Positions 1 through 64,000 of a stretch of 64,000 bases of DNA are shown here, piece after piece. A program made the translations under genes and the position numbers. The DNA is from Candidatus Woesearchaeota archaeon. Its GTDB lineage: Archaea > Nanobdellota > Nanobdellia > Woesearchaeales > JAHWIC01. The stretch lies in NCBI GenBank assembly GCA_019322805.1, contig JAHWIC010000001.1:132150-196149 (forward strand), in the 5' to 3' direction. The number at the start of each line of letters is the position of its first letter. Positions within the stretch are counted from its first letter, which is position 1. Under the pieces are notes generated by a model, which had not been told where the DNA came from, made no database searches, and saw nothing but the letters and a program-made list of their open reading frames with translations.

Positions 1-1473
1 GTTCTTTAACTTTATTGTCCTTATAACTATACAGCTGTCAAAATCACCATTAGGAGTTATATAACCAACTGAGCCGCCATAAAAGCCTCGCTTTGTTTTT
101 TCGACCTGTCTTATCAATTTCATAGCTTCTATTTTTGGTGCTCCTGTTAATGTACCCATATTCATTGAAGCTAGGTAAGCATGCAATGCATCAAGGTCTT
201 CTTTTAATTCACCTTTTACTGTTGAGACAAGATGCTGTACATGGCTGTATTTTTCAACTATGAATGGCTCAGTTGTTACCCTTGTTCCTGGTTTGCTTAT
301 TCTGGCTACATCATTCCTTGCTAAATCTATGAGCATTGTGTGCTCTGCAAGCTCTTTTCTGTCTATTTTCAGTTCTGTTTCGTATCTTGAATCGAGCTCC
401 GGATCAATTTTATCGTTGATTATGCCTCTTGGCTTTGTTCCTGCTATAGGTCTTATCTCAACTGTTTTTTGCTCTTCACCCTGAACCCTTAAGTACATCT
501 CCGGGCTGGAGCCAATAAGCATCCCATTCTGCCCGTTTATGTAAAACATATATGGGCTCGGGTTAAGGGTTCTTAGTGTCTGGTAAATATCAAGAGGCTC
601 TGCATTGTAGTTTGTTATTATTGTTCTCGAGGGAACAACCTGGAAAACATCCCCCTGGAGGATGTGGCTTTTCAAAACCCTTACTGTGTCTTCAAATTCC
701 CTTTTTTCTGTGTCTGTTTCAATTACTTGTTTCTTTGGCTTTAGCTTCTTTGCTTTCGGTGGCTTGAGCGTAAGGGCTTTTTCATAATTAGCTATTGTTT
801 TAACGCACCTCTCATATATGTCTTTCCTATTGTTGTCTGTTATTAATGCATTTGCTATAAGGTACATCTTTCCTTGTTTGTGGTCAATAAGGAATAGGTT
901 ATCTAGGAAGTATAATTCATAATCAGGATCCTTTAGAATATCTTGTTCGTTTTGCGGTAAATCTTCGAATTGATCGATGAAATCGTATGAGATTGCTCCA
1001 AACAAACCGCAATAGGGCATGATTGGTTTTGATGTTGGTGTGAATTTTAATGCTACAGTTCTTATAATATCCATATGTGTTTTAAGTTTTAATCTTTTGT
1101 CTTCACTTACAACCTTTCTTGCTGGCTTAAGAATGCCTTTTATTGAATTTTTTTTGTAAACTGCTTTATCGCAAAACTTTAGGTCACCTTTCAATGATTT
1201 GATTGCTTTTTCACCCTGGGAATTTAAGGCTTTAATTTCAAACTCTTCCTTATTTCCTGAAACTACTAAGCAAGGATTTGCAGAGCCTAAGCTTAATTCA
1301 CCATACTTAGCTATTATGTCTGCTGATTCAAGCAGTATTGAGTTAGGTTTTCTGCCATAATTTGAGAGTTTTGAGAAGTATTCAATAGCGTTTTCTGGGG
1401 CTTCAACTACCTTAAACACCGGAATTATGGTGTTTAGCTTAGCTCTTTCTATTAGCTCTTTAAACTGTTCCAT
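1..1473 (-). CDS. trpE: Chorismate-binding enzyme, anthranilate synthase component I-like (TrpE/PabB family). It is partial: the C-terminus runs off the window start. An alternative upstream ATG lies at 1650.
   Basis: The reverse-strand frame stays open from 1650 down to position 1. The translation ends ...DLARNDVARISKPGTRVTTEPFIVEKYSHVQHLVSTVKGEL...GTLTGAPKIEAMKLIRQVEKTKRGFYGGSVGYITPNGDFDSCIVIRT, which carries the classic chorismate-utilising motif (GAPK...RG.Y.G.GY). The N-terminal part (IIPVF...ILLES...G..S) fits TrpE. It is absent from the ORF track because the ORF is truncated at the window edge. Confidence 0.75.
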   Translation of the reverse strand, partial: MEQFKELIERAKLNTIIPVFKVVEAPENAIEYFSKLSNYGRKPNSILLESADIIAKYGELSLGSANPCLVVSGNKEEFEIKALNSQGEKAIKSLKGDLKFCDKAVYKKNSIKGILKPARKVVSEDKRLKLKTHMDIIRTVALKFTPTSKPIMPYCGLFGAISYDFIDQFEDLPQNEQDILKDPDYELYFLDNLFLIDHKQGKMYLIANALITDNNRKDIYERCVKTIANYEKALTLKPPKAKKLKPKKQVIETDTEKREFEDTVRVLKSHILQGDVFQVVPSRTIITNYNAEPLDIYQTLRTLNPSPYMFYINGQNGMLIGSSPEMYLRVQGEEQKTVEIRPIAGTKPRGIINDKIDPELDSRYETELKIDRKELAEHTMLIDLARNDVARISKPGTRVTTEPFIVEKYSHVQHLVSTVKGELKEDLDALHAYLASMNMGTLTGAPKIEAMKLIRQVEKTKRGFYGGSVGYITPNGDFDSCIVIRTIKLKN

Positions 1474-1847
1474 TTTATTGTAAAGTCCTCTATCATCTAT
1501 AAAATGGAACCTACGAACGTTAGTGAGTATGGCTCCATTTTTAATGCGCGAACCCCCTTCCTCTCGTCTAATCCTGGTCTTTATATAAAGTTTTGTGTTT
1601 AATTGCGGGTGGTGAAAGTGGAAATAGGGGTAAATAGGGCTAGATTTCATCCTAAATCACCTAAAAGAGCATATTTTATTAAATAAAGGCTGAATTGTGG
1701 TTTTTTAACTAAATAAATCTTAAAGAAATCTTCAATGTCGCCAAAGACAATCACTTTTCATTTTAAAACCACAATAGAAACTAAGATGAACTTATATTTA
1801 AGGGTGTCGGTTTGGTATATTTGAGTTGTTTATAAAGGCCCAGCCAC

Positions 1848-1905
1848 CAATGGCAGTCGACGGTCACCCGTAGGGGGCAACCCCCGCCTCGCCGGCGCCA
1901 TGGCT
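1848..1905. other. GC-rich compound hairpin in an otherwise AT-rich intergenic region. It is either a terminator-like element for the 1911-2411 gene or a small structured RNA.
   Basis: CCAGCCAccAATGGC ... GCCATGGCTGG forms an outer stem that encloses a GGGGGcaaCCCCC hairpin. TTTATTT follows on the plus strand. Confidence 0.3.
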
Positions 1906-1910
1906 GGACT

Positions 1911-2411
1911 TTATTTAAAGATCTGGTTCACAACTTCTAGTGCCTTTTCCCTTTTAGCTGGGAATGCTGCTATGCTAATCTTTATATGAAAGCAGTTACC
2001 AGAATCAGTTATCCAGATTTCATTATTCAGGAGCTTTTCTTTATCCAATCTTATGAAGAAGTTGCGCTCATTATCAAGCCTTGATTCAGCCTGCTTTAGC
2101 AAAAGTTCTTTTTGTTCCTGGCTTAAGGATTCTTTCAGCTTCTCCAAGAAACCGTTTATGTGCCTGTCTTTTTCCAAAACAATCTCATAGGTTTTGATTT
2201 TTTTATTGTTAAAGCCAATTGCTGTATCTTCATTTAGTTTTATTTTTTCTTCTTTTAGGTTAAAATGAACCAGAGAAAGTAACTTGTTGAAGATTTTTTC
2301 GCGATCTTCCTCTTCATGGATGAATACGCTAACCTTTATTTGGTGGGCGAGTTTCATAGCAAGGTTTTGTTTTTCGTTATTTAATAATCTTTTCATCAAT
2401 TTAAAAATCAA
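1911..2411 (-). CDS. Conserved hypothetical protein; I could not place it confidently in a family.
   Basis: 166-aa ORF with native K/E-rich composition, lying convergent with the upstream hairpin. Confidence 0.45.
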   Translation of the reverse strand: MIFKLMKRLLNNEKQNLAMKLAHQIKVSVFIHEEEDREKIFNKLLSLVHFNLKEEKIKLNEDTAIGFNNKKIKTYEIVLEKDRHINGFLEKLKESLSQEQKELLLKQAESRLDNERNFFIRLDKEKLLNNEIWITDSGNCFHIKISIAAFPAKREKALEVVNQIFK

Positions 2412-2676
2412 TATTAAGGATCAATTTAAAAAAATCAATATCAAAAAAATAAATCTGAGTTTTGCCTTCTTCCTTTGTTTAAAGCAAAACTCATCTGCTC
2501 CCGTTTCTTAATGAAAGGGAATAGGATGAAAATTCCTTTAACATGCGATAAAAAGGAATTTTCAGAATTATTTTTTTATTTCATTGATGATTTTTTTACT
2601 GTTCTTAACCCCAATATTTTCAGATTAATTATAAATTTTAGAAACCTTTTTATAAGCGCTCTTTAGATTACAACTT

Positions 2677-3618
2677 ATGAAACACACTCTAAAGATAACA
2701 CTTATTCTTGTAGCAATATTTCTGATATCGCAGGTTGTAGGCTTGGCAATAACAGGCGAGTACATAAACATAGAAGAAAAGACGGTTATTGATGAAACAG
2801 GGAAAGAGGTTGTAGTAAAAGATCTAAGTTATGTTGAACTGCCGTATATAAGCAGGCCTGTTGTTGAGGAAAGCACTTCATTCCTGTATATAATGAGTGC
2901 TGTGTTGATAGGTACTTTGTTGGTATTGATTCTGATAAAATTCAAAAAAGTAAATATCTGGCGCTTTTGGTTTTTCCTTGCTGTATGGATCTGCCTGACA
3001 GTTGCATTAGGGGCTTTTATTCCAAGCAGGATTGCGGCTATTGTTGGATTTGTGTTTGCTGGCTTAAAGGTTTTAAGGCCAACTGTAGTCATACATAATC
3101 TGACTGAGGTGTTTGTTTATGGCGGCTTAGCTGCAATATTTGTTCCAATAATGAATCTGTTTGCTGCTGCTATGCTGCTTGTGTTAATCTCTATCTATGA
3201 TATGTATGCTGTATGGAAAAGCAAACATATGGTCAAACTTGCAAAGTTTGTGTCTAGCTCTAAGTTATTTGCTGGTTTGGCTATTCCTTACAAAAAACCA
3301 AAAAAAGGCAAAATGGTTAAGGTAAAAGAAAAAGCAAAAGGAATTTTAAAGAGGGGTAAGGTGCGCGTAGCAATCTTAGGCGGAGGAGATATAGGATTTC
3401 CATTATTATTCAGCGGAGTGGTTATGAAAACCCTTATCCTTGACAGCTATCTGGTGGGTTTCTTGAAAACATTGATTGTATCTGTTTTTGCAAGTATTGC
3501 ATTACTATGGCTGCTTATCAAAGGAAAGAAAGAGCATTTTTATCCAGCAATGCCTTTCTTGAGTGCTGGATGTTTTTTAGGGTATGCAGTAGTTTTATTG
3601 GTTAGTCTCTTCTTTTGA
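2677..3618 (+). CDS. Presenilin/signal-peptide-peptidase-like intramembrane aspartyl protease (A22 family homolog).
   Basis: Polytopic membrane protein with a YD motif (LISIYDMYAVW), a GxGD motif (AILGGGDIGFPLLF) and a PAL-like motif (FYPAMPF), in the order seen in archaeal presenilin homologs. Confidence 0.55.
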   Translation: MKHTLKITLILVAIFLISQVVGLAITGEYINIEEKTVIDETGKEVVVKDLSYVELPYISRPVVEESTSFLYIMSAVLIGTLLVLILIKFKKVNIWRFWFFLAVWICLTVALGAFIPSRIAAIVGFVFAGLKVLRPTVVIHNLTEVFVYGGLAAIFVPIMNLFAAAMLLVLISIYDMYAVWKSKHMVKLAKFVSSSKLFAGLAIPYKKPKKGKMVKVKEKAKGILKRGKVRVAILGGGDIGFPLLFSGVVMKTLILDSYLVGFLKTLIVSVFASIALLWLLIKGKKEHFYPAMPFLSAGCFLGYAVVLLVSLFF

Positions 3619-4533
3619 TTCTTCTTGAAGAAATATATCTTTCAGGGTTTTTTCGCTGCCAAGAACCTCCTCTGGTTCTTCTACAGTCTGCTGCTCTTCT
3701 GGTGTTTCCTGCGGCTCAGGTTCTTTTGTTATTTCTTCTTTTGGCTCTGGTTCCTTAGATAACTGAGGTTCAGGTTCTTTTTGTTCTGGCTCGGGCTCTT
3801 TCTGCTTAGATTCTTCTTTCTTAACCTCAGTAATCTCTACTCCCTTCTTCTTAGGAAAAGAAACTAATGTTCTTTGACCTTTATCAATAGCATACGAAAG
3901 CGGATTTATTATCATGCCGTCTTTTGCAGCAATTGTCTGCACGCCTGTTTGTTTTTGTATTTCCCTTACTGTATAAAGAGGATCAGCTTCCAGCATCTTT
4001 ATTCCAAAATGAGTTATTATTGCCAGCCTAGGTTTGACTTCCTTGATTATCTTAGCAGCATCCTCGCAGTTTAGATGATCATTTGAATCTGATTTTTTTG
4101 GGTTTGTTACATTAAGGATTAGTATGTTTGAGCCTTTGTACTGCTCTACTAAATCGAGAGAATATGTTGTGTCAGCAAGGTATGATAAAGTAAATTTTGG
4201 GGTAAAAAATTTAAATCCAATTGTATGTGGATCAGAGTGCCTGCACCTTAAAGCCTGGACTTCAACCTCATTTATCCCTACACGCTGGCCAGCCTCTAAA
4301 ACAATAAACCTTTCCAAACAGCCTTTATAGAAGTCAAATAATCTCTGCTGATAATCATCAGAGCCATTTATTACTGTTTTGTTTGCTACAACAACTCCTT
4401 TTTTATCAAAGCCGCGATAAGTCATTGTATCTATAACTGCATTAAGGTCGTTTGAGTGTATTAAATGAGCATGGCTTACAAAAACAGCAGTGTTTGCCCT
4501 TATATTTACACCGCACTGCCTTGCAAATTGCAA
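3595..4533 (-). CDS. MBL-fold metallo-hydrolase with an acidic PE/KE-rich C-terminal tail. The real N-terminus probably lies upstream, near 4668.
   Basis: HAHLIHSND is a metallo-beta-lactamase-type His motif. The in-frame extension upstream to 4674 encodes IASSIIFLGTAGDSFVVGRQIRNSGGIVLNIGENQFHIDPGPG, the typical MBL N-terminal strand, with no ATG/GTG/TTG. The C-terminus carries EPEPK repeats. Confidence 0.6.
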   Translation of the reverse strand: MQFARQCGVNIRANTAVFVSHAHLIHSNDLNAVIDTMTYRGFDKKGVVVANKTVINGSDDYQQRLFDFYKGCLERFIVLEAGQRVGINEVEVQALRCRHSDPHTIGFKFFTPKFTLSYLADTTYSLDLVEQYKGSNILILNVTNPKKSDSNDHLNCEDAAKIIKEVKPRLAIITHFGIKMLEADPLYTVREIQKQTGVQTIAAKDGMIINPLSYAIDKGQRTLVSFPKKKGVEITEVKKEESKQKEPEPEQKEPEPQLSKEPEPKEEITKEPEPQETPEEQQTVEEPEEVLGSEKTLKDIFLQEESKEETNQ

Positions 4534-4792
4534 TGAACCTGGTCCGGGGTCGATATGAAACTGGTTTTCTCCTATATTTAGGACTATTCCGCCGGAATTG
4601 CGTATCTGTCTGCCTACTACAAACGAATCTCCCGCAGTTCCTAAGAATATTATTGACGAAGCTATTTTAACCCCCTAAGAATGATTATTTCTGTAAAGTT
4701 AATAAAAGTTTCGAAATTGCGAAGCAATTTCAAACCTCAAAAATGCGAAGTATTTTTGTTGTTTGTGATTTTTGACGATTTTTGAGTAAGAT

Positions 4793-4800
4793 TTAAAAAA
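4793..4800 (+). promoter_or_regulatory. TATA-like box (TTTAAAAA) about 22-25 nt upstream of the SRP RNA 5' end.
   Basis: Archaeal box-A-like A/T octamer at the expected spacing from the GGGCAAGC start of the RNA. Confidence 0.4.
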
Positions 4801-4821
4801 TCAGGCATATTCTAGGCCTTT

Positions 4822-5097
4822 GGGCAAGCTAGGCTGGGAGGTTAGCGCTCTCCTGTCACTGTAAACACGCTTTAGACAGAGTCGAAGCCCAGGAAAAGAT
4901 ATAGGCGTAGTATATCAGTCTTGATTTGGACTATGAGGCTTTGTCCTATTGGACTGGTGTCTTAAGGAATTGGGTCAGGCTGGGAACAGAGCAGCCCTAA
5001 CTTCTGATATTGGTGCTTTTAGGGTAGCGGAGCTGAGAAGAAATCGAGGTAACTGGTGTATTATGTTTGTATCGATTTTTGGGCGCGCTTGCCCACT
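4822..5097 (+). ncRNA. ffs: Signal recognition particle RNA (7S/SRP RNA).
   Basis: GC-rich ORF-free block about 275 nt long. The 5' GGGCAAGC pairs with the 3' GCTTGCCC as a terminal helix. The helix-8 motif GGTCAGGCTGGGAACAGAGCAGCC closely matches the conserved GUCAGGUCCGGAAGGAAGCAGCC of 4.5S/7S RNA. Confidence 0.75.
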
Positions 5098-5115
5098 TTA
5101 TTTTTCTGAAAGAAC

Positions 5116-6018
5116 TCACTCTACATAACTCAGCCAATCTTCATACTTAGGATTCTTTCCATGAACAATATCAAGGAATTTCTCTTTCAGTTTTGAAGTG
5201 ATTGGTCCTGCTTTTCCGTCTCCTATTCGCTTGTCATCTAATTGAGCTATAGGAGCAACTTCAGCAGCAGTTCCAGTAAAGAAAGCTTCATCTGCATTCT
5301 TCATGTCTTCTGGAGTTAATGTAGTTTCTTCTACTTCAATTCCTTCGTCTTTAGCTAACTGGATTATTGATTTGCGAGTTATTCCTTGCAGAATATTTCC
5401 CAGTTTTGGTGTAAGAATCTTTCCATCCTTAACTATGAAAAAGTTCTCGCCAGGCCCTTCTGCAATATTGCCTTGGTAATCCAGCAATAAAGCTTCCTTG
5501 AAACCAGCAGCTTTAGCCTCACAACTAGCAAAAATAGAGTTAACATAATGACCACAAATCTTGCATTCTGCATGGGTTGATTTAGGATGGATTCTAGTAA
5601 AACTAGATGTTTTAACCTTAACTGCTCCTTCTCCTAAGTATGAACCCCATAGCCAAACTGCAATTGAGCAATTAACGGGTGCTCCATGAGGATCAAGACC
5701 CATTTTTCCATAGCCGTAAAAGAATATTGGCCTTATGTAGCCTGTTTTTATTTTGTTTACTTTAATGGTCTCTAAAATAGCCTTGCTTATCTCTTCCTTT
5801 GTATAAGGAACTTTCATAAAAGCTTTTTTTGCTCCATCAAATAATCTATCAATATGAGCCTTTAATCTAAAAACAGCTGGTCCTTTAGGTGTTTCATAGA
5901 AACGAATGCCTTCAAAAACTCCTAAGCCATAATGCAATGTATGGCAAAGTACATGAATCTTAGCGTCTTTCCAATCAACTAGTTTTCCATCCATCCAGAT
6001 TTTGTCTACTTCGTCCAT
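5116..6018 (-). CDS. ilvE: Branched-chain amino acid aminotransferase.
   Basis: 300 aa with typical IlvE N-terminus (KIWMDGKLVDWKDAKIHVL.HTLHYG.GVFEGIR.Y) and class IV aminotransferase fold motifs. Confidence 0.9.
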   Translation of the reverse strand: MDEVDKIWMDGKLVDWKDAKIHVLCHTLHYGLGVFEGIRFYETPKGPAVFRLKAHIDRLFDGAKKAFMKVPYTKEEISKAILETIKVNKIKTGYIRPIFFYGYGKMGLDPHGAPVNCSIAVWLWGSYLGEGAVKVKTSSFTRIHPKSTHAECKICGHYVNSIFASCEAKAAGFKEALLLDYQGNIAEGPGENFFIVKDGKILTPKLGNILQGITRKSIIQLAKDEGIEVEETTLTPEDMKNADEAFFTGTAAEVAPIAQLDDKRIGDGKAGPITSKLKEKFLDIVHGKNPKYEDWLSYVE

Positions 6019-6069
6019 AATATCCCCCTTAGTCTGAAAAATAACGGATTTTTATTTAAAAACCTTTTG

Positions 6070-6939
6070 TTACAATAAGGACAAAAATTTAAGAATTAGA
6101 GGTATTGTTATTATTGCTAACACGGTGCTGATAAAGACGGTTGAAGCTACAATATGCTGATCACGTTTGTATTTCTCTGAAAGGATTATGGAGAATAATG
6201 CAGCTGGCATTGTTGATTGCAAAATTATTATATTCCTGGTTATACCTGTAATGCCTAAAATAATTACATACAGAATTGATATCAAAAAACCTAAAGCAAA
6301 CCTAGATAATGCTGCTGTTATGGCAGTCTTATAATGATGTATCTTAACAGAAGACAACCGTATGCCTAAAATAATAAGTTGCAAAGGTATTGCTGCCTGA
6401 CCAAGTAAATGTATTGGTTTAAAGATAGCTTCAGGAACAGGAATTTTGTAAACAGCAAATATGATACCAAGAACAACTGCATAAATCAAAGGCAACTTAA
6501 ATATTTCTTGAAAATGAGTTTTTTTAGCTGCTATGTAAACACCAAGGCTAAAGATAATCAAGGAAACTGTCGCACTATAAAGGATTGCTCTAGACAAACC
6601 TCCATCACCAAAAGCAAAAAGAGCAACAGGAAAGCCGATATTAGCTGTATTCATAAACATGATTGGCAGGTACATGCCGCGCTGCTTGAACTTTCTAGCC
6701 TTAAACACAAAGTATAGAATTAGTCCTGCGCCTAGTATAACAACTGCTGCTGATGAAAACAGATGTAAGAAATCTGATAAGATAAATTCATTCTGCACCA
6801 TTGAAGTGAAAACCAATGCCGGGATTGTAAGGTAAACAGATAGACTAACTAAGGGGTCTAGGCTAATTTTCTTTAGTTTACCGAAGATAAAAGATACTAT
6901 TATTACAAAGAAAACAGGGATTATGACATTTAGTACCAT
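6070..6939 (-). CDS. Polytopic membrane permease, AEC (auxin efflux carrier)-like family.
   Basis: 289 aa with about 9-10 hydrophobic helices in an AEC-like layout. Only weak family assignment. Confidence 0.4.
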   Translation of the reverse strand: MVLNVIIPVFFVIIVSFIFGKLKKISLDPLVSLSVYLTIPALVFTSMVQNEFILSDFLHLFSSAAVVILGAGLILYFVFKARKFKQRGMYLPIMFMNTANIGFPVALFAFGDGGLSRAILYSATVSLIIFSLGVYIAAKKTHFQEIFKLPLIYAVVLGIIFAVYKIPVPEAIFKPIHLLGQAAIPLQLIILGIRLSSVKIHHYKTAITAALSRFALGFLISILYVIILGITGITRNIIILQSTMPAALFSIILSEKYKRDQHIVASTVFISTVLAIITIPLILKFLSLL

Positions 6940-6942
6940 TGT

Positions 6943-8586
6943 TTATTTGCCGTAACAGTTTTTTCCTTCAAACTTCTTTCTATAAGCTTCCATCAAAGGA
7001 GTCATCTTTCTTTTTGGCGGCTTTATTTCTTTCAGCCTTTGTTTCATCTCTTTATCAGTAAGCCTTACATCAAGCTTCCTATTGGGAACATCTATATCAA
7101 TTACATCACCATCTTTTATTGCTCCTATTGCACCGCCATTATAAGCTTCCATCTCAACATGGCCAATACATGGTCCTGATGTTCCGCCTGAGAACCTGCC
7201 GTCAGTAATTAAAGCTACTTTCTCATAGCCAGCTCCTTTTATTGCATCTGTTGGCGTTAACATCTCTGGCATTCCTGGCGCTCCTGCAGGTCCCATGAAG
7301 TTCAGGACAATGACATCTCCTTCCTGTATTTTCTTTTGTTCTATTGCTTTTAACAAATCTGGTTCTGATGTAAATACCTTTGCAGGACCTGAATGAACCA
7401 TCATTTCTTCCTGAACTGCTGTTTGTTTTATTACAGAGCTGTTTGCAATATTTCCTTTCAAAACAGCAATTCCTCCTTGTTTAAAATAAGCATTATCCAA
7501 GGTTCTTATTACATCATCATCTAAAACTTTAGCTTCTTTTGCGATTTGCTTTGTTGATTTTCCAGTAACAGTTGGATTGTCATTAAGCATGTCTCTTATT
7601 CTATTCAAAACAGCTGGAATTCCTCCTGCTTTACCTAAATCAGCCATTTCATGTTTTCCAGCTGGAATAATCTTGCAAATATTTGGTGTTTCTCTAGCTA
7701 TTTTATCAAATGTTGAAACATCAATATCTATGCCAAGCTCGCGAGCAATTGCAGGGATATGCAAAACAGCATTTGTTGAGCCGCCCATTGTCATATCAAC
7801 CCTTACAGCATTCTCAAATGCTCCTTTTGTCATGATCTTAGATGGCTTGACATCCTTCTTTGCAAGCTCAACAATTCTTTTGCCTGTTTCATAAGCTTGT
7901 TTTTTCTTTTTAGGATCTAAAGCAAGTGTAGCTGCACAACCTGAAAGAGACATTCCAAGGGTTTCTGTTACACATGCCATTGTGTTTGCTGTATACAATC
8001 CAACACAAGAACCTGCACCACAAACCATGCATTTTCTCATTTGTGCTTCTGCTTCTTTTTCTGTAATTTTTCCTGCTTTTACCTTGCCTGTTAATCCAAA
8101 ACCCTGGATTGGATGGCCTTTTTCTCCTCCCCCAAGCTCTTTAGCTTTCATTGGTCCGCCAGTTAGAATTATTGCAGGAATATCTAAACGTCCAGCAGCC
8201 ATAAGCATGCCTGGAGTTATCTTATCGCAATTTGTAACACCAACCCAGCCATCCATAGAATGTGATATAGCCATAATTTCAATATTATCAGCAATATGCT
8301 CTCTTGATGGTAAGCTTAAGCGCATCTCAACATACATCGCAATTCCATCACAAACACCAGGCACACCCCATTCAAACGGAACTCCGCCAGCATCTCTAAT
8401 GCCGCGCTTAACTTCTTTTGTTAATTCATTAAGATGTATGTGCCCCGGGATGATGTCATTATAAGAATTAGCTACTCCAATGAATGGCTTGTTTGCATCT
8501 ATATCTCCTGGCTTTACACCAGCTGATATAAGCAAAGCTCTATGAGGTAAAGTCTCAGCACCTTTTTTTAAAACTTCTGAACGCAT
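6943..8586 (-). CDS. ilvD: Dihydroxy-acid dehydratase.
   Basis: 547 aa with IlvD/EDD motifs (CDGIAMYVE..., GGPM, CPGTCSG-like GSCVGLYTANTMA). Confidence 0.95.
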   Translation of the reverse strand: MRSEVLKKGAETLPHRALLISAGVKPGDIDANKPFIGVANSYNDIIPGHIHLNELTKEVKRGIRDAGGVPFEWGVPGVCDGIAMYVEMRLSLPSREHIADNIEIMAISHSMDGWVGVTNCDKITPGMLMAAGRLDIPAIILTGGPMKAKELGGGEKGHPIQGFGLTGKVKAGKITEKEAEAQMRKCMVCGAGSCVGLYTANTMACVTETLGMSLSGCAATLALDPKKKKQAYETGKRIVELAKKDVKPSKIMTKGAFENAVRVDMTMGGSTNAVLHIPAIARELGIDIDVSTFDKIARETPNICKIIPAGKHEMADLGKAGGIPAVLNRIRDMLNDNPTVTGKSTKQIAKEAKVLDDDVIRTLDNAYFKQGGIAVLKGNIANSSVIKQTAVQEEMMVHSGPAKVFTSEPDLLKAIEQKKIQEGDVIVLNFMGPAGAPGMPEMLTPTDAIKGAGYEKVALITDGRFSGGTSGPCIGHVEMEAYNGGAIGAIKDGDVIDIDVPNRKLDVRLTDKEMKQRLKEIKPPKRKMTPLMEAYRKKFEGKNCYGK

Positions 8587-8634
8587 AATATCACCTAGAG
8601 AAACAGTATCCTAGAATATTTAAATAGGTTTGTG

Positions 8635-9261
8635 TTACCTAACAAAATTCTCTAACACCCCTATCCCTTCTATCCTGACTTCTACCTTATCCCCGTTTTT
8701 CATCGGGCCAATCCCAGCTGGAGTGCCTGTTGTCACGATGTCTCCTGGCTCTAAAGTCATTACTTCTGATATAAAAGAAATTAGTTTTTCAACCTTGAAG
8801 ATAAAGTTATTTGTGTTTGAGCTTTGGACTATTTTATCATTCAGCAAACATTCAATTTTAAGATTATGCGGATCAATATCTTTCACAATCTTCGGGCCAA
8901 TTGGGCAGAATGTGTCAAATGATTTTGCTCTGGTCCATTGGCCATCTGATTTTTGCAAATCGCGAGCTGTAACATCATTTAAGCAGGTAAACCCTTCCAG
9001 ATTCTTCATGACAAATCTTGGCTCTAGATTTTTTATTTCATTTTTTACAACACATGCAAGCTCTGCTTCATAATCAACTCTTTTTGACATCTTTGGAATC
9101 AGTATTGTATCTTTTGGACCAATTAATGAGGAAACAGGCTTCATGAATAAAAGGGGTTCTTTTGGAAAAGGCATCTTCATTTCTCGAGCATGGTCTTTGT
9201 AGTTTAGTCCGACAGCTACTATTTTTGTTGGTTTTTGTTTGAGAAAGCCGATGTTGGGCAT
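8635..9261 (-). CDS. Fumarylacetoacetate hydrolase (FAH) family protein (2-keto-4-pentenoate hydratase/oxaloacetate decarboxylase-like).
   Basis: 208 aa, KIVAVGLNYKDHA...DYEAELA motif typical of the FAH family. Confidence 0.8.
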   Translation of the reverse strand: MPNIGFLKQKPTKIVAVGLNYKDHAREMKMPFPKEPLLFMKPVSSLIGPKDTILIPKMSKRVDYEAELACVVKNEIKNLEPRFVMKNLEGFTCLNDVTARDLQKSDGQWTRAKSFDTFCPIGPKIVKDIDPHNLKIECLLNDKIVQSSNTNNFIFKVEKLISFISEVMTLEPGDIVTTGTPAGIGPMKNGDKVEVRIEGIGVLENFVR

Positions 9262-9349
9262 ATAGATTTAGGTTTGATTACTACTATTTATATCTTTTTT
9301 TACAACTATAAAGGAAAGATTTATATAATTTATATAATTTTTTTATTAT

Positions 9350-10513
9350 ATGCATAGGGCGGAAAGTTTAAGGGAGTTCTTATTTGAAGATTTTATAAGA
9401 TTGTTTGCTGAATCAAAAGGCGTAGTTCTTGATAGCAGAGGAGTTATAATTGACCCTGGAACAGATAGAAGATATGCAGGAATTGAGGAAAGTATCATAG
9501 GATTAGTAAAGAGTGTGAAAAGGAGCAGAAAGTTCTTTGGTATTGCTACAGCTGGAAATTCTGCAGAATTGAGGGGTCCCTTGGAGTTAATAGTAAAAGA
9601 TGCTGATTTTTCAAAATCTGAGGAGGTTCAAGAGGAGCCTTTTAGGGTCAGAAGGTATCCTGGAGTAAAGAGTGATGGCTTGGATTTTAGGGGAGTTTAT
9701 GCAGGTGTTTTTGCTTTTTTCAATGGAGTTTACCATGAAATAGACTTGGTCCACCAGGATTCAGTCAGGAAATCTGCTGAATTGGGGAAGCATATCATGG
9801 GTAGCACTGTACTTGTAAGGGCCATCAAAGAAGGGTATAAAACTCCTTACACACCAGGGTTCTTGGTATTCACCTTACCTGATGAAGGGTATGCGCAACA
9901 AGTTGAAGAAGCGCTCTTAAGGGTTCTGGAATTCTATGGGATGCGTAAGGATTTCATAGTAAGAAGAAAACAGCGTAAAGTCTACACTGAACCAGTAACA
10001 ATGGATGATGGAGAAACTGAGGTTAATAAGTATAATGTAATTGTAGAAGGGAGTAAGCGTGCTTCAGAATTTGCAGAAAATGATTATTCTATAGATGGAA
10101 TAACATATGTTACTGACGATCCTGATCATCCTAGCGAAAGGGGCATGGAAAGGAGATCTAATCTAATCTTTCATGTTGACGGAGAACTTGGTCATGATGC
10201 ACATTTCCACGAAAGCATGCCGCCAATAGTGGCTGTTGGTAGCAGTAAAGATGCTTTCTCTAAAATAAGAGATGGTCTGACTATGACTATTCGTCCTGAA
10301 ATTGCAGAACGACTTTATGACTGGTGGAACAGAAGAGAGCAGGAAAAAGTAATGACTGGGATGCCTGCAGAAGAGGCATTAAAGATGATGGGTTTATTTG
10401 ACAGCAGCGGCATTTCACTCAGAGATCATGTTTCCCCAAAAATACTTTGTTCTTACGCTAACCTTGTTGCTGGAAATGGAGCAGAACTAGGAGTGCAATC
10501 AAGGGCACAATAA
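9350..10513 (+). CDS. Hypothetical protein of atypical composition (Arg/Gly/Val/Asp-rich rather than the Lys/Ile/Glu-rich native proteins).
   Basis: 387-aa ORF without recognisable motifs, inserted between the FAH gene and ilvC with a divergent AT-rich promoter region. Confidence 0.5.
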   Translation: MHRAESLREFLFEDFIRLFAESKGVVLDSRGVIIDPGTDRRYAGIEESIIGLVKSVKRSRKFFGIATAGNSAELRGPLELIVKDADFSKSEEVQEEPFRVRRYPGVKSDGLDFRGVYAGVFAFFNGVYHEIDLVHQDSVRKSAELGKHIMGSTVLVRAIKEGYKTPYTPGFLVFTLPDEGYAQQVEEALLRVLEFYGMRKDFIVRRKQRKVYTEPVTMDDGETEVNKYNVIVEGSKRASEFAENDYSIDGITYVTDDPDHPSERGMERRSNLIFHVDGELGHDAHFHESMPPIVAVGSSKDAFSKIRDGLTMTIRPEIAERLYDWWNRREQEKVMTGMPAEEALKMMGLFDSSGISLRDHVSPKILCSYANLVAGNGAELGVQSRAQ

Positions 10514-10531
10514 AAAAGAATAAAATAGAAA

Positions 10532-11533
10532 TTATTTCTTCTCAAACATTGCTCTTATCTTTCTACCAACAATCTCTATTGGATGGTTTCCAAGCTCTTC
10601 TCTTTTCTTGAGCAAGTTAGGTCTGCCTGCTTTGCTTTCTTCAAGCCAGACTTTAGCGAATGTTCCATCCTCTATCTTCTTCAGAGATTCTTTCATCTTT
10701 TCCTTTACTTCGGGACCAATTATCTTAGGGCCATTATAATACTCGCCAAACTCTGCTGTGTTTGAGATAACTGCATTCATCTTTTGGATTCCACCTTCAA
10801 AGATTAAGTCAACAATAAGCTTCAGCTCGTGCAGGCACTCAAAGTATGCCATTTCTGGCGGATAGCCTGCTTCTGTAAGTACCTCAAAGCCGTATTTGAC
10901 TAAATCGACTGTTCCACCGCAAAGAACATTTTGCTCACCAAACAAATCTTCATAAGTTTCCTGCTCAAAAGTGCATTCCAGAACACCAGCTTTTGTAAAA
11001 TGCATTGCTTTTGCCATTGCTAAAGCAATATCGCGGGCTTTTCCAGATGCGTCTTTTCCAACAGCAACTAATCCAGGAACACCAAAGCCTGCTTTGTAAA
11101 CTTTCAATTCTTCTGTTGCAGGTGCTTTTGGAGCTACCATTATAACATCAACACCTTCTGGAGGAATAATCTGTTTATAGACAATATTAAAGCCATGGCT
11201 GCATGAAAGTGCTTTGCCAGGTTTCATTTTAGACTCAATCTGTCCCTTGTAAACAGGGCCGTGGAATTCATCTGGCAATAGCATATGGATAACATCTGCT
11301 TTTTCAGCTGCTTCACCGATTGTCATAACCTCAAAACCATCATCTTTTGCTTTTGTCCAGCTTGGATTTGGTTTTCCTCCAAGTTCTTCAGTCTCTCCAA
11401 CTATAACATTAACACCAGAAAGCTTCATCATCTGTGCTTGTGCACTTCCCTGGCTGCCGTAGCCTATAACAGCGACTGTTTTACCATCAAGTGCAGACAT
11501 ATCTGCATCTTTATCATGTAGGATATTTACCAT
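10532..11533 (-). CDS. ilvC: Ketol-acid reductoisomerase.
   Basis: 333 aa, Rossmann GYGSQG motif and the KARI C-terminal domain. Confidence 0.95.
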   Translation of the reverse strand: MVNILHDKDADMSALDGKTVAVIGYGSQGSAQAQMMKLSGVNVIVGETEELGGKPNPSWTKAKDDGFEVMTIGEAAEKADVIHMLLPDEFHGPVYKGQIESKMKPGKALSCSHGFNIVYKQIIPPEGVDVIMVAPKAPATEELKVYKAGFGVPGLVAVGKDASGKARDIALAMAKAMHFTKAGVLECTFEQETYEDLFGEQNVLCGGTVDLVKYGFEVLTEAGYPPEMAYFECLHELKLIVDLIFEGGIQKMNAVISNTAEFGEYYNGPKIIGPEVKEKMKESLKKIEDGTFAKVWLEESKAGRPNLLKKREELGNHPIEIVGRKIRAMFEKK

Positions 11534-11540
11534 TTTATTA

Positions 11541-11579
11541 CCTCCAAATTTATTTGGAGGCCAGGAAAACTTGTTTTCC
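11541..11579 (-). promoter_or_regulatory. Two leader hairpins immediately upstream of ilvC. The first sequesters the GGAGG Shine-Dalgarno.
   Basis: On the minus strand, CCTCCAAATAAATTTGGAGG forms a perfect 9-bp stem whose 3' arm is the GGAGG 8 nt before the ilvC ATG. It is preceded by GGAAAACaaGTTTTCC. Confidence 0.4.
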
Positions 11580-11627
11580 GCTGCCCCCTATTTTTTATTT
11601 TGTTAATTAAAGAGTATTTATAAGCCT

Positions 11628-11918
11628 TTAGGACATGAGTTCTAAAGCGTCTTGACCAATCATGCCCTCGCTTACTCCAATTTCCTTTGCCTTATTGCTT
11701 ACTTTAACCACTTTTGCTTTTAGCATATCGTCGAATGTTTTAACTCCAGTAACAACTGCCATTACATCATCAAACTTATTTGCGACATTGATATCAAAAT
11801 AACCGCAACCTAGTAATCCATTCTTTGTTTTTATCAACAATATATTGACATTGCCAGTAAAAACATTGACTCCTTCTGCTTCTGTATCATTAATCTTTAT
11901 CTTTTTTGTTGTTATCAT
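11628..11918 (-). CDS. Small conserved hypothetical protein (DUF-type).
   Basis: 96-aa ORF with ATGA-overlap coupling to the downstream Lrp-like gene. Confidence 0.4.
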   Translation of the reverse strand: MITTKKIKINDTEAEGVNVFTGNVNILLIKTKNGLLGCGYFDINVANKFDDVMAVVTGVKTFDDMLKAKVVKVSNKAKEIGVSEGMIGQDALELMS

Positions 11919-12154
11919 TTGATGTATTCAGCAACTATCATTGTTGATGAGTTTTCTATGCCTTCTATGGATCTTATTTTTTCTGTTAATATTCTGTCTA
12001 AATCTTCCAGTTTCTGCAAATCCAGCCTTGAGATGATGTCCCAGTCACCATAAAGCTCATTCACTTCCGCAACTTCTTTGATCAATTCTAAACTGGTTAC
12101 TATACTTCTTTCTGAACCAGCCTTTACCTTTAACAAAACGTATGCTTTTACCAT
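11915..12154 (-). CDS. Stand-alone Lrp/AsnC C-terminal (RAM) ligand-binding domain protein.
   Basis: 79 aa beginning MVKAYVLLKVKAGSERSIVTSLELIKEVAEVNELYGDWDIISRLDL, a typical AsnC-type RAM domain. Confidence 0.65.
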   Translation of the reverse strand: MVKAYVLLKVKAGSERSIVTSLELIKEVAEVNELYGDWDIISRLDLQKLEDLDRILTEKIRSIEGIENSSTMIVAEYIK

Positions 12155-12194
12155 TTTATCACCAACTTAATATATCACTAGGTTAAATTTCATC

Positions 12195-12290
12195 GAGCAC
12201 AATTAGTTGTGCACTTGATTCTTTTTATCAACATTAAATCATCATTTAAAAACAATTAATAAATCTGAAAATTCCTTGCACAACCAGGAT
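12195..12290 (+). repeat. Intergenic repeat family, copy A (GCACAAttagTTGTGC hairpin, then T-run, then AAAAACAATTAATAAAT box).
   Basis: Shares the GCACAATTAGTTGTGCACTTGAT core and the A/T box with copies at 41445 and 55950. Confidence 0.6.
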
Positions 12291-12505
12291 AAAGGTTATA
12301 GTAAGCGAAATTATATAATCAATAGTTTCGCTTACTAAATAGTAAACGCAATCTTTCATAAAATAGTTGCGTTTACTAAATTTTCATCTGCTTTCTTTCC
12401 TTTAAGTCATGGTATAAAGGAACTATGGATGATGATTTTTGCTTTAAAGTAAGGAATAAAGCAAAAATCAGATTTATTATTTTTCTATTGATTCTTTTAA
12501 TTGAT

Positions 12506-13633
12506 TTATTTCCTTATTTTAGCTACAACAGCATCTCCCATATCTGAGGTTGAGGCTTTACCACCTAAGTCTTTTGTTTTGACTTTCCCTTGTTTCAAAA
12601 CCTTTTCTATAGCATCAACTATTTGTTTTGCTGCTTTTGGCTGTCCAATTTCATCAAGCATCATTGCTCCTGCCCATATTGTTGCTAAAGGATTTGCAAC
12701 ATTCATTCCTTTATATTTAGGAGCAGAGCCATGAATAGGCTCAAACATTGAAATTCCACCCGGATTTATATTTCCACCAGGTGCTAAGCCTAGGCCGCCC
12801 TGTATCATTGCGCCTAAATCAGTTATAATATCACCAAACATGTTTGGTGTTACAACAACCTGATACCATTCCGGGTTTTTAACAAACCACATTGTGATCG
12901 CATCTACAAAATTGAATTCATGCTGTATTCTTGGATATTGTTTCGAGACCTTTTCAACTATCTCTCTCCAGAAATTATAGACATCTGACAAAACATTTGC
13001 TTTGTCAACAGCTGTTACCTTGTTTTTCTTCTTTTTCTTTGCAAGCTCAAAAGCATATTTTATAACTCGCTCAGAGCCTTTTTTAGACAAAACTCCTATT
13101 TGATAAGCTATCTCAGAGCCTTCTGATTCAATATCTAAGCCAAACTTAATCTTGTATAAGCTCCTTAATACCTCAAGCTCTTGCTTGTTTTTTCCTGGCT
13201 TCACTTTATTGCCTATCCCAACATAGAAATCCTCAGTATTTTCTCTAACAACATCAAAGTTAATATCCGCTGGACCTTTATCTTTCAATGGACACCAAAC
13301 CCCTTCAAGTAACTTAATTGGCCTTAGGTTTACAAACTGATCAAAATAGAATCTTGTTTTCAATAAAATGCCTTTTTCTAAAACTCCGGGCTTGCATCGC
13401 GGGTCTCCTAAAGCACCCAAGTAGATTGCCTTGCAGGTGTTTTTTATTTCTTTAAGAGTATCCTCACTAATTAATTCCTTTGTCTTAAGATATTTTTCAG
13501 CTCCATTATCATATTCTATCCAGTCAATCTCAAAATTATTTAGTTCTGAAACTGCATCAATTACTTTAACTCCTTCTCTAACTATTTCAGGACCAATACC
13601 ATCTCCAGGTATTTTTGCTATTTTGTATTTCAT
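12506..13633 (-). CDS. leuB: 3-isopropylmalate dehydrogenase.
   Basis: 375 aa, isocitrate/isopropylmalate dehydrogenase family motifs (GDGIGPEI..., NLFGDIITD). Confidence 0.9.
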
Positions 13634-14109
13634 TTCTTGATATAGTTAAGTAAGCCCCCTTCTTTTATTATATCTAAAGCAAATTTAGGAAAAGGCGTGA
13701 ATTTAAATTCTTTTTTGTTTGTTAAGTTTTTTATTGTTCCTTTTTGTACATCAATCTCTAAATTATCTCCGTTTTTAACATTCTTTGCAATATCCTTACA
13801 TTCAATAGCCAAAAAACCATTATTAATCGAATTTCTAAAAAATATCCTAGCAAAACTATTAGCAATTACTGCTTTTACCCCTGCTCCTCTTAGAGCCCAG
13901 ACTGCGTGCTCTCTGCTTGAACCACAGCCAAAGTTCTCTCCAGCTACAATAAAGTCTCCTTTCTTTACTTTTTTAATGAAACCAGCATCTAAATCTTCCA
14001 TTGCGTGCTTTGCTAATTCAGCTTCTTTATCTGTAGTAAGATATCTAGCCGGAATTATTTCATCTGTGTTTATGTGACTCCTCTTGTAAACATGCGCTTC
14101 TCCTCTCAT
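13630..14109 (-). CDS. leuD: 3-isopropylmalate dehydratase small subunit.
   Basis: 159 aa, aconitase swivel domain ([13 protein letters not shown]). Confidence 0.9.
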
Positions 14110-15371
14110 TTTACATACTTCCTTGGATCAGCTATCTTTCCTTCTATCGCTGAAGCAGCGACTGTTGCAGGGCTTGCTAAGTAAACAAAGCTTTTTGGAT
14201 GACCCATTCTTCCTACAAAGTTCCTATTTGTTGATGAAATGCATCTTTCTCCTTCTGCTAATACACCCATATGACCACCCAAGCAAGCACCACATGTTGG
14301 TGTTGATACAGTTGCTCCAAAATCCATGAATATATCCAATAAACCTTCTTTATTTGCTTGTTTCCAGATTTCTGTTGTTGCAGGAACAACTATCATTCTT
14401 GTTCCTTTAGCAATTTTCCTGCCTTTTACAATCGAGGCAGCTATGCGTAAGTCTTCAATTCTTCCATTGGTGCAGCTTCCAAGCCATGCTTGGTCTATTT
14501 TGATGTTTTTTATCTTTGAAATTGGCTTTCCATTTGATGGTAAGTGCGGTAAAGCAACAATTGGCTCAAATTTAGAAGCATCATACTTTTTTACTGCAAT
14601 ATATTTTGCATCTTTATCTGATTTTATTATCTTAAATTTCTTTTTAGTCCTTTTTCTAACATAATCTACGACTTTTTTGTCTGCCTCTATCACTCCTGAT
14701 TTTCCGCCAGCTTCAATCGCCATATTTGTTATTGTCATCCTTGCCTCTACTGACAATGAATCAATTGTTGAACCTGTAAATTCCATTGCCTTGTACAAAG
14801 CTCCATCTACTCCAATATCAGATATTATTTTCAAGATTATGTCCTTTGAATAAACTCCTTTTGGAAGCCTTCCATTTATCACAAACTTAATTGATTCTGG
14901 AACCTTGAACCAAAGCTTTCCTGTTGCTAAAGCTGCAGCTAAATCCGTGCTTCCAACACCTGTTGAGAAAGCTCCAAAAGCTCCATAGGTGCATGTATGA
15001 GAGTCAGCGCCAATAATTAACTCTCCAGGCAGGATATGTCCTTGTTCTGGCAATAAAGCATGACATACGCCATGCCTTCCAACTTCATAATAATTATTAA
15101 TATTGCAGGCCTTAACCCATTCTCTCAATCTTTTTGCAAGTTCTGCTGATTTAATGTCTTTATTAGGAACAAAATGATCCGGAGTTACAACTACCTTGTT
15201 TGGGTCAAATACCTTCTTTATGCCACGCTTATACAACATCTCAATTGCAGGCGGTGTGGTAATGTCGTGACACATGATTATATCTATATCTGCATTAATC
15301 AATTCTCCTGGCTTTACAGATTTTTTACCTGCATGTTTTGCAAGTATTTTTTCAGTTATTGTTTGTGCCAT
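14106..15371 (-). CDS. leuC: 3-isopropylmalate dehydratase large subunit.
   Basis: 421 aa, aconitase family Cys ligands (GSCTNGR..., CGAC). Confidence 0.9.
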
Positions 15372-15412
15372 CTTATGTTTACCTCAGTTCTTAACTATGA
15401 ACATTAATGTCG

Positions 15413-15478
15413 GGGTGGGCCAATCACCCAGTTGTGTAGTATTGGGGAGGTCCAAAATGATTTGCGAAGCAAATCATT
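15413..15478 (-). promoter_or_regulatory. Paired hairpins in the 105-bp spacer between the cupin gene stop and the leuC start.
   Basis: AATGATTTGCgaaGCAAATCATT is a perfect 10-bp stem that overlaps the cupin stop codon. GGGTGggccaatCACCC follows. Confidence 0.35.
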
Positions 15479-15740
15479 ATCCTAAATTGTAATGCTTTCT
15501 TACAGCTTTCTTAATATTCCATTTACATTTCATTCCTTGCGGGAAAACAACCCAGTCACCAGCACCAAAATGGAATTTTTCTCCTTCTTCATTAGTTACT
15601 TCAACATCTCCTTCAAGTATCAGACATGTTTCTTTGTCAGAGTATTCCCATGGAAATTCTGAAGCTTCTTTTTCCCAAATCGGCCATGAGCCTGCTTTTG
15701 ACTTTTCTTCATCAGTTGGTTTTCTTATTTCAATTTCCAT
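15477..15740 (-). CDS. Small cupin-domain protein.
   Basis: 87 aa with G(X)5HXH-less short cupin barrel pattern (GDWVVFPQGMKCKWNI). Confidence 0.6.
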   Translation of the reverse strand: MEIEIRKPTDEEKSKAGSWPIWEKEASEFPWEYSDKETCLILEGDVEVTNEEGEKFHFGAGDWVVFPQGMKCKWNIKKAVRKHYNLG

Positions 15741-16230
15741 TTTGAGTCCTTGAAACAGCAGTTACCCCTGTTCTGCTTATCTCTCTCACACCAAAAGGCT
15801 TCATAAGCTCAATAAATGAATCAATCTTATCAGGACTTCCTACAAGTTCTGCAGTAACATCCTTTGTTGTGATGTCTACTATCTTTGTTTTGTATATCTT
15901 TGTATACCTTAGTATCTCTTCCTTTGCTTTTTTGTCAGGTAAAGCTACCTTAAGCAAACACAGCTCGCGAATTATTGATTTGTCTGCAGGCATCTCTATA
16001 ACCTTTATTGTATCAACAAGCTTATTGATCTGCTTCTCCACCTGCTCTAATGTTCTATCATCGCCAATAACAGTGATAACCATCTTTGAAATGCCTTTCT
16101 TTGTTGTTTTTCCAACTGTAATTGTATCTATGTTAAAGCCTCTTCTAGCGAACATACCTGCTATGCGAGTTAAAACACCCGGCTGGTCTTCAACAAGCAT
16201 TGCTATTACGTGTTTTTGTTCTTTTGCCAT
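15730..16230 (-). CDS. ilvN: Acetolactate synthase small (regulatory) subunit.
   Basis: 166 aa, N-terminal ACT domain (HVIAMLVEDQPGVLTRIAGMFARRGFNI). Confidence 0.9.
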   Translation of the reverse strand: MAKEQKHVIAMLVEDQPGVLTRIAGMFARRGFNIDTITVGKTTKKGISKMVITVIGDDRTLEQVEKQINKLVDTIKVIEMPADKSIIRELCLLKVALPDKKAKEEILRYTKIYKTKIVDITTKDVTAELVGSPDKIDSFIELMKPFGVREISRTGVTAVSRTQNGN

Positions 16231-16240
16231 TTTGATTCAC

Positions 16241-17947
16241 CTAAAAAAACTGCCCCTGTGCTTTTATACAGCCGCCAAATGCTTCTTTCAAATGGCCGCC
16301 TGGAGACAGCATGGGCAATATATTTGATTCCTGTTCAACATGAACATCAATCACTGTTGTAACATCTGATTTAACTGACTCTTTTAGAGCAGGTCCTAAT
16401 TCAGATGGCTTTGTAACCCTTAGTCCTTTTAATCCGTAGGCTTCCGCAACCCTAACAAAGTCAGGTACTTTTCCAAGCCATACTTGTGAGTAGCGCTTAT
16501 GGAAAAATATCTCTAACCATTGTCTAACCATTCCTAAATAAGAGTTGTTCATAATAATAACATTTGTTTTGATGCCTTCTTCTTTTGCTGTACCAAGCTC
16601 TTGTATGTTCATCTGGAATGAGCCATCTCCATCTATGCAAAAGACCCGGTTATTTGGTTTAGCAACCTTTGCTCCTAAAGCGGCGGGCAGACCAAAACCC
16701 ATTGTTCCTGCACCGCCTGAACTAATAAAAGTCCTAGGCTTTGAGCGCTTTATATAATGCATTGCAAACATTTGATGCTGGCCAACCCCTGTTGTAACTA
16801 TATCTTCTGGCTTCAAGATTTTATTTAATTCGTCCATAACCATCTTTGGGTGTATCCCCGATGATTTGAATTTAACGCACTTATCGCATGTTGCTTTAAG
16901 CTCTCTCATCCTTTTTGACCATTCGCTTTCCTGGCTTTTCTTGAGCAATTTCCTTAATGCTGCTGTTAGAGCATTTATTGAATTCTTTGCATCTCCAACT
17001 ATTGGAATGTCTACCTTAACATTTTTTCCTATTTCAGCTGGGTCTATGTCTATATGAATGACTTTTGCATTCTCTGCGTATGTTTTCAGGTTTCCTGTGA
17101 TTCTGTCAGAGAATCTGCAGCCAATAGCAATGATTAGATCTGCGTGAACTGATGCGTAATTGGCTATCTTTCTTCCATGCATTCCTACATTGCCAAGGAT
17201 TAATGGATGTCGTTCATCGACAGCCCCTTTACCCATCATTGTTGTAGCTGCTGGTATTCTTAATAACTCGAGCAATTCGTTGATTTCTTTTGAAGCATTG
17301 GCTATTATAACCCCCCCGCCAACAAGCAACAATGGCCTTTGAGCCTTTAAAATAGCTTCTGCAGCTCTTTTTATCTGCATTGGGTTTGGCTGCAAGGTTG
17401 GCTGGAAGCCTTCTATCATAACTTCCTTTGGTAAATCCCCATTTACTTCTCCAACCTGAGGATCTTTTGGAAGGTCTATGTAAACTGGTCCTGGTCTTCC
17501 TTCTGATGCAATCTTATATGCTTTCATTATCATTGGAACTACATCTTTTTGGCTTCTCATCTGGAAGTTATGCTTTGTAATAGGCAGGGTAATCCCCATC
17601 ATATCTGTTTCCTGGAAGGCGTCATTTCCAATCAAACTAACTGGAACTTGCCCACCAAAAGCTATTATAGGAGATGAATCCATGTAAGCATTCATTATTC
17701 CTGTAACTAGGTTTGTGGCTCCTGGTCCAGAGGTTGCAATGCAAACTCCCACTTTGCCTGATGCACGAGCATAGCCTTCTGCGGCATGGGCTGCTCCTTG
17801 TTCATGCCTAACCAGAACATTCTTGATCTTTCCATGATAATCCAAGAAAGCATCGAATAGTGGTATGACTGAGCCTCCTGGAAATCCAAAGGTTATATCT
17901 GTTCCTTGTTTAAGCAAGGTTTTAACGATTGCTTCTGATCCTTTCAT
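16241..17947 (-). CDS. ilvB: Acetolactate synthase large subunit (ThDP-dependent).
   Basis: 568 aa, ThDP-binding motif GDGSFQMN and an FAD-binding middle domain. Confidence 0.95.
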   Translation of the reverse strand: MKGSEAIVKTLLKQGTDITFGFPGGSVIPLFDAFLDYHGKIKNVLVRHEQGAAHAAEGYARASGKVGVCIATSGPGATNLVTGIMNAYMDSSPIIAFGGQVPVSLIGNDAFQETDMMGITLPITKHNFQMRSQKDVVPMIMKAYKIASEGRPGPVYIDLPKDPQVGEVNGDLPKEVMIEGFQPTLQPNPMQIKRAAEAILKAQRPLLLVGGGVIIANASKEINELLELLRIPAATTMMGKGAVDERHPLILGNVGMHGRKIANYASVHADLIIAIGCRFSDRITGNLKTYAENAKVIHIDIDPAEIGKNVKVDIPIVGDAKNSINALTAALRKLLKKSQESEWSKRMRELKATCDKCVKFKSSGIHPKMVMDELNKILKPEDIVTTGVGQHQMFAMHYIKRSKPRTFISSGGAGTMGFGLPAALGAKVAKPNNRVFCIDGDGSFQMNIQELGTAKEEGIKTNVIIMNNSYLGMVRQWLEIFFHKRYSQVWLGKVPDFVRVAEAYGLKGLRVTKPSELGPALKESVKSDVTTVIDVHVEQESNILPMLSPGGHLKEAFGGCIKAQGQFF

Positions 17948-17955
17948 TTTTACAC

Positions 17956-19524
17956 CTACAAACTCTCCCGTGTTTTCTCTTTTATTTTCTTGAAACTTAA
18001 AGCTTTGTTTATTCCCTTTATTAAAGCTTCTGCTGAAGCCATTATTACATCCTCGTTAACAGCTTCTGCTGAAAAAACATTTCCTTTTTTATCTTCGATC
18101 TTGATTGTTACATCTGCTAATGCGTTTGTTCCTCCTGTGATTGCCTTAAGGTTATATTCCTTTAATGTAACTTCTGGGCCTATTATATTGCCTACAGCAT
18201 GTGAGACAGCGTCAACAGGACCTACGCCTTGACCAGTCCCTGCCCTCTTTTTTCCATTTATTATCAAGGTGACTGTCGCAGTTGGTGTTGTTTTGTTTCC
18301 TGTCTCTACTTTTACTTCATCCAAGACAACATTTTGCTCTTCTTCTGATAAAGTGCCTATAACATCATTAGCTATTGCTATTATATCCTCCCTAACTACT
18401 TCTTTCTGCTTGTCTGCAAGCTCCTTTATCTTAGACATTATCTGATCAATATGCTTTTTTGATAATTCGTAGCCCATATCCTTTAGTACAGCCTCTACAG
18501 CATGTCTGCCTGAGTGTTTGCCTATTACTAGGCCTGTTCCTGTCCAGCCAACATCGCCTGGCTTCATAATCTCATATGTTGCTTTTGCTGAAAGTACACC
18601 ATGCTGATGTATTCCTGCTTCATGGGCAAATGCATTTAAGCCAACAATGGCTTTATTTCTCTGGACTCTTAGGCCAGTTAAGTCTGAAACCATTCTTGAG
18701 GTTTTGTAAATCTCTTTTGTGTTGATTGTTGTTGTAAAGTTCTTGAAAAAGTCCTTTCTTGTCTTTAGGTTCATTACAACTTCTTCTAAGCTACAGTTAC
18801 CTGCACGCTCTCCGATTCCATTTACACAGCACTCTACTTGTGTTGCACCATTCTGTATTCCTGCAAGTGAGTTAGCTACTGCAAGCCCCAAATCATTATG
18901 GCAGTGTACACTTACTGTTATGTTTTTTGCTTCTGGAACCTTTTCAAACAAATACTTGATTCTATAACCAAACTCCTCTGGTTCTGCATAGCCAACTGTG
19001 TCTGGAATGTTAATGGTTGTTGCGCCTGCTTTGATTGCAGCCCTTACAACATCGCACATATAATCAAGGTCAGTCCTAGCAGCATCCTCTGGACTAAATT
19101 CAACATCCTTGCAATATTTGCTAGCGTGTTTGACTCCTTCTGTAACCATCTTGATTATCTCTTTCTTTGATTTTCTTAGTTTCTTTTCTATGTGAATCTG
19201 AGATGTTGCAATAAAGGTATGGATTCTTGGTTTCTTTGCATATCTTACAGCTTTCCAAGCCCTGTCAATATCCTCTTTCATAACCCTGGCTAAGCCGCAG
19301 ATTATGGGTCCTTTTACTTCCCTAGCAATAAGCTTAACAGCCTCAAAATCACCTTCAGAGCTTATAGGAAAACCTGCTTCAATTATATCTACACCAAGCC
19401 TAGCTAGTTGTTTAGCTATGATTAGCTTTTCCTGGATTGTTAAGGAAGCACCAGGTGACTGCTCACCATCTCTAAGTGTAGTATCAAATACCTTGATCTT
19501 TGTTGGTTGTTTTGTTGAAGTCAT
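17956..19524 (-). CDS. leuA: 2-isopropylmalate synthase (or citramalate synthase of the same family).
   Basis: 522 aa, FDTTLRDGEQSPG DRE-TIM barrel N-terminus and C-terminal LeuA-dimer regulatory domain. Confidence 0.9.
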   Translation of the reverse strand: MTSTKQPTKIKVFDTTLRDGEQSPGASLTIQEKLIIAKQLARLGVDIIEAGFPISSEGDFEAVKLIAREVKGPIICGLARVMKEDIDRAWKAVRYAKKPRIHTFIATSQIHIEKKLRKSKKEIIKMVTEGVKHASKYCKDVEFSPEDAARTDLDYMCDVVRAAIKAGATTINIPDTVGYAEPEEFGYRIKYLFEKVPEAKNITVSVHCHNDLGLAVANSLAGIQNGATQVECCVNGIGERAGNCSLEEVVMNLKTRKDFFKNFTTTINTKEIYKTSRMVSDLTGLRVQRNKAIVGLNAFAHEAGIHQHGVLSAKATYEIMKPGDVGWTGTGLVIGKHSGRHAVEAVLKDMGYELSKKHIDQIMSKIKELADKQKEVVREDIIAIANDVIGTLSEEEQNVVLDEVKVETGNKTTPTATVTLIINGKKRAGTGQGVGPVDAVSHAVGNIIGPEVTLKEYNLKAITGGTNALADVTIKIEDKKGNVFSAEAVNEDVIMASAEALIKGINKALSFKKIKEKTRESL

Positions 19525-19712
19525 TTTTTTCTTTCTCCTTGTCTTGTTTTTTTATAGTTTTTGTTTTTTATGGATTTGTAAATAACTTTTAACATTGAAC
19601 ACCTCTAGCCATAAAATAACTAGGGGCTTATAACAGTACCAGAACTAATAGAACTAAGACTAACAAAAGCAAATTCTTACTTCCAGCAATTGTTTGTCCT
19701 TTCATATTGTAT

Positions 19713-20825
19713 TTAGGGATATCTAGGTGGTATATAAATGTATCGATTTTTGTGGTCGATGAAGTTATTTTTTAGGGTGGGTTTAATACAGTCCCGGTAT
19801 ATCTTACATTTAGAACAAGGTATATCCTTTCTTTCTTTCTTCCTACCCAACAACATTTTTTTTGTATAGATGTACTTTTCACTTTTTAAGCAGGTCTCTA
19901 GACCTAACTCAAAAACATTTCCAAAGTCGCCCCAAATATTAGTACAACACCCAAGAAGTTTACCATCCCAATTAATCTGGGGCAAAGACCAAAGCTGGTC
20001 GCAGAACATCAAGTTATCTTTTTTATGTCTTTTTCTAAATTCTTCCCTTGATGCGACATCCAATCCACTTTCTCTTTTAACGAAGTCCTTGTCTTTAACA
20101 GGAGAATAAGAAGGAGTGTGATTTAAAGTTGCTTTGAAGCTCATACCTAAATTTTTAGCTAATTTTTTTGCAATAGGCAATTCGTGCTCATTATGACCGA
20201 ATATTACAAACTGCCAACTTAATTTTGGAAACTTTGTATTATATTTCTTCTTATAATAGTTTATTCTTTTTATATTCTCAATTACTTTATTTAAGTTGCC
20301 TCCCCTTCGGTACATCTGGTATGTCTTATTTGTTGCTCCATCTATAGAGATGCTGAGGTACCTGAATCTATATTTGGTCAAATACCTTATTGTTTCTTCA
20401 CTTACTGTATTTAAATTGACACCATTTTCTGCATCTAACGCAATATTTTTGGCATAGGCATATTTAATGATGGAATTTAATTCTGGATTCAGAAACATTT
20501 CCCCCCAGTTAGACAATTCTATACTCTTTATCCTTGGGTTATCATCTACAAATTTCTTGAAATCTCTAAATTTTAGGTATCCCCACCCAATCACTCCTTT
20601 TCTGAGTTTTCCTTTACTTGTAGGGCATATTGGACACTTAAGTTGGCACATACTTGAGGCTTCTAACCGAACGCTATTTCCAATCATTCCATACTCAGCT
20701 AACTCCTTAATCATCTTAGGAATATCCTTTCTAATTCTAGAATATGGACATGGAACATTAACCATATAATAAAAAATAGAAATCACTTTTATAAAGATTA
20801 TTCTTTTATCAATAAAATAAAACAA
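19713..20825 (-). CDS. Radical SAM enzyme with a C-terminal SPASM/twitch-like Cys-rich domain. The real start is probably the internal Met at about 20765.
   Basis: It carries a CQLKCPIC motif (CxxxCxxC) and a C-terminal cysteine cluster (CDQLW...GCCTN...C...CSKCKIYRDC). The first 20 residues are hydrophobic junk. Confidence 0.7.
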   Translation of the reverse strand: MFYFIDKRIIFIKVISIFYYMVNVPCPYSRIRKDIPKMIKELAEYGMIGNSVRLEASSMCQLKCPICPTSKGKLRKGVIGWGYLKFRDFKKFVDDNPRIKSIELSNWGEMFLNPELNSIIKYAYAKNIALDAENGVNLNTVSEETIRYLTKYRFRYLSISIDGATNKTYQMYRRGGNLNKVIENIKRINYYKKKYNTKFPKLSWQFVIFGHNEHELPIAKKLAKNLGMSFKATLNHTPSYSPVKDKDFVKRESGLDVASREEFRKRHKKDNLMFCDQLWSLPQINWDGKLLGCCTNIWGDFGNVFELGLETCLKSEKYIYTKKMLLGRKKERKDIPCSKCKIYRDCIKPTLKNNFIDHKNRYIYIPPRYP

Positions 20826-20828
20826 AAA

Positions 20829-21314
20829 TCAACCAAATATCTTCCTTATCGCTCCCATCAAGCCTTTTCTTTCTGGCTGTTTTGGTTCTGTGGCAATAGG
20901 CTCATTGTAGATTGTTATATCGCGGTTGATTTGCTCTATCTTGCTGTTCAAGCGGCGCATATCTACTCTAAGAAGCCTTCTGTTTGTCAGCAATAACAGC
21001 ATTTTCTTATCTTTGCTTATTAGAATGTTGTCGAATTTGCTTGGTTCTGTGCCTGGCAGAATAAACTTGTTAATGTAATATTTCCAGTCTGTATTATATT
21101 CTTCATCCATTTTTACTAATTCGAGGATAATTCCGACATCACGGTAATTGCTCATGCTTTTTTCCATTTTTTCCCTGGTTAATCCGAAATCATTGTAGAG
21201 CTTTATCACGTCTATATCCCTTATACTTTGGTCGAACATAATTACCTGTTTTACATTTTTATTAATAGAGCTAAACTCCTTTATTCTAGATATCATTTCA
21301 TCCATTAAAACCAC
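20829..21314 (-). CDS. Hypothetical protein co-oriented with and adjoining the radical SAM gene (4-nt gap).
   Basis: 161-aa ORF with native composition and no recognisable motifs. Confidence 0.45.
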   Translation of the reverse strand: MVLMDEMISRIKEFSSINKNVKQVIMFDQSIRDIDVIKLYNDFGLTREKMEKSMSNYRDVGIILELVKMDEEYNTDWKYYINKFILPGTEPSKFDNILISKDKKMLLLLTNRRLLRVDMRRLNSKIEQINRDITIYNEPIATEPKQPERKGLMGAIRKIFG

Positions 21315-21423
21315 CTTTTTTTATGATGATATTAATAATGCATAATTAGTATTTAAAGGTTTTTACTTATTTGCGTTGTTTAGAAAGATAGCTATTTAAA
21401 AGGCATAATATTCTAAAGATAAA

Positions 21424-21738
21424 ATGCCAGAATTAAGATATGTTGAAGTCAAATATAGAAGCTCAGATGGTAAAGTTCCAGAAGCAGTAGCTGAAATATT
21501 GATACAACATATTGGAAATATACCTCCCGGACACAGGGTAGGAGGCGAAATGGGTACCTATAGGACTATGTTCCCTTTATACGAACCTGATGCAAAAGAA
21601 GTTGCTGAAGCTTGTGAAGGATTAGACGGTGTTGTTGGTATTGAAGTTAAGAAAGAAAAAGATGTTTCTGAGAGAGAGCGATGGGAAGCTATTATAGGAA
21701 CAGCAGATTTGAGGAGCCAGAGACCCCCAGAGAAGTAA
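21424..21738 (+). CDS. Hypothetical small protein of atypical composition.
   Basis: 104 aa, Gly/Val/Glu/Arg-rich (EGLDGVVGIEV...), unlike neighbouring genes. Confidence 0.45.
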   Translation: MPELRYVEVKYRSSDGKVPEAVAEILIQHIGNIPPGHRVGGEMGTYRTMFPLYEPDAKEVAEACEGLDGVVGIEVKKEKDVSERERWEAIIGTADLRSQRPPEK

Positions 21739-21783
21739 TATTTCTACAAAAATTTATTAAATAAGCATTAACATATTATCCTT

Positions 21784-21921
21784 ATGTACCGCAGATATAT
21801 TGAATCTGAAACGAGCAAATGCCCAAAATGCGGGCATCAGATTAAGTCATGGGAGTATAAATGCCCTAAGTGCGGCACAGAAAGAAAAGAGGAAAAAAAA
21901 GAAATTAGTCTATCAGAATAG
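21784..21921 (+). CDS. Small CPxCG zinc-ribbon protein (45 aa), missing from the ORF track.
   Basis: MYRRYIESETSKCPKCGHQIKSWEYKCPKCGTERKEEKKEISLSE has two CPKCG knuckles. It overlaps the leuS 3' end on the opposite strand. Confidence 0.45.
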   Translation: MYRRYIESETSKCPKCGHQIKSWEYKCPKCGTERKEEKKEISLSE

Positions 21922-24556
21922 CAGGCTTTCCAGGGCTTGCGTTTCTTGCTTTTGCTTCTTTGCTGTCTTCTGATTTAACAATCTCAACATCGCAGTTAAA
22001 TTCTTTCTTAATAAAATCCTTAGCTTCCTCTAATGTTTTAAGCTCTGTTTCCTGGTCAAGAACCACCTGAGGGATCTTGGTGGTGTCTTTAATTAATGAA
22101 GGGACTAATTTTGAAATGTCAGAACCATGCGGCTTTAAGTCCTTTTCAGCCATGCATACTGAGATTAGCGCTTTTGCATCTCTAGTTTTTTCTATTTCTT
22201 TCTTTATGATGCTCATAAACAGATATTTCCAAGCTGGCGATATAATTAAAGTAATCTTTCCTGGTTTATCCACCTTGATTAGCTTTAAAACGCGATTAAT
22301 ATCAGATATTGTAGTATGAATCATATCTTCCGAAGCTTCTGCTTTGTCATCTATTTTTTTCTCGTCATATTCTGGCCAGCTAGCAAGAGAAACGAATGGC
22401 TTATTTCCAAGCCTTTCCCACATCTCCTCGCAAGTATGAGGAACAAAAACACTCATTAGCTTAACTAATCTTTCAAGCACAGACTTATTTACAGTTTCTT
22501 TAGAATAAAGATAATTCGTAAGCTCCATAAGGCTGATTACAGCCATATTGAATTTCATTCCTTCGATATATTCTGTAACCTCTTTTATTGTCTTGTTTAT
22601 CTTGCTTTCCTGTTTTGCATCAACTTCATCAACCAATTTCTTATCAACTAAACTATAAAGTTTATTTAAGAATCTAAAGCTGCCTTCAACTCCTTCATCA
22701 TTCCATTCCATATCCTTGTCAGGACCTGCAACAAACAGCAAAAACAGCCTGCCTGTATCAATTCCATATTTATTGGAGACTTCCTCAGGCAAAACAACAT
22801 TTCCTTTTGATTTTGACATTACTACTCCATTTTTATGCAGCATTCCTTGATTGAATAATGTTTTAGCCGGCTCATCAAAGTCTAATAGACCCAAATCGCG
22901 AAGGAATTTTGTATAGAATCTAAAATAGATAAGATGCATACAAGCATGCTCTTTTCCGCCTATATACATGTCAACAGGCATCCAATACTTTACTTTTTTA
23001 GGGTCAAAGATTTTTTTGTCATTATGTGCATCACAATACCTTAAGAAATACCACGAACTGTTAACAAAGGTGTCCATTGTGTCTGTCTCGCGCTTTGCAT
23101 TTCCGCCACATTTAGGACATTTAACATTAACAAAAGGTTTGTAGCCAACTAATGGATTTTTTGCACTTGTGAATTTTATGTCTTCTGGCAGTTTAACAGG
23201 CAAATCCTTCTCAGGAACAGGCATGATGCCGCACTCATCGCAATAGATTATTGGTATTGGTGTTCCCCAGAAACGCTGCCTTGAAACTAACCAATCTCTC
23301 AGCTTGTATTGTGTGGTAAACCTGCCACACTTACGCTTCTCTAAGAACTTTGTAATTTCTTCGATTGCATCACGGTTATTCATCCCGTCAAACTGCTGAG
23401 AATTGACCATATTGCCGTCTCCCATATATGCACGAGACATCTTTTTTGGGTCTAGCTCATAATCGGGGGGGTTTAATATAACTTTAATAGGTATATTATA
23501 CTTCTTTGCAAACTCAAAATCACGCTGGTCATGTGCAGGCACAGCAATTATAGCTCCAGTACCATACTCATAAAGAACAAAATTAGCAATATAGATAGGG
23601 ACCTTTTCCTTGGTTATAGGATTTATTGCATATCTGCCAATAAACATCCCTTCTTTTTCCTTGTCTTCTGCAGTACGCTCAAACTTATCTTCCATTATAA
23701 CTTTTTTCACAAATTCTGTGACTGCTTTTTCCTGCTCAGTTCCTTTAACTAACTCTGCAACATCAGGATGCTCAGGAGCATAAACAAGGAATGTTATGCC
23801 AAAAAAGGTATCTGCTCTTGTTGTGAAAACAGTTAATTTCTTGTCAGAACCTTCAATCTCAAAATCCATCAAGGTTCCGCGACTTTTTCCTATCCAGTTT
23901 GTCTGCATTATCTTTACATCTTCGCTCCAGTCAAGCTTAGCAGTATCCTTCAATAACTCCTCAGCGTAATCGGTTATTTTAAGGAACCATTGATTAAGCT
24001 CTTTTAATTCAACCAGTGTATCAGTATGTCTCCAGCATTTGCCATCATGTACTTGCTCATTAGCTAAAACGGTGTTACACTTAGGGCACCAATTTGCAAA
24101 AGCCTTTCTTTTGTAAGCAAGACCTTTCTCGTACATCTTAAGAAATATCCATTGATCCCATTTATAGTAATCCGGCTTATGCGTTTCAACCATGCGATCC
24201 CAATCATAACTTAAGCCAAGGCTCTTTTGCTGTTTTATGAAAGTAGCAATAGATTTCTCTGTAAAGATCTTTGGATGGCTCTTTTCCTTAATAGCAGCGT
24301 TCTCTGCAGGCAATCCTAATGAATCATAGCCCATTGGATAAAGAACATTAAAGCCCTGCATACGCTTGAATCTTGCAAACGCGTCACCAATGCAGTAATT
24401 CCTTGCATGGCCCATATGCAATCCCGACCCACTTGGATAAGGATACATCTCTAGAACATAATACTTCTTTTTCTTGGGGTCTTCCTTTACCTTGAATATT
24501 CCCTTGTCTGCCCATTTCTTCTGCCATTTTTGGGCTATTTTATTGAAGTCTGTCAT
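21905..24556 (-). CDS. leuS: Leucyl-tRNA synthetase.
   Basis: 883 aa, HMGHARNY (HIGH-type) and KMSKS (VMSKSKGN) class I motifs, CP1 editing domain. Confidence 0.95.
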   Translation of the reverse strand: MTDFNKIAQKWQKKWADKGIFKVKEDPKKKKYYVLEMYPYPSGSGLHMGHARNYCIGDAFARFKRMQGFNVLYPMGYDSLGLPAENAAIKEKSHPKIFTEKSIATFIKQQKSLGLSYDWDRMVETHKPDYYKWDQWIFLKMYEKGLAYKRKAFANWCPKCNTVLANEQVHDGKCWRHTDTLVELKELNQWFLKITDYAEELLKDTAKLDWSEDVKIMQTNWIGKSRGTLMDFEIEGSDKKLTVFTTRADTFFGITFLVYAPEHPDVAELVKGTEQEKAVTEFVKKVIMEDKFERTAEDKEKEGMFIGRYAINPITKEKVPIYIANFVLYEYGTGAIIAVPAHDQRDFEFAKKYNIPIKVILNPPDYELDPKKMSRAYMGDGNMVNSQQFDGMNNRDAIEEITKFLEKRKCGRFTTQYKLRDWLVSRQRFWGTPIPIIYCDECGIMPVPEKDLPVKLPEDIKFTSAKNPLVGYKPFVNVKCPKCGGNAKRETDTMDTFVNSSWYFLRYCDAHNDKKIFDPKKVKYWMPVDMYIGGKEHACMHLIYFRFYTKFLRDLGLLDFDEPAKTLFNQGMLHKNGVVMSKSKGNVVLPEEVSNKYGIDTGRLFLLFVAGPDKDMEWNDEGVEGSFRFLNKLYSLVDKKLVDEVDAKQESKINKTIKEVTEYIEGMKFNMAVISLMELTNYLYSKETVNKSVLERLVKLMSVFVPHTCEEMWERLGNKPFVSLASWPEYDEKKIDDKAEASEDMIHTTISDINRVLKLIKVDKPGKITLIISPAWKYLFMSIIKKEIEKTRDAKALISVCMAEKDLKPHGSDISKLVPSLIKDTTKIPQVVLDQETELKTLEEAKDFIKKEFNCDVEIVKSEDSKEAKARNASPGKPAILID

Positions 24557-24609
24557 AAGAGTTAGAAAATAGCAGGTTTATTTAAAGTTTTAGAAAAAGA
24601 AAAAATAAT

Positions 24610-24807
24610 TTAGAATTTCTTAAACTGCGCAGCAGTATCGATTAAATCAACATGGCCCATGAACATTGCTCTGCAGCAATAACGTTCTAAGCCAAGTTCG
24701 TCCATTACCTTTTTGCGCTCTTCGCCATTTGCGGTCTTTTCCTTATAAGGCTCCCATAAATGGCCTATTGGTTTTCCGCAACTCCAGCATCTGATTGGTA
24801 TTATCAT
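24610..24807 (-). CDS. rpoN: DNA-directed RNA polymerase subunit N (Rpb10 homolog).
   Basis: MIIPIRCWSCGKPIGHLWEPY...ELGLERYCCRAMFMGHVDLID is the canonical RpoN sequence. The track's upstream extension (to 24858) is probably not translated. Confidence 0.85.
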   Translation of the reverse strand: MIIPIRCWSCGKPIGHLWEPYKEKTANGEERKKVMDELGLERYCCRAMFMGHVDLIDTAAQFKKF

Positions 24808-24817
24808 TTTTACCTCT

Positions 24818-25213
24818 CTACCTGTATGATTTTTGTTTTTTTGCTCGTGCTTTACCACGGCAATTTGGCTTATGTGTTTCCTTCCTTCTCACATCAGCAA
24901 CCAAAAAATTACGATCATAATTCAAAAATGCCTTTTCAAGCTTTTTATCATAAGCAACCAAAGCTCTTGCTGCAGCAAGCCTTGCTGCTTCTGCCTGTGA
25001 GTTAATTCCCCCACCCATTACATCAATGCTGATGTCGACTTTGCTTAAAGTAACTCCGGCTAAAAGTAATGGCTCACGAAGCTTTAATCTTGATAACTTA
25101 GGCTTGTATTCATCCAACACTATATTATTTATTTTCACGATTCCCTTGCCTTCTTTTAAAGTAGCGCGTGCAATAGCTGTCTTTCTTTTTCCTGATTTAT
25201 GGATTATTTTCAT
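24818..25213 (-). CDS. rps9: 30S ribosomal protein S9 (uS9).
   Basis: 131 aa ending ...ARAKKQKSYR, typical uS9 C-terminus. Confidence 0.9.
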   Translation of the reverse strand: MKIIHKSGKRKTAIARATLKEGKGIVKINNIVLDEYKPKLSRLKLREPLLLAGVTLSKVDISIDVMGGGINSQAEAARLAAARALVAYDKKLEKAFLNYDRNFLVADVRRKETHKPNCRGKARAKKQKSYR

Positions 25214-25623
25214 TTGGACCTCATTAATCTGCAGATATCTCCTGCTGTTTTGTACTTTAGATAAGGTAATTTCGAAACATTAGCTTGCTTAATTGTATCT
25301 GCCTTTTGGTCTTTAAGCTTTGCAGGAACACCGATCCAGCACTTTATATTTCTGAATGCCTTTTTTCCTCGCTCTGTTTTGTATGGAATCATCCCTCTTA
25401 TTGTCCTTCTTACAAGCATGTCTGGCATTCTTGGAAAATAAGGGCCTTGAAGTGGAATTCCACGCTGTATTTTTCTTAGATAATCTTTATAGACCTGGTC
25501 TTTCTTGCCTGAGATAACTGATTTTTCGCTATTTATAATTTCTATTTTCTCACCTAGCAAAGCCTTTTTTGCAGCGAATGATGCAAGCCTTCCTAAAATC
25601 AAGTCTGTTGCGTCTATGATCAT
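25210..25623 (-). CDS. rpl13: 50S ribosomal protein L13 (uL13).
   Basis: 137 aa, MIIDATDLILGRLAS... uL13 N-terminus. Confidence 0.9.
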   Translation of the reverse strand: MIIDATDLILGRLASFAAKKALLGEKIEIINSEKSVISGKKDQVYKDYLRKIQRGIPLQGPYFPRMPDMLVRRTIRGMIPYKTERGKKAFRNIKCWIGVPAKLKDQKADTIKQANVSKLPYLKYKTAGDICRLMRSK

Positions 25624-25624
25624 T

Positions 25625-25987
25625 TTAACCGATTATCCTTATCTTTTTGCCTTTAGGGTCTTCCTTAAGCAATTCTGATATCTGGACTATTTTCGAGCCT
25701 GATTTCTGGATCTTGTCTTTGGCTGCGCCTGAAAACTTAAAAGCTGCTATCGTGAGTTTTTGATTCAGGTCTCCACCAGCAAGGACTTTTCCTGGCACAA
25801 CGACTGTTTCATTCTCCTTTGCATACCTATCTATTCTTGAAAGATTTACTATTCTTCTGTCCCTTGTAGGTCTCTCTAGATCTGTAGCTATTCTTTTCCA
25901 TAAAGGAATCTTTTTCTCTATTGATTGTTTCTTCAATTCACTTATTAAACCCAAAAGACTTGGGTTTGTTGGTCCTGTTGTCTTCAT
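25625..25987 (-). CDS. rpl18e: 50S ribosomal protein L18e (eL18).
   Basis: 120 aa. Its position upstream of L13-S9-rpoN matches the conserved archaeal operon. Confidence 0.8.
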   Translation of the reverse strand: MKTTGPTNPSLLGLISELKKQSIEKKIPLWKRIATDLERPTRDRRIVNLSRIDRYAKENETVVVPGKVLAGGDLNQKLTIAAFKFSGAAKDKIQKSGSKIVQISELLKEDPKGKKIRIIG

Positions 25988-26005
25988 TTTGATTTATTTT
26001 TATAA

Positions 26006-26060
26006 TGCGGGAGACGGGTCTTACGAGCCATAATTCCTCCGGAATTAACGGCATTCGAAG
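26006..26060 (-). repeat. 55-nt direct duplicate of the 3' portion of the adjacent tRNA-Leu(GAG) gene (T-loop + T-arm intron + acceptor 3' strand + discriminator).
   Basis: Identical to 26135-26189. Homology extends degenerately about 10 nt further (GCTGCG-TCGGC vs GCTGCGCGGG). Confidence 0.7.
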
Positions 26061-26135
26061 CCGACGCAGCTGAAAAGTCAGCTGGCACCTTCGTGGGTTT
26101 CCTCGCTTCGCTCGTCAAGCCCACTTAACTATGAT

Positions 26136-26281
26136 GCGGGAGACGGGTCTTACGAGCCATAATTCCTCCGGAATTAACGGCATTCGAACCCGCGCAGCCA
26201 CTAAGGCACAAGGCCCTCAACCTTGCTCATTTGACCATTACAGCCTTAAGCAAATGCTCAAAGGTCTCTGACACCCCCGCA
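26136..26281 (-). tRNA. tRNA-Leu(GAG) (class II) interrupted by two non-canonical introns. Intron 1 is in the D-loop (about 26239-26263, 25 nt). Intron 2 lies between the T-loop and the T-stem 3' strand (about 26148-26182, 34 nt).
   Basis: Minus strand: acceptor GCGGGGG/CTCCCGC + A73; D-stem TCA/TGA; D-loop GAGACC[intron]TGGTCAAA; anticodon arm CAAGG-TTGAGGG-CCTTG; variable arm GCC-TTAGT-GGC; T-arm GCGGG-TTCGAAT-[intron]-CCCGT. The mature length is 87 nt. Confidence 0.7.
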
Positions 26282-26292
26282 TAAGCAGGAGT

Positions 26293-27078
26293 TTATTTTG
26301 CAATATTTGTGGCTAACTCGTCAAGCTGCTCCTTGAAAACCTTTGCAGCTTCTAAGACCATTTTCTTAGGGTCAAGCTGACCCCATGACTCTATATAAAA
26401 AACAAATTCTGTATTATCACAGTTGAGTTTTATGCCTTCATCTGCATCAGAGCATGCTTCGCATAGATGGCAGTTAAGCAATTTATCCTTGTTTATTACA
26501 AGCTTTCCTTCTTTTAGCTCAAATATGTTTACTGGGCAAGCTTCTACAACAGCCTCAGGATTTTTCACATGCCCAATCTCAATTGATGGCCTATATTTGT
26601 AATAAACCAAGCCTGGGCTCCACTTCATATGTTCCTTGCCTTGACCTAGCACTGCTGTTGCCTCTATTTCTATATCCTGTCCCTTAAGCAGCTTCACTAT
26701 AGGAAGCTTAGGATGAACTGGCTTTATTGCTGAATCCTTTGACTTTATGTCTGAAGCGTAAACCACAGCAGGACCTTTTGCCTTCAAGGTCATCTTAAGC
26801 TGGCATCTTGCACAGCCTTCACCCTTGCACTTGCATTTTTCTGGTAGATTGTATGACTTAATGTCTGTTGTTAGAGGTATCAAGCCAAGCCTATGCGCTA
26901 CCATCTCGTCGTATAGGATTGAGTTGTTTTTTCTTAACTCAACATTCTCAATCGCCATTACAGGCACTTCTTCTGATGTCAACCTACGTAAAGCATTCGC
27001 AAAGGCTGGTGTTGATCCCTTTAAAATAAAAGATAATTTTCCAGCTTCTTTGTCCTTTTCGAGCATTCGTATTTCCAT
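26293..27078 (-). CDS. rpoD: DNA-directed RNA polymerase subunit D (Rpb3 homolog) with an Fe-S (ferredoxin-like) insert.
   Basis: 261 aa, cysteine clusters CKCKGEGCARC and CHLCEACS, conserved position before S11-S4-S13. Confidence 0.9.
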   Translation of the reverse strand: MEIRMLEKDKEAGKLSFILKGSTPAFANALRRLTSEEVPVMAIENVELRKNNSILYDEMVAHRLGLIPLTTDIKSYNLPEKCKCKGEGCARCQLKMTLKAKGPAVVYASDIKSKDSAIKPVHPKLPIVKLLKGQDIEIEATAVLGQGKEHMKWSPGLVYYKYRPSIEIGHVKNPEAVVEACPVNIFELKEGKLVINKDKLLNCHLCEACSDADEGIKLNCDNTEFVFYIESWGQLDPKKMVLEAAKVFKEQLDELATNIAK

Positions 27079-27479
27079 TATACCCTTCTACCCCTCCTTG
27101 CATCTTTTTTTCTGCAACCATCATGAGGTACAGGAGTGACATCCTCTATTATGCCGATGCGCAAGCCCATTCTTGATAAAGCCCTCACAGCAGCTTGAGC
27201 GCCAGGTCCTGGGTTATTTGGGCCGTTATGGCCGCCAGGAGCCCTTATCTTAACATGAATTGCATTGATCCCTTTTTCAAGAGCTGTTTCTGCAGCCCTT
27301 TTTGCAGCAGTCATTGCAGCTGTTGGTGATGATTCCATTCTATCTGATTTTACAACCATTCCTCCAGAAGCCATTGCAAGGGTTTCTGTTCCAGTGATAT
27401 CAGTAATATGGATTATTGTGTTATTGTAAGAGGCATATATGTGTGCAATACCCCATCTAGCTCCTTCATACCTTGGCAT
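27078..27479 (-). CDS. rps11: 30S ribosomal protein S11 (uS11).
   Basis: 133 aa, [18 protein letters not shown]... uS11. Confidence 0.9.
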
Positions 27480-27481
27480 TC

Positions 27482-28159
27482 TTATTTCTCCTCCTTAGTT
27501 TCTTCCTTCTTCTCTTTTGGTTTTTTCTCTTCTTTTGATTCCTTTTTCTCTTCCTTCTTTTTTTCACTCTTAGCCCTTCTCTTCCTTCCTTGTTTCTTCT
27601 TTGGAGATTTCTTTTTTTCTTCTTCTTTTTTGGCTGGCTTTTTTTCTTCAACAGCCCTTTCTGGATGATCAGGATTTGATAGTGCAGATCCAGTTCCAAA
27701 ATTTATTGAAGCTTCTTCATCCCTTGATACAAGATAAGAAGGTGAGGTGATGTTCTTACCACCAACGTAGACGTGGTTATGGCTTATGAATTGTCTTGCT
27801 TGCTTTACTGATCTTGCCAGGTTTCTCTTGAAAACCAATGTCTGTAGTCTTCTGTTCATTATATCCTTAAGGGTTATTGTCAATACATCCTCAAGTTTTG
27901 AATCCTTTTCAAGCAAAGCCAATGAATATAATTTTGCTAAGAGTTGAGCTCTTTCAATCTCAGACTGTTTTGTTTGAATGGTGGTTAGTTTCTTTGCTTG
28001 CTCATAGAATTTCTTTAGGATGGAATTCATCTTCCATATCTCACGCTTATTCTTCAGGCCATATTCTTTAAAAAGGGTCTTTTCCTCGTCTATCCTGCTC
28101 TTCTGCCAGGGGTGAGTTGGAGGATAGAACTTCTTTTTCTGTTTCTTTATATCTCCCAT
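27482..28159 (-). CDS. rps4: 30S ribosomal protein S4 (uS4) with a lysine/glutamate-rich C-terminal extension.
   Basis: 225 aa. The S4 domain is followed by [14 protein letters not shown]...KEEK. Confidence 0.9.
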
Positions 28160-28161
28160 TT

Positions 28162-28644
28162 TTATACCCTACCTGCCTTTGTTCCTGCTTTCTTCTTTAC
28201 GCCAAGAGATACCTTGCCCTTGTTTTTCCTGAAGTTTGATTTTGTACGCTGGCCTCTTACCGGCAATCCGTAAGCATGCCTCATTCCTCTGTAGCATCTT
28301 ATCTTCTTAAGGATCTTTATGTCTGTTTCATGCTGGAATTTCAGGTTGCCAGTAAGCAAATGCTTTGATGTACCGTCATCAAGGTCTTTCCTTCTATTGA
28401 GCAGCCATTCAGGCAAATTAAATTTTGATGGGCTGTCTATTATGTCACTTAGTTTTTTTATCTCTGAGTCATTTAGGTTGCCTGCTTTTTTAGTATGACT
28501 GATGCCTGATACATTGCATACAGCATTTGAGAACATGAAGCTAACTCCTTTTATCTTTCTAAGAGCCTGCAAAATAGGTTTATTTCCATCTAGGTCTGTG
28601 TTTGCAATACGTATTATGTGCTTGAAATCCTTTTCTTCTGGCAT
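28162..28644 (-). CDS. rps13: 30S ribosomal protein S13 (uS13).
   Basis: 160 aa, IRIANTDLDGNKPILQAL... uS13. Confidence 0.9.
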   Translation of the reverse strand: MPEEKDFKHIIRIANTDLDGNKPILQALRKIKGVSFMFSNAVCNVSGISHTKKAGNLNDSEIKKLSDIIDSPSKFNLPEWLLNRRKDLDDGTSKHLLTGNLKFQHETDIKILKKIRCYRGMRHAYGLPVRGQRTKSNFRKNKGKVSLGVKKKAGTKAGRV

Positions 28645-28768
28645 TTTGTTATTATGGCTTATAGAATTCTAAGAGAACCCTACAAGCGCTATTCACTCGG
28701 GTTTTATGTTGGGAACTCTGGGCGATTTATAAAGGTTATGATTAATCAGAGTTGACGCTGTTAATTAA

Positions 28769-28851
28769 AATACATACATTGTGTGTAAAAGAAGGTTATA
28801 TAAGATTACATACACTGTGTGTATTGGTGACTTGTATGAGTAAAATTTATA
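28769..28851 (+). promoter_or_regulatory. tRNA promoter region: two copies of the quasi-palindromic motif ACATACAyTGTGTGTA (28769-28786 and 28805-28825), then a TATA box AAATTTATAA (28842-28851) about 21 nt before the tRNA.
   Basis: Same motif as at 41615-41634 and 56104-56123. Confidence 0.5.
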
Positions 28852-28871
28852 AGGTACCTAAGAACACTTAA

Positions 28872-28979
28872 CTGTTATGGTGGCCATGGTGTAGCTCGGC
28901 AGCACTGGAGACACGTTTTAAACGCTTCAATGTGGTATGCCATGCAGAAATCTCCTAGGGCGAGTTCAAATCTCGCTGG
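28872..28979 (+). tRNA. Intron-containing tRNA (Glu/Gln-like D-arm). A 39-nt insert lies between anticodon stem halves GGAGA/TCTCC, i.e. a 32-nt intron plus the loop. The anticodon is unresolved and CCA is encoded.
   Basis: Acceptor GTGGCCA/TGGCCAC + C73 + CCA; D-arm GTGT-AGCTCGGCA-GCAC; T-arm GCGAG-TTCAAAT-CTCGC; 4-nt variable loop; T-rich stretch after the 3' end. No placement of the intron yields a loop with U33. Confidence 0.55.
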
Positions 28980-28988
28980 CCACCCCAT

Positions 28989-29492
28989 TTATTTCTTAAT
29001 GCTCATAATCTTTGTTGACAGATAAGGGAGAAGTAAAGCAACAGTATAAACAATTGCAATTGTTAATGGCTGCTGCTGTGTTTTTAGTCCTGCTGCTATG
29101 ATCAAATTCTTAGTGAACATTGTCATATAAACAATAGATACTACAGCAAGGGATAGTATAGAAAAGATAGCAAACACGTGGTGTTTAGTTACAATATGCT
29201 CTATATCGTGAATAATATGGTCTATGAAAAGGCCTAAAGCTATACCTAAGATTGCTGCGACTGAATACAAGGCAAATCCAGTAAAAAAGAACATAAATGG
29301 AACCAGGATTACTGAGGCAACAAGATTGCCGATAATTGCTATTGCAAGAAAAAGCCAGTAGACAGATCTATCAAGGAATTTTACAAAAGGAGTTTTTTTC
29401 TCTTTTGCTTCTTTTGTTATTTTGGATAACCTCTCTATCTCTTCTAAGGTCCACCCCTTTTTCAGCAGTTTGTGGTGAAGATGTTTAGTCAT
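28989..29492 (-). CDS. Membrane protein (4-5 TM helices), last gene of the MinD-like operon.
   Basis: 167 aa, hydrophobic helices, 8-nt overlap with the upstream ATPase gene. Confidence 0.5.
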   Translation of the reverse strand: MTKHLHHKLLKKGWTLEEIERLSKITKEAKEKKTPFVKFLDRSVYWLFLAIAIIGNLVASVILVPFMFFFTGFALYSVAAILGIALGLFIDHIIHDIEHIVTKHHVFAIFSILSLAVVSIVYMTMFTKNLIIAAGLKTQQQPLTIAIVYTVALLLPYLSTKIMSIKK

Positions 29493-30201
29493 TTTGTAAA
29501 AGCTCTGCTAATCTTTTAAACTCAAGAGAAGCTGGGCTGTCTGGATGCGTGAATACAACTGGATTTTTCGTTAGCAAGGATTCTCTAACATTCTTGTCTT
29601 CCGGTACTATGCTGATTATGGGCCTGTTCATTATGGATTTTATCCTGCTTAATGGGATGTCCTGTTTATTTCCTGTAACTTTATTTAGGACCACACCAGT
29701 AACAACTGAGCCAAGCTGTTCAGCAAGAGCAGCTGTCCTTATGGCTTCGTTAATTGCGCCATGGTCAGGATTTGTTACTATGAGTGTTTCATCGGCACTT
29801 TTCAGGACAGACCTTACTTCATTTCCAAGACCAGCCCCAAGGTCAATTATAACCACCTCAGCCTTGCCAATAAGCTTAATCATGGCATTTCCAATATTCC
29901 TTGAAAGACCTGCATCTAAATGTAAAGAACCATTTGAAGGGATTAACCCCATTCCACTTGGATGCAGATAGATTGTGTCTGCTATATTTTTAGTTCCATT
30001 TAGCACTTCAGTAAGGCCATGAAGCTCTTGAGGAAAACCAAGGTACAGGCTGACGTTTGGCTGCGTAAGATTGCCGTCAACAACCAGAACCTTTAAGCCA
30101 AGATTATTTAATGCAATCCCAAGATTAATGGCTGTAGTTGTTTTTCCTGTACCGCCTTTTCCAGAAGCAATAGCTATGAACCTAGTCATCTTTTTTTCCA
30201 A
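29485..30201 (-). CDS. MinD/ParA-family P-loop ATPase (archaeal MinD-like).
   Basis: Deviant Walker A IASGKGGTGKTT, Walker B VVIIDLGAG. Confidence 0.85.
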   Translation of the reverse strand: MEKKMTRFIAIASGKGGTGKTTTAINLGIALNNLGLKVLVVDGNLTQPNVSLYLGFPQELHGLTEVLNGTKNIADTIYLHPSGMGLIPSNGSLHLDAGLSRNIGNAMIKLIGKAEVVIIDLGAGLGNEVRSVLKSADETLIVTNPDHGAINEAIRTAALAEQLGSVVTGVVLNKVTGNKQDIPLSRIKSIMNRPIISIVPEDKNVRESLLTKNPVVFTHPDSPASLEFKRLAELLQND

Positions 30202-30667
30202 TAATCAAATCAGTTATATAGTTTATAAATTCTTTTGTTTCTTTATAGTATTCTTCCAATTTGTCTATATCTATTTCAAGATTTGTATTATTATCAAAGA
30301 TTGTTGTCATAGTGACATGTCGCCTGTACTCCTCTCTTTTTGTATAATCTGTTTTCATCACTCTTCTCAATAATAGATAAAATTCAAGGCCTTTTTTCAG
30401 ATAGTCATCAGCAAATTTCTTTTCCAGGAGTTCTACCTTCATTCCTGGGTTTGATGGATAATCCTTGATCTTTTTCTTTGATTTCAAGTGCATAAGAAGC
30501 GCCAATACTCCGCAGTCATATGTGTTTATTATCCGCGCAACTGTATTTCTAATCACATCTACTGTCCTTGTATATTTCAGGCTTACATATATCAGATGGT
30601 CTACTCTTCTTAATTCGCTTCTTGCGGCATGCAGTTGTTCTTCCACATCCGGGTCTATTTTTGCCAT
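30182..30667 (-). CDS. Helical hypothetical protein, paralog of the upstream gene.
   Basis: 161 aa. Same length and N-terminal pattern (A..L...DHL...S) as the 30669-31151 product. Confidence 0.45.
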   Translation of the reverse strand: MAKIDPDVEEQLHAARSELRRVDHLIYVSLKYTRTVDVIRNTVARIINTYDCGVLALLMHLKSKKKIKDYPSNPGMKVELLEKKFADDYLKKGLEFYLLLRRVMKTDYTKREEYRRHVTMTTIFDNNTNLEIDIDKLEEYYKETKEFINYITDLIIGKKDD

Positions 30668-30668
30668 T

Positions 30669-31151
30669 TTAGTTTGTTGCTGGTTTGTTTTTTACTAATT
30701 TTGATATTGCATCCAGAAAAGACTTTGCTCCTGTGAGGTATTTGTTTATCTTATCTGCTGAGATTGCTTTCATGTCATAATTATCTGAGCATATAACAAA
30801 GCAGCCCTTTCTTGTAAATTCAACAGGGCTTTTCCTATGCTCTACAATTATATCCTTAACTTCCTCTAAAATGCTTACATGCTCTTTTTTTATTTTGTAT
30901 TTGTCTACAAGTCTTGATCTGAACATGTTAAACTTTGATGCAAAGTTATCATGGAACGGAGGAATACTCTTTAATGCTCTCTCATAGTAAAGCAGAGATG
31001 CCATAGCATTTGTCATGCCAAGGAATATATTATCCATAACAGCTAAAAGAAGTTTTGTGTCTTTGACAAGAGGGTATGATTGTGTTAATATATGATCTGC
31101 GGTTTTAAGCTTTTTTGCTGCCTCCTCTTTTAACTCCAGAAACTTCTCCAT
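30669..31151 (-). CDS. Helical hypothetical protein (paralog pair with 30182-30667), first gene of the MinD-like operon.
   Basis: 160-aa ORF, 1-nt spacing to the next gene. Confidence 0.45.
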   Translation of the reverse strand: MEKFLELKEEAAKKLKTADHILTQSYPLVKDTKLLLAVMDNIFLGMTNAMASLLYYERALKSIPPFHDNFASKFNMFRSRLVDKYKIKKEHVSILEEVKDIIVEHRKSPVEFTRKGCFVICSDNYDMKAISADKINKYLTGAKSFLDAISKLVKNKPATN

Positions 31152-31213
31152 ATAAGTATAGTAGATGTAAAGTATAAAAAGTTTTTCTTGAAAAGGGCGT
31201 CAATTCCGAGAAT

Positions 31214-31552
31214 TTACTTCTTAAGCTCCATTATTGCTGCAGCAAGGTCTCCATCATGCTTTTCTATCGCTTCTTTAGCTGCATTTTCATCAACGCCTGT
31301 TTGTTCCATCACTGTTTTTATGTCATCCTCATTTATTTCCGGCTTTGTAGAAATTGATTCCTCGCGAGCTTCACCAGCAACCTGGTATGTTTGCTGGCCC
31401 ATCATGTTTACTTTTGAAACTGATGGATTTTCTATGATTATGTTTTTGTCTTCGCATTTTATTATGACTTCTGTTGCAGGGATTTCTACCTGTTGTATGC
31501 CCATTCTTTTCATGGCCTGCTGCATTTTCCTTGGATTCATTCCTGGGAACAT
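31214..31552 (-). CDS. nac: Nascent polypeptide-associated complex protein (NAC alpha, archaeal).
   Basis: MFPGMNPRKMQQAMKRMGIQQVEI... NAC domain plus a C-terminal UBA-like segment (DIKTVMEQTGVDENAAKEAIEKHDGDLAAAIMEL). The track's upstream extension (to 31588) is probably not translated. Confidence 0.8.
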   Translation of the reverse strand: MFPGMNPRKMQQAMKRMGIQQVEIPATEVIIKCEDKNIIIENPSVSKVNMMGQQTYQVAGEAREESISTKPEINEDDIKTVMEQTGVDENAAKEAIEKHDGDLAAAIMELKK

Positions 31553-31562
31553 AAGAAACACC

Positions 31563-31745
31563 TTATAATCCAAACATTGCGGCACCAAATGTATAAAGAA
31601 TTGCCATTAGAATTATAACTGCTATAATAAGAACAACTATATGGCCTGGCTTGAATTCCAGCTTTGATTTATACTCGTCAAAATATCTTACTAAGCCCCC
31701 CATTCCGGATGGCATTCGCATTTTTTCTTGTCCCATTATCATCAC
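31563..31745 (-). CDS. secG: Preprotein translocase subunit Sec61beta (SecG, archaeal).
   Basis: 60 aa, conserved GLVRYFDE motif followed by a single TM helix. Confidence 0.75.
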   Translation of the reverse strand: MMIMGQEKMRMPSGMGGLVRYFDEYKSKLEFKPGHIVVLIIAVIILMAILYTFGAAMFGL

Positions 31746-31749
31746 GTAA

Positions 31750-32142
31750 AAAAGTTAGTAGGGTTAGAATAAGCCACCTTTTGTAGGAACCTTAGTAACC
31801 GCAACTTGTGCGATTGATGCTCCTTCTTAGCATTTAACTAAGCGTCTTTGCGTGCCATAAATGCTCTTCGAGCATTTAACGGTGCTTGACTTGCACAGAC
31901 AAGGACTATCCGTTTCACCCGTTCTTATTAAAACGTCTGCCTGTTAGCTTGTTCTTGTCACCAAAAACTTCAAAGGCATCATCCTCTTAATAAGAGGTCT
32001 CGTTTCTGTGATGTTGCCGCCCATTTCTGGACCTTACTTCCGTAAGTTGCCACAATAAGTGGGTGGACTTTCCTCAGTCAAACAACATGGTTGCCTGCGG
32101 ATTTAACCGCTTGACCGTTAGCTAAGTACTAACCCTACTGCT
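31750..32142 (-). ncRNA. rnpB: RNase P RNA (archaeal type).
   Basis: Minus strand: CR-I GAGGAAAGUCCACCC, CR-II-like GGGUGAAACGGAUAGUCC, CR-V ACAAAAGGUGGCUUAU (P4 pairing AAGUCCACC/GGUGGCUU). The P1 helix pairs GUAGGGUUAG (32127-32139) with CUAACCCUAC (31757-31767). An oligo-U stretch follows the 3' end. Confidence 0.75.
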
Positions 32143-32181
32143 ATTGGGTAATATACCCCTATTTATAAATTTAATGGTAGT

Positions 32182-33339
32182 TTAAGACGAGAACACAATA
32201 ACCTTACTTTCCTGCTTTCCAAGCCATATAGGCTTTTCATCAACAACCTTGAACTTATGCTTTTCAGCTGCTTTCTTTAGTTCTTCAGGAGATTTTGCAA
32301 TCACAGCTATCTTTCCTTTCTTTTTCAGAACAAACTCTGCCTGATAAAAGAATTCATTGTACAGCTTTTCAATATCCTTAGGGTTTGTGTGCTTTGATAT
32401 TGCTGGCGGGGTTGTGATGATTTTATCAATGCTGTTCTTATCCACCTTAGTGTCGAGCCATTCTATTTCCATTCTTGAGAAATTGATTATTTTGTCAACA
32501 GCAGCTATCTTTGCGTTCTTTTTTGTTGCATCAACATGTCTAAACTGAGCATCAAATGCGTTTATCATTGGTTTCTTGACTAGTTTCTTTTCTTTGTCAA
32601 TTTTATCAAAGAAATCATCAAAATTGATATCATTAAAACATTTTAATTTTAAAAATGAAAATCTGTCCTTTCTGAAGTGATTTACTGAGATATTTGAGGA
32701 ATACAAAGCAGCTTCTATCGGAATCGTTCCTGAGCCTGTGAAAGGGTCCAATAAAATTTCATCTTTCTTGTAATCTGCAATTCTTAACATGGCATAAGCA
32801 ACTGTTCCTTTTAATGCAGTCGGGTGTGAAAAAACCTTATATTCCCGTTTGCTTAAGTCAATTCCTGCAAAATCAATGCCAAAAAAACAATCATTGTCAG
32901 AAATAAAAACATAAAATATAATATCAGGGTTATCGAGATTTACCTTTGGCTCGTATTTGTTTTTCTTCTTAACATTATCAATTATAAACCCGCCAACTTC
33001 TGCGTTTATTTCCTCGCTTGAGATAGAATCGTTATCAACCTTAGAGCAGCTGACCCTGAATGTTTTATCCTTATCCAGCCAATCATCAAGGTTTATTTTA
33101 TCGACTATAATTTTTATCAATTTAAAAAATTCATCATTATCTTTAAATTTAAAAGAGTCAAATGATGAAAGAACTCGCGTGATTGATTGTGATTTATAGC
33201 AGAGCGTACACAACTCAATTAATTCAGCATCAAAAACAAGGCAAGAATTCTTTATTTCAGACTTTTTATTTAATATCTCGTTTATTTCTTTAGAAGTTAT
33301 ATCTTCAATGCCTTTTGAGGTTATTGCTAGGGCTTTCAT
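32182..33339 (-). CDS. THUMP-domain class I SAM-dependent RNA methyltransferase (tRNA m2G-type, Trm14/TrmN-like).
   Basis: 385 aa, N-terminal THUMP domain, motif I LLDPFTGSGTIPIEAA, motif IV-like TTPP. Confidence 0.7.
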   Translation of the reverse strand: MKALAITSKGIEDITSKEINEILNKKSEIKNSCLVFDAELIELCTLCYKSQSITRVLSSFDSFKFKDNDEFFKLIKIIVDKINLDDWLDKDKTFRVSCSKVDNDSISSEEINAEVGGFIIDNVKKKNKYEPKVNLDNPDIIFYVFISDNDCFFGIDFAGIDLSKREYKVFSHPTALKGTVAYAMLRIADYKKDEILLDPFTGSGTIPIEAALYSSNISVNHFRKDRFSFLKLKCFNDINFDDFFDKIDKEKKLVKKPMINAFDAQFRHVDATKKNAKIAAVDKIINFSRMEIEWLDTKVDKNSIDKIITTPPAISKHTNPKDIEKLYNEFFYQAEFVLKKKGKIAVIAKSPEELKKAAEKHKFKVVDEKPIWLGKQESKVIVFSS

Positions 33340-35766
33340 TTAATCTTCTTTTACTATTTTAGCAGCAGCAACTACCTTATCCTCAGGAGAAATTCTCATT
33401 AATCTTACCCCCTGTGTATTTCTGCCGATCACTGAGATTCCTCCTGCATTTGTCCTTATCGCTATTCCGTGCTTGCTGATAAGCATGATATCGTCTTGGT
33501 CAGTAACTGATTTGATTTCAACAACCTTGCCGTTTCTCTCCGAGCAGATTATATTTCTAACTCCAGAGCCACCCCTGTTAATCAGCCTGTATTCAGAAAT
33601 CTTTGTTCTCTTACCATAGCCATTTTCTGTTATTGTCAGCAGGGTTTTTTCATCTTTGCCTATAACAGTCCCAATTACTTCGTCATTTCTTAGCCGTATG
33701 CCGCGAACTCCTTTTGCTGTTCTTCCCATCGACCTTACATCCTTTTCATTAAATTTAACAGCAATGCCGTTTTTAGTAGCTATTATTATCTGCTTTGAGC
33801 CGTCTGTTAATTTAACCCCTATAAGCTTATCATTTGGTTCAAGCTCTAATGCCCTTATTCCCGCACTTCGGGGCCTTGAGAACTCTGCCAGATTTGTTTT
33901 CTTTACTAAGCCGTTTTTTGTGACCATTAAAAGGTATTTTTGAGGGTCAAACTCTTTAACCAGTATGGAGGCTGTTACTTTTTCGTCCTTATCGAGCTTC
34001 AATAAGTTAACAATGGCTTTTCCTTTTGCTTGTCTTGAGGTTTCTGGGATATAATAAACCTTTAGCCAATAAACCTGGCCTTTATCTGTAAAGAATAGGA
34101 CATAGCTATGTGTATTTGCAACAAAGATATCTTCAACAAAATCTTCTTCTTTTGTTGTAGCTGCAATTACGCCTTTTCCTCCACGATGCTGCTGTTTGTA
34201 AGCCTTGATCGGAATCCTTTTTATGTAGCCGGAATGGGTTATTGTAACAACCATATCTTCTTCTTTGATCAGGTCCTCCATATTAAGCTCTGTTGTCTCT
34301 ACATCAACTATTTGTGTGCGACGCGCATCTGAATATTTCTCCTTTAATTCCAAAAGCTCATTTTTTATTATATCAAGGATTTTTTGCTCAGAGCCTAAGA
34401 CTGACTTTAATTCCTCGATTAATTTTAACAGCTCAGAATGCTCATTCTTTATCTTGTCCTGCTCCATAGAAGCCAGCCTTTGCAATTTCATATCGAGGAT
34501 TGCTGTTGCTTGTTTTTCTGTAACATTATAATTGGTCATTAATGCTGATCTTGCTTGTGCAACTTCACGGCTTTCCTTGATCAATTTGATAACAGGATCG
34601 ATGTTGTTTATTGCGATTATTAATCCCTCGAGAATATGGGCTTTATCCTGTGCTTCTTGAAGCTCAAACTCTGTTCTTTTTCTTACAATTAATCTTCTGT
34701 AATCAATGTAATTCTGTATCAATGCTTTAAGATTCAGCACTCTTGGCTGGTTATCAACCAATGCAAGCATTATTACTCCAAATGTTGTCTGCAGCTTTGA
34801 ATGTTTATACAGTTGGTTAAGAACAACAGTCTGGTTTGCGTCTTTTCTAAGCTCTATCACTATGCGCATTCCTTCCCTATCACTTTCATCACGAATGTCT
34901 GAAATTCCATCAATTTTCTTGTCATGCACTAAATCTGCTATCTCTTCTATTGCCAATGCTTTGTTCACCATGTAAGGTATTTCTGTTATGATTATCCTGC
35001 GCTCTTCTGTGGTTATTTTTGCCCTTATAGTTATTTTTCCACGACCGGTATTGTATGCATTTACTATCCCATTTCTTCCACAAATCAAAGCGCCTGTAGG
35101 AAAATCAGGACCTTGTATATATTGTATTAATTCTTTTATTGTTATCTCAGGATTGTTGATTTGAGCTATTGTTGCATCTACTATTTCACCCATATTATGC
35201 GGAGGGATGTTTGTTGCCATACCTACAGCAATGCCAGAACTTCCATTTACAAGCAGATTGGGTATTTTTGATGGAAGGACAGATGGCTCTTTAAGGCTTC
35301 CATCAAAGTTGTCAACAAACCTTACTGTTTTCTTATCAATGTCCTGCAGCATCTCTTCTGCAATTTTGTTTAAACGAGCTTCTGTATAACGCATTGCAGC
35401 TGCGTTATCGCCATCTACTGAGCCAAAATTACCCTGGCCTTGTATTAAAGGGTATCTTAATGAAAAAGGCTGTGTGAGCCTAACCATTGAATCATAAACA
35501 GCTGTATCACCATGGGGATGGTATTTTCCTAAGCACTCACCCACAATTCTTGCAGATTTCTTGAAAGGCTTGTTGTGGAACATGCCCATCTGCTGCATTG
35601 CATAAAGAATTCTTCTGTGTACAGGCTTTAATCCGTCCCTTACATCTGGCAAAGCTCTTCCCACAATAATTGACATAGAATAATCTAGATAAGACTGCTT
35701 CATCTCATCTTCAATCAACTTTTGGACTACTTTTTGCTCTGTTTCTTGTTGTTTTTCTTCTTCCAT
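33340..35766 (-). CDS. gyrA: DNA gyrase subunit A.
   Basis: 808 aa, [20 protein letters not shown], catalytic [10 protein letters not shown] Tyr motif, C-terminal beta-pinwheel repeats. Confidence 0.95.
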
Positions 35767-35884
35767 TTGAGAAACCTAGAGTTCTTTCGTCTAGGGTTTA
35801 TGATAGGATTTTATTTATAAGTCTTTTGCTTATAAAATGGCGTTAGGGGGGCTGTATCCCTAGAATTTTGGGGTTTTGGCAAAA

Positions 35885-36028
35885 TCAGAGCTTCTTAATT
35901 ATTGACTTGTTAACACTCATGCTAAAACCGCAATAAACACATCTCTTCCTTTTTCCTGTTAGAACTTGACCTCTAGAATCATACTTCATCTTATTGCCAC
36001 ATTTAGGGCACTTAAGCAAGAACATCAT
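35885..36028 (-). CDS. Small CPxCG zinc-ribbon protein (47 aa), missing from the ORF track.
   Basis: MMFLLKCPKCGNKMKYDSRGQVLTGKRKRCVYCGFSMSVNKSIIKKL. Its ATG overlaps the scpB TGA stop (ATGA coupling). Confidence 0.5.
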   Translation of the reverse strand: MMFLLKCPKCGNKMKYDSRGQVLTGKRKRCVYCGFSMSVNKSIIKKL

Positions 36029-37572
36029 TTTTTGCTTTTCTTTTTCTCTGCTTGTTCCTTCCTTAACTGTATAATATCCTTTGGTCCTTCTTCTGATGGT
36101 TCTGCAAACTTTATTTTTTCCTCACCAGCAGTTTCAACCATCTCTTCAACTTCTTCTTCAAAATCTGGTTTCTCTGGCATTGGTTTTTTTGCTTTCTTCT
36201 TTGGTTTTTCTACTTTCTCTTCTATTTTTGTCTCAGGAGCTTTCGGCTTTATTGGTAGGGCTTCTTTTTTTTCTTCTGGTTTCTCAGCTTCTTCTTTTGG
36301 TGCTTCTCCAGGCTCAACCTCTTTCTCCTCCGGAGCCTCTTCTTTTTCTTCCTCTGGTTTCTCTTCTTCAGCTTCTTCTTTTTCTCCTGCTGGCTTTTCT
36401 TCTGGATGCAGCATTGATTCAAGCTCTGCTTCTACTTCTGGAGTCATTTCTTCTTCCTTTGTAGGATGTAAAATTTCTTCAGACCTTTTCTCTGCTCTTT
36501 TTTCAAAATCTATCTCCTCTTCACTTGGTGGCTTTTCTTCTTCCTTTGGTTCTTTTGGCTCTTCTTTTTTCTCTTCTTCTATTTCTTCCAAAGCCTCTTC
36601 AATCTCTTCTTCCTCCTCTTTTTTCTTTGGCTCTTCTTTTGGTTTTTCCTCTTCTTCAAGAGCTTCTTTAGGTATTTCCAGAACTGTTTCTTCCTCTGGA
36701 GCTTTAGGTTTTTCTGGTTTTGCTTCTGGCTTTATAGGTGGCGGGATTACTTCTTTTTCCGGTTTAGGTGGTTCTTTGGGTGCTTCTGGTTTTTCAGGAG
36801 CTTCCTCCTTTGGTTTTTCTGGTTTAGGAACCTCTTCTGGCTTTTCTTCAGGTTTTTCAGCCTCTTCAACAACCTCTAAGTCACCAAGCTTTTCTGCTGG
36901 CTGCAACTGTGGTTTTTCTTCCTTAAGCGCTTTCTTTTTCTGCTCTTCTGATAACTCATATTCCTCAAGCTTTACCTTATGGCCTGTTTTATCAATCATA
37001 TCTACTTCTTTATGTCTTGCTTTTTCTTTCTGTTCTTTTTTAATGGCCTCTATTTCTGCCTCTTTCCCCTCAATTGCCTTTGCCATTTCGTCAACATTCT
37101 TGAATTTCTCTTTTAATTTGTCTTCGGGGATATCAAAGTATTCAAAGAATTTCTGGGCTAATTTGATTAGTTTTGTCCTGCCATGCTTTTCCCTTGTTAT
37201 GTAACCAGCTTCTTCAAGCTCTTTTAGGTGATCATAAGCTTTATTTGTACGTATCTTAATAACATCTGACTGTTTTACAGGCGCTTTCCATGCAACTACT
37301 GCAAGGGTTTCTGTAATTGTCTTGCTTAGTTCTGTTGCAGTTACGATCTTTCTAACTAAGTTAAGGTATTTTTCACGTACAGTAAGCTTCCAGAAATCAC
37401 CTTCCTGCACAACCATCAATGACTCTTCTTTTGTATCATACCAATCCTTTAGCTCATTTAATGCTTTTATGACATCTTCTTTTTTTGCATGACACAGCCT
37501 TGTTAATTCATCTATATGCACCTTTTTTCCTGCAGAAAATAGAACAGATTCAACCTTGTTCCTAAGTTCCAT
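36025..37572 (-). CDS. scpB: Segregation and condensation protein B (ScpB) with a roughly 350-aa Glu/Lys/Pro-rich (PEKP-repeat) disordered C-terminal tail.
   Basis: N-terminal tandem winged helices (ESVLFSAGKKVHIDELTRL...). The tail is a low-complexity EEKPEEVPKPEKPKEEAPEKPE... stretch. The plus-strand 35966-37204 ORF is its antisense shadow. Confidence 0.7.
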   Translation of the reverse strand: MELRNKVESVLFSAGKKVHIDELTRLCHAKKEDVIKALNELKDWYDTKEESLMVVQEGDFWKLTVREKYLNLVRKIVTATELSKTITETLAVVAWKAPVKQSDVIKIRTNKAYDHLKELEEAGYITREKHGRTKLIKLAQKFFEYFDIPEDKLKEKFKNVDEMAKAIEGKEAEIEAIKKEQKEKARHKEVDMIDKTGHKVKLEEYELSEEQKKKALKEEKPQLQPAEKLGDLEVVEEAEKPEEKPEEVPKPEKPKEEAPEKPEAPKEPPKPEKEVIPPPIKPEAKPEKPKAPEEETVLEIPKEALEEEEKPKEEPKKKEEEEEIEEALEEIEEEKKEEPKEPKEEEKPPSEEEIDFEKRAEKRSEEILHPTKEEEMTPEVEAELESMLHPEEKPAGEKEEAEEEKPEEEKEEAPEEKEVEPGEAPKEEAEKPEEKKEALPIKPKAPETKIEEKVEKPKKKAKKPMPEKPDFEEEVEEMVETAGEEKIKFAEPSEEGPKDIIQLRKEQAEKKKSKK

Positions 37573-37582
37573 TTTACCCCTT

Positions 37583-38155
37583 TTATGTTAAGCTATAAAG
37601 TCCTTCTTCTTTTTTTATTTTATTATCATTAATTAATTTTTCCAGGAATGGTTCAAGTTCTTTCTCATTAATGCCAGTAAACTTTGATAGATTCTGTAAG
37701 TTAAGTTTTCTTGATTTTAACAGCAACATTACAAGATTCGTTGTTAATAAGTTCATGTTTTTCTTAACAAAATCGTTCTCTGCCTTGAAGCTTTTTGCTA
37801 CCATATCTACCTTATGCAGTCTTGCCTGTAAATCAGTTAGCAAACTAGATATATCATTCATCTTTAATTTTAGCTCTTCTGGCTTGATTATCTCCATTGT
37901 AGAAGGCATGTAGTCAAAGCAAAAGCCAATCATTGCTGGCAGGCTTTTTGATATCATCTCGACTTCAACAAACTTGCTAAAGAGCTTGTCCTGAGGCTTT
38001 GTTTCAGCATAATCCTCTTTTAGAATCATGAAATTATCATCTTCTTTAATCTGCTCGATATATTTTACAAGAGCTTTTTCAATATGCTCTTTTGGTTTTC
38101 CAAGTATCTCAATTATTGTCCTAAACCTTATTTGCTGCTCATTTGGGTTGTCCAT
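37583..38155 (-). CDS. scpA: Probable segregation and condensation protein A (ScpA, kleisin), upstream of scpB.
   Basis: 190-aa helical protein with a C-terminal winged-helix-like segment, in the operon position expected for scpA. Confidence 0.45.
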   Translation of the reverse strand: MDNPNEQQIRFRTIIEILGKPKEHIEKALVKYIEQIKEDDNFMILKEDYAETKPQDKLFSKFVEVEMISKSLPAMIGFCFDYMPSTMEIIKPEELKLKMNDISSLLTDLQARLHKVDMVAKSFKAENDFVKKNMNLLTTNLVMLLLKSRKLNLQNLSKFTGINEKELEPFLEKLINDNKIKKEEGLYSLT

Positions 38156-38178
38156 AGTTGGCTGTATTTTGTCTTTGT

Positions 38179-39927
38179 TTAAAAATTTTTGTTATTTTTT
38201 AGTATTAAAATTATATTTAACAATATAGCTAAGACAAGCAGGAAGTAGATTATGAGTTGCTTTACCCTAATATTTGTTGATTCATAGATTGTAACCGGCG
38301 TCTTTAATATCCTTACATTGCTGTTAGGGTCTATGAGCCCCAAAAACTCGCTAGAAGAAATTTGTTGGTCATCGGCTTCAGCCAGCGATGATGTGACTGT
38401 TATGCCCTGTGTTATTTCCTTTATTGTTTTTTGGTCATCTCTTTTGATTCTTATTTTAAGATTATAGTCGCCAGGCTCAGCCTCATCAACAATATTTTTC
38501 AACTCAACAGTGTCTACATCACTAGGGGCAATTTCTATCTTTTCTCTGTTGGCTTCCCTCTCTCCAGAATAGCTTTTAGAGCCTCTGTACACATAAGACC
38601 AAACCTCAAATTCATGGGGCATGTTATCATTATTCTTTATCTTTACATCAACATCAAACTCGTTTCTTAAGTTAATCTCCTGCGGAGCTTCATTTAGCTC
38701 ATATGAATATGTTGATTTCTTTTCTTTATCGCAAAGGTCCTCAGTAATGCCCTCAATGTCCATCTTTTTTGTGTCATCCTCACCAAGGCCTTCAGCATAG
38801 ATCACGTATACGCCATCTTCATATTCATAATCGCAGTTTGGGTAGAGCTGGATTGGCAGGGTAAGAGAATAATCCTGATATTTTGTATAAACATTTGTCT
38901 TTGATTGCTTGCTTATAGGCTCATCATCATCTTCGTCAGCTACCCATAGCTTTATGCTGTCTTTTGTTGTCTTTCCTTTGTATACATTAAGCTTTACTCT
39001 TATTGTCTGGCCAAAAGCTCCTTTACCATCTGAACCAAGGTCATATATCTCTTCAATTCCGATTGATGAATCTTCCTCTATAGGGCTTCCTTTCATTGTT
39101 ACAAGTTTTTCAGCGTGATTATTTTGAAGGTTTGTTTCTTCACAAGTTACAAGGATATCTGCTTTTATCCAATATGATCTATCCTCGATGTTCGGTGTCC
39201 AAGTGTTAGATGTTTTATGGTATGTTGATGGCTCGTTTGTCCAGGGGGTGTATGATTTTACTGTGTTGCCAAACAAGTCCTCTATCCTAACGATCCCAGT
39301 TAACAAGGTAGAATTGCCAAATAATTTTGTGGCTTTTACTCTAAAAGTGAAGTCTTCTCCAGATTCAAATACTGTATCAGCCAGTATCTCAACAAACCAG
39401 TCACAGCCAGTTGTTGCGTATAGAATGCTTCCATCATTTGCATAGCCAGGAGTTGGCTCTGCTATGTTCCATGTTGAGTTAAGGAATGCATTGCTTTTTC
39501 CTTTTTCTGTGGTTGTATAGGTTACTTCATCAATTAGTTGATTTCCGTCATATATGTAGAGCGTGTCGCCATCGTTCTTTAGCCCATTACCAATAGATGC
39601 GTCATCAACATACAGCCTTATTGCAGATGGGTCTGTGTCAAAGTTATTGTAAACCCTTGTTGCATCATCTGTGATTATAGCATAGCCATAAGCTGGTATG
39701 ACTGTACCTCCTCCATTATATAAGCCCCCCTCAATTGTGTCATTGCTATTATCATCTCTGATCATATAACCAGAAACGTCAATTTCAGAATTACCATCAT
39801 TGTATAGCTCTACCCATTCATTATAGGTATCATCTTCTGTATTTGCCATTATTTCATTTATGATTAAAGCAGAAATTGGTTTAGCCAATATTATTGCTAC
39901 AAGAGCAAAAAGTATGGTCTTTTTCAA
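38179..39927 (-). CDS. Secreted/surface protein with an N-terminal lamin-tail domain (LTD), a signal peptide and a C-terminal membrane anchor.
   Basis: Signal peptide MKKTILFALVAIILAKPISA, LTD pattern LIINEIMANT...EWVELYN...GDTLYIYDGNQLIDEVTY, C-terminal hydrophobic helix + KNNKNF. Confidence 0.6.
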   Translation of the reverse strand: MKKTILFALVAIILAKPISALIINEIMANTEDDTYNEWVELYNDGNSEIDVSGYMIRDDNSNDTIEGGLYNGGGTVIPAYGYAIITDDATRVYNNFDTDPSAIRLYVDDASIGNGLKNDGDTLYIYDGNQLIDEVTYTTTEKGKSNAFLNSTWNIAEPTPGYANDGSILYATTGCDWFVEILADTVFESGEDFTFRVKATKLFGNSTLLTGIVRIEDLFGNTVKSYTPWTNEPSTYHKTSNTWTPNIEDRSYWIKADILVTCEETNLQNNHAEKLVTMKGSPIEEDSSIGIEEIYDLGSDGKGAFGQTIRVKLNVYKGKTTKDSIKLWVADEDDDEPISKQSKTNVYTKYQDYSLTLPIQLYPNCDYEYEDGVYVIYAEGLGEDDTKKMDIEGITEDLCDKEKKSTYSYELNEAPQEINLRNEFDVDVKIKNNDNMPHEFEVWSYVYRGSKSYSGEREANREKIEIAPSDVDTVELKNIVDEAEPGDYNLKIRIKRDDQKTIKEITQGITVTSSLAEADDQQISSSEFLGLIDPNSNVRILKTPVTIYESTNIRVKQLIIYFLLVLAILLNIILILKNNKNF

Positions 39928-40037
39928 TTTATCTTAGTTAAATAGCAGATATTTAAAAGTGTAACTATTTTAGAATGCTCCTAAATCTTTTTAACTTAAG
40001 TTAATTCTCAACAGACATTGTTAGGGGGTGTTATATC

Positions 40038-40760
40038 GTGGGTCTGTTTGGTAAAAAGAAAAAGGTTGTTTCTGGATTGGATATCCCGCCTGCTCCGCCT
40101 CCAGTTAAGATTAGTGAAGAGGTTTCTGCTCCTCCAGAAGCTATTGAGCTTCCAGAGTTCCCTAGTTTACCAGAATTTCCTCCTCCGCCTGGAAAGGGGT
40201 TGCCTACTTTTGAGGAAGGGTTAAAGAGGGGAGGGAAGGCTCCTCCTGTAAAAGAGGCTATTGAAAAAGAGATTCCACCACCAATGGAAGAGATTCCTCC
40301 TCCACCTACAGAAGAAATGGAGATGCCCCCACCGCCTATGAAAGCGCCGCTGCCAGTAAAAGCCAAAGGAGATATTCCAGAAGCTCCACCAGCCCCAGGG
40401 ATTCCGCCGCCGCCTATGAAAGCGCCTGAAGAAGAACTTCCAGAGGCTCCTCCAAGACCTGAAGAAGCAGCACCTGAGATGCCGTCATTTGAGGCTGTAG
40501 AAGAGGAGATTGGCGAGGAAGAAAAGGTTGGTATGAGGGTCACAGAAGGTCCTATCTTTATAAGAGCTGATAATTACAGATATGTCCTGGATGAGTTAAG
40601 TGTTGCAAGAAACATTGTAAAAGAGTCTGGTGAATTATTTGCAGGGATTGAGAACATAAGCTCGAGCAGTGAACAGGCATATGAAAATTGGCGTTTGTGT
40701 TTAGAGGATGTAGAAAGAAAGTTGCTGTATGTTGATAAATCATTATTTGGAGGAGGGTGA
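40038..40760 (+). CDS. Hypothetical protein with a poly-proline N-terminal half (PPPP/PPAPPP repeats) and a conserved about 65-aa C-terminal domain shared with the next two genes.
   Basis: N-terminal MGLFGKKKK then Pro-rich repeats. C-terminal PIFIRADNYRYVLDEL...ENWRLCLEDVERKLLYVDKSLF. The antisense 40031-40543 ORF is a shadow. Confidence 0.6.
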   Translation: MGLFGKKKKVVSGLDIPPAPPPVKISEEVSAPPEAIELPEFPSLPEFPPPPGKGLPTFEEGLKRGGKAPPVKEAIEKEIPPPMEEIPPPPTEEMEMPPPPMKAPLPVKAKGDIPEAPPAPGIPPPPMKAPEEELPEAPPRPEEAAPEMPSFEAVEEEIGEEEKVGMRVTEGPIFIRADNYRYVLDELSVARNIVKESGELFAGIENISSSSEQAYENWRLCLEDVERKLLYVDKSLFGGG

Positions 40761-40766
40761 TTTGAT

Positions 40767-41006
40767 ATGGAAGAAGTAAAAGCTGGAAGTCCTGTTTTTG
40801 TAAAAATTGATGAATATAAAGACGTGCTGGAAATAATTGGTGTTGTAAAAGATAAGATAGAAGAAGCCAGAAATACATTAGGAAGGATAAATGAACTAAA
40901 GAATGATGAAGACGGTGAATTAGAGATGTGGAATTCAAAGCTTGAAGAGATTGAGGAAAAGATTGAATTTATTGACAAATCGTTGTTTCAACCTGAAACC
41001 TTATAG
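40767..41006 (+). CDS. Stand-alone copy of the same about 65-aa domain (paralog of the C-terminus of 40038-40760).
   Basis: PVFVKIDEYKDVLEII...EMWNSKLEEIEEKIEFIDKSLF aligns colinearly with the upstream gene's C-terminus. Confidence 0.6.
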   Translation: MEEVKAGSPVFVKIDEYKDVLEIIGVVKDKIEEARNTLGRINELKNDEDGELEMWNSKLEEIEEKIEFIDKSLFQPETL

Positions 41007-41014
41007 GTGATTAG

Positions 41015-41401
41015 ATGGCTAAAGGAGAGAATGTCTTTTTTGTAGGAATAAAAGATCCAGATGATCTGAGAAGAAATGTTCTTGAGACTGCTAGAGGAGC
41101 AATTCAAACACTGCAGCTGTTTGAGAAGTTCAGGAATATAAGAGATGAGAAGATAAAGGCCATTAACCAGCTTAAAAGTGATTTAAGGGAAGTTACAAGG
41201 CTGGTCTCGAAACTAAAGACTGCTTTGCCTAAGGCGAAGTTAAGGGTAAAGCTCCATGAGCATGAAAGATTAAAAGGCGGGAAAGCAAAGAGAAAGAAGA
41301 AACCAAAAGAAGTTGTAGTAGAGGGGGCTGCAAAGGGCGAACTTGAAAAGCTCGAGGAAGAGCTGTCTGCTATTGAAGGTAAATTAGGCGGTTTGGGTTA
41401 A
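41015..41401 (+). CDS. Third member of the tandem family: related N-terminal segment (NVFFVGIKDPDDLRRNVLE) followed by a coiled-coil and Lys-rich tail.
   Basis: 128 aa, 8-nt spacing from the upstream gene. Confidence 0.55.
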   Translation: MAKGENVFFVGIKDPDDLRRNVLETARGAIQTLQLFEKFRNIRDEKIKAINQLKSDLREVTRLVSKLKTALPKAKLRVKLHEHERLKGGKAKRKKKPKEVVVEGAAKGELEKLEEELSAIEGKLGGLG

Positions 41402-41444
41402 GGTTTATTTCTATTATTTTATCATTATTAAATTTATCACTTGG

Positions 41445-41634
41445 TGCACTTTTAGCATGCACAAATAGTTGTGCACTTGGTTGAGTTTTTTATTATTTAA
41501 TTTTAAAAATTTAAAACAATTAAAAATAAATAAGGTTGAACTTCGTAGTTTAGACAAACATTGTTTGGCTTCTTCTGTTTCTGCACCTAATGGTTAATTT
41601 TGTTGATGGTGGCTATACATACAATGTGTGTATT
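41445..41634 (+). repeat. Intergenic repeat family, copy B (GTGCAC palindromes / GCACAAatagTTGTGC hairpin, T-run, AACAATTAAAAATAAATAAGG box, CAAACattGTTTG hairpin, ACATACAATGTGTGTATT motif).
   Basis: About 80% identical over about 170 nt to copy C (55950-56123). It lies between the tandem-domain genes and the tRNA-Leu(CAA) promoter. Confidence 0.65.
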
Positions 41635-41686
41635 AAGAAGTTTGATAGTAAACTATAAATAAAACAATATTTTTCGCTCTCTCTAT

Positions 41687-41853
41687 GCGGGGATGCCGGA
41701 GACCTAAAGGCATATGCCCTAAGGCCGGATTGGCCAAACGGGATAGACTCAAGGCATTTGAGTGTTGAGTGCTCGTCAGAGTGCGATGAAAGAATCATTT
41801 GTAAGTCATCTATTGGCTTAGTGCCTACCGGGGTTCGAATCCTCGTCCCCGCA
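41687..41853 (+). tRNA. tRNA-Leu(CAA) (class II) with two introns: a D-loop intron (about 41705-41730, 26 nt) and a canonical 37/38 anticodon-loop intron (41754-41807, 54 nt).
   Basis: Acceptor GCGGGGA/TCCCCGC + A73; D-arm CCG-GAGACC[intron]TGGCCAAA-CGG; anticodon arm ATAGA-CUCAAG[intron]A-TCTAT (mature loop CUCAAGA); variable arm GGC-TTAGT-GCC; T-arm CGGGG-TTCGAAT-CCTCG. A TATA box AACTATAAATAAAAC lies about 25 nt upstream. Confidence 0.75.
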
Positions 41854-41869
41854 TTTAATTTATAGAATT

Positions 41870-44542
41870 TTAACGGCTAACATCAAATAATTTTTCTGTC
41901 ATCCATCTAAAGCCTAATGTCTGTTTTGTGTAAGGTATTTTAACTGACCAGTACAGGTGCCCTACCAGCCTCTCAGCCAATGACCTATGCCCTGGCCTCT
42001 TATGATATTCTTCTATTTCTTCTGCAGGGCCTATCTTGTGTTTGTGTTTGAGTTCTTTTTTATGTGCTCTCACAGCTAACTGATAAGCGTGTAGATGTTT
42101 TGCCCAGAACCTTTTTTGTTCTTTCGCATCTGCAGGTTGATTTGGCTGCTCAGGTTTGTTCATCGCTTTTCTAGCAAAACTCATTGCGTAGTCATGAACC
42201 CAGTAAAAGTGTTCAGGTGGTGGACGTTCATCCCCAAAGCCCCGCCAGAACTCGACATAAACTATCGGATAAACATGTTCAAGGACTTCCTGTAAGGTAG
42301 CCGCGCCTGCCCGTCTTGCTTGTTCTCCAATTAGTGCTTCATGCCTGTATAATTTTTTATAATCATGGATTAATTGTTTAATGCCTTTTGGACCCCGGTA
42401 TTTTGTTTCCAGTGATGAGGCAACTCCTGGCATTAAAACGCTTGCTTTTTCAACGGCAATATGTAATGCTGACCTTAGCTCGTTTTGTGTGGGCTCTCTT
42501 CCACCAGCTTGTGTCTGAAGCATATTCTCAAACTCGTTCAAGACATCATCAAATAATAATGCATGAGCTAGTTCATCTTCTCTTAATCCCTGAAGGATGT
42601 TCCATGATTCTGTTGCTCGTTCTCTTGTTATATCTCCATCAAGATAACGCCTGCAGGTTTCTTGTGCAGCATAGTCACGGTCTGCTCTGATAGGATTTCT
42701 TGGTTGTCTAATTTTTGCAGCAAGCCCTTCAGGATCAGGCAGCGCGTCTCCTAGAAATGCATAATACCTGTACCTCCCATCAAATCCCTCTGAGTTTCCG
42801 CTGGATAGATATATCTCCTGTAACCCCTGCCTTGTATGGTCTATTGACTTCTTGAACACTGCTTCTGTGATAAAATCTCTTATCTTCCAATAGTTAGCTA
42901 CGGCTTTGATATGATCATCAGCAGTTTGGATAAATGAATTTGCCGCAGTAGCTGGTTCTCTTCCTGTTATAGACGCGTCATTGCTGCTTTCCCCAAGAAA
43001 TTGAAGCCCCCTACATAAAGGTGAGAAAACATCCCATATTTCTTCTGCTGGATGGGCCTGCATTCTGTATGCCTTTCCTATTTCATCAATGCCTTGTGCC
43101 TCCAAATAATCAGCTGCACCAGGCCCAAAAAGAGTAGTTATCTCACTTACTGCCTTTTTACGTACTCCTTCAAGCTGTTCAATAGTTGGCTCTGGAACAG
43201 GATCATCAAGCTGGGCTTCTAAATTACTTATTTGAGCTGATATACCGGCTAGTTCCGGGTCTGTTGGATCTGGAACAGCATCAAGTTTGGCTTGTAAAGT
43301 GGCTATTTGGGCTGGTAAAATGGCTAGTTCTGCTTCTCTTGCTTTACGAATCTCTGCGGTAACATTATCAGGTATGTTAGATTTTATGTATTCCTGATAT
43401 AGCTGCTCCCCTTGTTTTGCTTGCTCAAGCCTTTGCTTTAAAAACTGCATTTGTGATTCCAGCTCTAACCCAAGCAACAATGAATGATAGATTCTTTCCT
43501 TTACTTTTTGTTTTTGTTCATCACTGCCATTGTATTCTGTTTTAAGCCATGTTGTACATATATTATCCCTAATGTTTCTCATGGCTTTTCTAAATCTTTC
43601 ACGGATTTTTTCAGGATTCTGATTTGATCCAAGTACGCTTTCCCTCAGATTAGTAATTTCCGAAACTTCTGCTTCCAAAAGCTGCGGATTCAAGTGTCTA
43701 ACGCCCTTATACCAGGCTTTCAGAGCTTGAAGTGGGGTATAAATTACTCTAGAGCGCTCCAGTAGCCACTTATGTATTCCTTCATCAATGCCTGCTTTAC
43801 GCCTGGCTTCATATGTTTCCCTGTGAGGTAAGAGGACATGAGCAAGACCTAATGCTTTCTCATAGTACGGAAGGAAATCCTGCATTGTAGGGTCGGCTAT
43901 GTCAGGGTTCTTTACTTCGCTACCTTCCTGTTCCCTACGCCTTTGTTCAGTTTTCTTATTATATAGGCCACGCAATTCCTTAACAAGTATCCTTCTTAGC
44001 AGTTCATCAAAATCTGCTGCACTATCCTGATTGCGTTCTTCTGGAGGAATATATTTTGCTGATATCTCATCTTCTCCTAGTTTTTCAAATTCTTTGCGAA
44101 CAAGCAAATGAAGCTTATCCTCTTCTCCTTTTAATACAGCCACTTGCATATCCAGAAACCTTCGAACATGCATATCGACAACAGGCACTACCCTTCCCAT
44201 AAACATTTCATATAAAACCTCTCCAAGCGGCTTGCCTGATTGTTCAAGAGCAGTTTTAACCCACTCAAAGGTATGGGGTATTGCTTTTATCTGCCAGTTA
44301 TGTTTAGGATGGTAGCTATCGCTTAGAATAGTGGCAGCCACAAAACCAAGCTGTCCAGCTACTCTTGAAGCATTGGCTATTGCATCATCATCATCCTGCC
44401 CATATGCCTTAAAACCTTTAAATGATTTAATGTGTTTTCGCGCCTCTTCAGGGTCTACTCCTGCGTCATTAAATTCTCTTAGAAAATCCTCTAACCTATC
44501 ATATGTAATTTCAGCTTCGAATGACATTTTTCTATAATGCAA
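41870..44542 (-). CDS. Large hypothetical protein (890 aa) of atypical Arg/Glu/Ala/Leu-rich composition, immediately 3' of tRNA-Leu(CAA).
   Basis: Long uninterrupted ORF with no recognisable catalytic motifs and coiled-coil-like central region (LEAQLDDP..., LQAKLDAVPDP). Confidence 0.5.
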   Translation of the reverse strand: MHYRKMSFEAEITYDRLEDFLREFNDAGVDPEEARKHIKSFKGFKAYGQDDDDAIANASRVAGQLGFVAATILSDSYHPKHNWQIKAIPHTFEWVKTALEQSGKPLGEVLYEMFMGRVVPVVDMHVRRFLDMQVAVLKGEEDKLHLLVRKEFEKLGEDEISAKYIPPEERNQDSAADFDELLRRILVKELRGLYNKKTEQRRREQEGSEVKNPDIADPTMQDFLPYYEKALGLAHVLLPHRETYEARRKAGIDEGIHKWLLERSRVIYTPLQALKAWYKGVRHLNPQLLEAEVSEITNLRESVLGSNQNPEKIRERFRKAMRNIRDNICTTWLKTEYNGSDEQKQKVKERIYHSLLLGLELESQMQFLKQRLEQAKQGEQLYQEYIKSNIPDNVTAEIRKAREAELAILPAQIATLQAKLDAVPDPTDPELAGISAQISNLEAQLDDPVPEPTIEQLEGVRKKAVSEITTLFGPGAADYLEAQGIDEIGKAYRMQAHPAEEIWDVFSPLCRGLQFLGESSNDASITGREPATAANSFIQTADDHIKAVANYWKIRDFITEAVFKKSIDHTRQGLQEIYLSSGNSEGFDGRYRYYAFLGDALPDPEGLAAKIRQPRNPIRADRDYAAQETCRRYLDGDITRERATESWNILQGLREDELAHALLFDDVLNEFENMLQTQAGGREPTQNELRSALHIAVEKASVLMPGVASSLETKYRGPKGIKQLIHDYKKLYRHEALIGEQARRAGAATLQEVLEHVYPIVYVEFWRGFGDERPPPEHFYWVHDYAMSFARKAMNKPEQPNQPADAKEQKRFWAKHLHAYQLAVRAHKKELKHKHKIGPAEEIEEYHKRPGHRSLAERLVGHLYWSVKIPYTKQTLGFRWMTEKLFDVSR

Positions 44543-44637
44543 ATATTATATAATTTATAAATCTTTACATTGTTATCACTATATAATAGAGATTTTAGTA
44601 AATTTAGGCAAAATATATATAATAGTAGCTAATAAAG

Positions 44638-45984
44638 GTGGGTAAAATGATAGAAATACGCGCAGTTGGAGGCTATAATGAGGTTGGCAAGAATATGACT
44701 GCCATTAAGATAGATGATGAGGTTGTTATCATAGATATGGGCCTTCATATGGAGAGTTACATTAAGTACACTGAAGAAGATGAAGATATACGCAATATAA
44801 GCGCTGCTGAGCTGTTAAAAGTAGGAGCAATACCTGATGATTCTGTAATCAAGGACTGGAAAGGTTCTGTTAAAGCAATTATCCCAACGCATGCGCATCT
44901 TGACCATGTTGGTGCACTTATCTTTCTTGCTAATAAGTATAAGGCTCCGATAGTCTGCACGCCTTTTACAAGAGAGGTTATAAGAAGCATAAGCAAGGAT
45001 GAAGGAATAAAACTAAAGAACAATATCAAAACACTTAATGTGAACTCCAGCTATAATATTTCTAAAAACATTAAGATTGAATTCATAAATATGACCCATT
45101 CTACACCTCAGACAGTTATGGTTGCTTTGCATACAAGGCATGGAATTGTCCTGTACGCAAATGATTTCAAATTTGACAATCATCCGATTATTGGGAAAAA
45201 GCCAAATTACAAGAGGTTAAAGGAGTTAGGCAAAGAGGGTGTTTTGTGTGCAATAGTTGACTGCACAAGAGCAAAAAGATCAGTTAAAACCCCAAGCGAG
45301 ACTGTTGCAAAAGAAATGCTCAGGGATGTTATGCTTGGAACAGATTCAACAAACAAAGCAGTTATTATCACTACATTCTCTTCACATCTTGCAAGGCTAA
45401 AGTCAATTGTAGAGTTTGGCAAGAAGATGAACAGAAAGATTGTCTTCTTAGGGAGATCATTGGCAAAATATACTAAAGCAGGAGAAAATATTGGCTTAGT
45501 GAAGTTCTCCAAGGAAGTTGAAATCGTGAAGTTTGGAAAGCAGATAAAGAAGAAGCTAAAAAAGATAGAAACTGATGGACGCGAGAAATATCTTATGGTT
45601 GTTACAGGCCACCAGGGAGAGCCTAAAGCAACCCTGTCAAAGATCGCAGATAAAGTTTTGCCGTTTAAGCTTTACTCAGAAGACCATATAATCTTTTCAT
45701 GTACGGTTATTCCATCTCCTACGAATATTGAGAACAGAAAAATTCTTGAAGATAAATTAAAAAGGTATGGTGTGAGGATTTTTAGGGATATACATGTAAG
45801 CGGGCATGCTGCAAGAGAAGATTTGAGAGACTTGATAAACCTGGTTGAGCCAAAGAACCTTATTCCTGCTCACGGTGATTACTCAATGAAAGACGCATTT
45901 GTTGAGCTGGCAATGGATAAAGGATATAAAGTCGGAAAGAATATCCATATACTCAAAGATGGTGGTAAATTAAAGCTTGCTTAG
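44638..45984 (+). CDS. rnj: Archaeal ribonuclease J (beta-CASP MBL-fold RNase).
   Basis: 448 aa, MBL motifs IIPTHAHLDHVGAL, beta-CASP region and C-terminal HVSGHAAREDL. Confidence 0.85.
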   Translation: MGKMIEIRAVGGYNEVGKNMTAIKIDDEVVIIDMGLHMESYIKYTEEDEDIRNISAAELLKVGAIPDDSVIKDWKGSVKAIIPTHAHLDHVGALIFLANKYKAPIVCTPFTREVIRSISKDEGIKLKNNIKTLNVNSSYNISKNIKIEFINMTHSTPQTVMVALHTRHGIVLYANDFKFDNHPIIGKKPNYKRLKELGKEGVLCAIVDCTRAKRSVKTPSETVAKEMLRDVMLGTDSTNKAVIITTFSSHLARLKSIVEFGKKMNRKIVFLGRSLAKYTKAGENIGLVKFSKEVEIVKFGKQIKKKLKKIETDGREKYLMVVTGHQGEPKATLSKIADKVLPFKLYSEDHIIFSCTVIPSPTNIENRKILEDKLKRYGVRIFRDIHVSGHAAREDLRDLINLVEPKNLIPAHGDYSMKDAFVELAMDKGYKVGKNIHILKDGGKLKLA

Positions 45985-46035
45985 AACGCAAAAATATATA
46001 AATAGGTAGGATATACTTTTTTTGGGGGTGTTGAT

Positions 46036-46779
46036 ATGAAACTCGCTTTAGCTGAACCAAGGTATCTAAAGGAAAGTGTTTCTATAATTTCTGATCTAGT
46101 TAATGAAGCTCGCTTCAAGATAAACAAGGACGCTGTTGAGCTTGTTGCAATGGATCCTGCTAATGTTGCTATGGTTGATTTTAAATTGCTGTCAAGCTGT
46201 TTTACTGAATATGATGTAAAGGATGAGGTCAAGATAGCAATAAATCTGAGCAATTTAAAGCAGATATTGCGAAGAGCAAATCCAAGTGATATGTTAAGCC
46301 TTGAATTAAATGAAGGTAAATTAAAGATACAGCTTAAGGGAGCTTCTGTAAGAACATTTAATCTTCCGATTATTGAGCTTGAGGAAAAAGAGCAAAAGAT
46401 ACCTGAATTAAAATTCCAGGCTAAGGTAACAACTCCTGCAAGTGTTTTGAATGAAGCTGTTGAGGATGCAGATATTGTAGCTGAGGCTGTTTCTTTCCAG
46501 GCAGAGCCAAAGAAGTTTACTGTTCATGCTGAAGGAGACCTAAGCCAGGCTAAGATAGAGATAGGAGAAAGTGATAATGTAAAGATAAATGTTGAAGGGA
46601 ATGAGAAGATAAAATCAAAGTATAGTGTCGAGTATCTGAAGAAGATGATGAGTGCATCAAAGCTTGCTGATAATGTAACAATGCAGTTTAATAAAGACTA
46701 TCCATTAAAGCTTGAGTATGCTGCTGTGGATAAGGTGATGCTCAGCTTTATTCTTGCTCCAAGGGTTGAGAATGAGTAA
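46036..46779 (+). CDS. pcn: DNA polymerase sliding clamp PCNA.
   Basis: 247 aa, two-domain PCNA fold pattern (ISDLVNEARFKINKDAVELVAMDPANVAMVDFKL...), interdomain connector loop. Confidence 0.85.
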   Translation: MKLALAEPRYLKESVSIISDLVNEARFKINKDAVELVAMDPANVAMVDFKLLSSCFTEYDVKDEVKIAINLSNLKQILRRANPSDMLSLELNEGKLKIQLKGASVRTFNLPIIELEEKEQKIPELKFQAKVTTPASVLNEAVEDADIVAEAVSFQAEPKKFTVHAEGDLSQAKIEIGESDNVKINVEGNEKIKSKYSVEYLKKMMSASKLADNVTMQFNKDYPLKLEYAAVDKVMLSFILAPRVENE

Positions 46780-46826
46780 TTTTTTCTTTAGAAAAATTTT
46801 TATATTCATTATTTCTGTTTAGGGGT

Positions 46827-47291
46827 ATGGTTGATAAAGCTAAAGAATTTCTTGTCGATTGGATTAGAAACCATCTTAAGAATAGGGATATTATGACCAG
46901 GAGTATTGAGAGTATAGGGTATAACAAAACGGGTTTTGATGTTTATGTAAAATTCAAGGATAAGGAACAATTTATTATTATTGCGCCGATTATTGAGGGT
47001 ATGGGTGGCATCTTGTCAAAACTAAAGGATAAAGAAGCTTGTTATACAATTGTGACATTTAACAATCATAAGAATTTTAAGGAGATTATAAATAATTGGA
47101 ATAAGCTTGCTGAATTTAAATCTTTGAATATATTCTTTGTTAATCCTTTTTCTCAGCTTGATAAAAGATGGATTATCTATCCTCATACCCATAATAAGAT
47201 TTGCGACAAGAGCTCATTAGAGAAAGGTTTAAAGGCAATGTTTGAGATGGTGGAACCTATAAGTGAGGAAGCTATCAAGAATAAGTTCTAG
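46827..47291 (+). CDS. Hypothetical protein.
   Basis: 154-aa ORF of native composition with no motifs I can assign. Confidence 0.4.
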   Translation: MVDKAKEFLVDWIRNHLKNRDIMTRSIESIGYNKTGFDVYVKFKDKEQFIIIAPIIEGMGGILSKLKDKEACYTIVTFNNHKNFKEIINNWNKLAEFKSLNIFFVNPFSQLDKRWIIYPHTHNKICDKSSLEKGLKAMFEMVEPISEEAIKNKF

Positions 47292-47869
47292 ATTAATATT
47301 ACCATTAATTGGCCAACAAATCCTGCAAATAACGGCCCTAATAGATTATCATCAAGTTCGTCTATTAGGATTTCTACTAATGTTGCTGTAAATGCCATTG
47401 CTATTATGACATATACGTTTGTCAAAATTAAAAACCCAATTATCAGATTGATTACCAACTCTGCTACAGAACCTTTTAGTGTCTTGTTTCTGAATATCAA
47501 GGTTAAGCCATATTTTCTTCCAATCATAGCTGCAGCCATATCCCCAAAGGTTGTCATTAACAAAGCTGCTAGAGCTACCCTTTTATCGAATATTGCAAGG
47601 CATATTACTGTTGCTGTCAGAAAGTGTATAACGCTCGATAAGCGATCTTTTTCCTGAGGCGTTATCATCTTTGAATAAAATGGAACTGTTATGTCGCGCT
47701 CAATCCTGAAGTATTCTAAGATCAAGAAGAAAAGTAAAACGCTTACTAAGGTCAACATTGCTGCTTTTTGACCAATGCCTAAGTCTATTATTGAGTAGGC
47801 TATCAGCGTTACAAGTATTAGAAAATGCACTATCCTTCTGCTAACTTCATTTGGAGATGTCCAAACCAT
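47288..47869 (-). CDS. CTP-dependent membrane transferase of the CarS/dolichol-kinase/CDS superfamily.
   Basis: 193 aa, 5-6 TM helices, signature FGDMAAAMIGRKYG (GDxxAxxxGxxxG). Confidence 0.5.
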   Translation of the reverse strand: MVWTSPNEVSRRIVHFLILVTLIAYSIIDLGIGQKAAMLTLVSVLLFFLILEYFRIERDITVPFYSKMITPQEKDRLSSVIHFLTATVICLAIFDKRVALAALLMTTFGDMAAAMIGRKYGLTLIFRNKTLKGSVAELVINLIIGFLILTNVYVIIAMAFTATLVEILIDELDDNLLGPLFAGFVGQLMVILI

Positions 47870-47889
47870 AGTGTTTTAAGAAGAATATG

Positions 47890-48340
47890 AGATTTAAATA
47901 GTTTTCTAACGACTGGTTACGCTCGCCTTGTCCGCGAGCTTGCTCGTGGACTCGCAAGCAAATTGACACGCAATGAGGGTTTCCTCGCGGATAACGCCAT
48001 AAACGCTTCGCGTTTAATTTCACCGCTCGTCAAGCCCTCCAACTGCAACTGGATGTTTTACATTTTGTATACGCTACATTCACATAGCCTCTAAAGGAAT
48101 ATACGGCTGCCGGGACTTCCGAACATTGGAACGACAACGTCATTCCGGGCTTGGGTCCTCTTGCGAGAACTGTGGGCCGCACCTTTCGAACCCGGGTAGC
48201 AAGCTTATTCCAGCTTTATGGGAAGCTCGAATCATACCGCTAGATCACAGCCGTATAATTGGAAGGTATTCTCTTTATGATTTAAAATTTTGTATGTCTG
48301 GATTATCACTGCACGATAGGAACTTTTAAATAATATTATA
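47890..48340. ncRNA. GC-rich, ORF-poor structured block: candidate ncRNA of unknown class (strand undetermined).
   Basis: GC content is far above the genome background and the block has multiple stem-forming segments. A bipartite motif GGGCTTGACGAGCG...CGAGGAAACCC is shared with 26081-26125. The 67-aa ORF at 48126-48329 is probably spurious. Confidence 0.35.
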
Positions 48341-48356
48341 AATTCCCCAGCAGGCT

Positions 48357-49691
48357 ATGGCAAGGAAAGCAAAGAAAGGGAAAGGAGGAAGGGCCTTAAT
48401 TCCATTTTTATATGGAATTTTAGCAAAGAGTGAGGAAGGAACTAGGCTTAGGGAAAGTCCAAGAAAGCTAGGAACTTACCAGGCTTTTTCCGTTGCTAGA
48501 GCAGCTGAAGCTGTAATAGGTCTTTGGACAAGGGAAGAAATAAAAGGCGAGCTAGAGAAAATTGTGGACAGGGATGACTTGTTTTATGCTCCTAGATTTC
48601 ATGTTTGGTTAGAAAGAGAAGGCCGCATAGGCATAACAAAAATGGACAGAGCAGTTAAAAAGCCTCCAAAAAAGCTTGTTGATGAAATTAGTGATGCTGG
48701 AAAAAGAAGAACAAAAAACCTTACAATGCTTCCTGCTTACGACTCTGAAAATTCAAGATATGGCGGAACTTTATCACACAATATCCAACTAACAATGGGT
48801 GTGAAGTCGAGGTCTAGGGGAAATTATCAGGATACACCCCCAGTAAGGCAAGGCTCAATTCACAGGCCGTTATTTGCTAGAGGGCATATGCTACACCCTA
48901 ATATGGCTATTGGAAGTTGTTGCCAAGATTCTGGGGAGCACTCACAAAAAATAAGAGATTACTTTACTTATGTCTGGTGCTATCATTCCCTTGCAAGATT
49001 GACAAGAGCTTATTGGGAAGCAAATGGGAAAGCTGATCTTACCATAGCAGGCCTTAAACTTGGAGCAAGGGTTGCTCTTCCTTTTGATTTCCTAAAAGTG
49101 CCTGAAATGGCGTTTGACCAATTTGCGAGGAGATATGTTGATGGCCAGTCTTTATGGGAGATAAGTTTCGAGATGGCTGAGCATTATGAGAGATTTACCA
49201 CGCAAGAGTTTACTTCTATGCTTCGTGAAGGGGGATGTTTTTTTGGGTTGATTCCATATGCCAGAAATTTCTCTGCTATTGCTGATTCTGTGAAAGAAGC
49301 AGCTATAAGGGCTTTATGGAAAAGGGATGATTATTATTTCCTAGGCCATGGTATTGAAAGGGTTCGTGAGGAAACTAATGGTTTGTGGGACAAACCAATT
49401 GAAAGTTTCATATATATGAAGAAAGAGGGTCATAGGGATTTACCTCAAAGAAAAAGAGTTCATATTGTTGTTAATTCTGATACTGATGGTGTTTATTATG
49501 TTATTAAGGTTCCACAGAATATGGCAGACGGAGTTTTTACATCCACTGCAAAGCCATTAGCAAAATTTGAAGAAGCAGATACCGCCTTTAGAAATGATGT
49601 TGTTTGTGCTGTTTACGAGATACCTGATAAAATACTAGGACCAAAACTAGCTAGAGAATACAGGGAAATTAAAGAAAATGAACAAGCTTAA
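48357..49691 (+). CDS. Hypothetical protein (444 aa) of atypical Arg/Gly/Ala-rich composition.
   Basis: Long ORF directly downstream of the GC-rich noncoding block. No assignable motifs apart from a Cys pair (GSCCQDSGEH). Confidence 0.5.
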   Translation: MARKAKKGKGGRALIPFLYGILAKSEEGTRLRESPRKLGTYQAFSVARAAEAVIGLWTREEIKGELEKIVDRDDLFYAPRFHVWLEREGRIGITKMDRAVKKPPKKLVDEISDAGKRRTKNLTMLPAYDSENSRYGGTLSHNIQLTMGVKSRSRGNYQDTPPVRQGSIHRPLFARGHMLHPNMAIGSCCQDSGEHSQKIRDYFTYVWCYHSLARLTRAYWEANGKADLTIAGLKLGARVALPFDFLKVPEMAFDQFARRYVDGQSLWEISFEMAEHYERFTTQEFTSMLREGGCFFGLIPYARNFSAIADSVKEAAIRALWKRDDYYFLGHGIERVREETNGLWDKPIESFIYMKKEGHRDLPQRKRVHIVVNSDTDGVYYVIKVPQNMADGVFTSTAKPLAKFEEADTAFRNDVVCAVYEIPDKILGPKLAREYREIKENEQA

Positions 49692-49972
49692 GCCTCAGCA
49701 CTACTTTCTTCTTCCTCAGCACTGTAGCTTGGAACTGCTGCTTTGCTTATTATCATTACATCACCAATGCTTTTAACAAGCTGGTGTGGAACAATAACCC
49801 CTTTTGCTGAGCCCAGCACTTTGTTTAAGAAAGATGCTTTTGTTGCTCTAACTCTCCAGCCAAATATCTTTGTTTGTGTAAGAATTGACTCTTCAACATC
49901 GCCAAAATAGTCCCCTGTATCTGTATACACCTTCATATCGAATGTTTCAGAGATTTTTTTCATCTTCAGCAT
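49688..49972 (-). CDS. PRC-barrel domain protein.
   Basis: 94 aa, MKVYTDTGDYFGDVEESIL...GVIVPHQLVKSIGDVMII, typical archaeal PRC barrel. Confidence 0.6.
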   Translation of the reverse strand: MLKMKKISETFDMKVYTDTGDYFGDVEESILTQTKIFGWRVRATKASFLNKVLGSAKGVIVPHQLVKSIGDVMIISKAAVPSYSAEEEESSAEA

Positions 49973-50082
49973 TATAAACCACCTTTTTTATTAGTGAATG
50001 ATAAAAATATGTTCAGATATTTAAAGTATTCGGTTTGATTGTATCACTAGATTTAAATAAAATATCATAATAATGATGCCTT

Positions 50083-50775
50083 ATGAAGTACAAGAACCTT
50101 ACGATAATAGGCACTTCACATATAGCTAAGCAAAGCCTAAAGGAAGTAGAGGGATTTATAGAAGAAAAAAAGCCGGATATTATTGCTTTAGAGCTTGATG
50201 CAAAGAGATTTTATGCATTAATGCATAAGCCAAAAGGCAGGATTAGAATATATGATATAAGAAGGGTCGGAGTTAAAGGGTTCATTTTTTCGTTAATTGG
50301 CGCCTGGGTTGAGCGCAAGCTCGGCCAGATAGTAAAGGTTGAGCCTGGCTCTGAGATGAAATTGGCTATTAAGCTGGCTAAAAAGCACAAGCTTGAGCTT
50401 GCTTTGATTGACCAGGATATTGAGGTTACTTTAAGGAAATTCTCCAGGTCATTAAGCATGAAGGAAAGGTGGCATTTTTTTGTGGACCTTTTTAAGGCAT
50501 TTGTTCTGAGAAAGAAAGAAGCAGAATTTGACCTTACAAAAGTGCCAGAAAAGAAGCTCATAAAGAAACTGGTTGGTCAGGTTAAAAAAAGATACCCCAA
50601 TATACACAATGTTCTGGTTGAGGAGAGGAATAAGATAATGGCTGATAAGCTAAAGCAGCTTATGGATAAATATCCGGAGAAGAGCATACTGGCTATTGTT
50701 GGTGCAGGTCATGAAGAAGATATCGTTAAACTGATAAAAAAGCCCCAGGTAACTTACACCATATCTTTCGGCTAG
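50083..50775 (+). CDS. TraB/GumN-family protein.
   Basis: 230 aa, N-terminal LTIIGTSHIA motif and C-terminal ...AIVGAGHE motif characteristic of the TraB family. Confidence 0.65.
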   Translation: MKYKNLTIIGTSHIAKQSLKEVEGFIEEKKPDIIALELDAKRFYALMHKPKGRIRIYDIRRVGVKGFIFSLIGAWVERKLGQIVKVEPGSEMKLAIKLAKKHKLELALIDQDIEVTLRKFSRSLSMKERWHFFVDLFKAFVLRKKEAEFDLTKVPEKKLIKKLVGQVKKRYPNIHNVLVEERNKIMADKLKQLMDKYPEKSILAIVGAGHEEDIVKLIKKPQVTYTISFG

Positions 50776-50820
50776 AAAACAACAATATTTATATAGATAA
50801 AAAGTGGAATTAAACATAGG

Positions 50821-51573
50821 ATGGGAGAGATTGTAGATTTAATTGACAAGATAAAAAGGTATTATAAATTCACTCCAAATGAGGCTGTTAATGTAGTTGC
50901 TTCTATCCTGATTGTTGCATTTGTCATTTCTTTTAATGATTGGGAAGTTGGCAATCTGGCTGTTGGCTTAAGAAATCTTTTCAATGCCATACTTATTGTT
51001 ACACTTACATTTATCGTCCATTTGTCAGCACAAAGGATAGCTGCTCTGCAGATTGGTTTTAGGGCTGAGTATAAGATGTTTACTTTCGGTTTATTGCTGA
51101 GCCTTGTGATAGTGTTTGTGTCCAGGGGAAAGGTGTGGTGGATTATCCTGCCTGGAGGAATACTAGTACACCATCTTGCTGGCCACCGCCTTGGCTGGTG
51201 GAGATATGGGCTTACTGCTTTTGGACAGGGCTTTACAGCGCTGATGGGGCCTGTAGCAACAATGTTCCTGGCATTATTCTTCAGGATGATGAAAGGCATA
51301 ATTGCAAGCCCATTAGTACATAAAGCAATGGTATTTAATATCGTATTCGCTATATGCACTATGCTTCCGATCCCTCCTTTAGATGGAACCAGGGTTTTCT
51401 GGGGCTCCAGGCTTACCTATGTATTTAGCTATTGTGCAATAATTGGGGCTGCTTTACTGTTACTAAGCAGCCTTCCTGGCTGGATTGTTATTATTGGCGC
51501 ATTACTTATAGGAGTTATAGGCTGGCTAGCTTATTATGTGTTTTTTGAAAGGCTTTACAGAGGTCATCCATAA
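50821..51573 (+). CDS. Polytopic membrane protein with a site-2-protease-like LPIPPLDG motif but no evident HExxH.
   Basis: 250-aa ORF with 6-7 TM helices. M50-type LDG motif present, zinc-binding HExxH absent. Confidence 0.4.
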   Translation: MGEIVDLIDKIKRYYKFTPNEAVNVVASILIVAFVISFNDWEVGNLAVGLRNLFNAILIVTLTFIVHLSAQRIAALQIGFRAEYKMFTFGLLLSLVIVFVSRGKVWWIILPGGILVHHLAGHRLGWWRYGLTAFGQGFTALMGPVATMFLALFFRMMKGIIASPLVHKAMVFNIVFAICTMLPIPPLDGTRVFWGSRLTYVFSYCAIIGAALLLLSSLPGWIVIIGALLIGVIGWLAYYVFFERLYRGHP

Positions 51574-51905
51574 TGGTCGGTGGAGAATATTTTTTCAGAA
51601 AGTGGGCAGAGGTTGTTTTCATTATCATATTAGTTATAGGTTTTGTTATTGCTTTAGTCTCTCCTAGTGCAGCTATAAGCTACATTGTAATTTTTATATG
51701 CGGCCTGTTTGCAGGCAGAGTGATCTATGAAAGGAAAGGCAGAGGAATGTTCCCTTATTTTCTTATAATAATCGGTTTTTTTATAGGCTATCTTATTGGT
51801 GCTTACCGTGGTGAACGCGAGGTAATGGCTGTATTGTTTGTGTTAGGGGGTTTGATTGGTTATTATATATATGACAAAGGAATTCTAAGAGATATAAGAT
51901 TCTAG
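51573..51905 (+). CDS. Small membrane protein (3 TM).
   Basis: 110 aa, overlapping start/stop (ATAATG) with the upstream membrane protein. Confidence 0.45.
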   Translation: MVGGEYFFRKWAEVVFIIILVIGFVIALVSPSAAISYIVIFICGLFAGRVIYERKGRGMFPYFLIIIGFFIGYLIGAYRGEREVMAVLFVLGGLIGYYIYDKGILRDIRF

Positions 51906-51906
51906 G

Positions 51907-52464
51907 ATGATAAAGAAAATTTCTGATAAGATATGGAAAATACCAAGTGAGGGAAATGTTTATTTCCTTGATTTTGAGGAGAAAATCATAATTGATACAA
52001 GCGCAAGGATTAACAGGCATATAATTGAGCAATTCTTAGGCAAGGTTGTTGATTTTGATAAAATCAATAAAGTAATCTTTACGCACCTGCATCTTGACCA
52101 TATTGGAAATTTTGATTTGTTCAGAAATGCTAAGTTTTTTGCTTCTCAAGAGGAAATTGAGGATTTCAAGAAAAATCCTGCAGGAGCTACTCTTGATCCA
52201 TTTATTGCCAAGAATTTTAATGTAAAGTTAAATCCCATCAAGGATTTTGAGGGATTTAAGATAGTCAAAACACCAGGCCATACAAGGGGAAGTATTTGCC
52301 TATGGTATGGCCACAAAAAGATTTTGTTTAGCGGAGATACCTTATTTATGAACGGCTATGGCCGTATTGATTTGCCAACTTCTGTTCCAGGAAAGATGGA
52401 AGAAAGCCTGAACAAACTTAAGGCATATGATTATGAGATTCTTTGCCCTGGGCATGATTATTGA
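51907..52464 (+). CDS. MBL-fold metallo-hydrolase (glyoxalase II-like).
   Basis: 185 aa, FTHLHLDHIGN and PGHTRGSICLW motifs. Confidence 0.75.
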   Translation: MIKKISDKIWKIPSEGNVYFLDFEEKIIIDTSARINRHIIEQFLGKVVDFDKINKVIFTHLHLDHIGNFDLFRNAKFFASQEEIEDFKKNPAGATLDPFIAKNFNVKLNPIKDFEGFKIVKTPGHTRGSICLWYGHKKILFSGDTLFMNGYGRIDLPTSVPGKMEESLNKLKAYDYEILCPGHDY

Positions 52465-52504
52465 GTAGGCAAATTATATAAAGACAGTTTAATTTGCCTT
52501 TTCT

Positions 52505-54724
52505 ATGATTAAAGACTTTACGCCTCGTTTGTATCAGGAGACAATCCTTGCAACCTGTGTCAGATATAATACATTGGTTGTTCTTCCAACTGGAATGGGC
52601 AAGACAAATATCTTCCTTATGCTAGCTGCCCATAGGCTTAAGAATTATCCTAGCTCCAAGATATTGTTCATTGGTCCAACAAAGCCATTAATTGACCAAT
52701 ATCTAGAGGTTTTCAAGAAATATTTTGAGATTGAGGAAGATAAGTTTGCTGTTTTTACAGGAATGGTAAAGCCTGAGAAGCGTGAAGAGCTTTGGAAAAC
52801 AGCTAAAGTAATTTTTTCAACACCTCAGGGCTTAGAGAATGATATTATCTCCAGTCGCATTAATCTTGAGGAGGTATCCTTGCTTGGTGTTGATGAAGCA
52901 CATCGTGCTGTTGGTGACTATGCTTATGTTTTTGTTGCAAAACAATACCAGAAAAAAGCAAAGTATGCTCGTATAATTGCTTTAACTGCTTCGCCTGGCT
53001 CTGACCTAGAGAAGATAAAAGAGGTTTGCGGGAATTTATACATAGATGAGATAGAGGTTAGAACTGATGAAGATCCTGATGTTAAGCCTTATATCCAGGA
53101 GGTTGAGCTTGATTGGGTTAAGGTTACTTTACCAGAACCATTTTTACAGATACAGAAGTTTTTGAAGGGTTTTCTTAAAGAAAGACTACAGAAACTAAAG
53201 AAATGGGGAATTTTGCGCAGAACTGATATTAACTTTGTTTCTAAAAAGGATTTGCTTACTCTGCAAGGTCAGCTCAGAGGTCGCGCATCTAAGGCTGGAA
53301 AGGATTTTGTTCTCTGGAATGCAATTTCTGTTCTTGCTGAGGTTATGAAGATGTATCATGCTTTGGAATTGCTTGAAACGCAAGGAAGCATTGCTTTATA
53401 CAAATATTTGAAGAAAATGCAGGATGAATCCTTTACTACCAAGGTTAAAGCTGTTAAGAATGTCGTTGCTGACCTGAACTTTAGGTCTGCTCTGATAAAA
53501 ACAGGTAAGCTTGTTGAAGAGAAAGTTGAGCATCCTAAGCTAGTTGAACTGCAGAAGATTATTGAAAAAGAAGCCAGCAACAAAGACGTTAAGATAATTG
53601 TTTTTAATCAATATCGCGATAATGCCTCTGATATTGAGGAAAAATTGAATAGAATTGAGGGTATAAAGGCAAGAATCTTTGTTGGACAAGCTAAAAAAAG
53701 CGGAACAGGTTTATCGCAAAAAGAGCAGAAAGAGATTCTTGATAAATTCAGAGAAGGGGAGTTTAATGTTTTGGTTGCAACCTCTATTGGTGAGGAAGGC
53801 CTTGATATTCCTAAGGTTGATTTTGTTATCTTTTATGAGCCAATTCCTTCTGCAATCCGCACAATACAGCGTAAAGGCAGAACTGGTCGCTTAGAGAAAG
53901 GTAGAGTTACTGTTTTGATGACAGAGGGAACTAGAGATGAAGGTTATAGGTGGTCTGCACATCACAAGCAGAAAAGGATGTATCGCAATTTGGATAATTT
54001 GAAGAAGAAAGTTTCTTTTGAGTTAAAGCGGAAAAAGGATGAGAGTCTTGACAAGTACAAGGCTGATGCTGAGAAGATAAAGATTTTTGCTGATTATCGT
54101 GAAAAAGGCTCTGGAACAATAAAAGAGCTTGTTGAGCTAGGTGCTGATTTAAAGCTTGAAAAACTTGAAAATGCTGATTATTTGTTAAGCTCAAGAGTTG
54201 GTATTGAGGTTAAGACAACTGAGGATTTTGTTAATTCAATTATTGACGGCAGATTATTGCAACAGATAAAAGAGCTTAGGAGAAACTTTGAAAGGCCTGT
54301 TGTTTTGATTGAAGGTACTGATGATATTTATTCTGTAAGAAATGTCCATGCAAATGCAATTAGAGGTATGCTAGCTACTATTGCAGTTAGCTATGGAATT
54401 CCTATTTTACACAGCAGTAATCCAAAAGAGACTGCTGCTTTGTTGAATATTATTGCTAAGCGTGAGCAAGAAGTAACTGGAAAAGACTTTACTTTGCACG
54501 GCGAGAAGCGAGCTTTTAGCATGAAAGACATGCAGGAGTATATTGTTTCTGCTTTACCTGGTGTTGGTGCAACACTTGCAAAGCCTTTGTTGAAAGCTTT
54601 AGGAAGTGTTAAGAATGTTGTTAATGCTTCTGTTGATGAATTAAAAGAAGTTGAGAAGATTGGCCCTAAAAAAGCCAAGCAGATAAGGGATGTTGTTGAT
54701 TCTGATTACTCAGAAACTTCTTGA
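52505..54724 (+). CDS. hef: Hef/FANCM-like helicase-nuclease (SF2 helicase + ERCC4/XPF nuclease + HhH2).
   Basis: 739 aa, helicase motif I LPTGMGKT, DEAH box DEAHRAV, helicase motif VI QRKGRTGR, ERCC4 nuclease core (ERPVVLIEG), C-terminal HhH (LPGVGATLAKPLL). Confidence 0.85.
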   Translation: MIKDFTPRLYQETILATCVRYNTLVVLPTGMGKTNIFLMLAAHRLKNYPSSKILFIGPTKPLIDQYLEVFKKYFEIEEDKFAVFTGMVKPEKREELWKTAKVIFSTPQGLENDIISSRINLEEVSLLGVDEAHRAVGDYAYVFVAKQYQKKAKYARIIALTASPGSDLEKIKEVCGNLYIDEIEVRTDEDPDVKPYIQEVELDWVKVTLPEPFLQIQKFLKGFLKERLQKLKKWGILRRTDINFVSKKDLLTLQGQLRGRASKAGKDFVLWNAISVLAEVMKMYHALELLETQGSIALYKYLKKMQDESFTTKVKAVKNVVADLNFRSALIKTGKLVEEKVEHPKLVELQKIIEKEASNKDVKIIVFNQYRDNASDIEEKLNRIEGIKARIFVGQAKKSGTGLSQKEQKEILDKFREGEFNVLVATSIGEEGLDIPKVDFVIFYEPIPSAIRTIQRKGRTGRLEKGRVTVLMTEGTRDEGYRWSAHHKQKRMYRNLDNLKKKVSFELKRKKDESLDKYKADAEKIKIFADYREKGSGTIKELVELGADLKLEKLENADYLLSSRVGIEVKTTEDFVNSIIDGRLLQQIKELRRNFERPVVLIEGTDDIYSVRNVHANAIRGMLATIAVSYGIPILHSSNPKETAALLNIIAKREQEVTGKDFTLHGEKRAFSMKDMQEYIVSALPGVGATLAKPLLKALGSVKNVVNASVDELKEVEKIGPKKAKQIRDVVDSDYSETS

Positions 54725-55567
54725 TCTCAATCTCTTAACTCTTTCTTTTATTGGCGGATGTGTTGAAAACAAAGTAAAAAATCCTCTTCCACGGAAAGGT
54801 GAAGCTATCATCAAATGAGCAGTTGTTTCTGTTGTTGAGCATGGCCTTAAAGGTGCGTGATGTATTCCTGTTTCTAGTTTTTCCAAAGCACTTGCTAAAC
54901 CATGGCCATTATGAAGTACTTTAGCAGCTGATTCATCAGCTTGGTACTCTCGGTTTCTTGAGATTGCAAGCCTTATGATTGTTGCGAGTATTGGTGTAAG
55001 AATTGCTAAAACTAAGAGCTCTAAACCAGAACCACCCCTGCGGTCTCTTCCACCATAGCCAGCAAACATTGCACCCCATCTTGCAATCATTGCAACATAA
55101 GAAATGACTCCTGCGATTGTTGCTGCAACTGCTTGTATCAGTGTATCGCGATTCTTGATATGGCTCATTTCATGAGCAATAACCCCTTTTAATTCTTCTT
55201 CATCAAGTAATTTGAGTATGCCTGCGGTAGCTGCAACTGCTGCATGTTTTGGGTTTCTTCCTGTTGCAAAAGCATTTGGATTATGGCTAGGAACAATATA
55301 CACCTTAGGCATTGGAATGTTAGCTAAATGTGCAACATCATGAACAATTTTATGCAGTTTAGGTGCTTCTGCTTCTGTAACTGGTTTTGCACGGTAAATT
55401 GCCAAAACAAGCTTGTCAGAGTACCAGTAAGCACCAAAGTTCATAATAACTGCAAAGATAATAGCAAAAGTCATTCCATCAACTCCCCAGAATGAGCCTA
55501 CCCATAAGAATATACCTGTAAGTGCTGCGAGCAAGACTAATGTTCTGAATTGATTTTGAAATGACAT
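54710..55567 (-). CDS. htpX: Zinc metalloprotease HtpX (M48).
   Basis: 285 aa, HEMSHIKNRD HExxH motif, N-terminal TM helices. Confidence 0.85.
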   Translation of the reverse strand: MSFQNQFRTLVLLAALTGIFLWVGSFWGVDGMTFAIIFAVIMNFGAYWYSDKLVLAIYRAKPVTEAEAPKLHKIVHDVAHLANIPMPKVYIVPSHNPNAFATGRNPKHAAVAATAGILKLLDEEELKGVIAHEMSHIKNRDTLIQAVAATIAGVISYVAMIARWGAMFAGYGGRDRRGGSGLELLVLAILTPILATIIRLAISRNREYQADESAAKVLHNGHGLASALEKLETGIHHAPLRPCSTTETTAHLMIASPFRGRGFFTLFSTHPPIKERVKRLRSRSF

Positions 55568-55573
55568 GCTATT

Positions 55574-55936
55574 TTATAATTCAATTTTATTTAAATAGCT
55601 TACTAGTCCTTCTATATGGCTAAGTTTTGTGTTTTTCTGTAGAAACTCGCGAAATCTGTTATCAACCTTAACTCCATGCCTTTGCAAGCCAGAATTTAAC
55701 CTTCCATAAAGTTGTTTTCCTTTTTTGTCAAAGTCAGTAAGAATTGTTATCGTTTTGTTTTTCTTCGATAGTTCCTCGATGATTTGAAACATTGGTTTTT
55801 TGCTGAGCGTAACAATGTTTTTTAGCCCTAAATAATTTAGTGCTTTTTTGTCTTTTATTCCTTCAACAATTATTATATTTTCAGAATTCTTTAGTCTTTC
55901 AATCTCTTCTTCAATTTCATCAGTGTTTTTTATCAT
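55574..55936 (-). CDS. Small stand-alone Toprim-domain protein.
   Basis: 120 aa, IIIVEGIKDKKALNYLG and TILTDFDKKGK Toprim acidic motifs. Confidence 0.6.
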   Translation of the reverse strand: MIKNTDEIEEEIERLKNSENIIIVEGIKDKKALNYLGLKNIVTLSKKPMFQIIEELSKKNKTITILTDFDKKGKQLYGRLNSGLQRHGVKVDNRFREFLQKNTKLSHIEGLVSYLNKIEL

Positions 55937-55949
55937 TAGGTGTTGTTAC

Positions 55950-56123
55950 ACATGCACAATTAGTTGTGCACTTGATCCAGTTTTTTATTTTTTAATTTTT
56001 TATAATTATAACAATTAAAAATAAATAAGGTGGAACTTCGTACCTCTGTCAAACTTTGTTTGGCTGCAGTATTTGTGAACCGGGTGATTTATTTCTAATG
56101 ATAATACATACATTGTGTGTATT
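55950..56123 (+). repeat. Intergenic repeat family, copy C.
   Basis: GCACAAttagTTGTGC hairpin + T-run + AACAATTAAAAATAAATAAGGTGGAACTTCGTA + CAAACtttGTTTG + ATACATACATTGTGTGTATT. No tRNA follows this copy. Confidence 0.65.
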
Positions 56124-56572
56124 CAATATCTCTTACTGAAAAAATCCTTTAGTATTTTCTTATGATCAAAGGCAAGCTTAGGCAGTTTTTTCTTTGTAAA
56201 TACTTTAGCTTCAACTGCATCGTCTTTTCCTTTTAATTTTCCAGAACCTTTTGCAATAAATATAACTCCAATTGTATGTCCGCGAGGATCTCGTTTAGGG
56301 TCAGAATAAGCATGGAACTGCCTGAGCAGCTTAACTTTCAAATTGGTTTCTTCTTTTGCCTCGCGAACAGCTGCTTTTTCTAAAGTCTCTCCATAATCAA
56401 CAAAGCCGCCAGGTATTGCCCAGCCATAAGGATGGTTTTTTCTTTTAATAAGAACTATTCCTCCTTGATACTTTATGATTATGTCAACAGCTATTCCAGG
56501 TAATTTTTTCATAATAATCTCTAATTTATTTTTATTTAAATAATTATTGTAGAAACAATTAAATATTCTCAT
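56123..56572 (-). CDS. Nudix hydrolase.
   Basis: Nudix box [24 protein letters not shown]. The probable real start is the internal MKKLPG. Confidence 0.8.
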
Positions 56573-56594
56573 AAATTACTTTTGTGGGGGTTAA

Positions 56595-58154
56595 ATGATA
56601 GGCTTATCTACAACCTTAAGGTATTACAAAAGAGAGGACATACAGAACGAAATAGTCAGAAATGCAAAAGACAGAGAAGTCGCAGTTAAGTTTGGAGATA
56701 AAGGCTTTGGAAAAAGGCCAGACATCTTAAATTATCCTGCTGATATCCTAGAGCTTACAAAACAAGGTGCTACCTCCTTTCATGCTTCTGAAGAGCTTTG
56801 GAGTAATCCACTAAGGCTTGACCCGAATATGAGGAAAAAGGATATTGAAGAATTAAGAATTGGCTGGGATTTGGTTATTGATATTGACTGCCCTATTTGG
56901 GATATATCAAAGATAACTGCGTGGTTGATTATAAAAGCGTTAAAAGCTCAGGGTATTACATCAATTTCAGTAAAATTTTCTGGGAATAAAGGTTTCCATA
57001 TAGGAGTTCCATTTGAGGTTTTTCCTAAAAGGGTAGGAAATGAAGAAATAAAGAGCAGGTTTCCAGAGGCTACAAGAAAAATTGCTATGTATTTGTTAGA
57101 TTTCGTTGGTAGGGAATATACTAAAGTTGAGTCTGGTAAGATAATATTTGGAAATAGGTTTAAGGTCGCTGTAGATAAATTAAGCAAACTTGTAGGAAAA
57201 AATTTTGATGAATTGACCTATCTGATATGTAAAAATTGTAAGAAAAAAGTTGAAAGAAAAGAGGAAAAACATGAAGAAACTGTTGTGAGCAGTGATGATA
57301 TAGACTTTATGAATGAAGTATCATACGAAGGAAAACTCAAAAAAGGTTCTTTCAAAAAGAAATCATGTGGTTGTAACAAGCCTGATTACGAAAGTAAATT
57401 TAATCCTTTATCTGTAATAGACGTAGATACAATTTTAATTTCTTCGAGACATCTTTACAGAATGCCATATTCATTGCATGAAAAGTCAAAGTTGGTATCT
57501 ACACCATTCAATCCTGAAAAGGTTATGGACTTCAAAAAAGAGTTCGCCGAGCCAGATAATGTAAAGATATCCAGATTTAGGTTTCTTGACAAAGAAAATG
57601 TAAAGGCTGGTGAGGGGCTGCAATTACTTGATAGGGCTCTTACCTTTGGTTTAGAAGAAGAAAAAGAAGAAGTGCAGATAAAGAAAGAATATGAAATGCC
57701 AAAATCGGCTTTACCGATAGATTATTTCCCGCCATGTATTAAAAAAATCCTGAATGGCCTGGAAGATGGAAGAAAAAGATCACTATTCACCTTAGTAAAT
57801 TTCCTAACGTGCGTTGGCTGGGACCATGACAAGATTGAAAAGCTCTTAAGAGAGTGGAACAAGAAAAACCAAGAGCCATTAAGAGAGGTGTTATTGGTGG
57901 GCCAATTAAGATACCACAAGCAGCAGAAAAAGAGAATCTTGCCTCCAAACTGCGCAAATAAGATGTATTACCAGGACATAGGTTGCTGTATACCTGATAA
58001 TCTATGCCAAAAGATAAAAAATCCTGTTAATTATGCCCGAAGAAAGGTTGGGGTAAGAGAAAAAGCAGAAAAACCAAAGAGACGGCAACTAACAGAAGAA
58101 CAGAAAGAAATGCGTAGAAAGTACAGAGAAAAGCTAAAAAAAGAGGATAAATAG
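56595..58154 (+). CDS. priS: DNA primase: PriS catalytic domain fused to a C-terminal PriL-CTD-like four-cysteine domain.
   Basis: 519 aa. Archaeo-eukaryotic primase motifs LVIDIDCP (DxD) and SGNKGFHIGVPF, plus a C-terminal 170 aa with C...C...CC...C (CVGW...CANK...GCCIPDNLC). Confidence 0.65.
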   Translation: MIGLSTTLRYYKREDIQNEIVRNAKDREVAVKFGDKGFGKRPDILNYPADILELTKQGATSFHASEELWSNPLRLDPNMRKKDIEELRIGWDLVIDIDCPIWDISKITAWLIIKALKAQGITSISVKFSGNKGFHIGVPFEVFPKRVGNEEIKSRFPEATRKIAMYLLDFVGREYTKVESGKIIFGNRFKVAVDKLSKLVGKNFDELTYLICKNCKKKVERKEEKHEETVVSSDDIDFMNEVSYEGKLKKGSFKKKSCGCNKPDYESKFNPLSVIDVDTILISSRHLYRMPYSLHEKSKLVSTPFNPEKVMDFKKEFAEPDNVKISRFRFLDKENVKAGEGLQLLDRALTFGLEEEKEEVQIKKEYEMPKSALPIDYFPPCIKKILNGLEDGRKRSLFTLVNFLTCVGWDHDKIEKLLREWNKKNQEPLREVLLVGQLRYHKQQKKRILPPNCANKMYYQDIGCCIPDNLCQKIKNPVNYARRKVGVREKAEKPKRRQLTEEQKEMRRKYREKLKKEDK

Positions 58155-58381
58155 GGCAAAAAACAATAATCTTTATAAAGGGTCATTTATTCCACAGCAT
58201 GTCAGTATTTAAATTGAATTTAAATACAAAATAAGTGTAAGATTGAGCCTGAAAAGAAGTCTTTTCAGTACAAAGTTACTGGGTTCTATATAAGGCTTCA
58301 ATAAAAGGCTGTTTCACTTCAAGTTATCAGTAAGGTTTACTTATCTAATTTTGAGGTGAAGAAAGCAACACATAAACACAA

Positions 58382-59356
58382 ATGCCAAAAACAAGAAGAC
58401 CACATTACGGAAGTCTGCAGTTTTGGCCTAGAAAGAGGGCCAAACGAATTTATGCTAGAGTAAGGTCTAAGATTTCTTCAAAAGAGGCTAAGCCACTAGA
58501 ATTTGCTGGTTATAAGGTGGGTATGACACACTTAGCAGTTACTGACAACAGACCAAAATCAACAACTAAGGGAGAAGAAATCATCTATCCCGTAACAATC
58601 ATTGAGTGTCCGCCAATAAAGACTTCTTCAATAAGATTCTACAAAAATACAACTGCTGGTTCAAAACTTTGTTCTGAGGTTTTTTCTGAAAAACTTGATA
58701 AGGAGCTTGAGAGAAAACTAAGAGTAAAGAGTGTCAAAAAGAAGGTTGATGATGTAAAAGATTTTGATGATATAAAAGTTAGCGTACATACGAACCCAAA
58801 ATTAACTACGATTGGAAAAAAGAAGCCAGAATTCTTTGAAATCTGCATCGGCGGCTCAAAAGAAGACAAGCTGAAATGGGCTAAGGAAAATCTAGGCAAA
58901 GAAATAAACATTAATGATGTTTTTCAGGGAGGCCAACAGATTGATGTTCATGCTGTAACAAAAGGAAAAGGGTACCAAGGCCCAGTAAAAAGGTTTGGTA
59001 TCGGTCTAAAGCATCATAAGTCGGAAAAGGGTGTAAGGCGTGTTGGCAGCCTAGGTGGCTGGAAGGCCCAAGGGCATTTTATGTGGAAGGTTGCTCATGC
59101 AGGGCAAATGGGCTATCATCAAAGAACAGAATATAACAAGTGGATCCTTAAAATAGGAACAAAACCAGAGGAGATAAACACAAAGAGCGGATTTGTAAGA
59201 TACGGCCTCATTAAAAATCCATATATAATTGTTAAGGGTTCTATTCTAGGACCGTCTAAAAGGCTTATCAGGTTTAATTCTGCTATAAGGGGCAATAGAT
59301 TAGTGCCAAAAGAAGCTCCTTCAATCACCTACATAAATCTCGACCTAAAGAAGTAA
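58382..59356 (+). CDS. rpl3: 50S ribosomal protein L3 (uL3).
   Basis: 324 aa, HGSLQFWPRKRA... start of the conserved L3-L4-L23-L2 operon. Confidence 0.9.
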   Translation: MPKTRRPHYGSLQFWPRKRAKRIYARVRSKISSKEAKPLEFAGYKVGMTHLAVTDNRPKSTTKGEEIIYPVTIIECPPIKTSSIRFYKNTTAGSKLCSEVFSEKLDKELERKLRVKSVKKKVDDVKDFDDIKVSVHTNPKLTTIGKKKPEFFEICIGGSKEDKLKWAKENLGKEININDVFQGGQQIDVHAVTKGKGYQGPVKRFGIGLKHHKSEKGVRRVGSLGGWKAQGHFMWKVAHAGQMGYHQRTEYNKWILKIGTKPEEINTKSGFVRYGLIKNPYIIVKGSILGPSKRLIRFNSAIRGNRLVPKEAPSITYINLDLKK

Positions 59357-59466
59357 AATGGACTTAAAAATACAAAGCATTTTTGGTCCGCTGAGCAATC
59401 GAAGATTGCTGGCGTCCCAGAAATGCATAGCATTTCTAAGGACATTACAAATCCAGAGGATTTGAA

Positions 59467-60273
59467 ATGAAAGTAAGCGTAATATCAGCATCAAAGGAAA
59501 AGAAAAAGGAAATTGAATTACCCAGTCAGTTTAATGAAGAGGTAAGAGCAGATATAATTTTAAGGGCTGTACTAGCTATTCAAAGTAATAGAAGGCAAAG
59601 ATATGGAGCATCGCCGGAAGCTGGTAAGAGAGCTTCCGCAGTAATCTCCAGAAGAAGGCATGATTATCGTGGTGCATATGGCCATGGTATCTCAAGAGTT
59701 CCAAGAAAGATCCTAACTAGAAGAGGAACAAGAATGTACTGGGTTGGTGCGTTTGCGCCAGGAACTGTTGGCGGCAGAAGAGCGCATCCTCCAAAGGCTT
59801 CAAAGGTTTATTCACAAAAGATAAACAAGAAAGAGCGAAGAAAGGCTATAAGAAGTGCTATTGCTGCTTCGATTATAAAAGAATTGGTTGAGCAAAGAGG
59901 GCATAAAGTTCCTAATGATTATCCTTTTGTGTTAGAATCAAAGATTGAAGATATAAAGAAAACAAAAGATATCAAGAGCACTCTGGAAAAGATTGGGCTA
60001 AAAGAAGAATTGAAAAGAGCCTCAATTAAAACCATAAGGGCTGGAAAAGGAAAATCCCGTGGCAGAAAATATAAAAAAAGAGCTGGACCATTACTTGTTG
60101 TTTCAAAAGAATGCAGCTTAATGAGTTCTGCAAGTAATATTCCTGGTATTAACATTGTTGAAGTAAAAAACATCAATGCAGAGCTATTAGCCCCCGGAGC
60201 TGTTCCAGGCAGATTAACCCTTTGGAGTGAGGCTGCTATAGAAAAACTAGGCAAGGAAAAGCTGTTTATGTGA
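59467..60273 (+). CDS. rpl4: 50S ribosomal protein L4 (uL4).
   Basis: 268 aa in the conserved position after L3. Confidence 0.9.
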   Translation: MKVSVISASKEKKKEIELPSQFNEEVRADIILRAVLAIQSNRRQRYGASPEAGKRASAVISRRRHDYRGAYGHGISRVPRKILTRRGTRMYWVGAFAPGTVGGRRAHPPKASKVYSQKINKKERRKAIRSAIAASIIKELVEQRGHKVPNDYPFVLESKIEDIKKTKDIKSTLEKIGLKEELKRASIKTIRAGKGKSRGRKYKKRAGPLLVVSKECSLMSSASNIPGINIVEVKNINAELLAPGAVPGRLTLWSEAAIEKLGKEKLFM

Positions 60274-60539
60274 TCAAAATGGAACCTTATGACGTTATCA
60301 AATATCCATTATCAACTGAGAAGTCAATAAGATTGATGGAGTCGGAGAATAAGCTTATCTTTGTAGTTGATAAGAGTGCAAAAAAGAAAGAAATCAAGGA
60401 AGCAATAGAAAAAGCATTTAAGGTAAAGGTTGACACGGTGAACACATTCATTGACATAAAGGGCAGGAAAAAAGCATACATCAAATTTTCAAAAGAAACT
60501 CCTGCAATTGATATAGCTACTCAATTAGGATTGATGTAA
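60270..60539 (+). CDS. rpl23: 50S ribosomal protein L23 (uL23).
   Basis: 89 aa, overlapping stop/start with L4. Confidence 0.85.
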   Translation: MIKMEPYDVIKYPLSTEKSIRLMESENKLIFVVDKSAKKKEIKEAIEKAFKVKVDTVNTFIDIKGRKKAYIKFSKETPAIDIATQLGLM

Positions 60540-60540
60540 A

Positions 60541-61254
60541 ATGGGTAAGAATCTAGTTCAGCAAGCAAGAGGGAAAGGAAGCCCGACATACAAATCACCT
60601 AGTTTTAGGTATAAAGGAGCTGCAAAGCACATACCAATCTACGATAAGGATATGAAGGGAGAGATTATAGACTTGGTGCATTGCCAGGGTCATTCCGCAC
60701 CTTTGGCTGTTATAATGTACGGCAAAGAAAAATGTATTATACAAGCGCCTGAAGGGGTAAGGGTTGGTGATGTTATTGAAGCTGGTAATGATGTAAAACC
60801 AAAGGTAGGCAATACCTTGCCTTTAAGCAATGTACCAGAAGGAACACAGATTTATAACATAGAAAACAGCCCAGGCGATGGTGGTAAATTTTGCCGCTCC
60901 TCAGGATCATTTGCTAAGATAATAACAAAATTGCCTACCGGGATTTCAGTTTTGCTGCCATCAGGAAAAAGAAAATTATTCAGGCATGACTGCAGGGCAA
61001 CGATTGGTGTAGTTGCAGGCAGTGGCAGAACAGAGAAACCATTCTTAAAAGCAGGAAAGATGTATCATAAGATGAGAGCCAAAAACAAACTGTGGCCTAT
61101 AACCTCAGGAACCTCAATGAATGCTGTTGACCATCCTTTTGGAAGCGGAGGTTCATCAACTAAAGGAAGGCCAACACAAGCATCAAGAAATGCTCCACCA
61201 GGAAGAAAGGTTGGAAAGATTGCTCCAAGAATAACTGGCAAGAGGAAGAAGTAA
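60541..61254 (+). CDS. rpl2: 50S ribosomal protein L2 (uL2).
   Basis: 237 aa, conserved GSGGSSTKGRPTQ C-terminus. Confidence 0.9.
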   Translation: MGKNLVQQARGKGSPTYKSPSFRYKGAAKHIPIYDKDMKGEIIDLVHCQGHSAPLAVIMYGKEKCIIQAPEGVRVGDVIEAGNDVKPKVGNTLPLSNVPEGTQIYNIENSPGDGGKFCRSSGSFAKIITKLPTGISVLLPSGKRKLFRHDCRATIGVVAGSGRTEKPFLKAGKMYHKMRAKNKLWPITSGTSMNAVDHPFGSGGSSTKGRPTQASRNAPPGRKVGKIAPRITGKRKK

Positions 61255-61293
61255 AAACCCCAGAGGGGTGCCAAAAACCGGAGGTTTTTAAGC

Positions 61294-61677
61294 ATGGCTA
61301 AGAAAGAATTTACCTACAGAGGAAAGACATCGGATGAGTTAAAAACAATGAGTATGAATGATTTTGCTATTTTGCTTCCTGCTAGACAAAGAAGGTGCAT
61401 AAAGAGGGGGTTTAGTGACCAAGAAAAGACCTTGCTCAACAACATCAAAAAAGGAGCGAAGGATATCAAAACACACTGCAGGAATATGGTTGTCTTGCCA
61501 ATAATGGTAGGAACCACCCTAAGGGTATACAATGGAAAAGAATTTGTCCAGATAGTTATTCAACCAGAGATGCTTGGCCATTATTTGGGTGAGTTTGCGC
61601 TTACAAGGAAAAGGATAGAACACTCTGCTCCAGGTATTGGTGCTACAAGATCAAGTGCGAGTTTATCAGTGAAATAA
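61294..61677 (+). CDS. rps19: 30S ribosomal protein S19 (uS19).
   Basis: 127 aa, [12 protein letters not shown] motif. Confidence 0.9.
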
Positions 61678-61678
61678 A

Positions 61679-62284
61679 ATGCCTTACAAATATGCTAATA
61701 AGAAGTATGAACCAGAACACATGGCTAAGGCAGTTGGTACTTCATTATCAATATCCACAAAACATGCGATAGAGATATGCACCTTACTAAGATGCAAAGA
61801 GCTTTCATATGCAAAGGAATTGTTGAAGAAAGCCATAGAAAAAAAACAAGCCATACCATTTACAAGATTTAACAAGGATGTCGGCCACAAGCCAGGCATA
61901 GGGCCTGGAAGATACCCAAAAAAAGCGTCAGGAGAGATACTCAAATTATTGGAATGTGTAGAAGCAAATGCTCAGTTCAAGGGTCTTAACACATCAGAGC
62001 TGGTAATAAATCATATTTGTGCACATAAAGCAGGAAAAGCAATGCGTTATGGCAGGCAGCGTGGCAGAACCTCAAAAAGGACTCATGTTGAAGTGATGGT
62101 AAAAGAAACTGCTAAGAAAAAGGCTGAAGAAAAAGGCAAGGAAGCGAAACCAAAGGAGACTAAAAAGGCTGAAAAAAAACCTACTGAGAAGCCAAAGGAA
62201 GTAAAAAAGCCTGAAGTACCAAATGAAGCCAAGCCAGAAAAGAGAAAAGAGGAAGCAAAGCCAAAACAAGAGGATAAAAAATGA
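61679..62284 (+). CDS. rpl22: 50S ribosomal protein L22 (uL22) with a Lys/Glu-rich C-terminal extension.
   Basis: 201 aa. The L22 core is followed by KKAEEKGKEAKPKETKKAEKKPTEKPKEVKKPE... Confidence 0.85.
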   Translation: MPYKYANKKYEPEHMAKAVGTSLSISTKHAIEICTLLRCKELSYAKELLKKAIEKKQAIPFTRFNKDVGHKPGIGPGRYPKKASGEILKLLECVEANAQFKGLNTSELVINHICAHKAGKAMRYGRQRGRTSKRTHVEVMVKETAKKKAEEKGKEAKPKETKKAEKKPTEKPKEVKKPEVPNEAKPEKRKEEAKPKQEDKK

Positions 62285-63036
62285 TCGAGAGAAAGTTCGT
62301 TGCGCAGAAGATTAAGGAATTTCAGATAGAGGAATTTGTTAATCAGAATTTAAGTAATGTTGGCCATAGCCATACAAAGATGCTGAAGACTCCTCTAGGA
62401 GAGAAGATAGTTATCTATGCTTCAAGACCTGGCTTAGTAATCGGAAGAAAAGGCCAGAATATAAGGCAGTTGACAAAGACCTTAAAAAAGAAATTTAACT
62501 TAGAGAATCCGCAGATAGAGATAAGTGAAATTGAGAATATAAATCTAGATGCGCAAGTAATGGCTGAAAGGATTGTTGATTCATTAGAAAGGTTTGGAAC
62601 ACAGAAATTCAAAGGCATTGGTCATAGGGTAATGAGTGATGTGATGGGTGCTGGCGCTTTAGGTATTGAGATACTGATATCAGGAAAGGTTCCAAGCTCA
62701 AGAGCAAAATCATGGAGGTTTTACTCTGGCTATTTAAAAAAATGTGGAGATATAGCTTTAGTTGGTGTTAACAAAGCATATGCTACAGCCCAATTAAAAA
62801 CTGGGGTTATAGGAATAAAATTATCCATTATGCCTCCTGACATAAAGCTTCCTGATGATATTCACCTTATTGAAGAAAAAGAAGAGGTCATTGAAGAGGT
62901 AAAAGAAGGTAGCGAGACAACAAAAGAAGGGAAACTCAAGAAAGGTGAGGAAAAAGAGACAAAAGAAGCAGAGGAAAAAGAAACTGAAGGTAAAGAAACG
63001 AAGAAGGAAGTAAAGGGAGAAGAAAAGAAGGAGTAA
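62281..63036 (+). CDS. rps3: 30S ribosomal protein S3 (uS3) with a Lys/Glu-rich C-terminal extension.
   Basis: 251 aa, KH domain region (GLVIGRKGQNIRQL). Confidence 0.9.
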   Translation: MIERKFVAQKIKEFQIEEFVNQNLSNVGHSHTKMLKTPLGEKIVIYASRPGLVIGRKGQNIRQLTKTLKKKFNLENPQIEISEIENINLDAQVMAERIVDSLERFGTQKFKGIGHRVMSDVMGAGALGIEILISGKVPSSRAKSWRFYSGYLKKCGDIALVGVNKAYATAQLKTGVIGIKLSIMPPDIKLPDDIHLIEEKEEVIEEVKEGSETTKEGKLKKGEEKETKEAEEKETEGKETKKEVKGEEKKE

Positions 63037-63037
63037 A

Positions 63038-63241
63038 ATGAAGCTTAGAGTCAAAGAAATGAAATCAATGGCTGTTGAGGATTTGAAAACCAGATTAGAA
63101 GAGCTTAGAAAGGATTTGGTTAAACAGAATGCCCAGATTGCAACCGGGACAACTCCAAAGAGTCCTGGGCAAATAAAACAGATGAAAAAAACAATTGCAA
63201 GAATATTAACGGTTATGAAAAACAAGGAGAGTAAGCAATGA
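63038..63241 (+). CDS. rpl29: 50S ribosomal protein L29 (uL29).
   Basis: 67 aa helical protein in the conserved position. Confidence 0.85.
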
Positions 63242-63546
63242 GTGAGATTTGCACTACGTGCGGACTGCCAAAAGAGCTTTGTGTTTGTGAAACAATAGCA
63301 AAAGAAAGTCAGCGTATAAGTGTATACATAGATAAGAAAAAATTCGGAAAAGTCTACACAGTGATTGAAGGAATAGACAGCAAGGAAATTGACATGAAGG
63401 AGCTGACAAAAAAACTCAAAAGCAAATTTGCATGCGGCGGTACTGCTAAGGAAGGCAAAATAGAGCTACAAGGTGACCACAAGCAAAAAGTGAAAGATGT
63501 TTTGATCGAATCTGGCTTTTCGCCAGATAGCATCGACATAAAGTAG
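63238..63546 (+). CDS. sui1: Translation initiation factor SUI1 (aSUI1/eIF1 homolog).
   Basis: 102 aa, conserved position between L29 and the RNase P protein, SUI1 fold signature ([14 protein letters not shown]). Confidence 0.8.
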
Positions 63547-63547
63547 G

Positions 63548-63781
63548 ATGGATAAATCAGCTTTATTGAAAAGCGAACTCATTGGGCTCAAAGTAAAGGT
63601 ACTGGGAACAAGAATAGAAGGAGGGATAGTTGACGAAACGAAAAATATGCTCATAATCGAGCACAAAGGCCGGAAAAAGAGGATAATAAAGAGTAACAAT
63701 GTGTTCGAATTCAAAGGAATAAAGATTGATGGAAAATCATTGATTGGAAGATCAGAGGAGAGGATAAAGAAAACATGGTAA
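63548..63781 (+). CDS. rnp1: RNase P protein component 1 (Rpp29/Pop4 homolog).
   Basis: 77 aa, LIGLKVKVLGTRIEGGIVDETKNMLIIE Sm-like barrel, conserved position before S17. Confidence 0.75.
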   Translation: MDKSALLKSELIGLKVKVLGTRIEGGIVDETKNMLIIEHKGRKKRIIKSNNVFEFKGIKIDGKSLIGRSEERIKKTW

Positions 63782-63783
63782 AA

Positions 63784-64000
63784 ATGGCTGAAAGAAAATG
63801 TGATGATAAAAATTGCCCAATTCATGGTAGCTTGAAGTGTAGAGGCATGGGCTTTGTTGGTACTATCATATCCACAAAGATGCACCGAACTGCTATTTTG
63901 GAATGGGAATGGAAACATTTCCTGCCAAAATATGAAAGATACGAAAAAAGAAGAACAAGGATCAAGGTGCATAATCCTGCATGCATAGATGCAAAAGACG
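63784..64000 (+). CDS. rps17: 30S ribosomal protein S17 (uS17), partial (3' end beyond the window).
   Basis: MAERKCDDKNCPIHGSLKCRGMGFVGTIISTKMHRTAILEWEW... is open to the window end. Not in the ORF track because it is truncated. Confidence 0.8.
   Translation, partial: MAERKCDDKNCPIHGSLKCRGMGFVGTIISTKMHRTAILEWEWKHFLPKYERYEKRRTRIKVHNPACIDAKD

Follow-up and report, generated by a model that had tools for sequence, protein, structure and literature searches.

A tRNA-Leu(CAA) gene of a DPANN archaeon with two predicted BHB introns, one of them in the D-loop at position 15/16

The tRNA-Leu genes of the window

The stretch of DNA analysed here, referred to as the window, is 64,000 nucleotides long, has a G+C content of about 37% and carries a tRNA-Leu(CAA) gene on the forward strand at positions 41687-41853, where a direct reading of the letters agrees with the description given in an earlier note on this DNA. 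The gene extends over 167 nt from G1 to the discriminator A73, does not encode CCA and should yield a mature product of 84 nt. Exon 1 (41687-41701, +; tRNA nucleotides 1-15) comprises the acceptor 5′ strand, U8, G9, the D-stem 5′ strand CCGG, A14 and G15; its boundary was placed by BHB geometry and it equals the corresponding part of the orthologue L067. It is followed by a 29-nt D-loop intron (ACCUAAAGGCAUAUGCCCUAAGGCCGGAU; 41702-41730, +) at position 15/16, assigned from a register test, covariation and the loci L067 and L168. Exon 2 (41731-41753, +; nucleotides 16-37), delimited by product calls and by L067, holds the remaining D-loop UGGCCAAA, the D-stem 3′ strand, the anticodon stem 5′ strand and CUCAAG. 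A 54-nt canonical intron at position 37/38 (41754-41807, +) was assigned from BHB annotation and comparison with L041 and L135, and exon 3 (41808-41853, +; nucleotides 38-73) provides the anticodon stem 3′ strand, a 15-nt variable arm, the T-arm, the acceptor 3′ strand and A73.

Inspection by eye identified the acceptor stem GCGGGGA/TCCCCGC, with A73 at 41853, and the T-arm CGGGG-TTCGAAT-CCTCG. The anticodon arm ATAGA-CTCAAGA-TCTAT, whose halves lie 54 nt apart in the DNA, is restored once 41754-41807 is taken out. The resulting molecule has the features of a class II tRNA-Leu: a 7-nt loop CUCAAGA with U33 and a purine at position 37, a leucine anticodon, A73, and a 15-nt variable region (UGGCUUAGUGCCUAC) forming a long arm with its own stem. 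The predicted exon junctions read GCCGGAG^UGGCCAAAC and CUCAAG^AUCUAU. A TATA-like box (TATAAATA; 41654-41661, +), read from the sequence as a putative archaeal promoter, ends 26 nt upstream of G1, and by the known layout of archaeal promoters transcription probably starts from it; together with a T-rich tail it flanks the gene. We regard 41687-41853 as a real tRNA-Leu(CAA) gene, predicted to be split by two BHB introns.

In the raw 64-kb window ARAGORN called no tRNA, either with or without its intron mode, and the Rfam tRNA model had no match, either window-wide at its gathering score or around the gene (41600-41950) in a permissive search at E<=10. ARAGORN assigns the 84-nt product to tRNA-Leu(caa), in agreement with the class II tRNA-Leu(CAA) carrying a D-loop and a 54-nt canonical intron that the earlier note had proposed, all of whose arms are present; when only 41702-41730 is removed, the call is a tRNA-Leu(caa) with an anticodon-loop intron. 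The 43-nt anticodon intron that ARAGORN draws there was rejected, with its weak A-U/G-U stem and oversized variable arm, and the 54-nt intron was preferred for its five Watson-Crick pairs and a variable arm like that of relatives. A profile HMM built from 88 tRNA-Leu sequences gave 60-73 bits for all spliced variants vs 25 bits unspliced (25.4 for the CAA gene), so that the intron-removed sequence does score as a tRNA-Leu, one of the points on which the earlier note had staked its reading. Excision therefore restores a cloverleaf of the expected isotype, as judged by ARAGORN and by the relatives L045 and L067. The same note had suggested locating the BHB bulges by folding, which was of no help: alternative pairings dominate the MFE structures of the precursors and the BHBs are not revealed.

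A paralogous tRNA-Leu(GAG) gene of 146 nt lies on the reverse strand at 26135-26280, with exons at 26280-26266, 26237-26183 and 26148-26135, a 28-nt D-loop intron at position 15/16 (26265-26238) and a 34-nt T-loop intron at position 59/60 (26182-26149), the latter being a recognised major tRNA intron insertion site (PMC3239211). It has the same GAGACC...TGGTCAAA arrangement as the CAA gene, and the D-loop site that had been described as common to both genes is indeed shared, in the same 15/16 layout. The BHB predicted for its D-loop intron pairs UCAG with CUGU, and a compensatory A12:U replaces G12:C. The T-loop intron fits a BHB in which the T-stem serves as outer helix and UUCG pairs with CGUA in the central helix, save for one U.U mismatch; AA|U and AG|A form the bulges, and excision at 59/60 leaves the loop UUCGAAA. 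Junction 60/61 was considered for this intron and is disfavoured by BHB geometry; 59/60 makes the exons of the window gene and of L145 identical. The predicted exon junctions are GUCAGAG-UGGUCAAAU and GUUCGAA-ACCCGU.

BHB geometry of the two introns

As a BHB rule we used a 4-bp central helix and two 3-nt bulges, each cut after its second nucleotide. The first two anticodon bases sit in the 4-bp central helix (Yoshihisa 2014, PMC4090602), and therefore the 5′ cut falls after the second nucleotide of the 3-nt bulge, with the 3′ cut placed symmetrically. In the CAA precursor the central helix is formed by D-stem nucleotides 10-13 (CCGG, 41696-41699) and an intronic CCGG (41725-41728), with 4/4 Watson-Crick pairs. 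On the intron side the 5′ bulge is closed by an inner helix h′ (CCU 41703-41705 with AGG 41722-41724) that ends in a small hairpin, and the two 3-nt bulges are A14-G15|A (41700-41702) and A-U|U (41729-41731). This geometry therefore puts the D-loop intron at 41702-41730, position 15/16, and makes the ACC that follows G15 intronic, its A being the third bulge nucleotide and its CC the start of the inner helix. The strict hBHBh′ form is not found, there being no outer helix h between nucleotides 8-9 and the nucleotides after the 3′ cut (hA=0); since the 3′ splice site lacks this helix, the motif is a relaxed BHB of the HBh′ type. Such a predicted motif implies a broad-specificity EndA, and the endonuclease able to cut relaxed BHBs that the earlier note had postulated fits both this structure and the literature (PMC5829648).

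An unconstrained BHB scan returned 84-98 loose candidates per gene. BHB-like geometry is thus common by chance and is no evidence alone, and comparative data are needed. The register of the D-loop intron was evaluated on 54 sequences, namely 52 distinct metagenomic loci and the two window genes. Placing the 5′ cut behind G15 gave 20/54 sequences in which a perfect central helix of 4 bp is accompanied by an inner helix, vs 0-3 of 54 for the other 5′ cuts (nucleotides 11-21) and a mean of 0.6 (maximum 3) in shuffled insertions; the predicted products of the set return to the natural 0- or 2-nt forms of the D-loop. Covariation was scored in a fixed-register alignment of 25 pre-selected genes. Central-helix cells were paired in 85.5% of cases, a value inflated by the pre-selection and by the 3′ register having been partly picked by best pairing; shuffles gave 57.8%, and registers slid along the alignment 24-49%. 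The covariation score of 0.713 (0.190 in shuffles) was reached by 0/500 shuffles. The pair between nucleotide 12 and intron position -5 occurs as GC, CG, AU and GU, and 61 cells of the alignment changed on both sides, compensatory changes to be read with the 3′ register partly chosen by pairing.

The boundaries of the canonical intron given earlier (41754-41807, after position 37) are correct: by inspection and in the BHB scan, a 7-nt anticodon loop results from this cut pair only. Its predicted BHB has the 5-bp anticodon stem as outer helix, a central helix between C32-A35 (CUCA, 41748-41751) and UAAG (41802-41805) with 3/4 pairs and a C34.A mismatch, an inner helix h′ of just 2 bp, and the bulges AG|G and UC|A, and we counted it as a BHB. 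The same CUCA/UAAG helix is found in the Woesearchaeota gene L041, and helices with 3 of 4 pairs are common among relatives, so that this predicted BHB is equal in quality to theirs. It had also been claimed that the anticodon pairs with the start of the intron (CUCAA/UUGAG) as in classical anticodon-intron helices. The complementarity ACUCAA/UUGAGU exists, and occurs twice (41758-41762 and again 41765-41769), but its role as splicing helix does not stand: in the predicted structure the anticodon has its BHB partner not in the 5′ UUGAG but in UAAG, in the 3′ part of the intron.

Group I introns of tRNA-Leu have a self-splicing core of more than 200 nt (P1-P9) in the anticodon loop. The introns here measure 29 and 54 nt, and no group I intron was matched by Rfam in the window at the gathering score or around the locus at E<=10. 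Introns bearing a C/D-box sRNA, of the tRNA-Trp type, carry a C box RUGAUGA and a D box CUGA; inspection of 41754-41807 found, for the former, just an imperfect GCGAUGA, and nothing for the latter. Of the CD-box families only DdR6 matched in the local Rfam scan, at 41855-41949, downstream of the gene (17.1 bits, where the gathering score is 90; E = 2.2).

Relatives, gene neighbourhood and alternative readings

Species-representative genomes were scanned for tRNA-Leu genes with the pattern GCGGGGRTGNCNGAG-N(0-30)-TGGYCAAANG. Among the 121 matches listed, the spacing from GAG to TGGYCAAA was 0 nt in 47, 1 nt in 6, 2 nt in 67 and 17 nt in 1, and among these matches the 0-nt form was concentrated in Woesearchaeota, Pacearchaeota and Nanoarchaeota and L087 alone bore an insertion. 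The closest intronless tRNA-Leu(CAA) among the matches listed is that of L045, a Woesearchaeota gene of 84 nt with the D-arm GCCGGAGTGGTCAAACGGG and 86% identity to the 84-nt product. For the GAG paralogue the nearest intronless relatives among the matches listed read GAG-UC-UGG, and therefore by comparison alone a D-loop 2 nt longer is possible for that gene.

A metagenome scan for a 20-50 nt insertion at the D-loop site yielded 65 loci, 52 of them distinct, which with the syntenic orthologues upholds the proposal of a lineage-conserved intron position. Contig L168 has a D-loop intron identical to that of the window CAA gene, and SRR14699988 contains an identical contig. Combinations of 15/16 with 59/60, or with 37/38 and 59/60, recur among the metagenomic genes, and the CAA orthologues L067, L183, L161 and L048 possess an additional intron in the anticodon stem. 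By tblastn, an RNase J-like gene (44638-45984) and PCNA (46036-46779) adjoin tRNA-Leu(CAA) in L067, L183, L135, L161 and L033, with amino-acid identities of 73% for RNase J and 70% for PCNA in the Nanoarchaeota MAG L067. The neighbour of tRNA-Leu(GAG) in L145 (91% identity), L032, L046, L102 and others is RNA polymerase subunit D (26296-27087). Rfam identified archaeal RNase P RNA (31759-32137, -) and SRP RNA (4822-5094, +) in the window. Judged by gene order, the synteny places the window in DPANN (Woesearchaeota/Nanoarchaeota sensu GTDB) and makes these tRNA genes true orthologues.

The D-loop intron is absent from L067, and the first 31 nt of that gene are identical to the window exons joined as GAG|TGG, a sequence obtained from no other cut pair in the window CAA gene. 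Compared with L135, the CAA gene matches in 78/84 exon positions, 16/33 positions of the D-loop intron and 50/55 (91%) of the canonical intron; all 6 exon changes fall in the T-stem, on both strands, and are compensatory, with pairing kept. The GAG gene and L145 share 84/84 exon positions, 21/39 (54%) of the D-loop intron and 23/34 (68%) of the T-loop intron. The comparison suggests exons under constraint and introns that drift while preserving their predicted BHBs, which argues for functional genes and against pseudogenes.

Some side observations concern the introns themselves. At precisely 15/16, the introns of orthologues whose exons are identical have diverged strongly. The two leucine isoacceptors of one genome share an intron family, and other genomes have another (ACWUGC...GCUCGC...GCYGCAA). 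Invariably, the last part of the intron imitates the D-stem of its host.

On the other side of the gene from the promoter, an ORF of 890 aa (41870-44542, -) is present, as the earlier note had reported. Its description there as compositionally foreign holds only weakly, with a GC of 0.415 vs 0.380 +/- 0.026 in the other ORFs of the window (1.3 SD above) and a typical GC3 of 0.309. It is an ORFan: no Pfam or PHROG match was found, an exact-sequence look-up was empty, and its only tblastn match among the fetched loci was the copy of its own contig, L001. In L067, L183 and L161 just about 0.7-0.9 kb separates the tRNA gene from RNase J, as estimated from match coordinates. The short gap in the orthologues, together with the lack of any other match among these loci, suggests therefore that the ORF is an insertion specific to its lineage, in a slot of variable content. 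It is not flanked by direct repeats of at least 10 nt, its composition is only mildly atypical, and nothing indicates that the tRNA was used for integration.

The position of the 5′ junction in the D-loop deserves closer consideration, given that the earlier note had taken this intron as 26 nt (41705-41730), with a cut GAGACC/UGG that leaves a tRNA of 87 nt in which four nucleotides separate G15 from G18, and had called the product textbook. GAGACC and TGGYCAAA do flank the insertion in both window genes, and on the tRNA-Leu profile, which does not discriminate between junction variants, the 87-nt product still scores 62.6 bits vs 65.6 bits for the 84-nt product. ARAGORN, however, made no call on the 87-nt form at default settings and misfolded it at lowered thresholds, its D-loop being 1 nt beyond the length the program accepts; the GAG gene with the equivalent junction was likewise rejected, whereas in both genes every junction with fewer nucleotides between G15 and G18 was called as tRNA-Leu with the expected anticodon. 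A spacing of 3 nt occurs in 0 of the 121 natural tRNA-Leu matches listed, no BHB exists at this junction, and G15 is where the register test has its maximum. Moreover, the three extra nucleotides vary (ACC, AUU, ACA, AAC) in otherwise invariant D-loops of the orthologues and are missing in L067. We consider the 26-nt intron extremely improbable, and by the BHB, L067 and the natural spacing its 5′ boundary is 3 nt off, the intron being 41702-41730; the product of the earlier junction is therefore no textbook tRNA. We also regard as very improbable that the D-loop insertion is removed other than by EndA, or is cut at GAGAC|UGG into a tRNA of 86 nt, whose longer D-loop is common in other archaea. 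That form is called tRNA-Leu by ARAGORN, it scores slightly higher on the mixed profile because most training genes carry the longer D-loop, and the GAG gene has a weaker BHB-like register there (3/4 central pairs and a wobble-rich inner helix). In the CAA gene, on the other hand, checking by hand shows that 1/4 of the central-helix positions pairs at that cut, which is not among the best 25 candidates of the unconstrained BHB scan; across the 54 sequences the register (x=17) stays at background level, and the cut would give the CAA orthologues variable exon nucleotides, where L067 has the short form.

Decay of a tRNA pseudogene that accumulated insertions and gives no working tRNA would account for the failure of standard tRNA finders to call the locus, and for the imperfect BHB of the canonical intron. 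Against it, exons are (almost) perfectly conserved between genomes where introns diverge, with compensatory changes in the T-stem; the BHB kept in the insertions covaries, following the D-stem of the individual gene; the same architecture is found in dozens of genes at syntenic positions; and the TATA-like box and T-rich tail are in place. We hold a pseudogene to be highly improbable. The locus is very probably a functional DPANN tRNA-Leu(CAA) gene, whose 167-nt precursor would contain two protein-spliced introns of the BHB type, at 15/16 and 37/38.

Proposed processing and comparison with known systems

In the precursor, C10-G13 would be held by the CCGG mimic of the D-stem 3′ strand at the 3′ end of the intron, leaving the D-stem unable to form. 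Intron 2 (37/38) would present the anticodon stem, a bulge, the CUCA:UAAG helix with its one mismatch and a second bulge. In both BHBs, EndA would cleave each bulge between its second and third nucleotides, an RtcB-type ligase would join the exons, and the D-stem would then refold into the mature cloverleaf. The analysis shows the anatomy of the sequence, the covariation, the relation to orthologues and the tRNA calls on the product; transcription, EndA cleavage, ligation, the exact junctions and which intron is spliced first we infer. A scan of the ORFs of at least 200 aa in the 64-kb window matched neither EndA nor RtcB. G15 is the archaeosine site; the cut lies immediately 3′ of it, and therefore the intron could, speculatively, also gate modification of the D-loop or folding of the core. 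D-loop BHB introns are cut in vitro by broad-specificity archaeal EndA (PMC3241643; cleavage also in PMC5829648), and DPANN EndAs with an L3 loop accompany heavy disruption of tRNA genes (Kaneta et al. 2018, PMC5829648). The proposed need for a broad-specificity EndA is in line with both PMC5829648 and PMC3241643.

The three side observations on the introns point to 15/16 of tRNA-Leu as a targeted hot spot in DPANN rather than the place of one anciently inherited intron, a reading that we think unlikely; if it held, it would fit an active gain or replacement of introns, or gene conversion, through reverse splicing or homing by D-stem mimicry, for instance. Sites 15/16, 37/38 and 59/60 are reused across many uncultured archaea and the intron sequences turn over fast, and the genes would be useful substrates on which to test how specific DPANN endonucleases are. 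The locus leaves the present picture of tRNA splicing unchanged. Both tRNA-Leu genes of the window are invisible to ARAGORN and to the Rfam tRNA model, and such genes make DPANN genomes seem short of tRNAs; incomplete DPANN tRNA sets have been ascribed to undetected disrupted genes (PMC5829648).

The closest known arrangement is that of the multiple-intron tRNA genes of archaea, described in Thermoproteales, Nanoarchaeum, Korarchaeum and ARMAN-1/2 (Sugahara et al. 2006-2009; PMC4090602, PMC4033280). As here, these have short 3-4-3 BHB introns, more than one intron per gene with a canonical 37/38 and a non-canonical one, and intron sequences similar between tRNA genes of one genome. The present genes differ in their host, a DPANN archaeon of the Woesearchaeota/Nanoarchaeota type, and in that 15/16 recurs specifically in tRNA-Leu isoacceptors of many genomes; in a limited search of the archaeal tRNA intron literature, where sites 20/21, 20b/21, 22/23 and others are named, we did not find 15/16 named. 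The D-loop intron of M. kandleri likewise blocks the tRNA core until it is removed and combines a relaxed HBh′ motif with a canonical intron, but it is located at 20b/21, whereas here the site is 15/16 and the central helix uses the D-stem 5′ strand. Cleavage of a D-loop intron by broad-specificity EndA has been shown in vitro elsewhere, and is predicted here.

Marked disruption of tRNA genes in Pacearchaeota, Woesearchaeota and other DPANN, with an L3-loop alpha4 EndA, has been reported before (PMC5829648). That work provides genome-level statistics, and here the 15/16 + 37/38 and 15/16 + 59/60 architectures of tRNA-Leu and their covariation are worked out. Nuclear tRNAs of Cyanidioschyzon merolae have D-loop, 37/38 and T-loop introns in one gene, with BHB-dependent processing confirmed by RT-PCR (PMC3728597); they differ in their eukaryotic host and in the composition of the endonuclease, and share no relationship by descent with the genes described here. 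Already documented, then, are non-canonical and multiple BHB introns, D-loop introns, site 59/60, the triple combination of D-loop, 37/38 and T-loop introns, and heavy disruption in DPANN. What the present analysis adds to these systems is two hidden tRNA-Leu genes with corrected predicted junctions, position 15/16 as an apparently recurrent site in DPANN tRNA-Leu, a D-stem-mimic geometry supported by covariation, and a fast turnover of introns at a fixed site.

Intron sites and intron families of the tRNA-Leu genes

The window contains a second hidden tRNA gene, a tRNA-Leu(GAG) at 26135-26280 on the minus strand, for which neither ARAGORN nor Rfam returned a call. On the same strand, this gene is interrupted by a D-loop intron of 28 nt at position 15/16 (26265-26238) and by a T-loop intron of 34 nt at position 59/60 (26182-26149). 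The D-loop introns of tRNA-Leu(GAG) and tRNA-Leu(CAA) are 19/29 identical to each other and constitute a family of their own, separate from the motif family ACWTGC...GCTCGC...GCYGCAA that is common to D-loop introns from different genomes and isoacceptors (the tRNA-Leu loci L145, L183, L178, L159, L123, L135 and L136). Such a distribution suggests that the introns have been homogenised within genomes or else are mobile.

Four sites are occupied overall in the tRNA-Leu(CAA) orthologue group. Besides the canonical intron, the orthologues L067, L183, L161 and L048 display an anticodon-stem intron of ~30 nt at about 30/31-31/32, and L048 has a T-loop intron on top of these, therefore reaching up to three introns in a single gene. 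An Aenigmatarchaeota MAG provides a further tRNA-Leu gene (locus L087, 1697-1738, plus strand) with a 17-nt D-loop insertion that includes a duplicated GGCCAA, together with a long intron in the anticodon loop.

The canonical intron of tRNA-Leu(CAA) harbors two tandem copies of UUGAGUG (41758-41771), complementary to the anticodon-loop sequence ACUCAA. This repeat, which is kept in the orthologue L135, may stabilise an alternative fold of the precursor.

Woesearchaeota-like tRNA-Leu genes were also found on contigs titled as 'Methanosarcinales' MAGs (L002, L048, L102 and others), which also bear genes syntenic with the DPANN window; these contigs are probably mis-binned.

Genes surrounding the tRNA-Leu loci

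Just upstream of tRNA-Leu(CAA) lies a proline-rich low-complexity ORF (40038-40760, plus strand), with a GC of 0.46 that is the maximum for the window. An 890-aa ORFan at 41870-44542 (minus strand) shows mildly raised GC and normal GC3, no match in Pfam or PHROG and no repeats at its flanks, and it appears to be missing from the slot between tRNA-Leu(CAA) and the RNase J-like gene in L067, L183 and L161.

The tRNA-Leu(GAG) gene is 1.5 kb from a leucyl-tRNA synthetase gene (21908-24577, minus strand; editing domain PF13603), with homologues on several fetched tRNA-Leu loci, e.g. L102, L037 and L047. Upstream, an ilv/leu biosynthesis cluster (6946-19551) comprises ilvD, KARI, leuB, leuC, ilvB and leuA, a kind of cluster that is unusual in DPANN genomes.

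RNA and replication genes elsewhere in the window

The archaeal RNase P RNA (31759-32137, minus strand) directly adjoins a THUMP/UPF0020 methyltransferase gene (32185-33339, minus strand), which we take to be probably a Trm11/Trm14-like tRNA methyltransferase. The archaeal SRP RNA is encoded apart from this locus, at 4822-5094 (plus strand). A single ORF at 56595-58151 (plus strand) encodes a fused PriS-PriL primase, and a comparable fusion is known in Nanoarchaeum.

Follow-up and report, generated by a model that had tools for sequence, protein, structure and literature searches.

The GC-rich block at 47890-48340 of the window (the whole 64-kb stretch of DNA analysed here) consists of two separate features rather than a single RNA: an interrupted tRNA-Gly(CCC) gene and an inserted hairpin element, which we call E. 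We read the block as a minus-strand tRNA-Gly(CCC) gene with two introns, together with a 168-nt, probably mobile element lying between this tRNA and the carS promoter, and we give this composite reading a probability of about 0.6. The high GC content reported in a preliminary description was borne out (0.51-0.59 in 100-nt windows across 47900-48250, against a mean of 0.374 for the 64-kb window), and the block is flanked by carS (ORF 47288-47869, minus strand) and a 444-aa ORF (48357-49691, plus strand). The same description was right to regard the region as noncoding, structured RNA or DNA and to dismiss the ORF at 48126-48329, which overlaps the tRNA-Gly(CCC) gene and is spurious. It also held that neither SRP RNA nor RNase P RNA fits; an Rfam scan of 47700-48500 at an E-value of ≤10 returned only noise, with both RNAs absent there, and their genes sit elsewhere in the window (4822-5094 and 31759-32137, respectively, by Rfam). 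Its picture of one 450-bp block does not survive, since one half is tRNA-Gly and the other is E, and its statement that no tRNA fits was mistaken. A group II intron remnant, which it had put forward for checking, gave no signal: there was no match to Intron_gpII or group-II-D1D4 at an E-value of ≤10 at the block or ≤0.5 in 14 related loci. The features are collected in Table 1.

Table 1. Positions of the tRNA genes, element E and associated features in the window.
Feature	Position	Strand	Remarks
tRNA-Leu(GAG), two introns	26135-26280		
Compact hairpin	26094-26125	minus	10 nt 3′ of tRNA-Leu(GAG)
Duplicated tRNA-Leu 3′ part (T loop, intron, 3′ end + 5 nt)	26001-26070	minus	repeat of 26130-26198
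Right target copy, with functional carS TATA box at 47893-47899	47892-47909		plus strand AGATTTAAAT, resembles SRP RNA promoter
Element E, 168 nt	47910-48077		insert between tRNA-Gly and carS; from filled/empty site comparison
Second hairpin, 40 nt	47923-47962		plus strand GUCCGCGAG-CUUG-CUCGUGGAC + outer stem; expansion specific to the window genome
Family hairpin, long form	47975-48039		outer stem GAGGG/CCCTC
Core half GCGAGGAAACCC	47977-47988	minus	
36-nt apical expansion of hairpin	47989-48024		holds a second, GCGAAGC-capped 7-bp stem
Core half GGGCTTGACGAGC	48025-48037	minus	
Two T4 runs	48056-48066	plus	candidate terminator for a plus-strand E transcript
Left target copy, TATA box degraded	48078-48095		minus strand TTTAGAGGCTATGTGAAT
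tRNA-Gly(CCC), two introns	48102-48254	minus	153 nt unspliced, 71 nt spliced
Exon 3, U60 to discriminator A73	48102-48115	minus	
Intron 2, 69 nt	48116-48184	minus	non-canonical T-loop 59/60 position; splice junction uncertain within about 1 nt
Exon 2, position 38 to T-loop A59	48185-48205	minus	
Intron 1, 13 nt, UAAAGCUGGAAUA	48206-48218	minus	canonical 37/38 position, anticodon loop
Exon 1, positions 1-37	48219-48254	minus	
TATA-like box TTTTAAAT	48280-48287	minus	33 nt upstream of tRNA-Gly 5′ end; by eye

A tRNA-Gly(CCC) gene with two introns

The hand-spliced 71-nt sequence was recognised by ARAGORN as tRNA-Gly(CCC), with a perfect cloverleaf in which all four stems are intact. Direct reading of this spliced sequence gives a T loop of UUCGAAU, a D loop of AGCGGUA and the glycine identity set C2-G71, G3-C70 and A73; A1-U72 stands in place of the usual G1-C72, a substitution common to all orthologues. 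The TATA-like box upstream of the gene is spaced comparably to those of the SRP RNA, the RNase P RNA and one tRNA-Leu gene of the window (about 30-34 nt), and on sequence grounds this appears to be a normal, expressed-looking gene. Default ARAGORN and the Rfam model RF00005 nevertheless missed it in the window because the T-loop intron lies outside what the standard models allow, and the L140 orthologue, which has fewer introns, was detected by the standard model. What had been taken for RNase-P-like strings proved to be the T arm and T-loop intron of this tRNA. The suggestion of a split or permuted tRNA was a useful lead, given that the tRNA gene making up one half of the block is interrupted twice, but no split or permuted half was found there.

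The archaeal splicing endonuclease would excise both introns, acting on bulge-helix-bulge motifs of the relaxed kind. For intron 1, pairing by hand of the intron GGAA with the anticodon-loop UUCC yields a bulge-helix-loop, with a 3′ bulge UA↓A and a loop, and near-identical 13-nt introns occupy this position in the tRNA-Gly genes of L152 and L153. For intron 2, the minimum-energy fold of the pre-tRNA keeps the T stem and forms a BHB-like arrangement of a 3-nt bulge (AGU) and the helix UUCGAA/UUCGGA, in which the 5′ bulge AA↓A needs 2 bp to be opened. This intron is homologous to the T-loop intron of the L142 tRNA-Gly (z = 6.2), and T-loop introns are also present in the tRNA-Gly genes of L152, L153 and L154. 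Orthologues of the gene lie in synteny, between carS and the 444-aa gene, in L002, L152, L153 and L154 and outside synteny in L140, L142 and L130; their mature sequences are identical to that of the window at 58-66 of 71-72 positions, and they carry the same or different introns.

Element E, its insertion sites and its family

On alignment, the spacer between tRNA-Gly and carS is longer by about 185 nt in the window and by about 115 nt in L153. The site is empty in L152 (the closest relative, CarS 89% identical), in L154 (76%) and in L002, and it is filled in L153 (CarS 80% identical) by a shorter E with the same flanks. The single target TTTAGAAAGCTATTTAAAT of the empty L152 site is found on both flanks of E in the window. 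The target duplication is 18-19 nt long and takes in the carS TATA box; in its degraded state it was missed by local alignment and was seen only by comparison with the empty site.

Within E, the bipartite motif GGGCTTGACGAGCG + CGAGGAAACCC is found without mismatch at 48024-48037 / 47977-47987 of the minus strand and again at 26109-26122 / 26095-26105, beside tRNA-Leu(GAG). These are two matches in the window against none in 100 dinucleotide-preserving shuffles, and the sharing of a motif between the two loci, as originally reported, reflects a genuine structured element. The halves are 36 nt apart in the long copy and 3 nt apart in the compact copy, in agreement with the 36-nt insert that had been described. 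They form a hairpin of roughly 26-32 nt, in which an outer stem G-N-GGG / CCC-N′-C and an inner GC/GC stem enclose a highly conserved internal-loop region (CTTGACGA / GAGGAAA) below a variable apex; the outer base pair shows covariation among family members (A-U, U-A and G-C). The arms may be read as imperfect inverted repeats that are internal to the insert rather than terminal. The 36-nt apical expansion is present neither in the compact copy nor in L153; whichever strand is folded, it prolongs the hairpin. At the site of the 40-nt second hairpin, L153 has only CCGC. We also tested for degenerate core copies as building blocks of 47890-47976, with no significant result.

The compact copy had been placed at 26081-26125; the locus was right, but the start was set too wide. 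The order at this locus is tRNA-Leu(GAG), then the hairpin, then the tRNA 3′ part once more, as a 70-nt repeat that is 67/70 identical to its source (z = 49). The T stem of this repeat is defective; it is a degraded copy of the intact gene beside it. In a close relative, L148 (RpoD 89% identical), the site is empty and the L18e gene directly follows tRNA-Leu; the site is also empty in L150 and L151. Presence and absence of E can be contrasted at two loci of the window.

A metagenome search demanding exact core halves returned 18 matches. Fifteen are AT-rich archaeal contigs that carry the hairpin in or beside tRNA genes; the other three (L125, which is MreB-like, L131 and L138) were discarded as coding sequence from GC-rich bacteria. 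Eight copies lie inside tRNA introns, in four isoacceptors and at two intron positions (verified after splicing: Ala-CGC at 21/22; Thr-CGU twice, Arg-UCG three times and Gly-CCC twice at 37/38), and the rest lie in gene leaders or between genes. The preliminary description had named an intron-derived fragment or an undescribed ncRNA among its candidates, which was a good lead given that the same hairpin sits inside tRNA introns elsewhere. The hairpin is accompanied by a type-a accessory region in the Ala-CGC, Thr-CGU, Arg-UCG and Gly-CCC introns; the window copies are not intronic, and the accessory-hairpin subtype of the compact tRNA-Leu copy recurs inside the L140 tRNA-Gly intron. The pyrimidine-rich (UC) strand is the sense strand in all 8 intronic and 4-5 leader copies. 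Orthologous genes with and without E can be compared for Thr-CGU (L129 versus L133 and L134) and for Gly-CCC (window, L002 and L130 versus L140 and L142).

Five non-intronic copies have target duplications of 26-70 nt that leave one gene copy intact. Flanking direct duplications with z = 7 to 49 were found in L129, L130, L135, L137 and at the tRNA-Leu copy of the window, the lengths across the family being about 19, 26, 27, 68 and 70 nt; none was seen around the intronic copies or L128. The duplicated segments differ from site to site, comprising the carS TATA box in the window, a permease 5′ end in L135 and tRNA 5′ or 3′ parts. The core halves are identical in 17 copies, an invariance that is in part overstated through ascertainment bias, given the demand for exact halves in the metagenome search; the L153 copy, found by synteny, has a compensated 3+3-nt core deletion (CGA/GAG) that preserves the hairpin. 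When about 290 kb of collected sequence was examined for solo halves and for core copies that had diverged, only this L153 variant came to light, and a contig scan with the 14-mer only gave 120 chance matches, nearly all bacterial, none of which had the second half. E had no match in IMG/VR, INPHARED phages or PLSDB plasmids, and no Rfam family covers the hairpin (E-value ≤10 at the window region, ≤0.5 in related loci). No protein gene recurs beside E across the loci, and no link to a transposase, integrase or reverse transcriptase was found. A full-text literature search with E sequence strings and for DPANN tRNA introns returned no paper containing the sequence and nothing relevant.

The nature of E

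Taken together, the sequence comparisons indicate that the E family behaves like mobile DNA and recurs inside or beside tRNA genes of Woesearchaeota-like archaea. E is most likely a small hairpin element, mobile but non-autonomous, for which tRNA genes and introns offer safe sites. Its family turns up in the introns and leaders of tRNA genes, in mRNA leaders and in spacers close to promoters in these archaea. Where a copy lands in a gene end, a target duplication of 26-70 nt restores an intact gene copy, and inside tRNAs E is carried in introns, always with the UC strand in the transcript. At the tRNA-Gly/carS spacer, E would have entered with about 19 nt of target duplication and then, in the window lineage, have grown through two internal GC-rich hairpin expansions. 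We infer both mobility, rather than only loss in some lineages, and the polarity of insertion, because precise loss by recombination between the repeats would also produce filled and empty sites; and the pattern of a site filled in the window, empty in the nearest relative and filled in the next calls for either loss or lateral exchange. The conserved core may be the recognition site of a putative trans-acting factor, or a replication-stalling hairpin that drives template switching. The variable duplication lengths of 19-70 nt fit no known transposition chemistry. That E represents a previously unrecognised archaeal mobile class, a protein-less hairpin with a possible RNA or ssDNA intermediate that inserts at promoter-proximal gene ends and at tRNA ends, makes long, variable target duplications and, within a tRNA, turns into a spliceable intron or gives rise to tRNA fragments, is a tentative proposal that we regard as somewhat doubtful.

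A different view is that E is primarily a functional small RNA module and not selfish DNA, its conserved internal loop binding a protein or a target RNA. UC-strand RNA would then arise from tRNA-intron splicing, from RNase P cleavage of leaders or from a promoter of its own, and at 47921-48070 (plus strand) E would be a stand-alone sRNA of about 150 nt with AGATTTAAAT as its promoter box and the T run as its end. The sense orientation of the UC strand in all intronic and leader copies speaks for this, as does the conservation of the core among variable flanks. From the box to the structured region downstream is a distance of 30-33 nt, which agrees with the SRP RNA promoter of this genome, and T runs follow, as they also end the SRP and RNase P RNA genes of the window. 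RNA folding energies of the compact and long hairpins are similar on both strands, and DNA parameters do not tell the strands apart. The plus-strand 152-mer has a fold z of -3.5 (0/200 shuffles as stable) and keeps the family hairpin, whereas the minus strand has a z of -2.5 with the family hairpin refolded. A U.G pair, and the G.U pair of the 40-nt second hairpin, exist only on the UC (plus) strand, the GA strand having two tandem G.A pairs and GNA triloops. On the other hand, the TATA box is that of the carS promoter, which was there beforehand and was duplicated when E inserted, and a BRE-like purine tract favours the carS direction. The GA strand is co-oriented with its neighbours in the tRNA-Leu copy, L137 and L128, there is no terminator between tRNA-Leu and the compact hairpin, and target complementarity was not found within the window. 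The nearest relative lacks E at both loci, E is therefore dispensable, and the target duplications would be left unexplained; we consider a primary sRNA role unlikely. It is still less probable, in our estimation, that E spreads with no dedicated enzyme, a stable GA-strand ssDNA hairpin stalling replication so that template switching copies E and replication resumes upstream, leaving a tandem duplication with E at the junction. E does always sit precisely where two direct copies meet, the length of these varying from 19 to 70 nt, the partial copy adjoining it is degraded or expanded, the expansions inside it are GC-rich hairpins with GCGAAGC or GCAAGC caps, and the type-a linkers are collapsed inverse copies of the hairpin arms; the d(GCGAAGC) hairpin is, moreover, unusually stable. 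Yet as DNA the compact hairpin is not specially stable (-2.4 kcal/mol and z about 0 by nearest-neighbour parameters, which under-rate sheared G.A pairs), and template switching leaves unexplained the duplication-free intronic copies, the strict sense orientation in transcripts and the recurrence of the same core in very different genomes.

Two further readings are harder to sustain. The repeats might be att sites, with E the last remnant of larger integrative plasmids or viruses that a tyrosine recombinase brought into tRNA genes, as has been suggested for a tRNA fragment and tRNA gene in Caldiarchaeum; the duplications do take in tRNA 5′ or 3′ parts, and a tRNA fragment and an intact tRNA on either side of an insert form the classical integration footprint in the account of PMC4033280, which cites Sugahara et al. 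2012 (PMC3293823). Against this, the inserts are only 60-170 nt long and lack an ORF at at least 7 independent sites, always keeping the same hairpin; the duplicated segments are different at every site, and therefore no single attP explains them; and no integrase gene or pseudogene was found near E loci and no match in the virus and plasmid collections. We think such an origin very improbable. The possibility that the hairpin is a k-turn/L7Ae site, which had been among the first candidates, or that it serves as leader to a split or permuted tRNA half whose trans-splicing partner would be the tRNA-Leu fragment, can hardly be credited, even though the minus strand has tandem G.A pairs, a tRNA-Leu 3′ fragment lies nearby and the lineage clearly tolerates heavily interrupted tRNAs. 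The geometry fails: the tandem G.A pairs are split by a C-G pair in a continuous helix with a single bulged C, the 3-nt bulge next to the G.A pairs is absent, and no register places such a bulge against a Watson-Crick stem. The G.A strand is, in addition, antisense in most of the family, including 12-13 transcribed members and all intronic and leader copies. Leader-trailer pairing of the two window copies is impossible, as they have the same sense and are not complementary; the 64 kb contain no complementary partner, and the tRNA-Leu fragment, with its defective T stem, has its intact parent 10 nt away. Hammerhead, pistol-like, C/D, H/ACA, sarcin-ricin, dif/att-core and integron attC motifs were also compared by eye and rejected for misfit in spacing, and had no Rfam support.

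How tRNA introns are gained at many positions, and how tRNAs become fragmented in archaea, is a long-standing open question for which prior evidence is mostly indirect, comprising the resemblance among Thermoproteales introns and, in Caldiarchaeum, a single insertion that carries a recombinase. The E family supplies a compact and easily searchable marker, with sites both filled and empty among genomes that share 76-89% identity in the flanking proteins, and its insertions are caught in three states: in an intergenic spacer, as a gene-end duplication with a tRNA fragment, and as a bona fide intron. If E is indeed a new mobile class, it would be a live example of the creation of archaeal tRNA introns and, eventually, of split tRNA genes. 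There is also a practical consequence. Default ARAGORN and the Rfam tRNA model find 0 tRNAs in the 64 kb, which contain at least 3, all multiply interrupted; the tRNA complements of such MAGs are therefore probably underestimated.

Comparison with known systems

MITEs, REP/RAYT elements and the IS200/IS605-derived PATEs are short, noncoding, imperfect palindromes, dispersed at low to moderate copy number. Palindromic elements of this type are recognised as a hairpin in one strand; IS200/IS605 elements and REPs produce no duplication and classical MITEs one of 2-10 bp. E differs in having no known partner transposase, in its long and variable duplications and in its strong association with tRNA genes. 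The intron of archaeal pre-tRNA-Trp hosts a C/D box sRNA that is released by tRNA splicing, and E is likewise a conserved small module in tRNA introns; unlike that sRNA, it has no C/D or C′/D′ boxes, guide complementarity was not found, and it is dispensable in close relatives. The variable target duplications, the conserved hairpin at the 3′ end of the UC RNA and the association with tRNA genes recall SINE retroposition, although no reverse transcriptase partner was found for E and there is no consistent A-rich tail; we know of no prokaryotic SINEs.

Closer parallels come from archaeal tRNA genes themselves. In Thermoproteales, similar introns in different tRNA species and at different positions point to intron movement, in the account of Fujishima et al. 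2010 given in PMC4033280. E resembles these transposed introns in occurring in different tRNAs and positions, and may also share their splicing by relaxed BHB motifs at non-canonical sites. It differs in that the shared unit is a defined hairpin module instead of whole-intron similarity, in that it is found beyond the tRNAs themselves (in promoter spacers, in leaders and at the 5′ end of a protein gene), in the target duplications of its non-intronic copies and their empty sites in close relatives, and in lineage, which is Woesearchaeota (DPANN) and not Thermoproteales. In Caldiarchaeum subterraneum, a tRNA fragment and a tRNA gene are parted by a 1.8-kb recombinase-encoding insert, an arrangement proposed in the account of PMC3293823 (Sugahara et al. 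2012) as a route to intron gain and split tRNAs. E shares with it the partial and intact tRNA around an insert, but the insert is 60-170 nt long and noncoding and carries a conserved hairpin.

The tRNA-Gly(CCC) gene of the block

The block at 47890-48340 lies between carS, with homologues annotated as either CDP-archaeol synthase or dolichol kinase, and an orphan gene for whose 444-aa product just four homologues were found among 5.8 billion proteins, with no Pfam domain. The window has a GC content of 37.4%, and NCBI nr lists three of its proteins under the name 'Candidatus Woesearchaeota archaeon'. Between 47900 and 48250, 100-nt windows reach 0.51-0.59 GC, in keeping with the preliminary description of a GC-rich noncoding block; the ORF at 48126-48329 is spurious, as suspected there. 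Rfam gave no credible match at the block even at E<=10. The same description held that no tRNA fits; however, the minus strand of the right half contains a D-loop sequence, AGCGGUA, together with UUCCCA and the T-loop motif GGGUUCGAA, and L002, a contig with the same syntenic place, has an obvious tRNA-Gly(CCC) with one 50-nt intron at 37/38. When two introns are removed, the remaining 71 nt are folded by ARAGORN into a tRNA-Gly(CCC) in which every stem is intact; the spliced product has C2-G71, G3-C70 and A73. Mature tRNA-Gly of the four orthologues compared is identical to that of the window at 58-66 of 71-72 positions. In the unspliced fold the T stem is kept and is followed by a 3-nt bulge and then a helix, UUCG(AA)/(UU)CGGA; the junction of intron 2 is predicted to be a relaxed bulge-helix-bulge. 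Half of the block is an ordinary tRNA gene, which was overlooked because of its T-loop intron, and the strings taken to be RNase-P-like are its T arm together with that intron. A box, TTTTAAAT, lies 33 nt upstream, a spacing shared with tRNA-Leu and with two further RNA genes of the window, the archaeal genes for SRP RNA and RNase P RNA.

The T-loop intron has a homologue in the T loop of the related locus L142 (z = 6.2) and also occurs in the syntenic loci L152, L153 and L154, with the conserved pattern GGCCCA..GTT..CGCAAG..GGA..CAAGCC; it may represent another conserved intron module. Default ARAGORN found 0 tRNAs in the whole 64-kb window, which has at least two besides tRNA-Gly. One of these, tRNA-Leu(GAG), was recognised only once it was spliced and the threshold relaxed. 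With the -i option, a doubtful tRNA-Ser was called at 28880-28987.

Features of the window discussed here
Feature	Position	Strand	Remark
tRNA-Leu(GAG)	26280-26135	-	introns: D-loop 26262-26238, T-loop 26181-26148
tRNA-Leu(CAA)-like gene	near 41686-41858	+	long introns
carS	47288-47869	-	ORF, one flank of block
Target copy, intact	47909-47892		(G)TTAGAAAACTATTTAAAT; keeps carS TATA box
Insertion E	47910-48077		168 nt
Second expansion of E	47923-47962		40 nt
Expansion at main hairpin apex	47989-48024		36 nt
Target copy, degraded	48095-48078		TTTAGAGGCTATGTGAAT
tRNA-Gly intron 2	48184-48116	-	69 nt, T loop 59/60
tRNA-Gly intron 1	48218-48206	-	13 nt, position 37/38
444-aa orphan gene	48357-49691	+	ORF, other flank of block

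A probable insertion between tRNA-Gly and carS

CarS homologues were used to reach syntenic loci at graded distances, and the spacers from the tRNA 3' end to the carS ATG were aligned. The spacer is 46 nt in L152 (CarS 89% identical), about 53 nt in L154 (76%), about 157 nt in L153 (80%) and 232 nt in the window. The extra DNA of the window and L153 is homologous and has common flanks (...AATGTAA(A/G)ACAT...GTTGCAGTTG-hairpin-(A/C)TTGCGTGTCAA...GCGTAACCAGT), which argues for a single shared insertion; it is missing from L152, the nearest sampled relative of the window. The sequence of the empty site, TTTAGAAAGCTATTTAAAT, is found in the window at both edges of the extra DNA, which delimits an element, E, with an 18-19-nt target duplication. 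Two internal expansions, each a GC-rich hairpin, set the window copy apart from that of L153, and it is because of these that the left half resembles a structured-RNA gene.

This copy could conceivably give rise to a plus-strand RNA of about 150 nt. Such a transcript would have AGATTTAAAT 30-33 nt upstream, an arrangement also seen at the SRP RNA gene, and T runs at its downstream end (48056-48066); the z score of the fold is -3.5 on the plus strand and -2.5 on the minus strand. The TATA box ahead of it is simply the duplicated carS promoter.

Elsewhere in the window, a 75%-GC island at 1838-1925 (+; GGCCCAGCCACCAATGGCAG...CGCCATGGCTGGAC), with TTTATAAAG upstream and a T-rich run downstream, has no Rfam match at E<=1 and is a candidate structured RNA. 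Left of the window start, loci L145 and L146 of the same genome (JGI contig Ga0309836_1000003, 261 kb) hold complete Trp and Ile/Val biosynthesis operons, an anabolic capacity above that usual for DPANN archaea.

A hairpin family associated with tRNA genes

The bipartite motif that the preliminary description reported as shared does occur, both halves with zero mismatches, at two window sites only (2 matches versus 0 in 100 shuffles). At the second site the minus-strand order is rpoD, tRNA-Leu(GAG), a 10-nt spacer, the compact hairpin (26125-26094), a palindromic accessory hairpin, a 70-nt repeat and the L18e promoter. The repeat consists of the tRNA-Leu T loop, intron and 3' end plus 5 nt more (67/70 identical). 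Orthologous spacers were located via RpoD homologues in L148 (RpoD 89% identical), L150 and L151; in all three the L18e gene directly follows tRNA-Leu(GAG), and these are empty sites for this copy. L137, a 48%-GC contig, has the order rpoD, tRNA-Leu, E, L18e with a different repeat extent, an arrangement that by eye appears orthologous.

A search of JGI metagenomes with the exact bipartite pattern returned 18 loci, three of which were set aside as bacterial coding sequence. The other 15 lie on AT-rich archaeal contigs (31-52% GC) and all have the compact form, G-N-GGGCTTGACGAGC-(GAA/GTA/AAA/GGA/CAAAG)-GCGAGGAAACCC-N'-C, whose outermost variable pair covaries (A-U, U-A or G-C). Host tRNAs were all recognised by ARAGORN after manual splicing. 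E lies in an intron at position 21/22 in L126 (Ala-CGC) and at 37/38 in L133 and L134 (Thr-CGU), L136, L139 and L141 (Arg-UCG) and L140 and L142 (Gly-CCC); in the 5' leader in L127 (Ile-GAU), L129 = L132 (Thr-CGU), L130 (Gly-CCC) and L135 (permease gene); and between genes in L128 and L137. It is present in some and absent from other orthologous tRNAs. Direct duplications of the target flank E in L129 (27 nt, z = 7), L130 (26 nt, z = 18), L135 (68 nt, z = 36), L137 (about 70 nt, z = 38) and beside tRNA-Leu(GAG) in the window (70 nt, z = 49), and at each of them one gene copy stays intact. An accessory-hairpin subtype, GGTGCCAGCTGAC..TCAGCTG, is common to the tRNA-Leu copy and the tRNA-Gly intron of L140; type-a copies have about 66 nt in common, among them another hairpin (CAACCUUUU...AAAAGGUUG) and a linker whose sequence is complementary to the arms of the hairpin.

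The two strands of the core hairpin have similar nearest-neighbour RNA energies: one has two tandem G.A pairs and GNA triloops, and in the other, pyrimidine-rich strand (GGGUUUCCUCGC...GCUCGUCAAGCCC) a U.G pair lengthens the outer stem to 8 bp. The latter is the sense strand in all transcribed contexts, and transcripts of the intronic and leader copies would all carry it.

Uniformity of the core among the matches is partly built in because the search demanded exact halves; core variants with 1-3 mismatches were absent from about 290 kb of fetched DNA. The sole copy found independently, by synteny, is that of L153 (2407-2428), and its core, GAGGGCTTGA-GCGAAGC-GAAACCCTC, shows that variants do exist. 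CGA and GAG are lost symmetrically with the hairpin preserved, in effect a compensated double deletion, which supports the view that selection acts on structure.

Several loci have further rearrangements. In L135 (about 600-900), the 5' end of an amino-acid-permease-like gene is present as two 68-nt copies with 4-5 differences, and E lies between them; promoter and start codon are retained in the upstream, partial copy, which is in frame through E and stops at the second ATG. A related perfect palindrome, (G)GGGCTTGAAC-N3-4-GTTCAAGCCCC, made of one strand's core 5' arm and the other strand's core 3' arm, lies near E at two loci: it is next to E in L128, and in L137 it is found downstream of tRNA-Leu at a distance of about 58 nt. 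L127 (1-140) has a second duplicated tRNA 3' fragment (AATGGGCCCGCGGAGAC) about 130 nt from tRNA-Ile(GAU), and the DNA between the two is without the core hairpin.

Nature of the element

The left half of the block is a genuine small element that seems not to have been described before; it bears the hallmarks of mobility and is strongly associated with tRNA genes. Rfam had no match for the window region or 14 family loci, and E had none in IMG/VR, INPHARED or PLSDB; no gene recurs beside E across the loci, and a literature search found its sequence in no published paper. We rank a non-autonomous mobile hairpin element highest, ahead of a functional sRNA module, then hairpin-driven template switching and lastly integration scars. 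Among phenomena already described, the nearest are the transposition of introns in Thermoproteales and, in Caldiarchaeum, a recombinase-bearing insertion associated with a tRNA fragment (PMC4033280).
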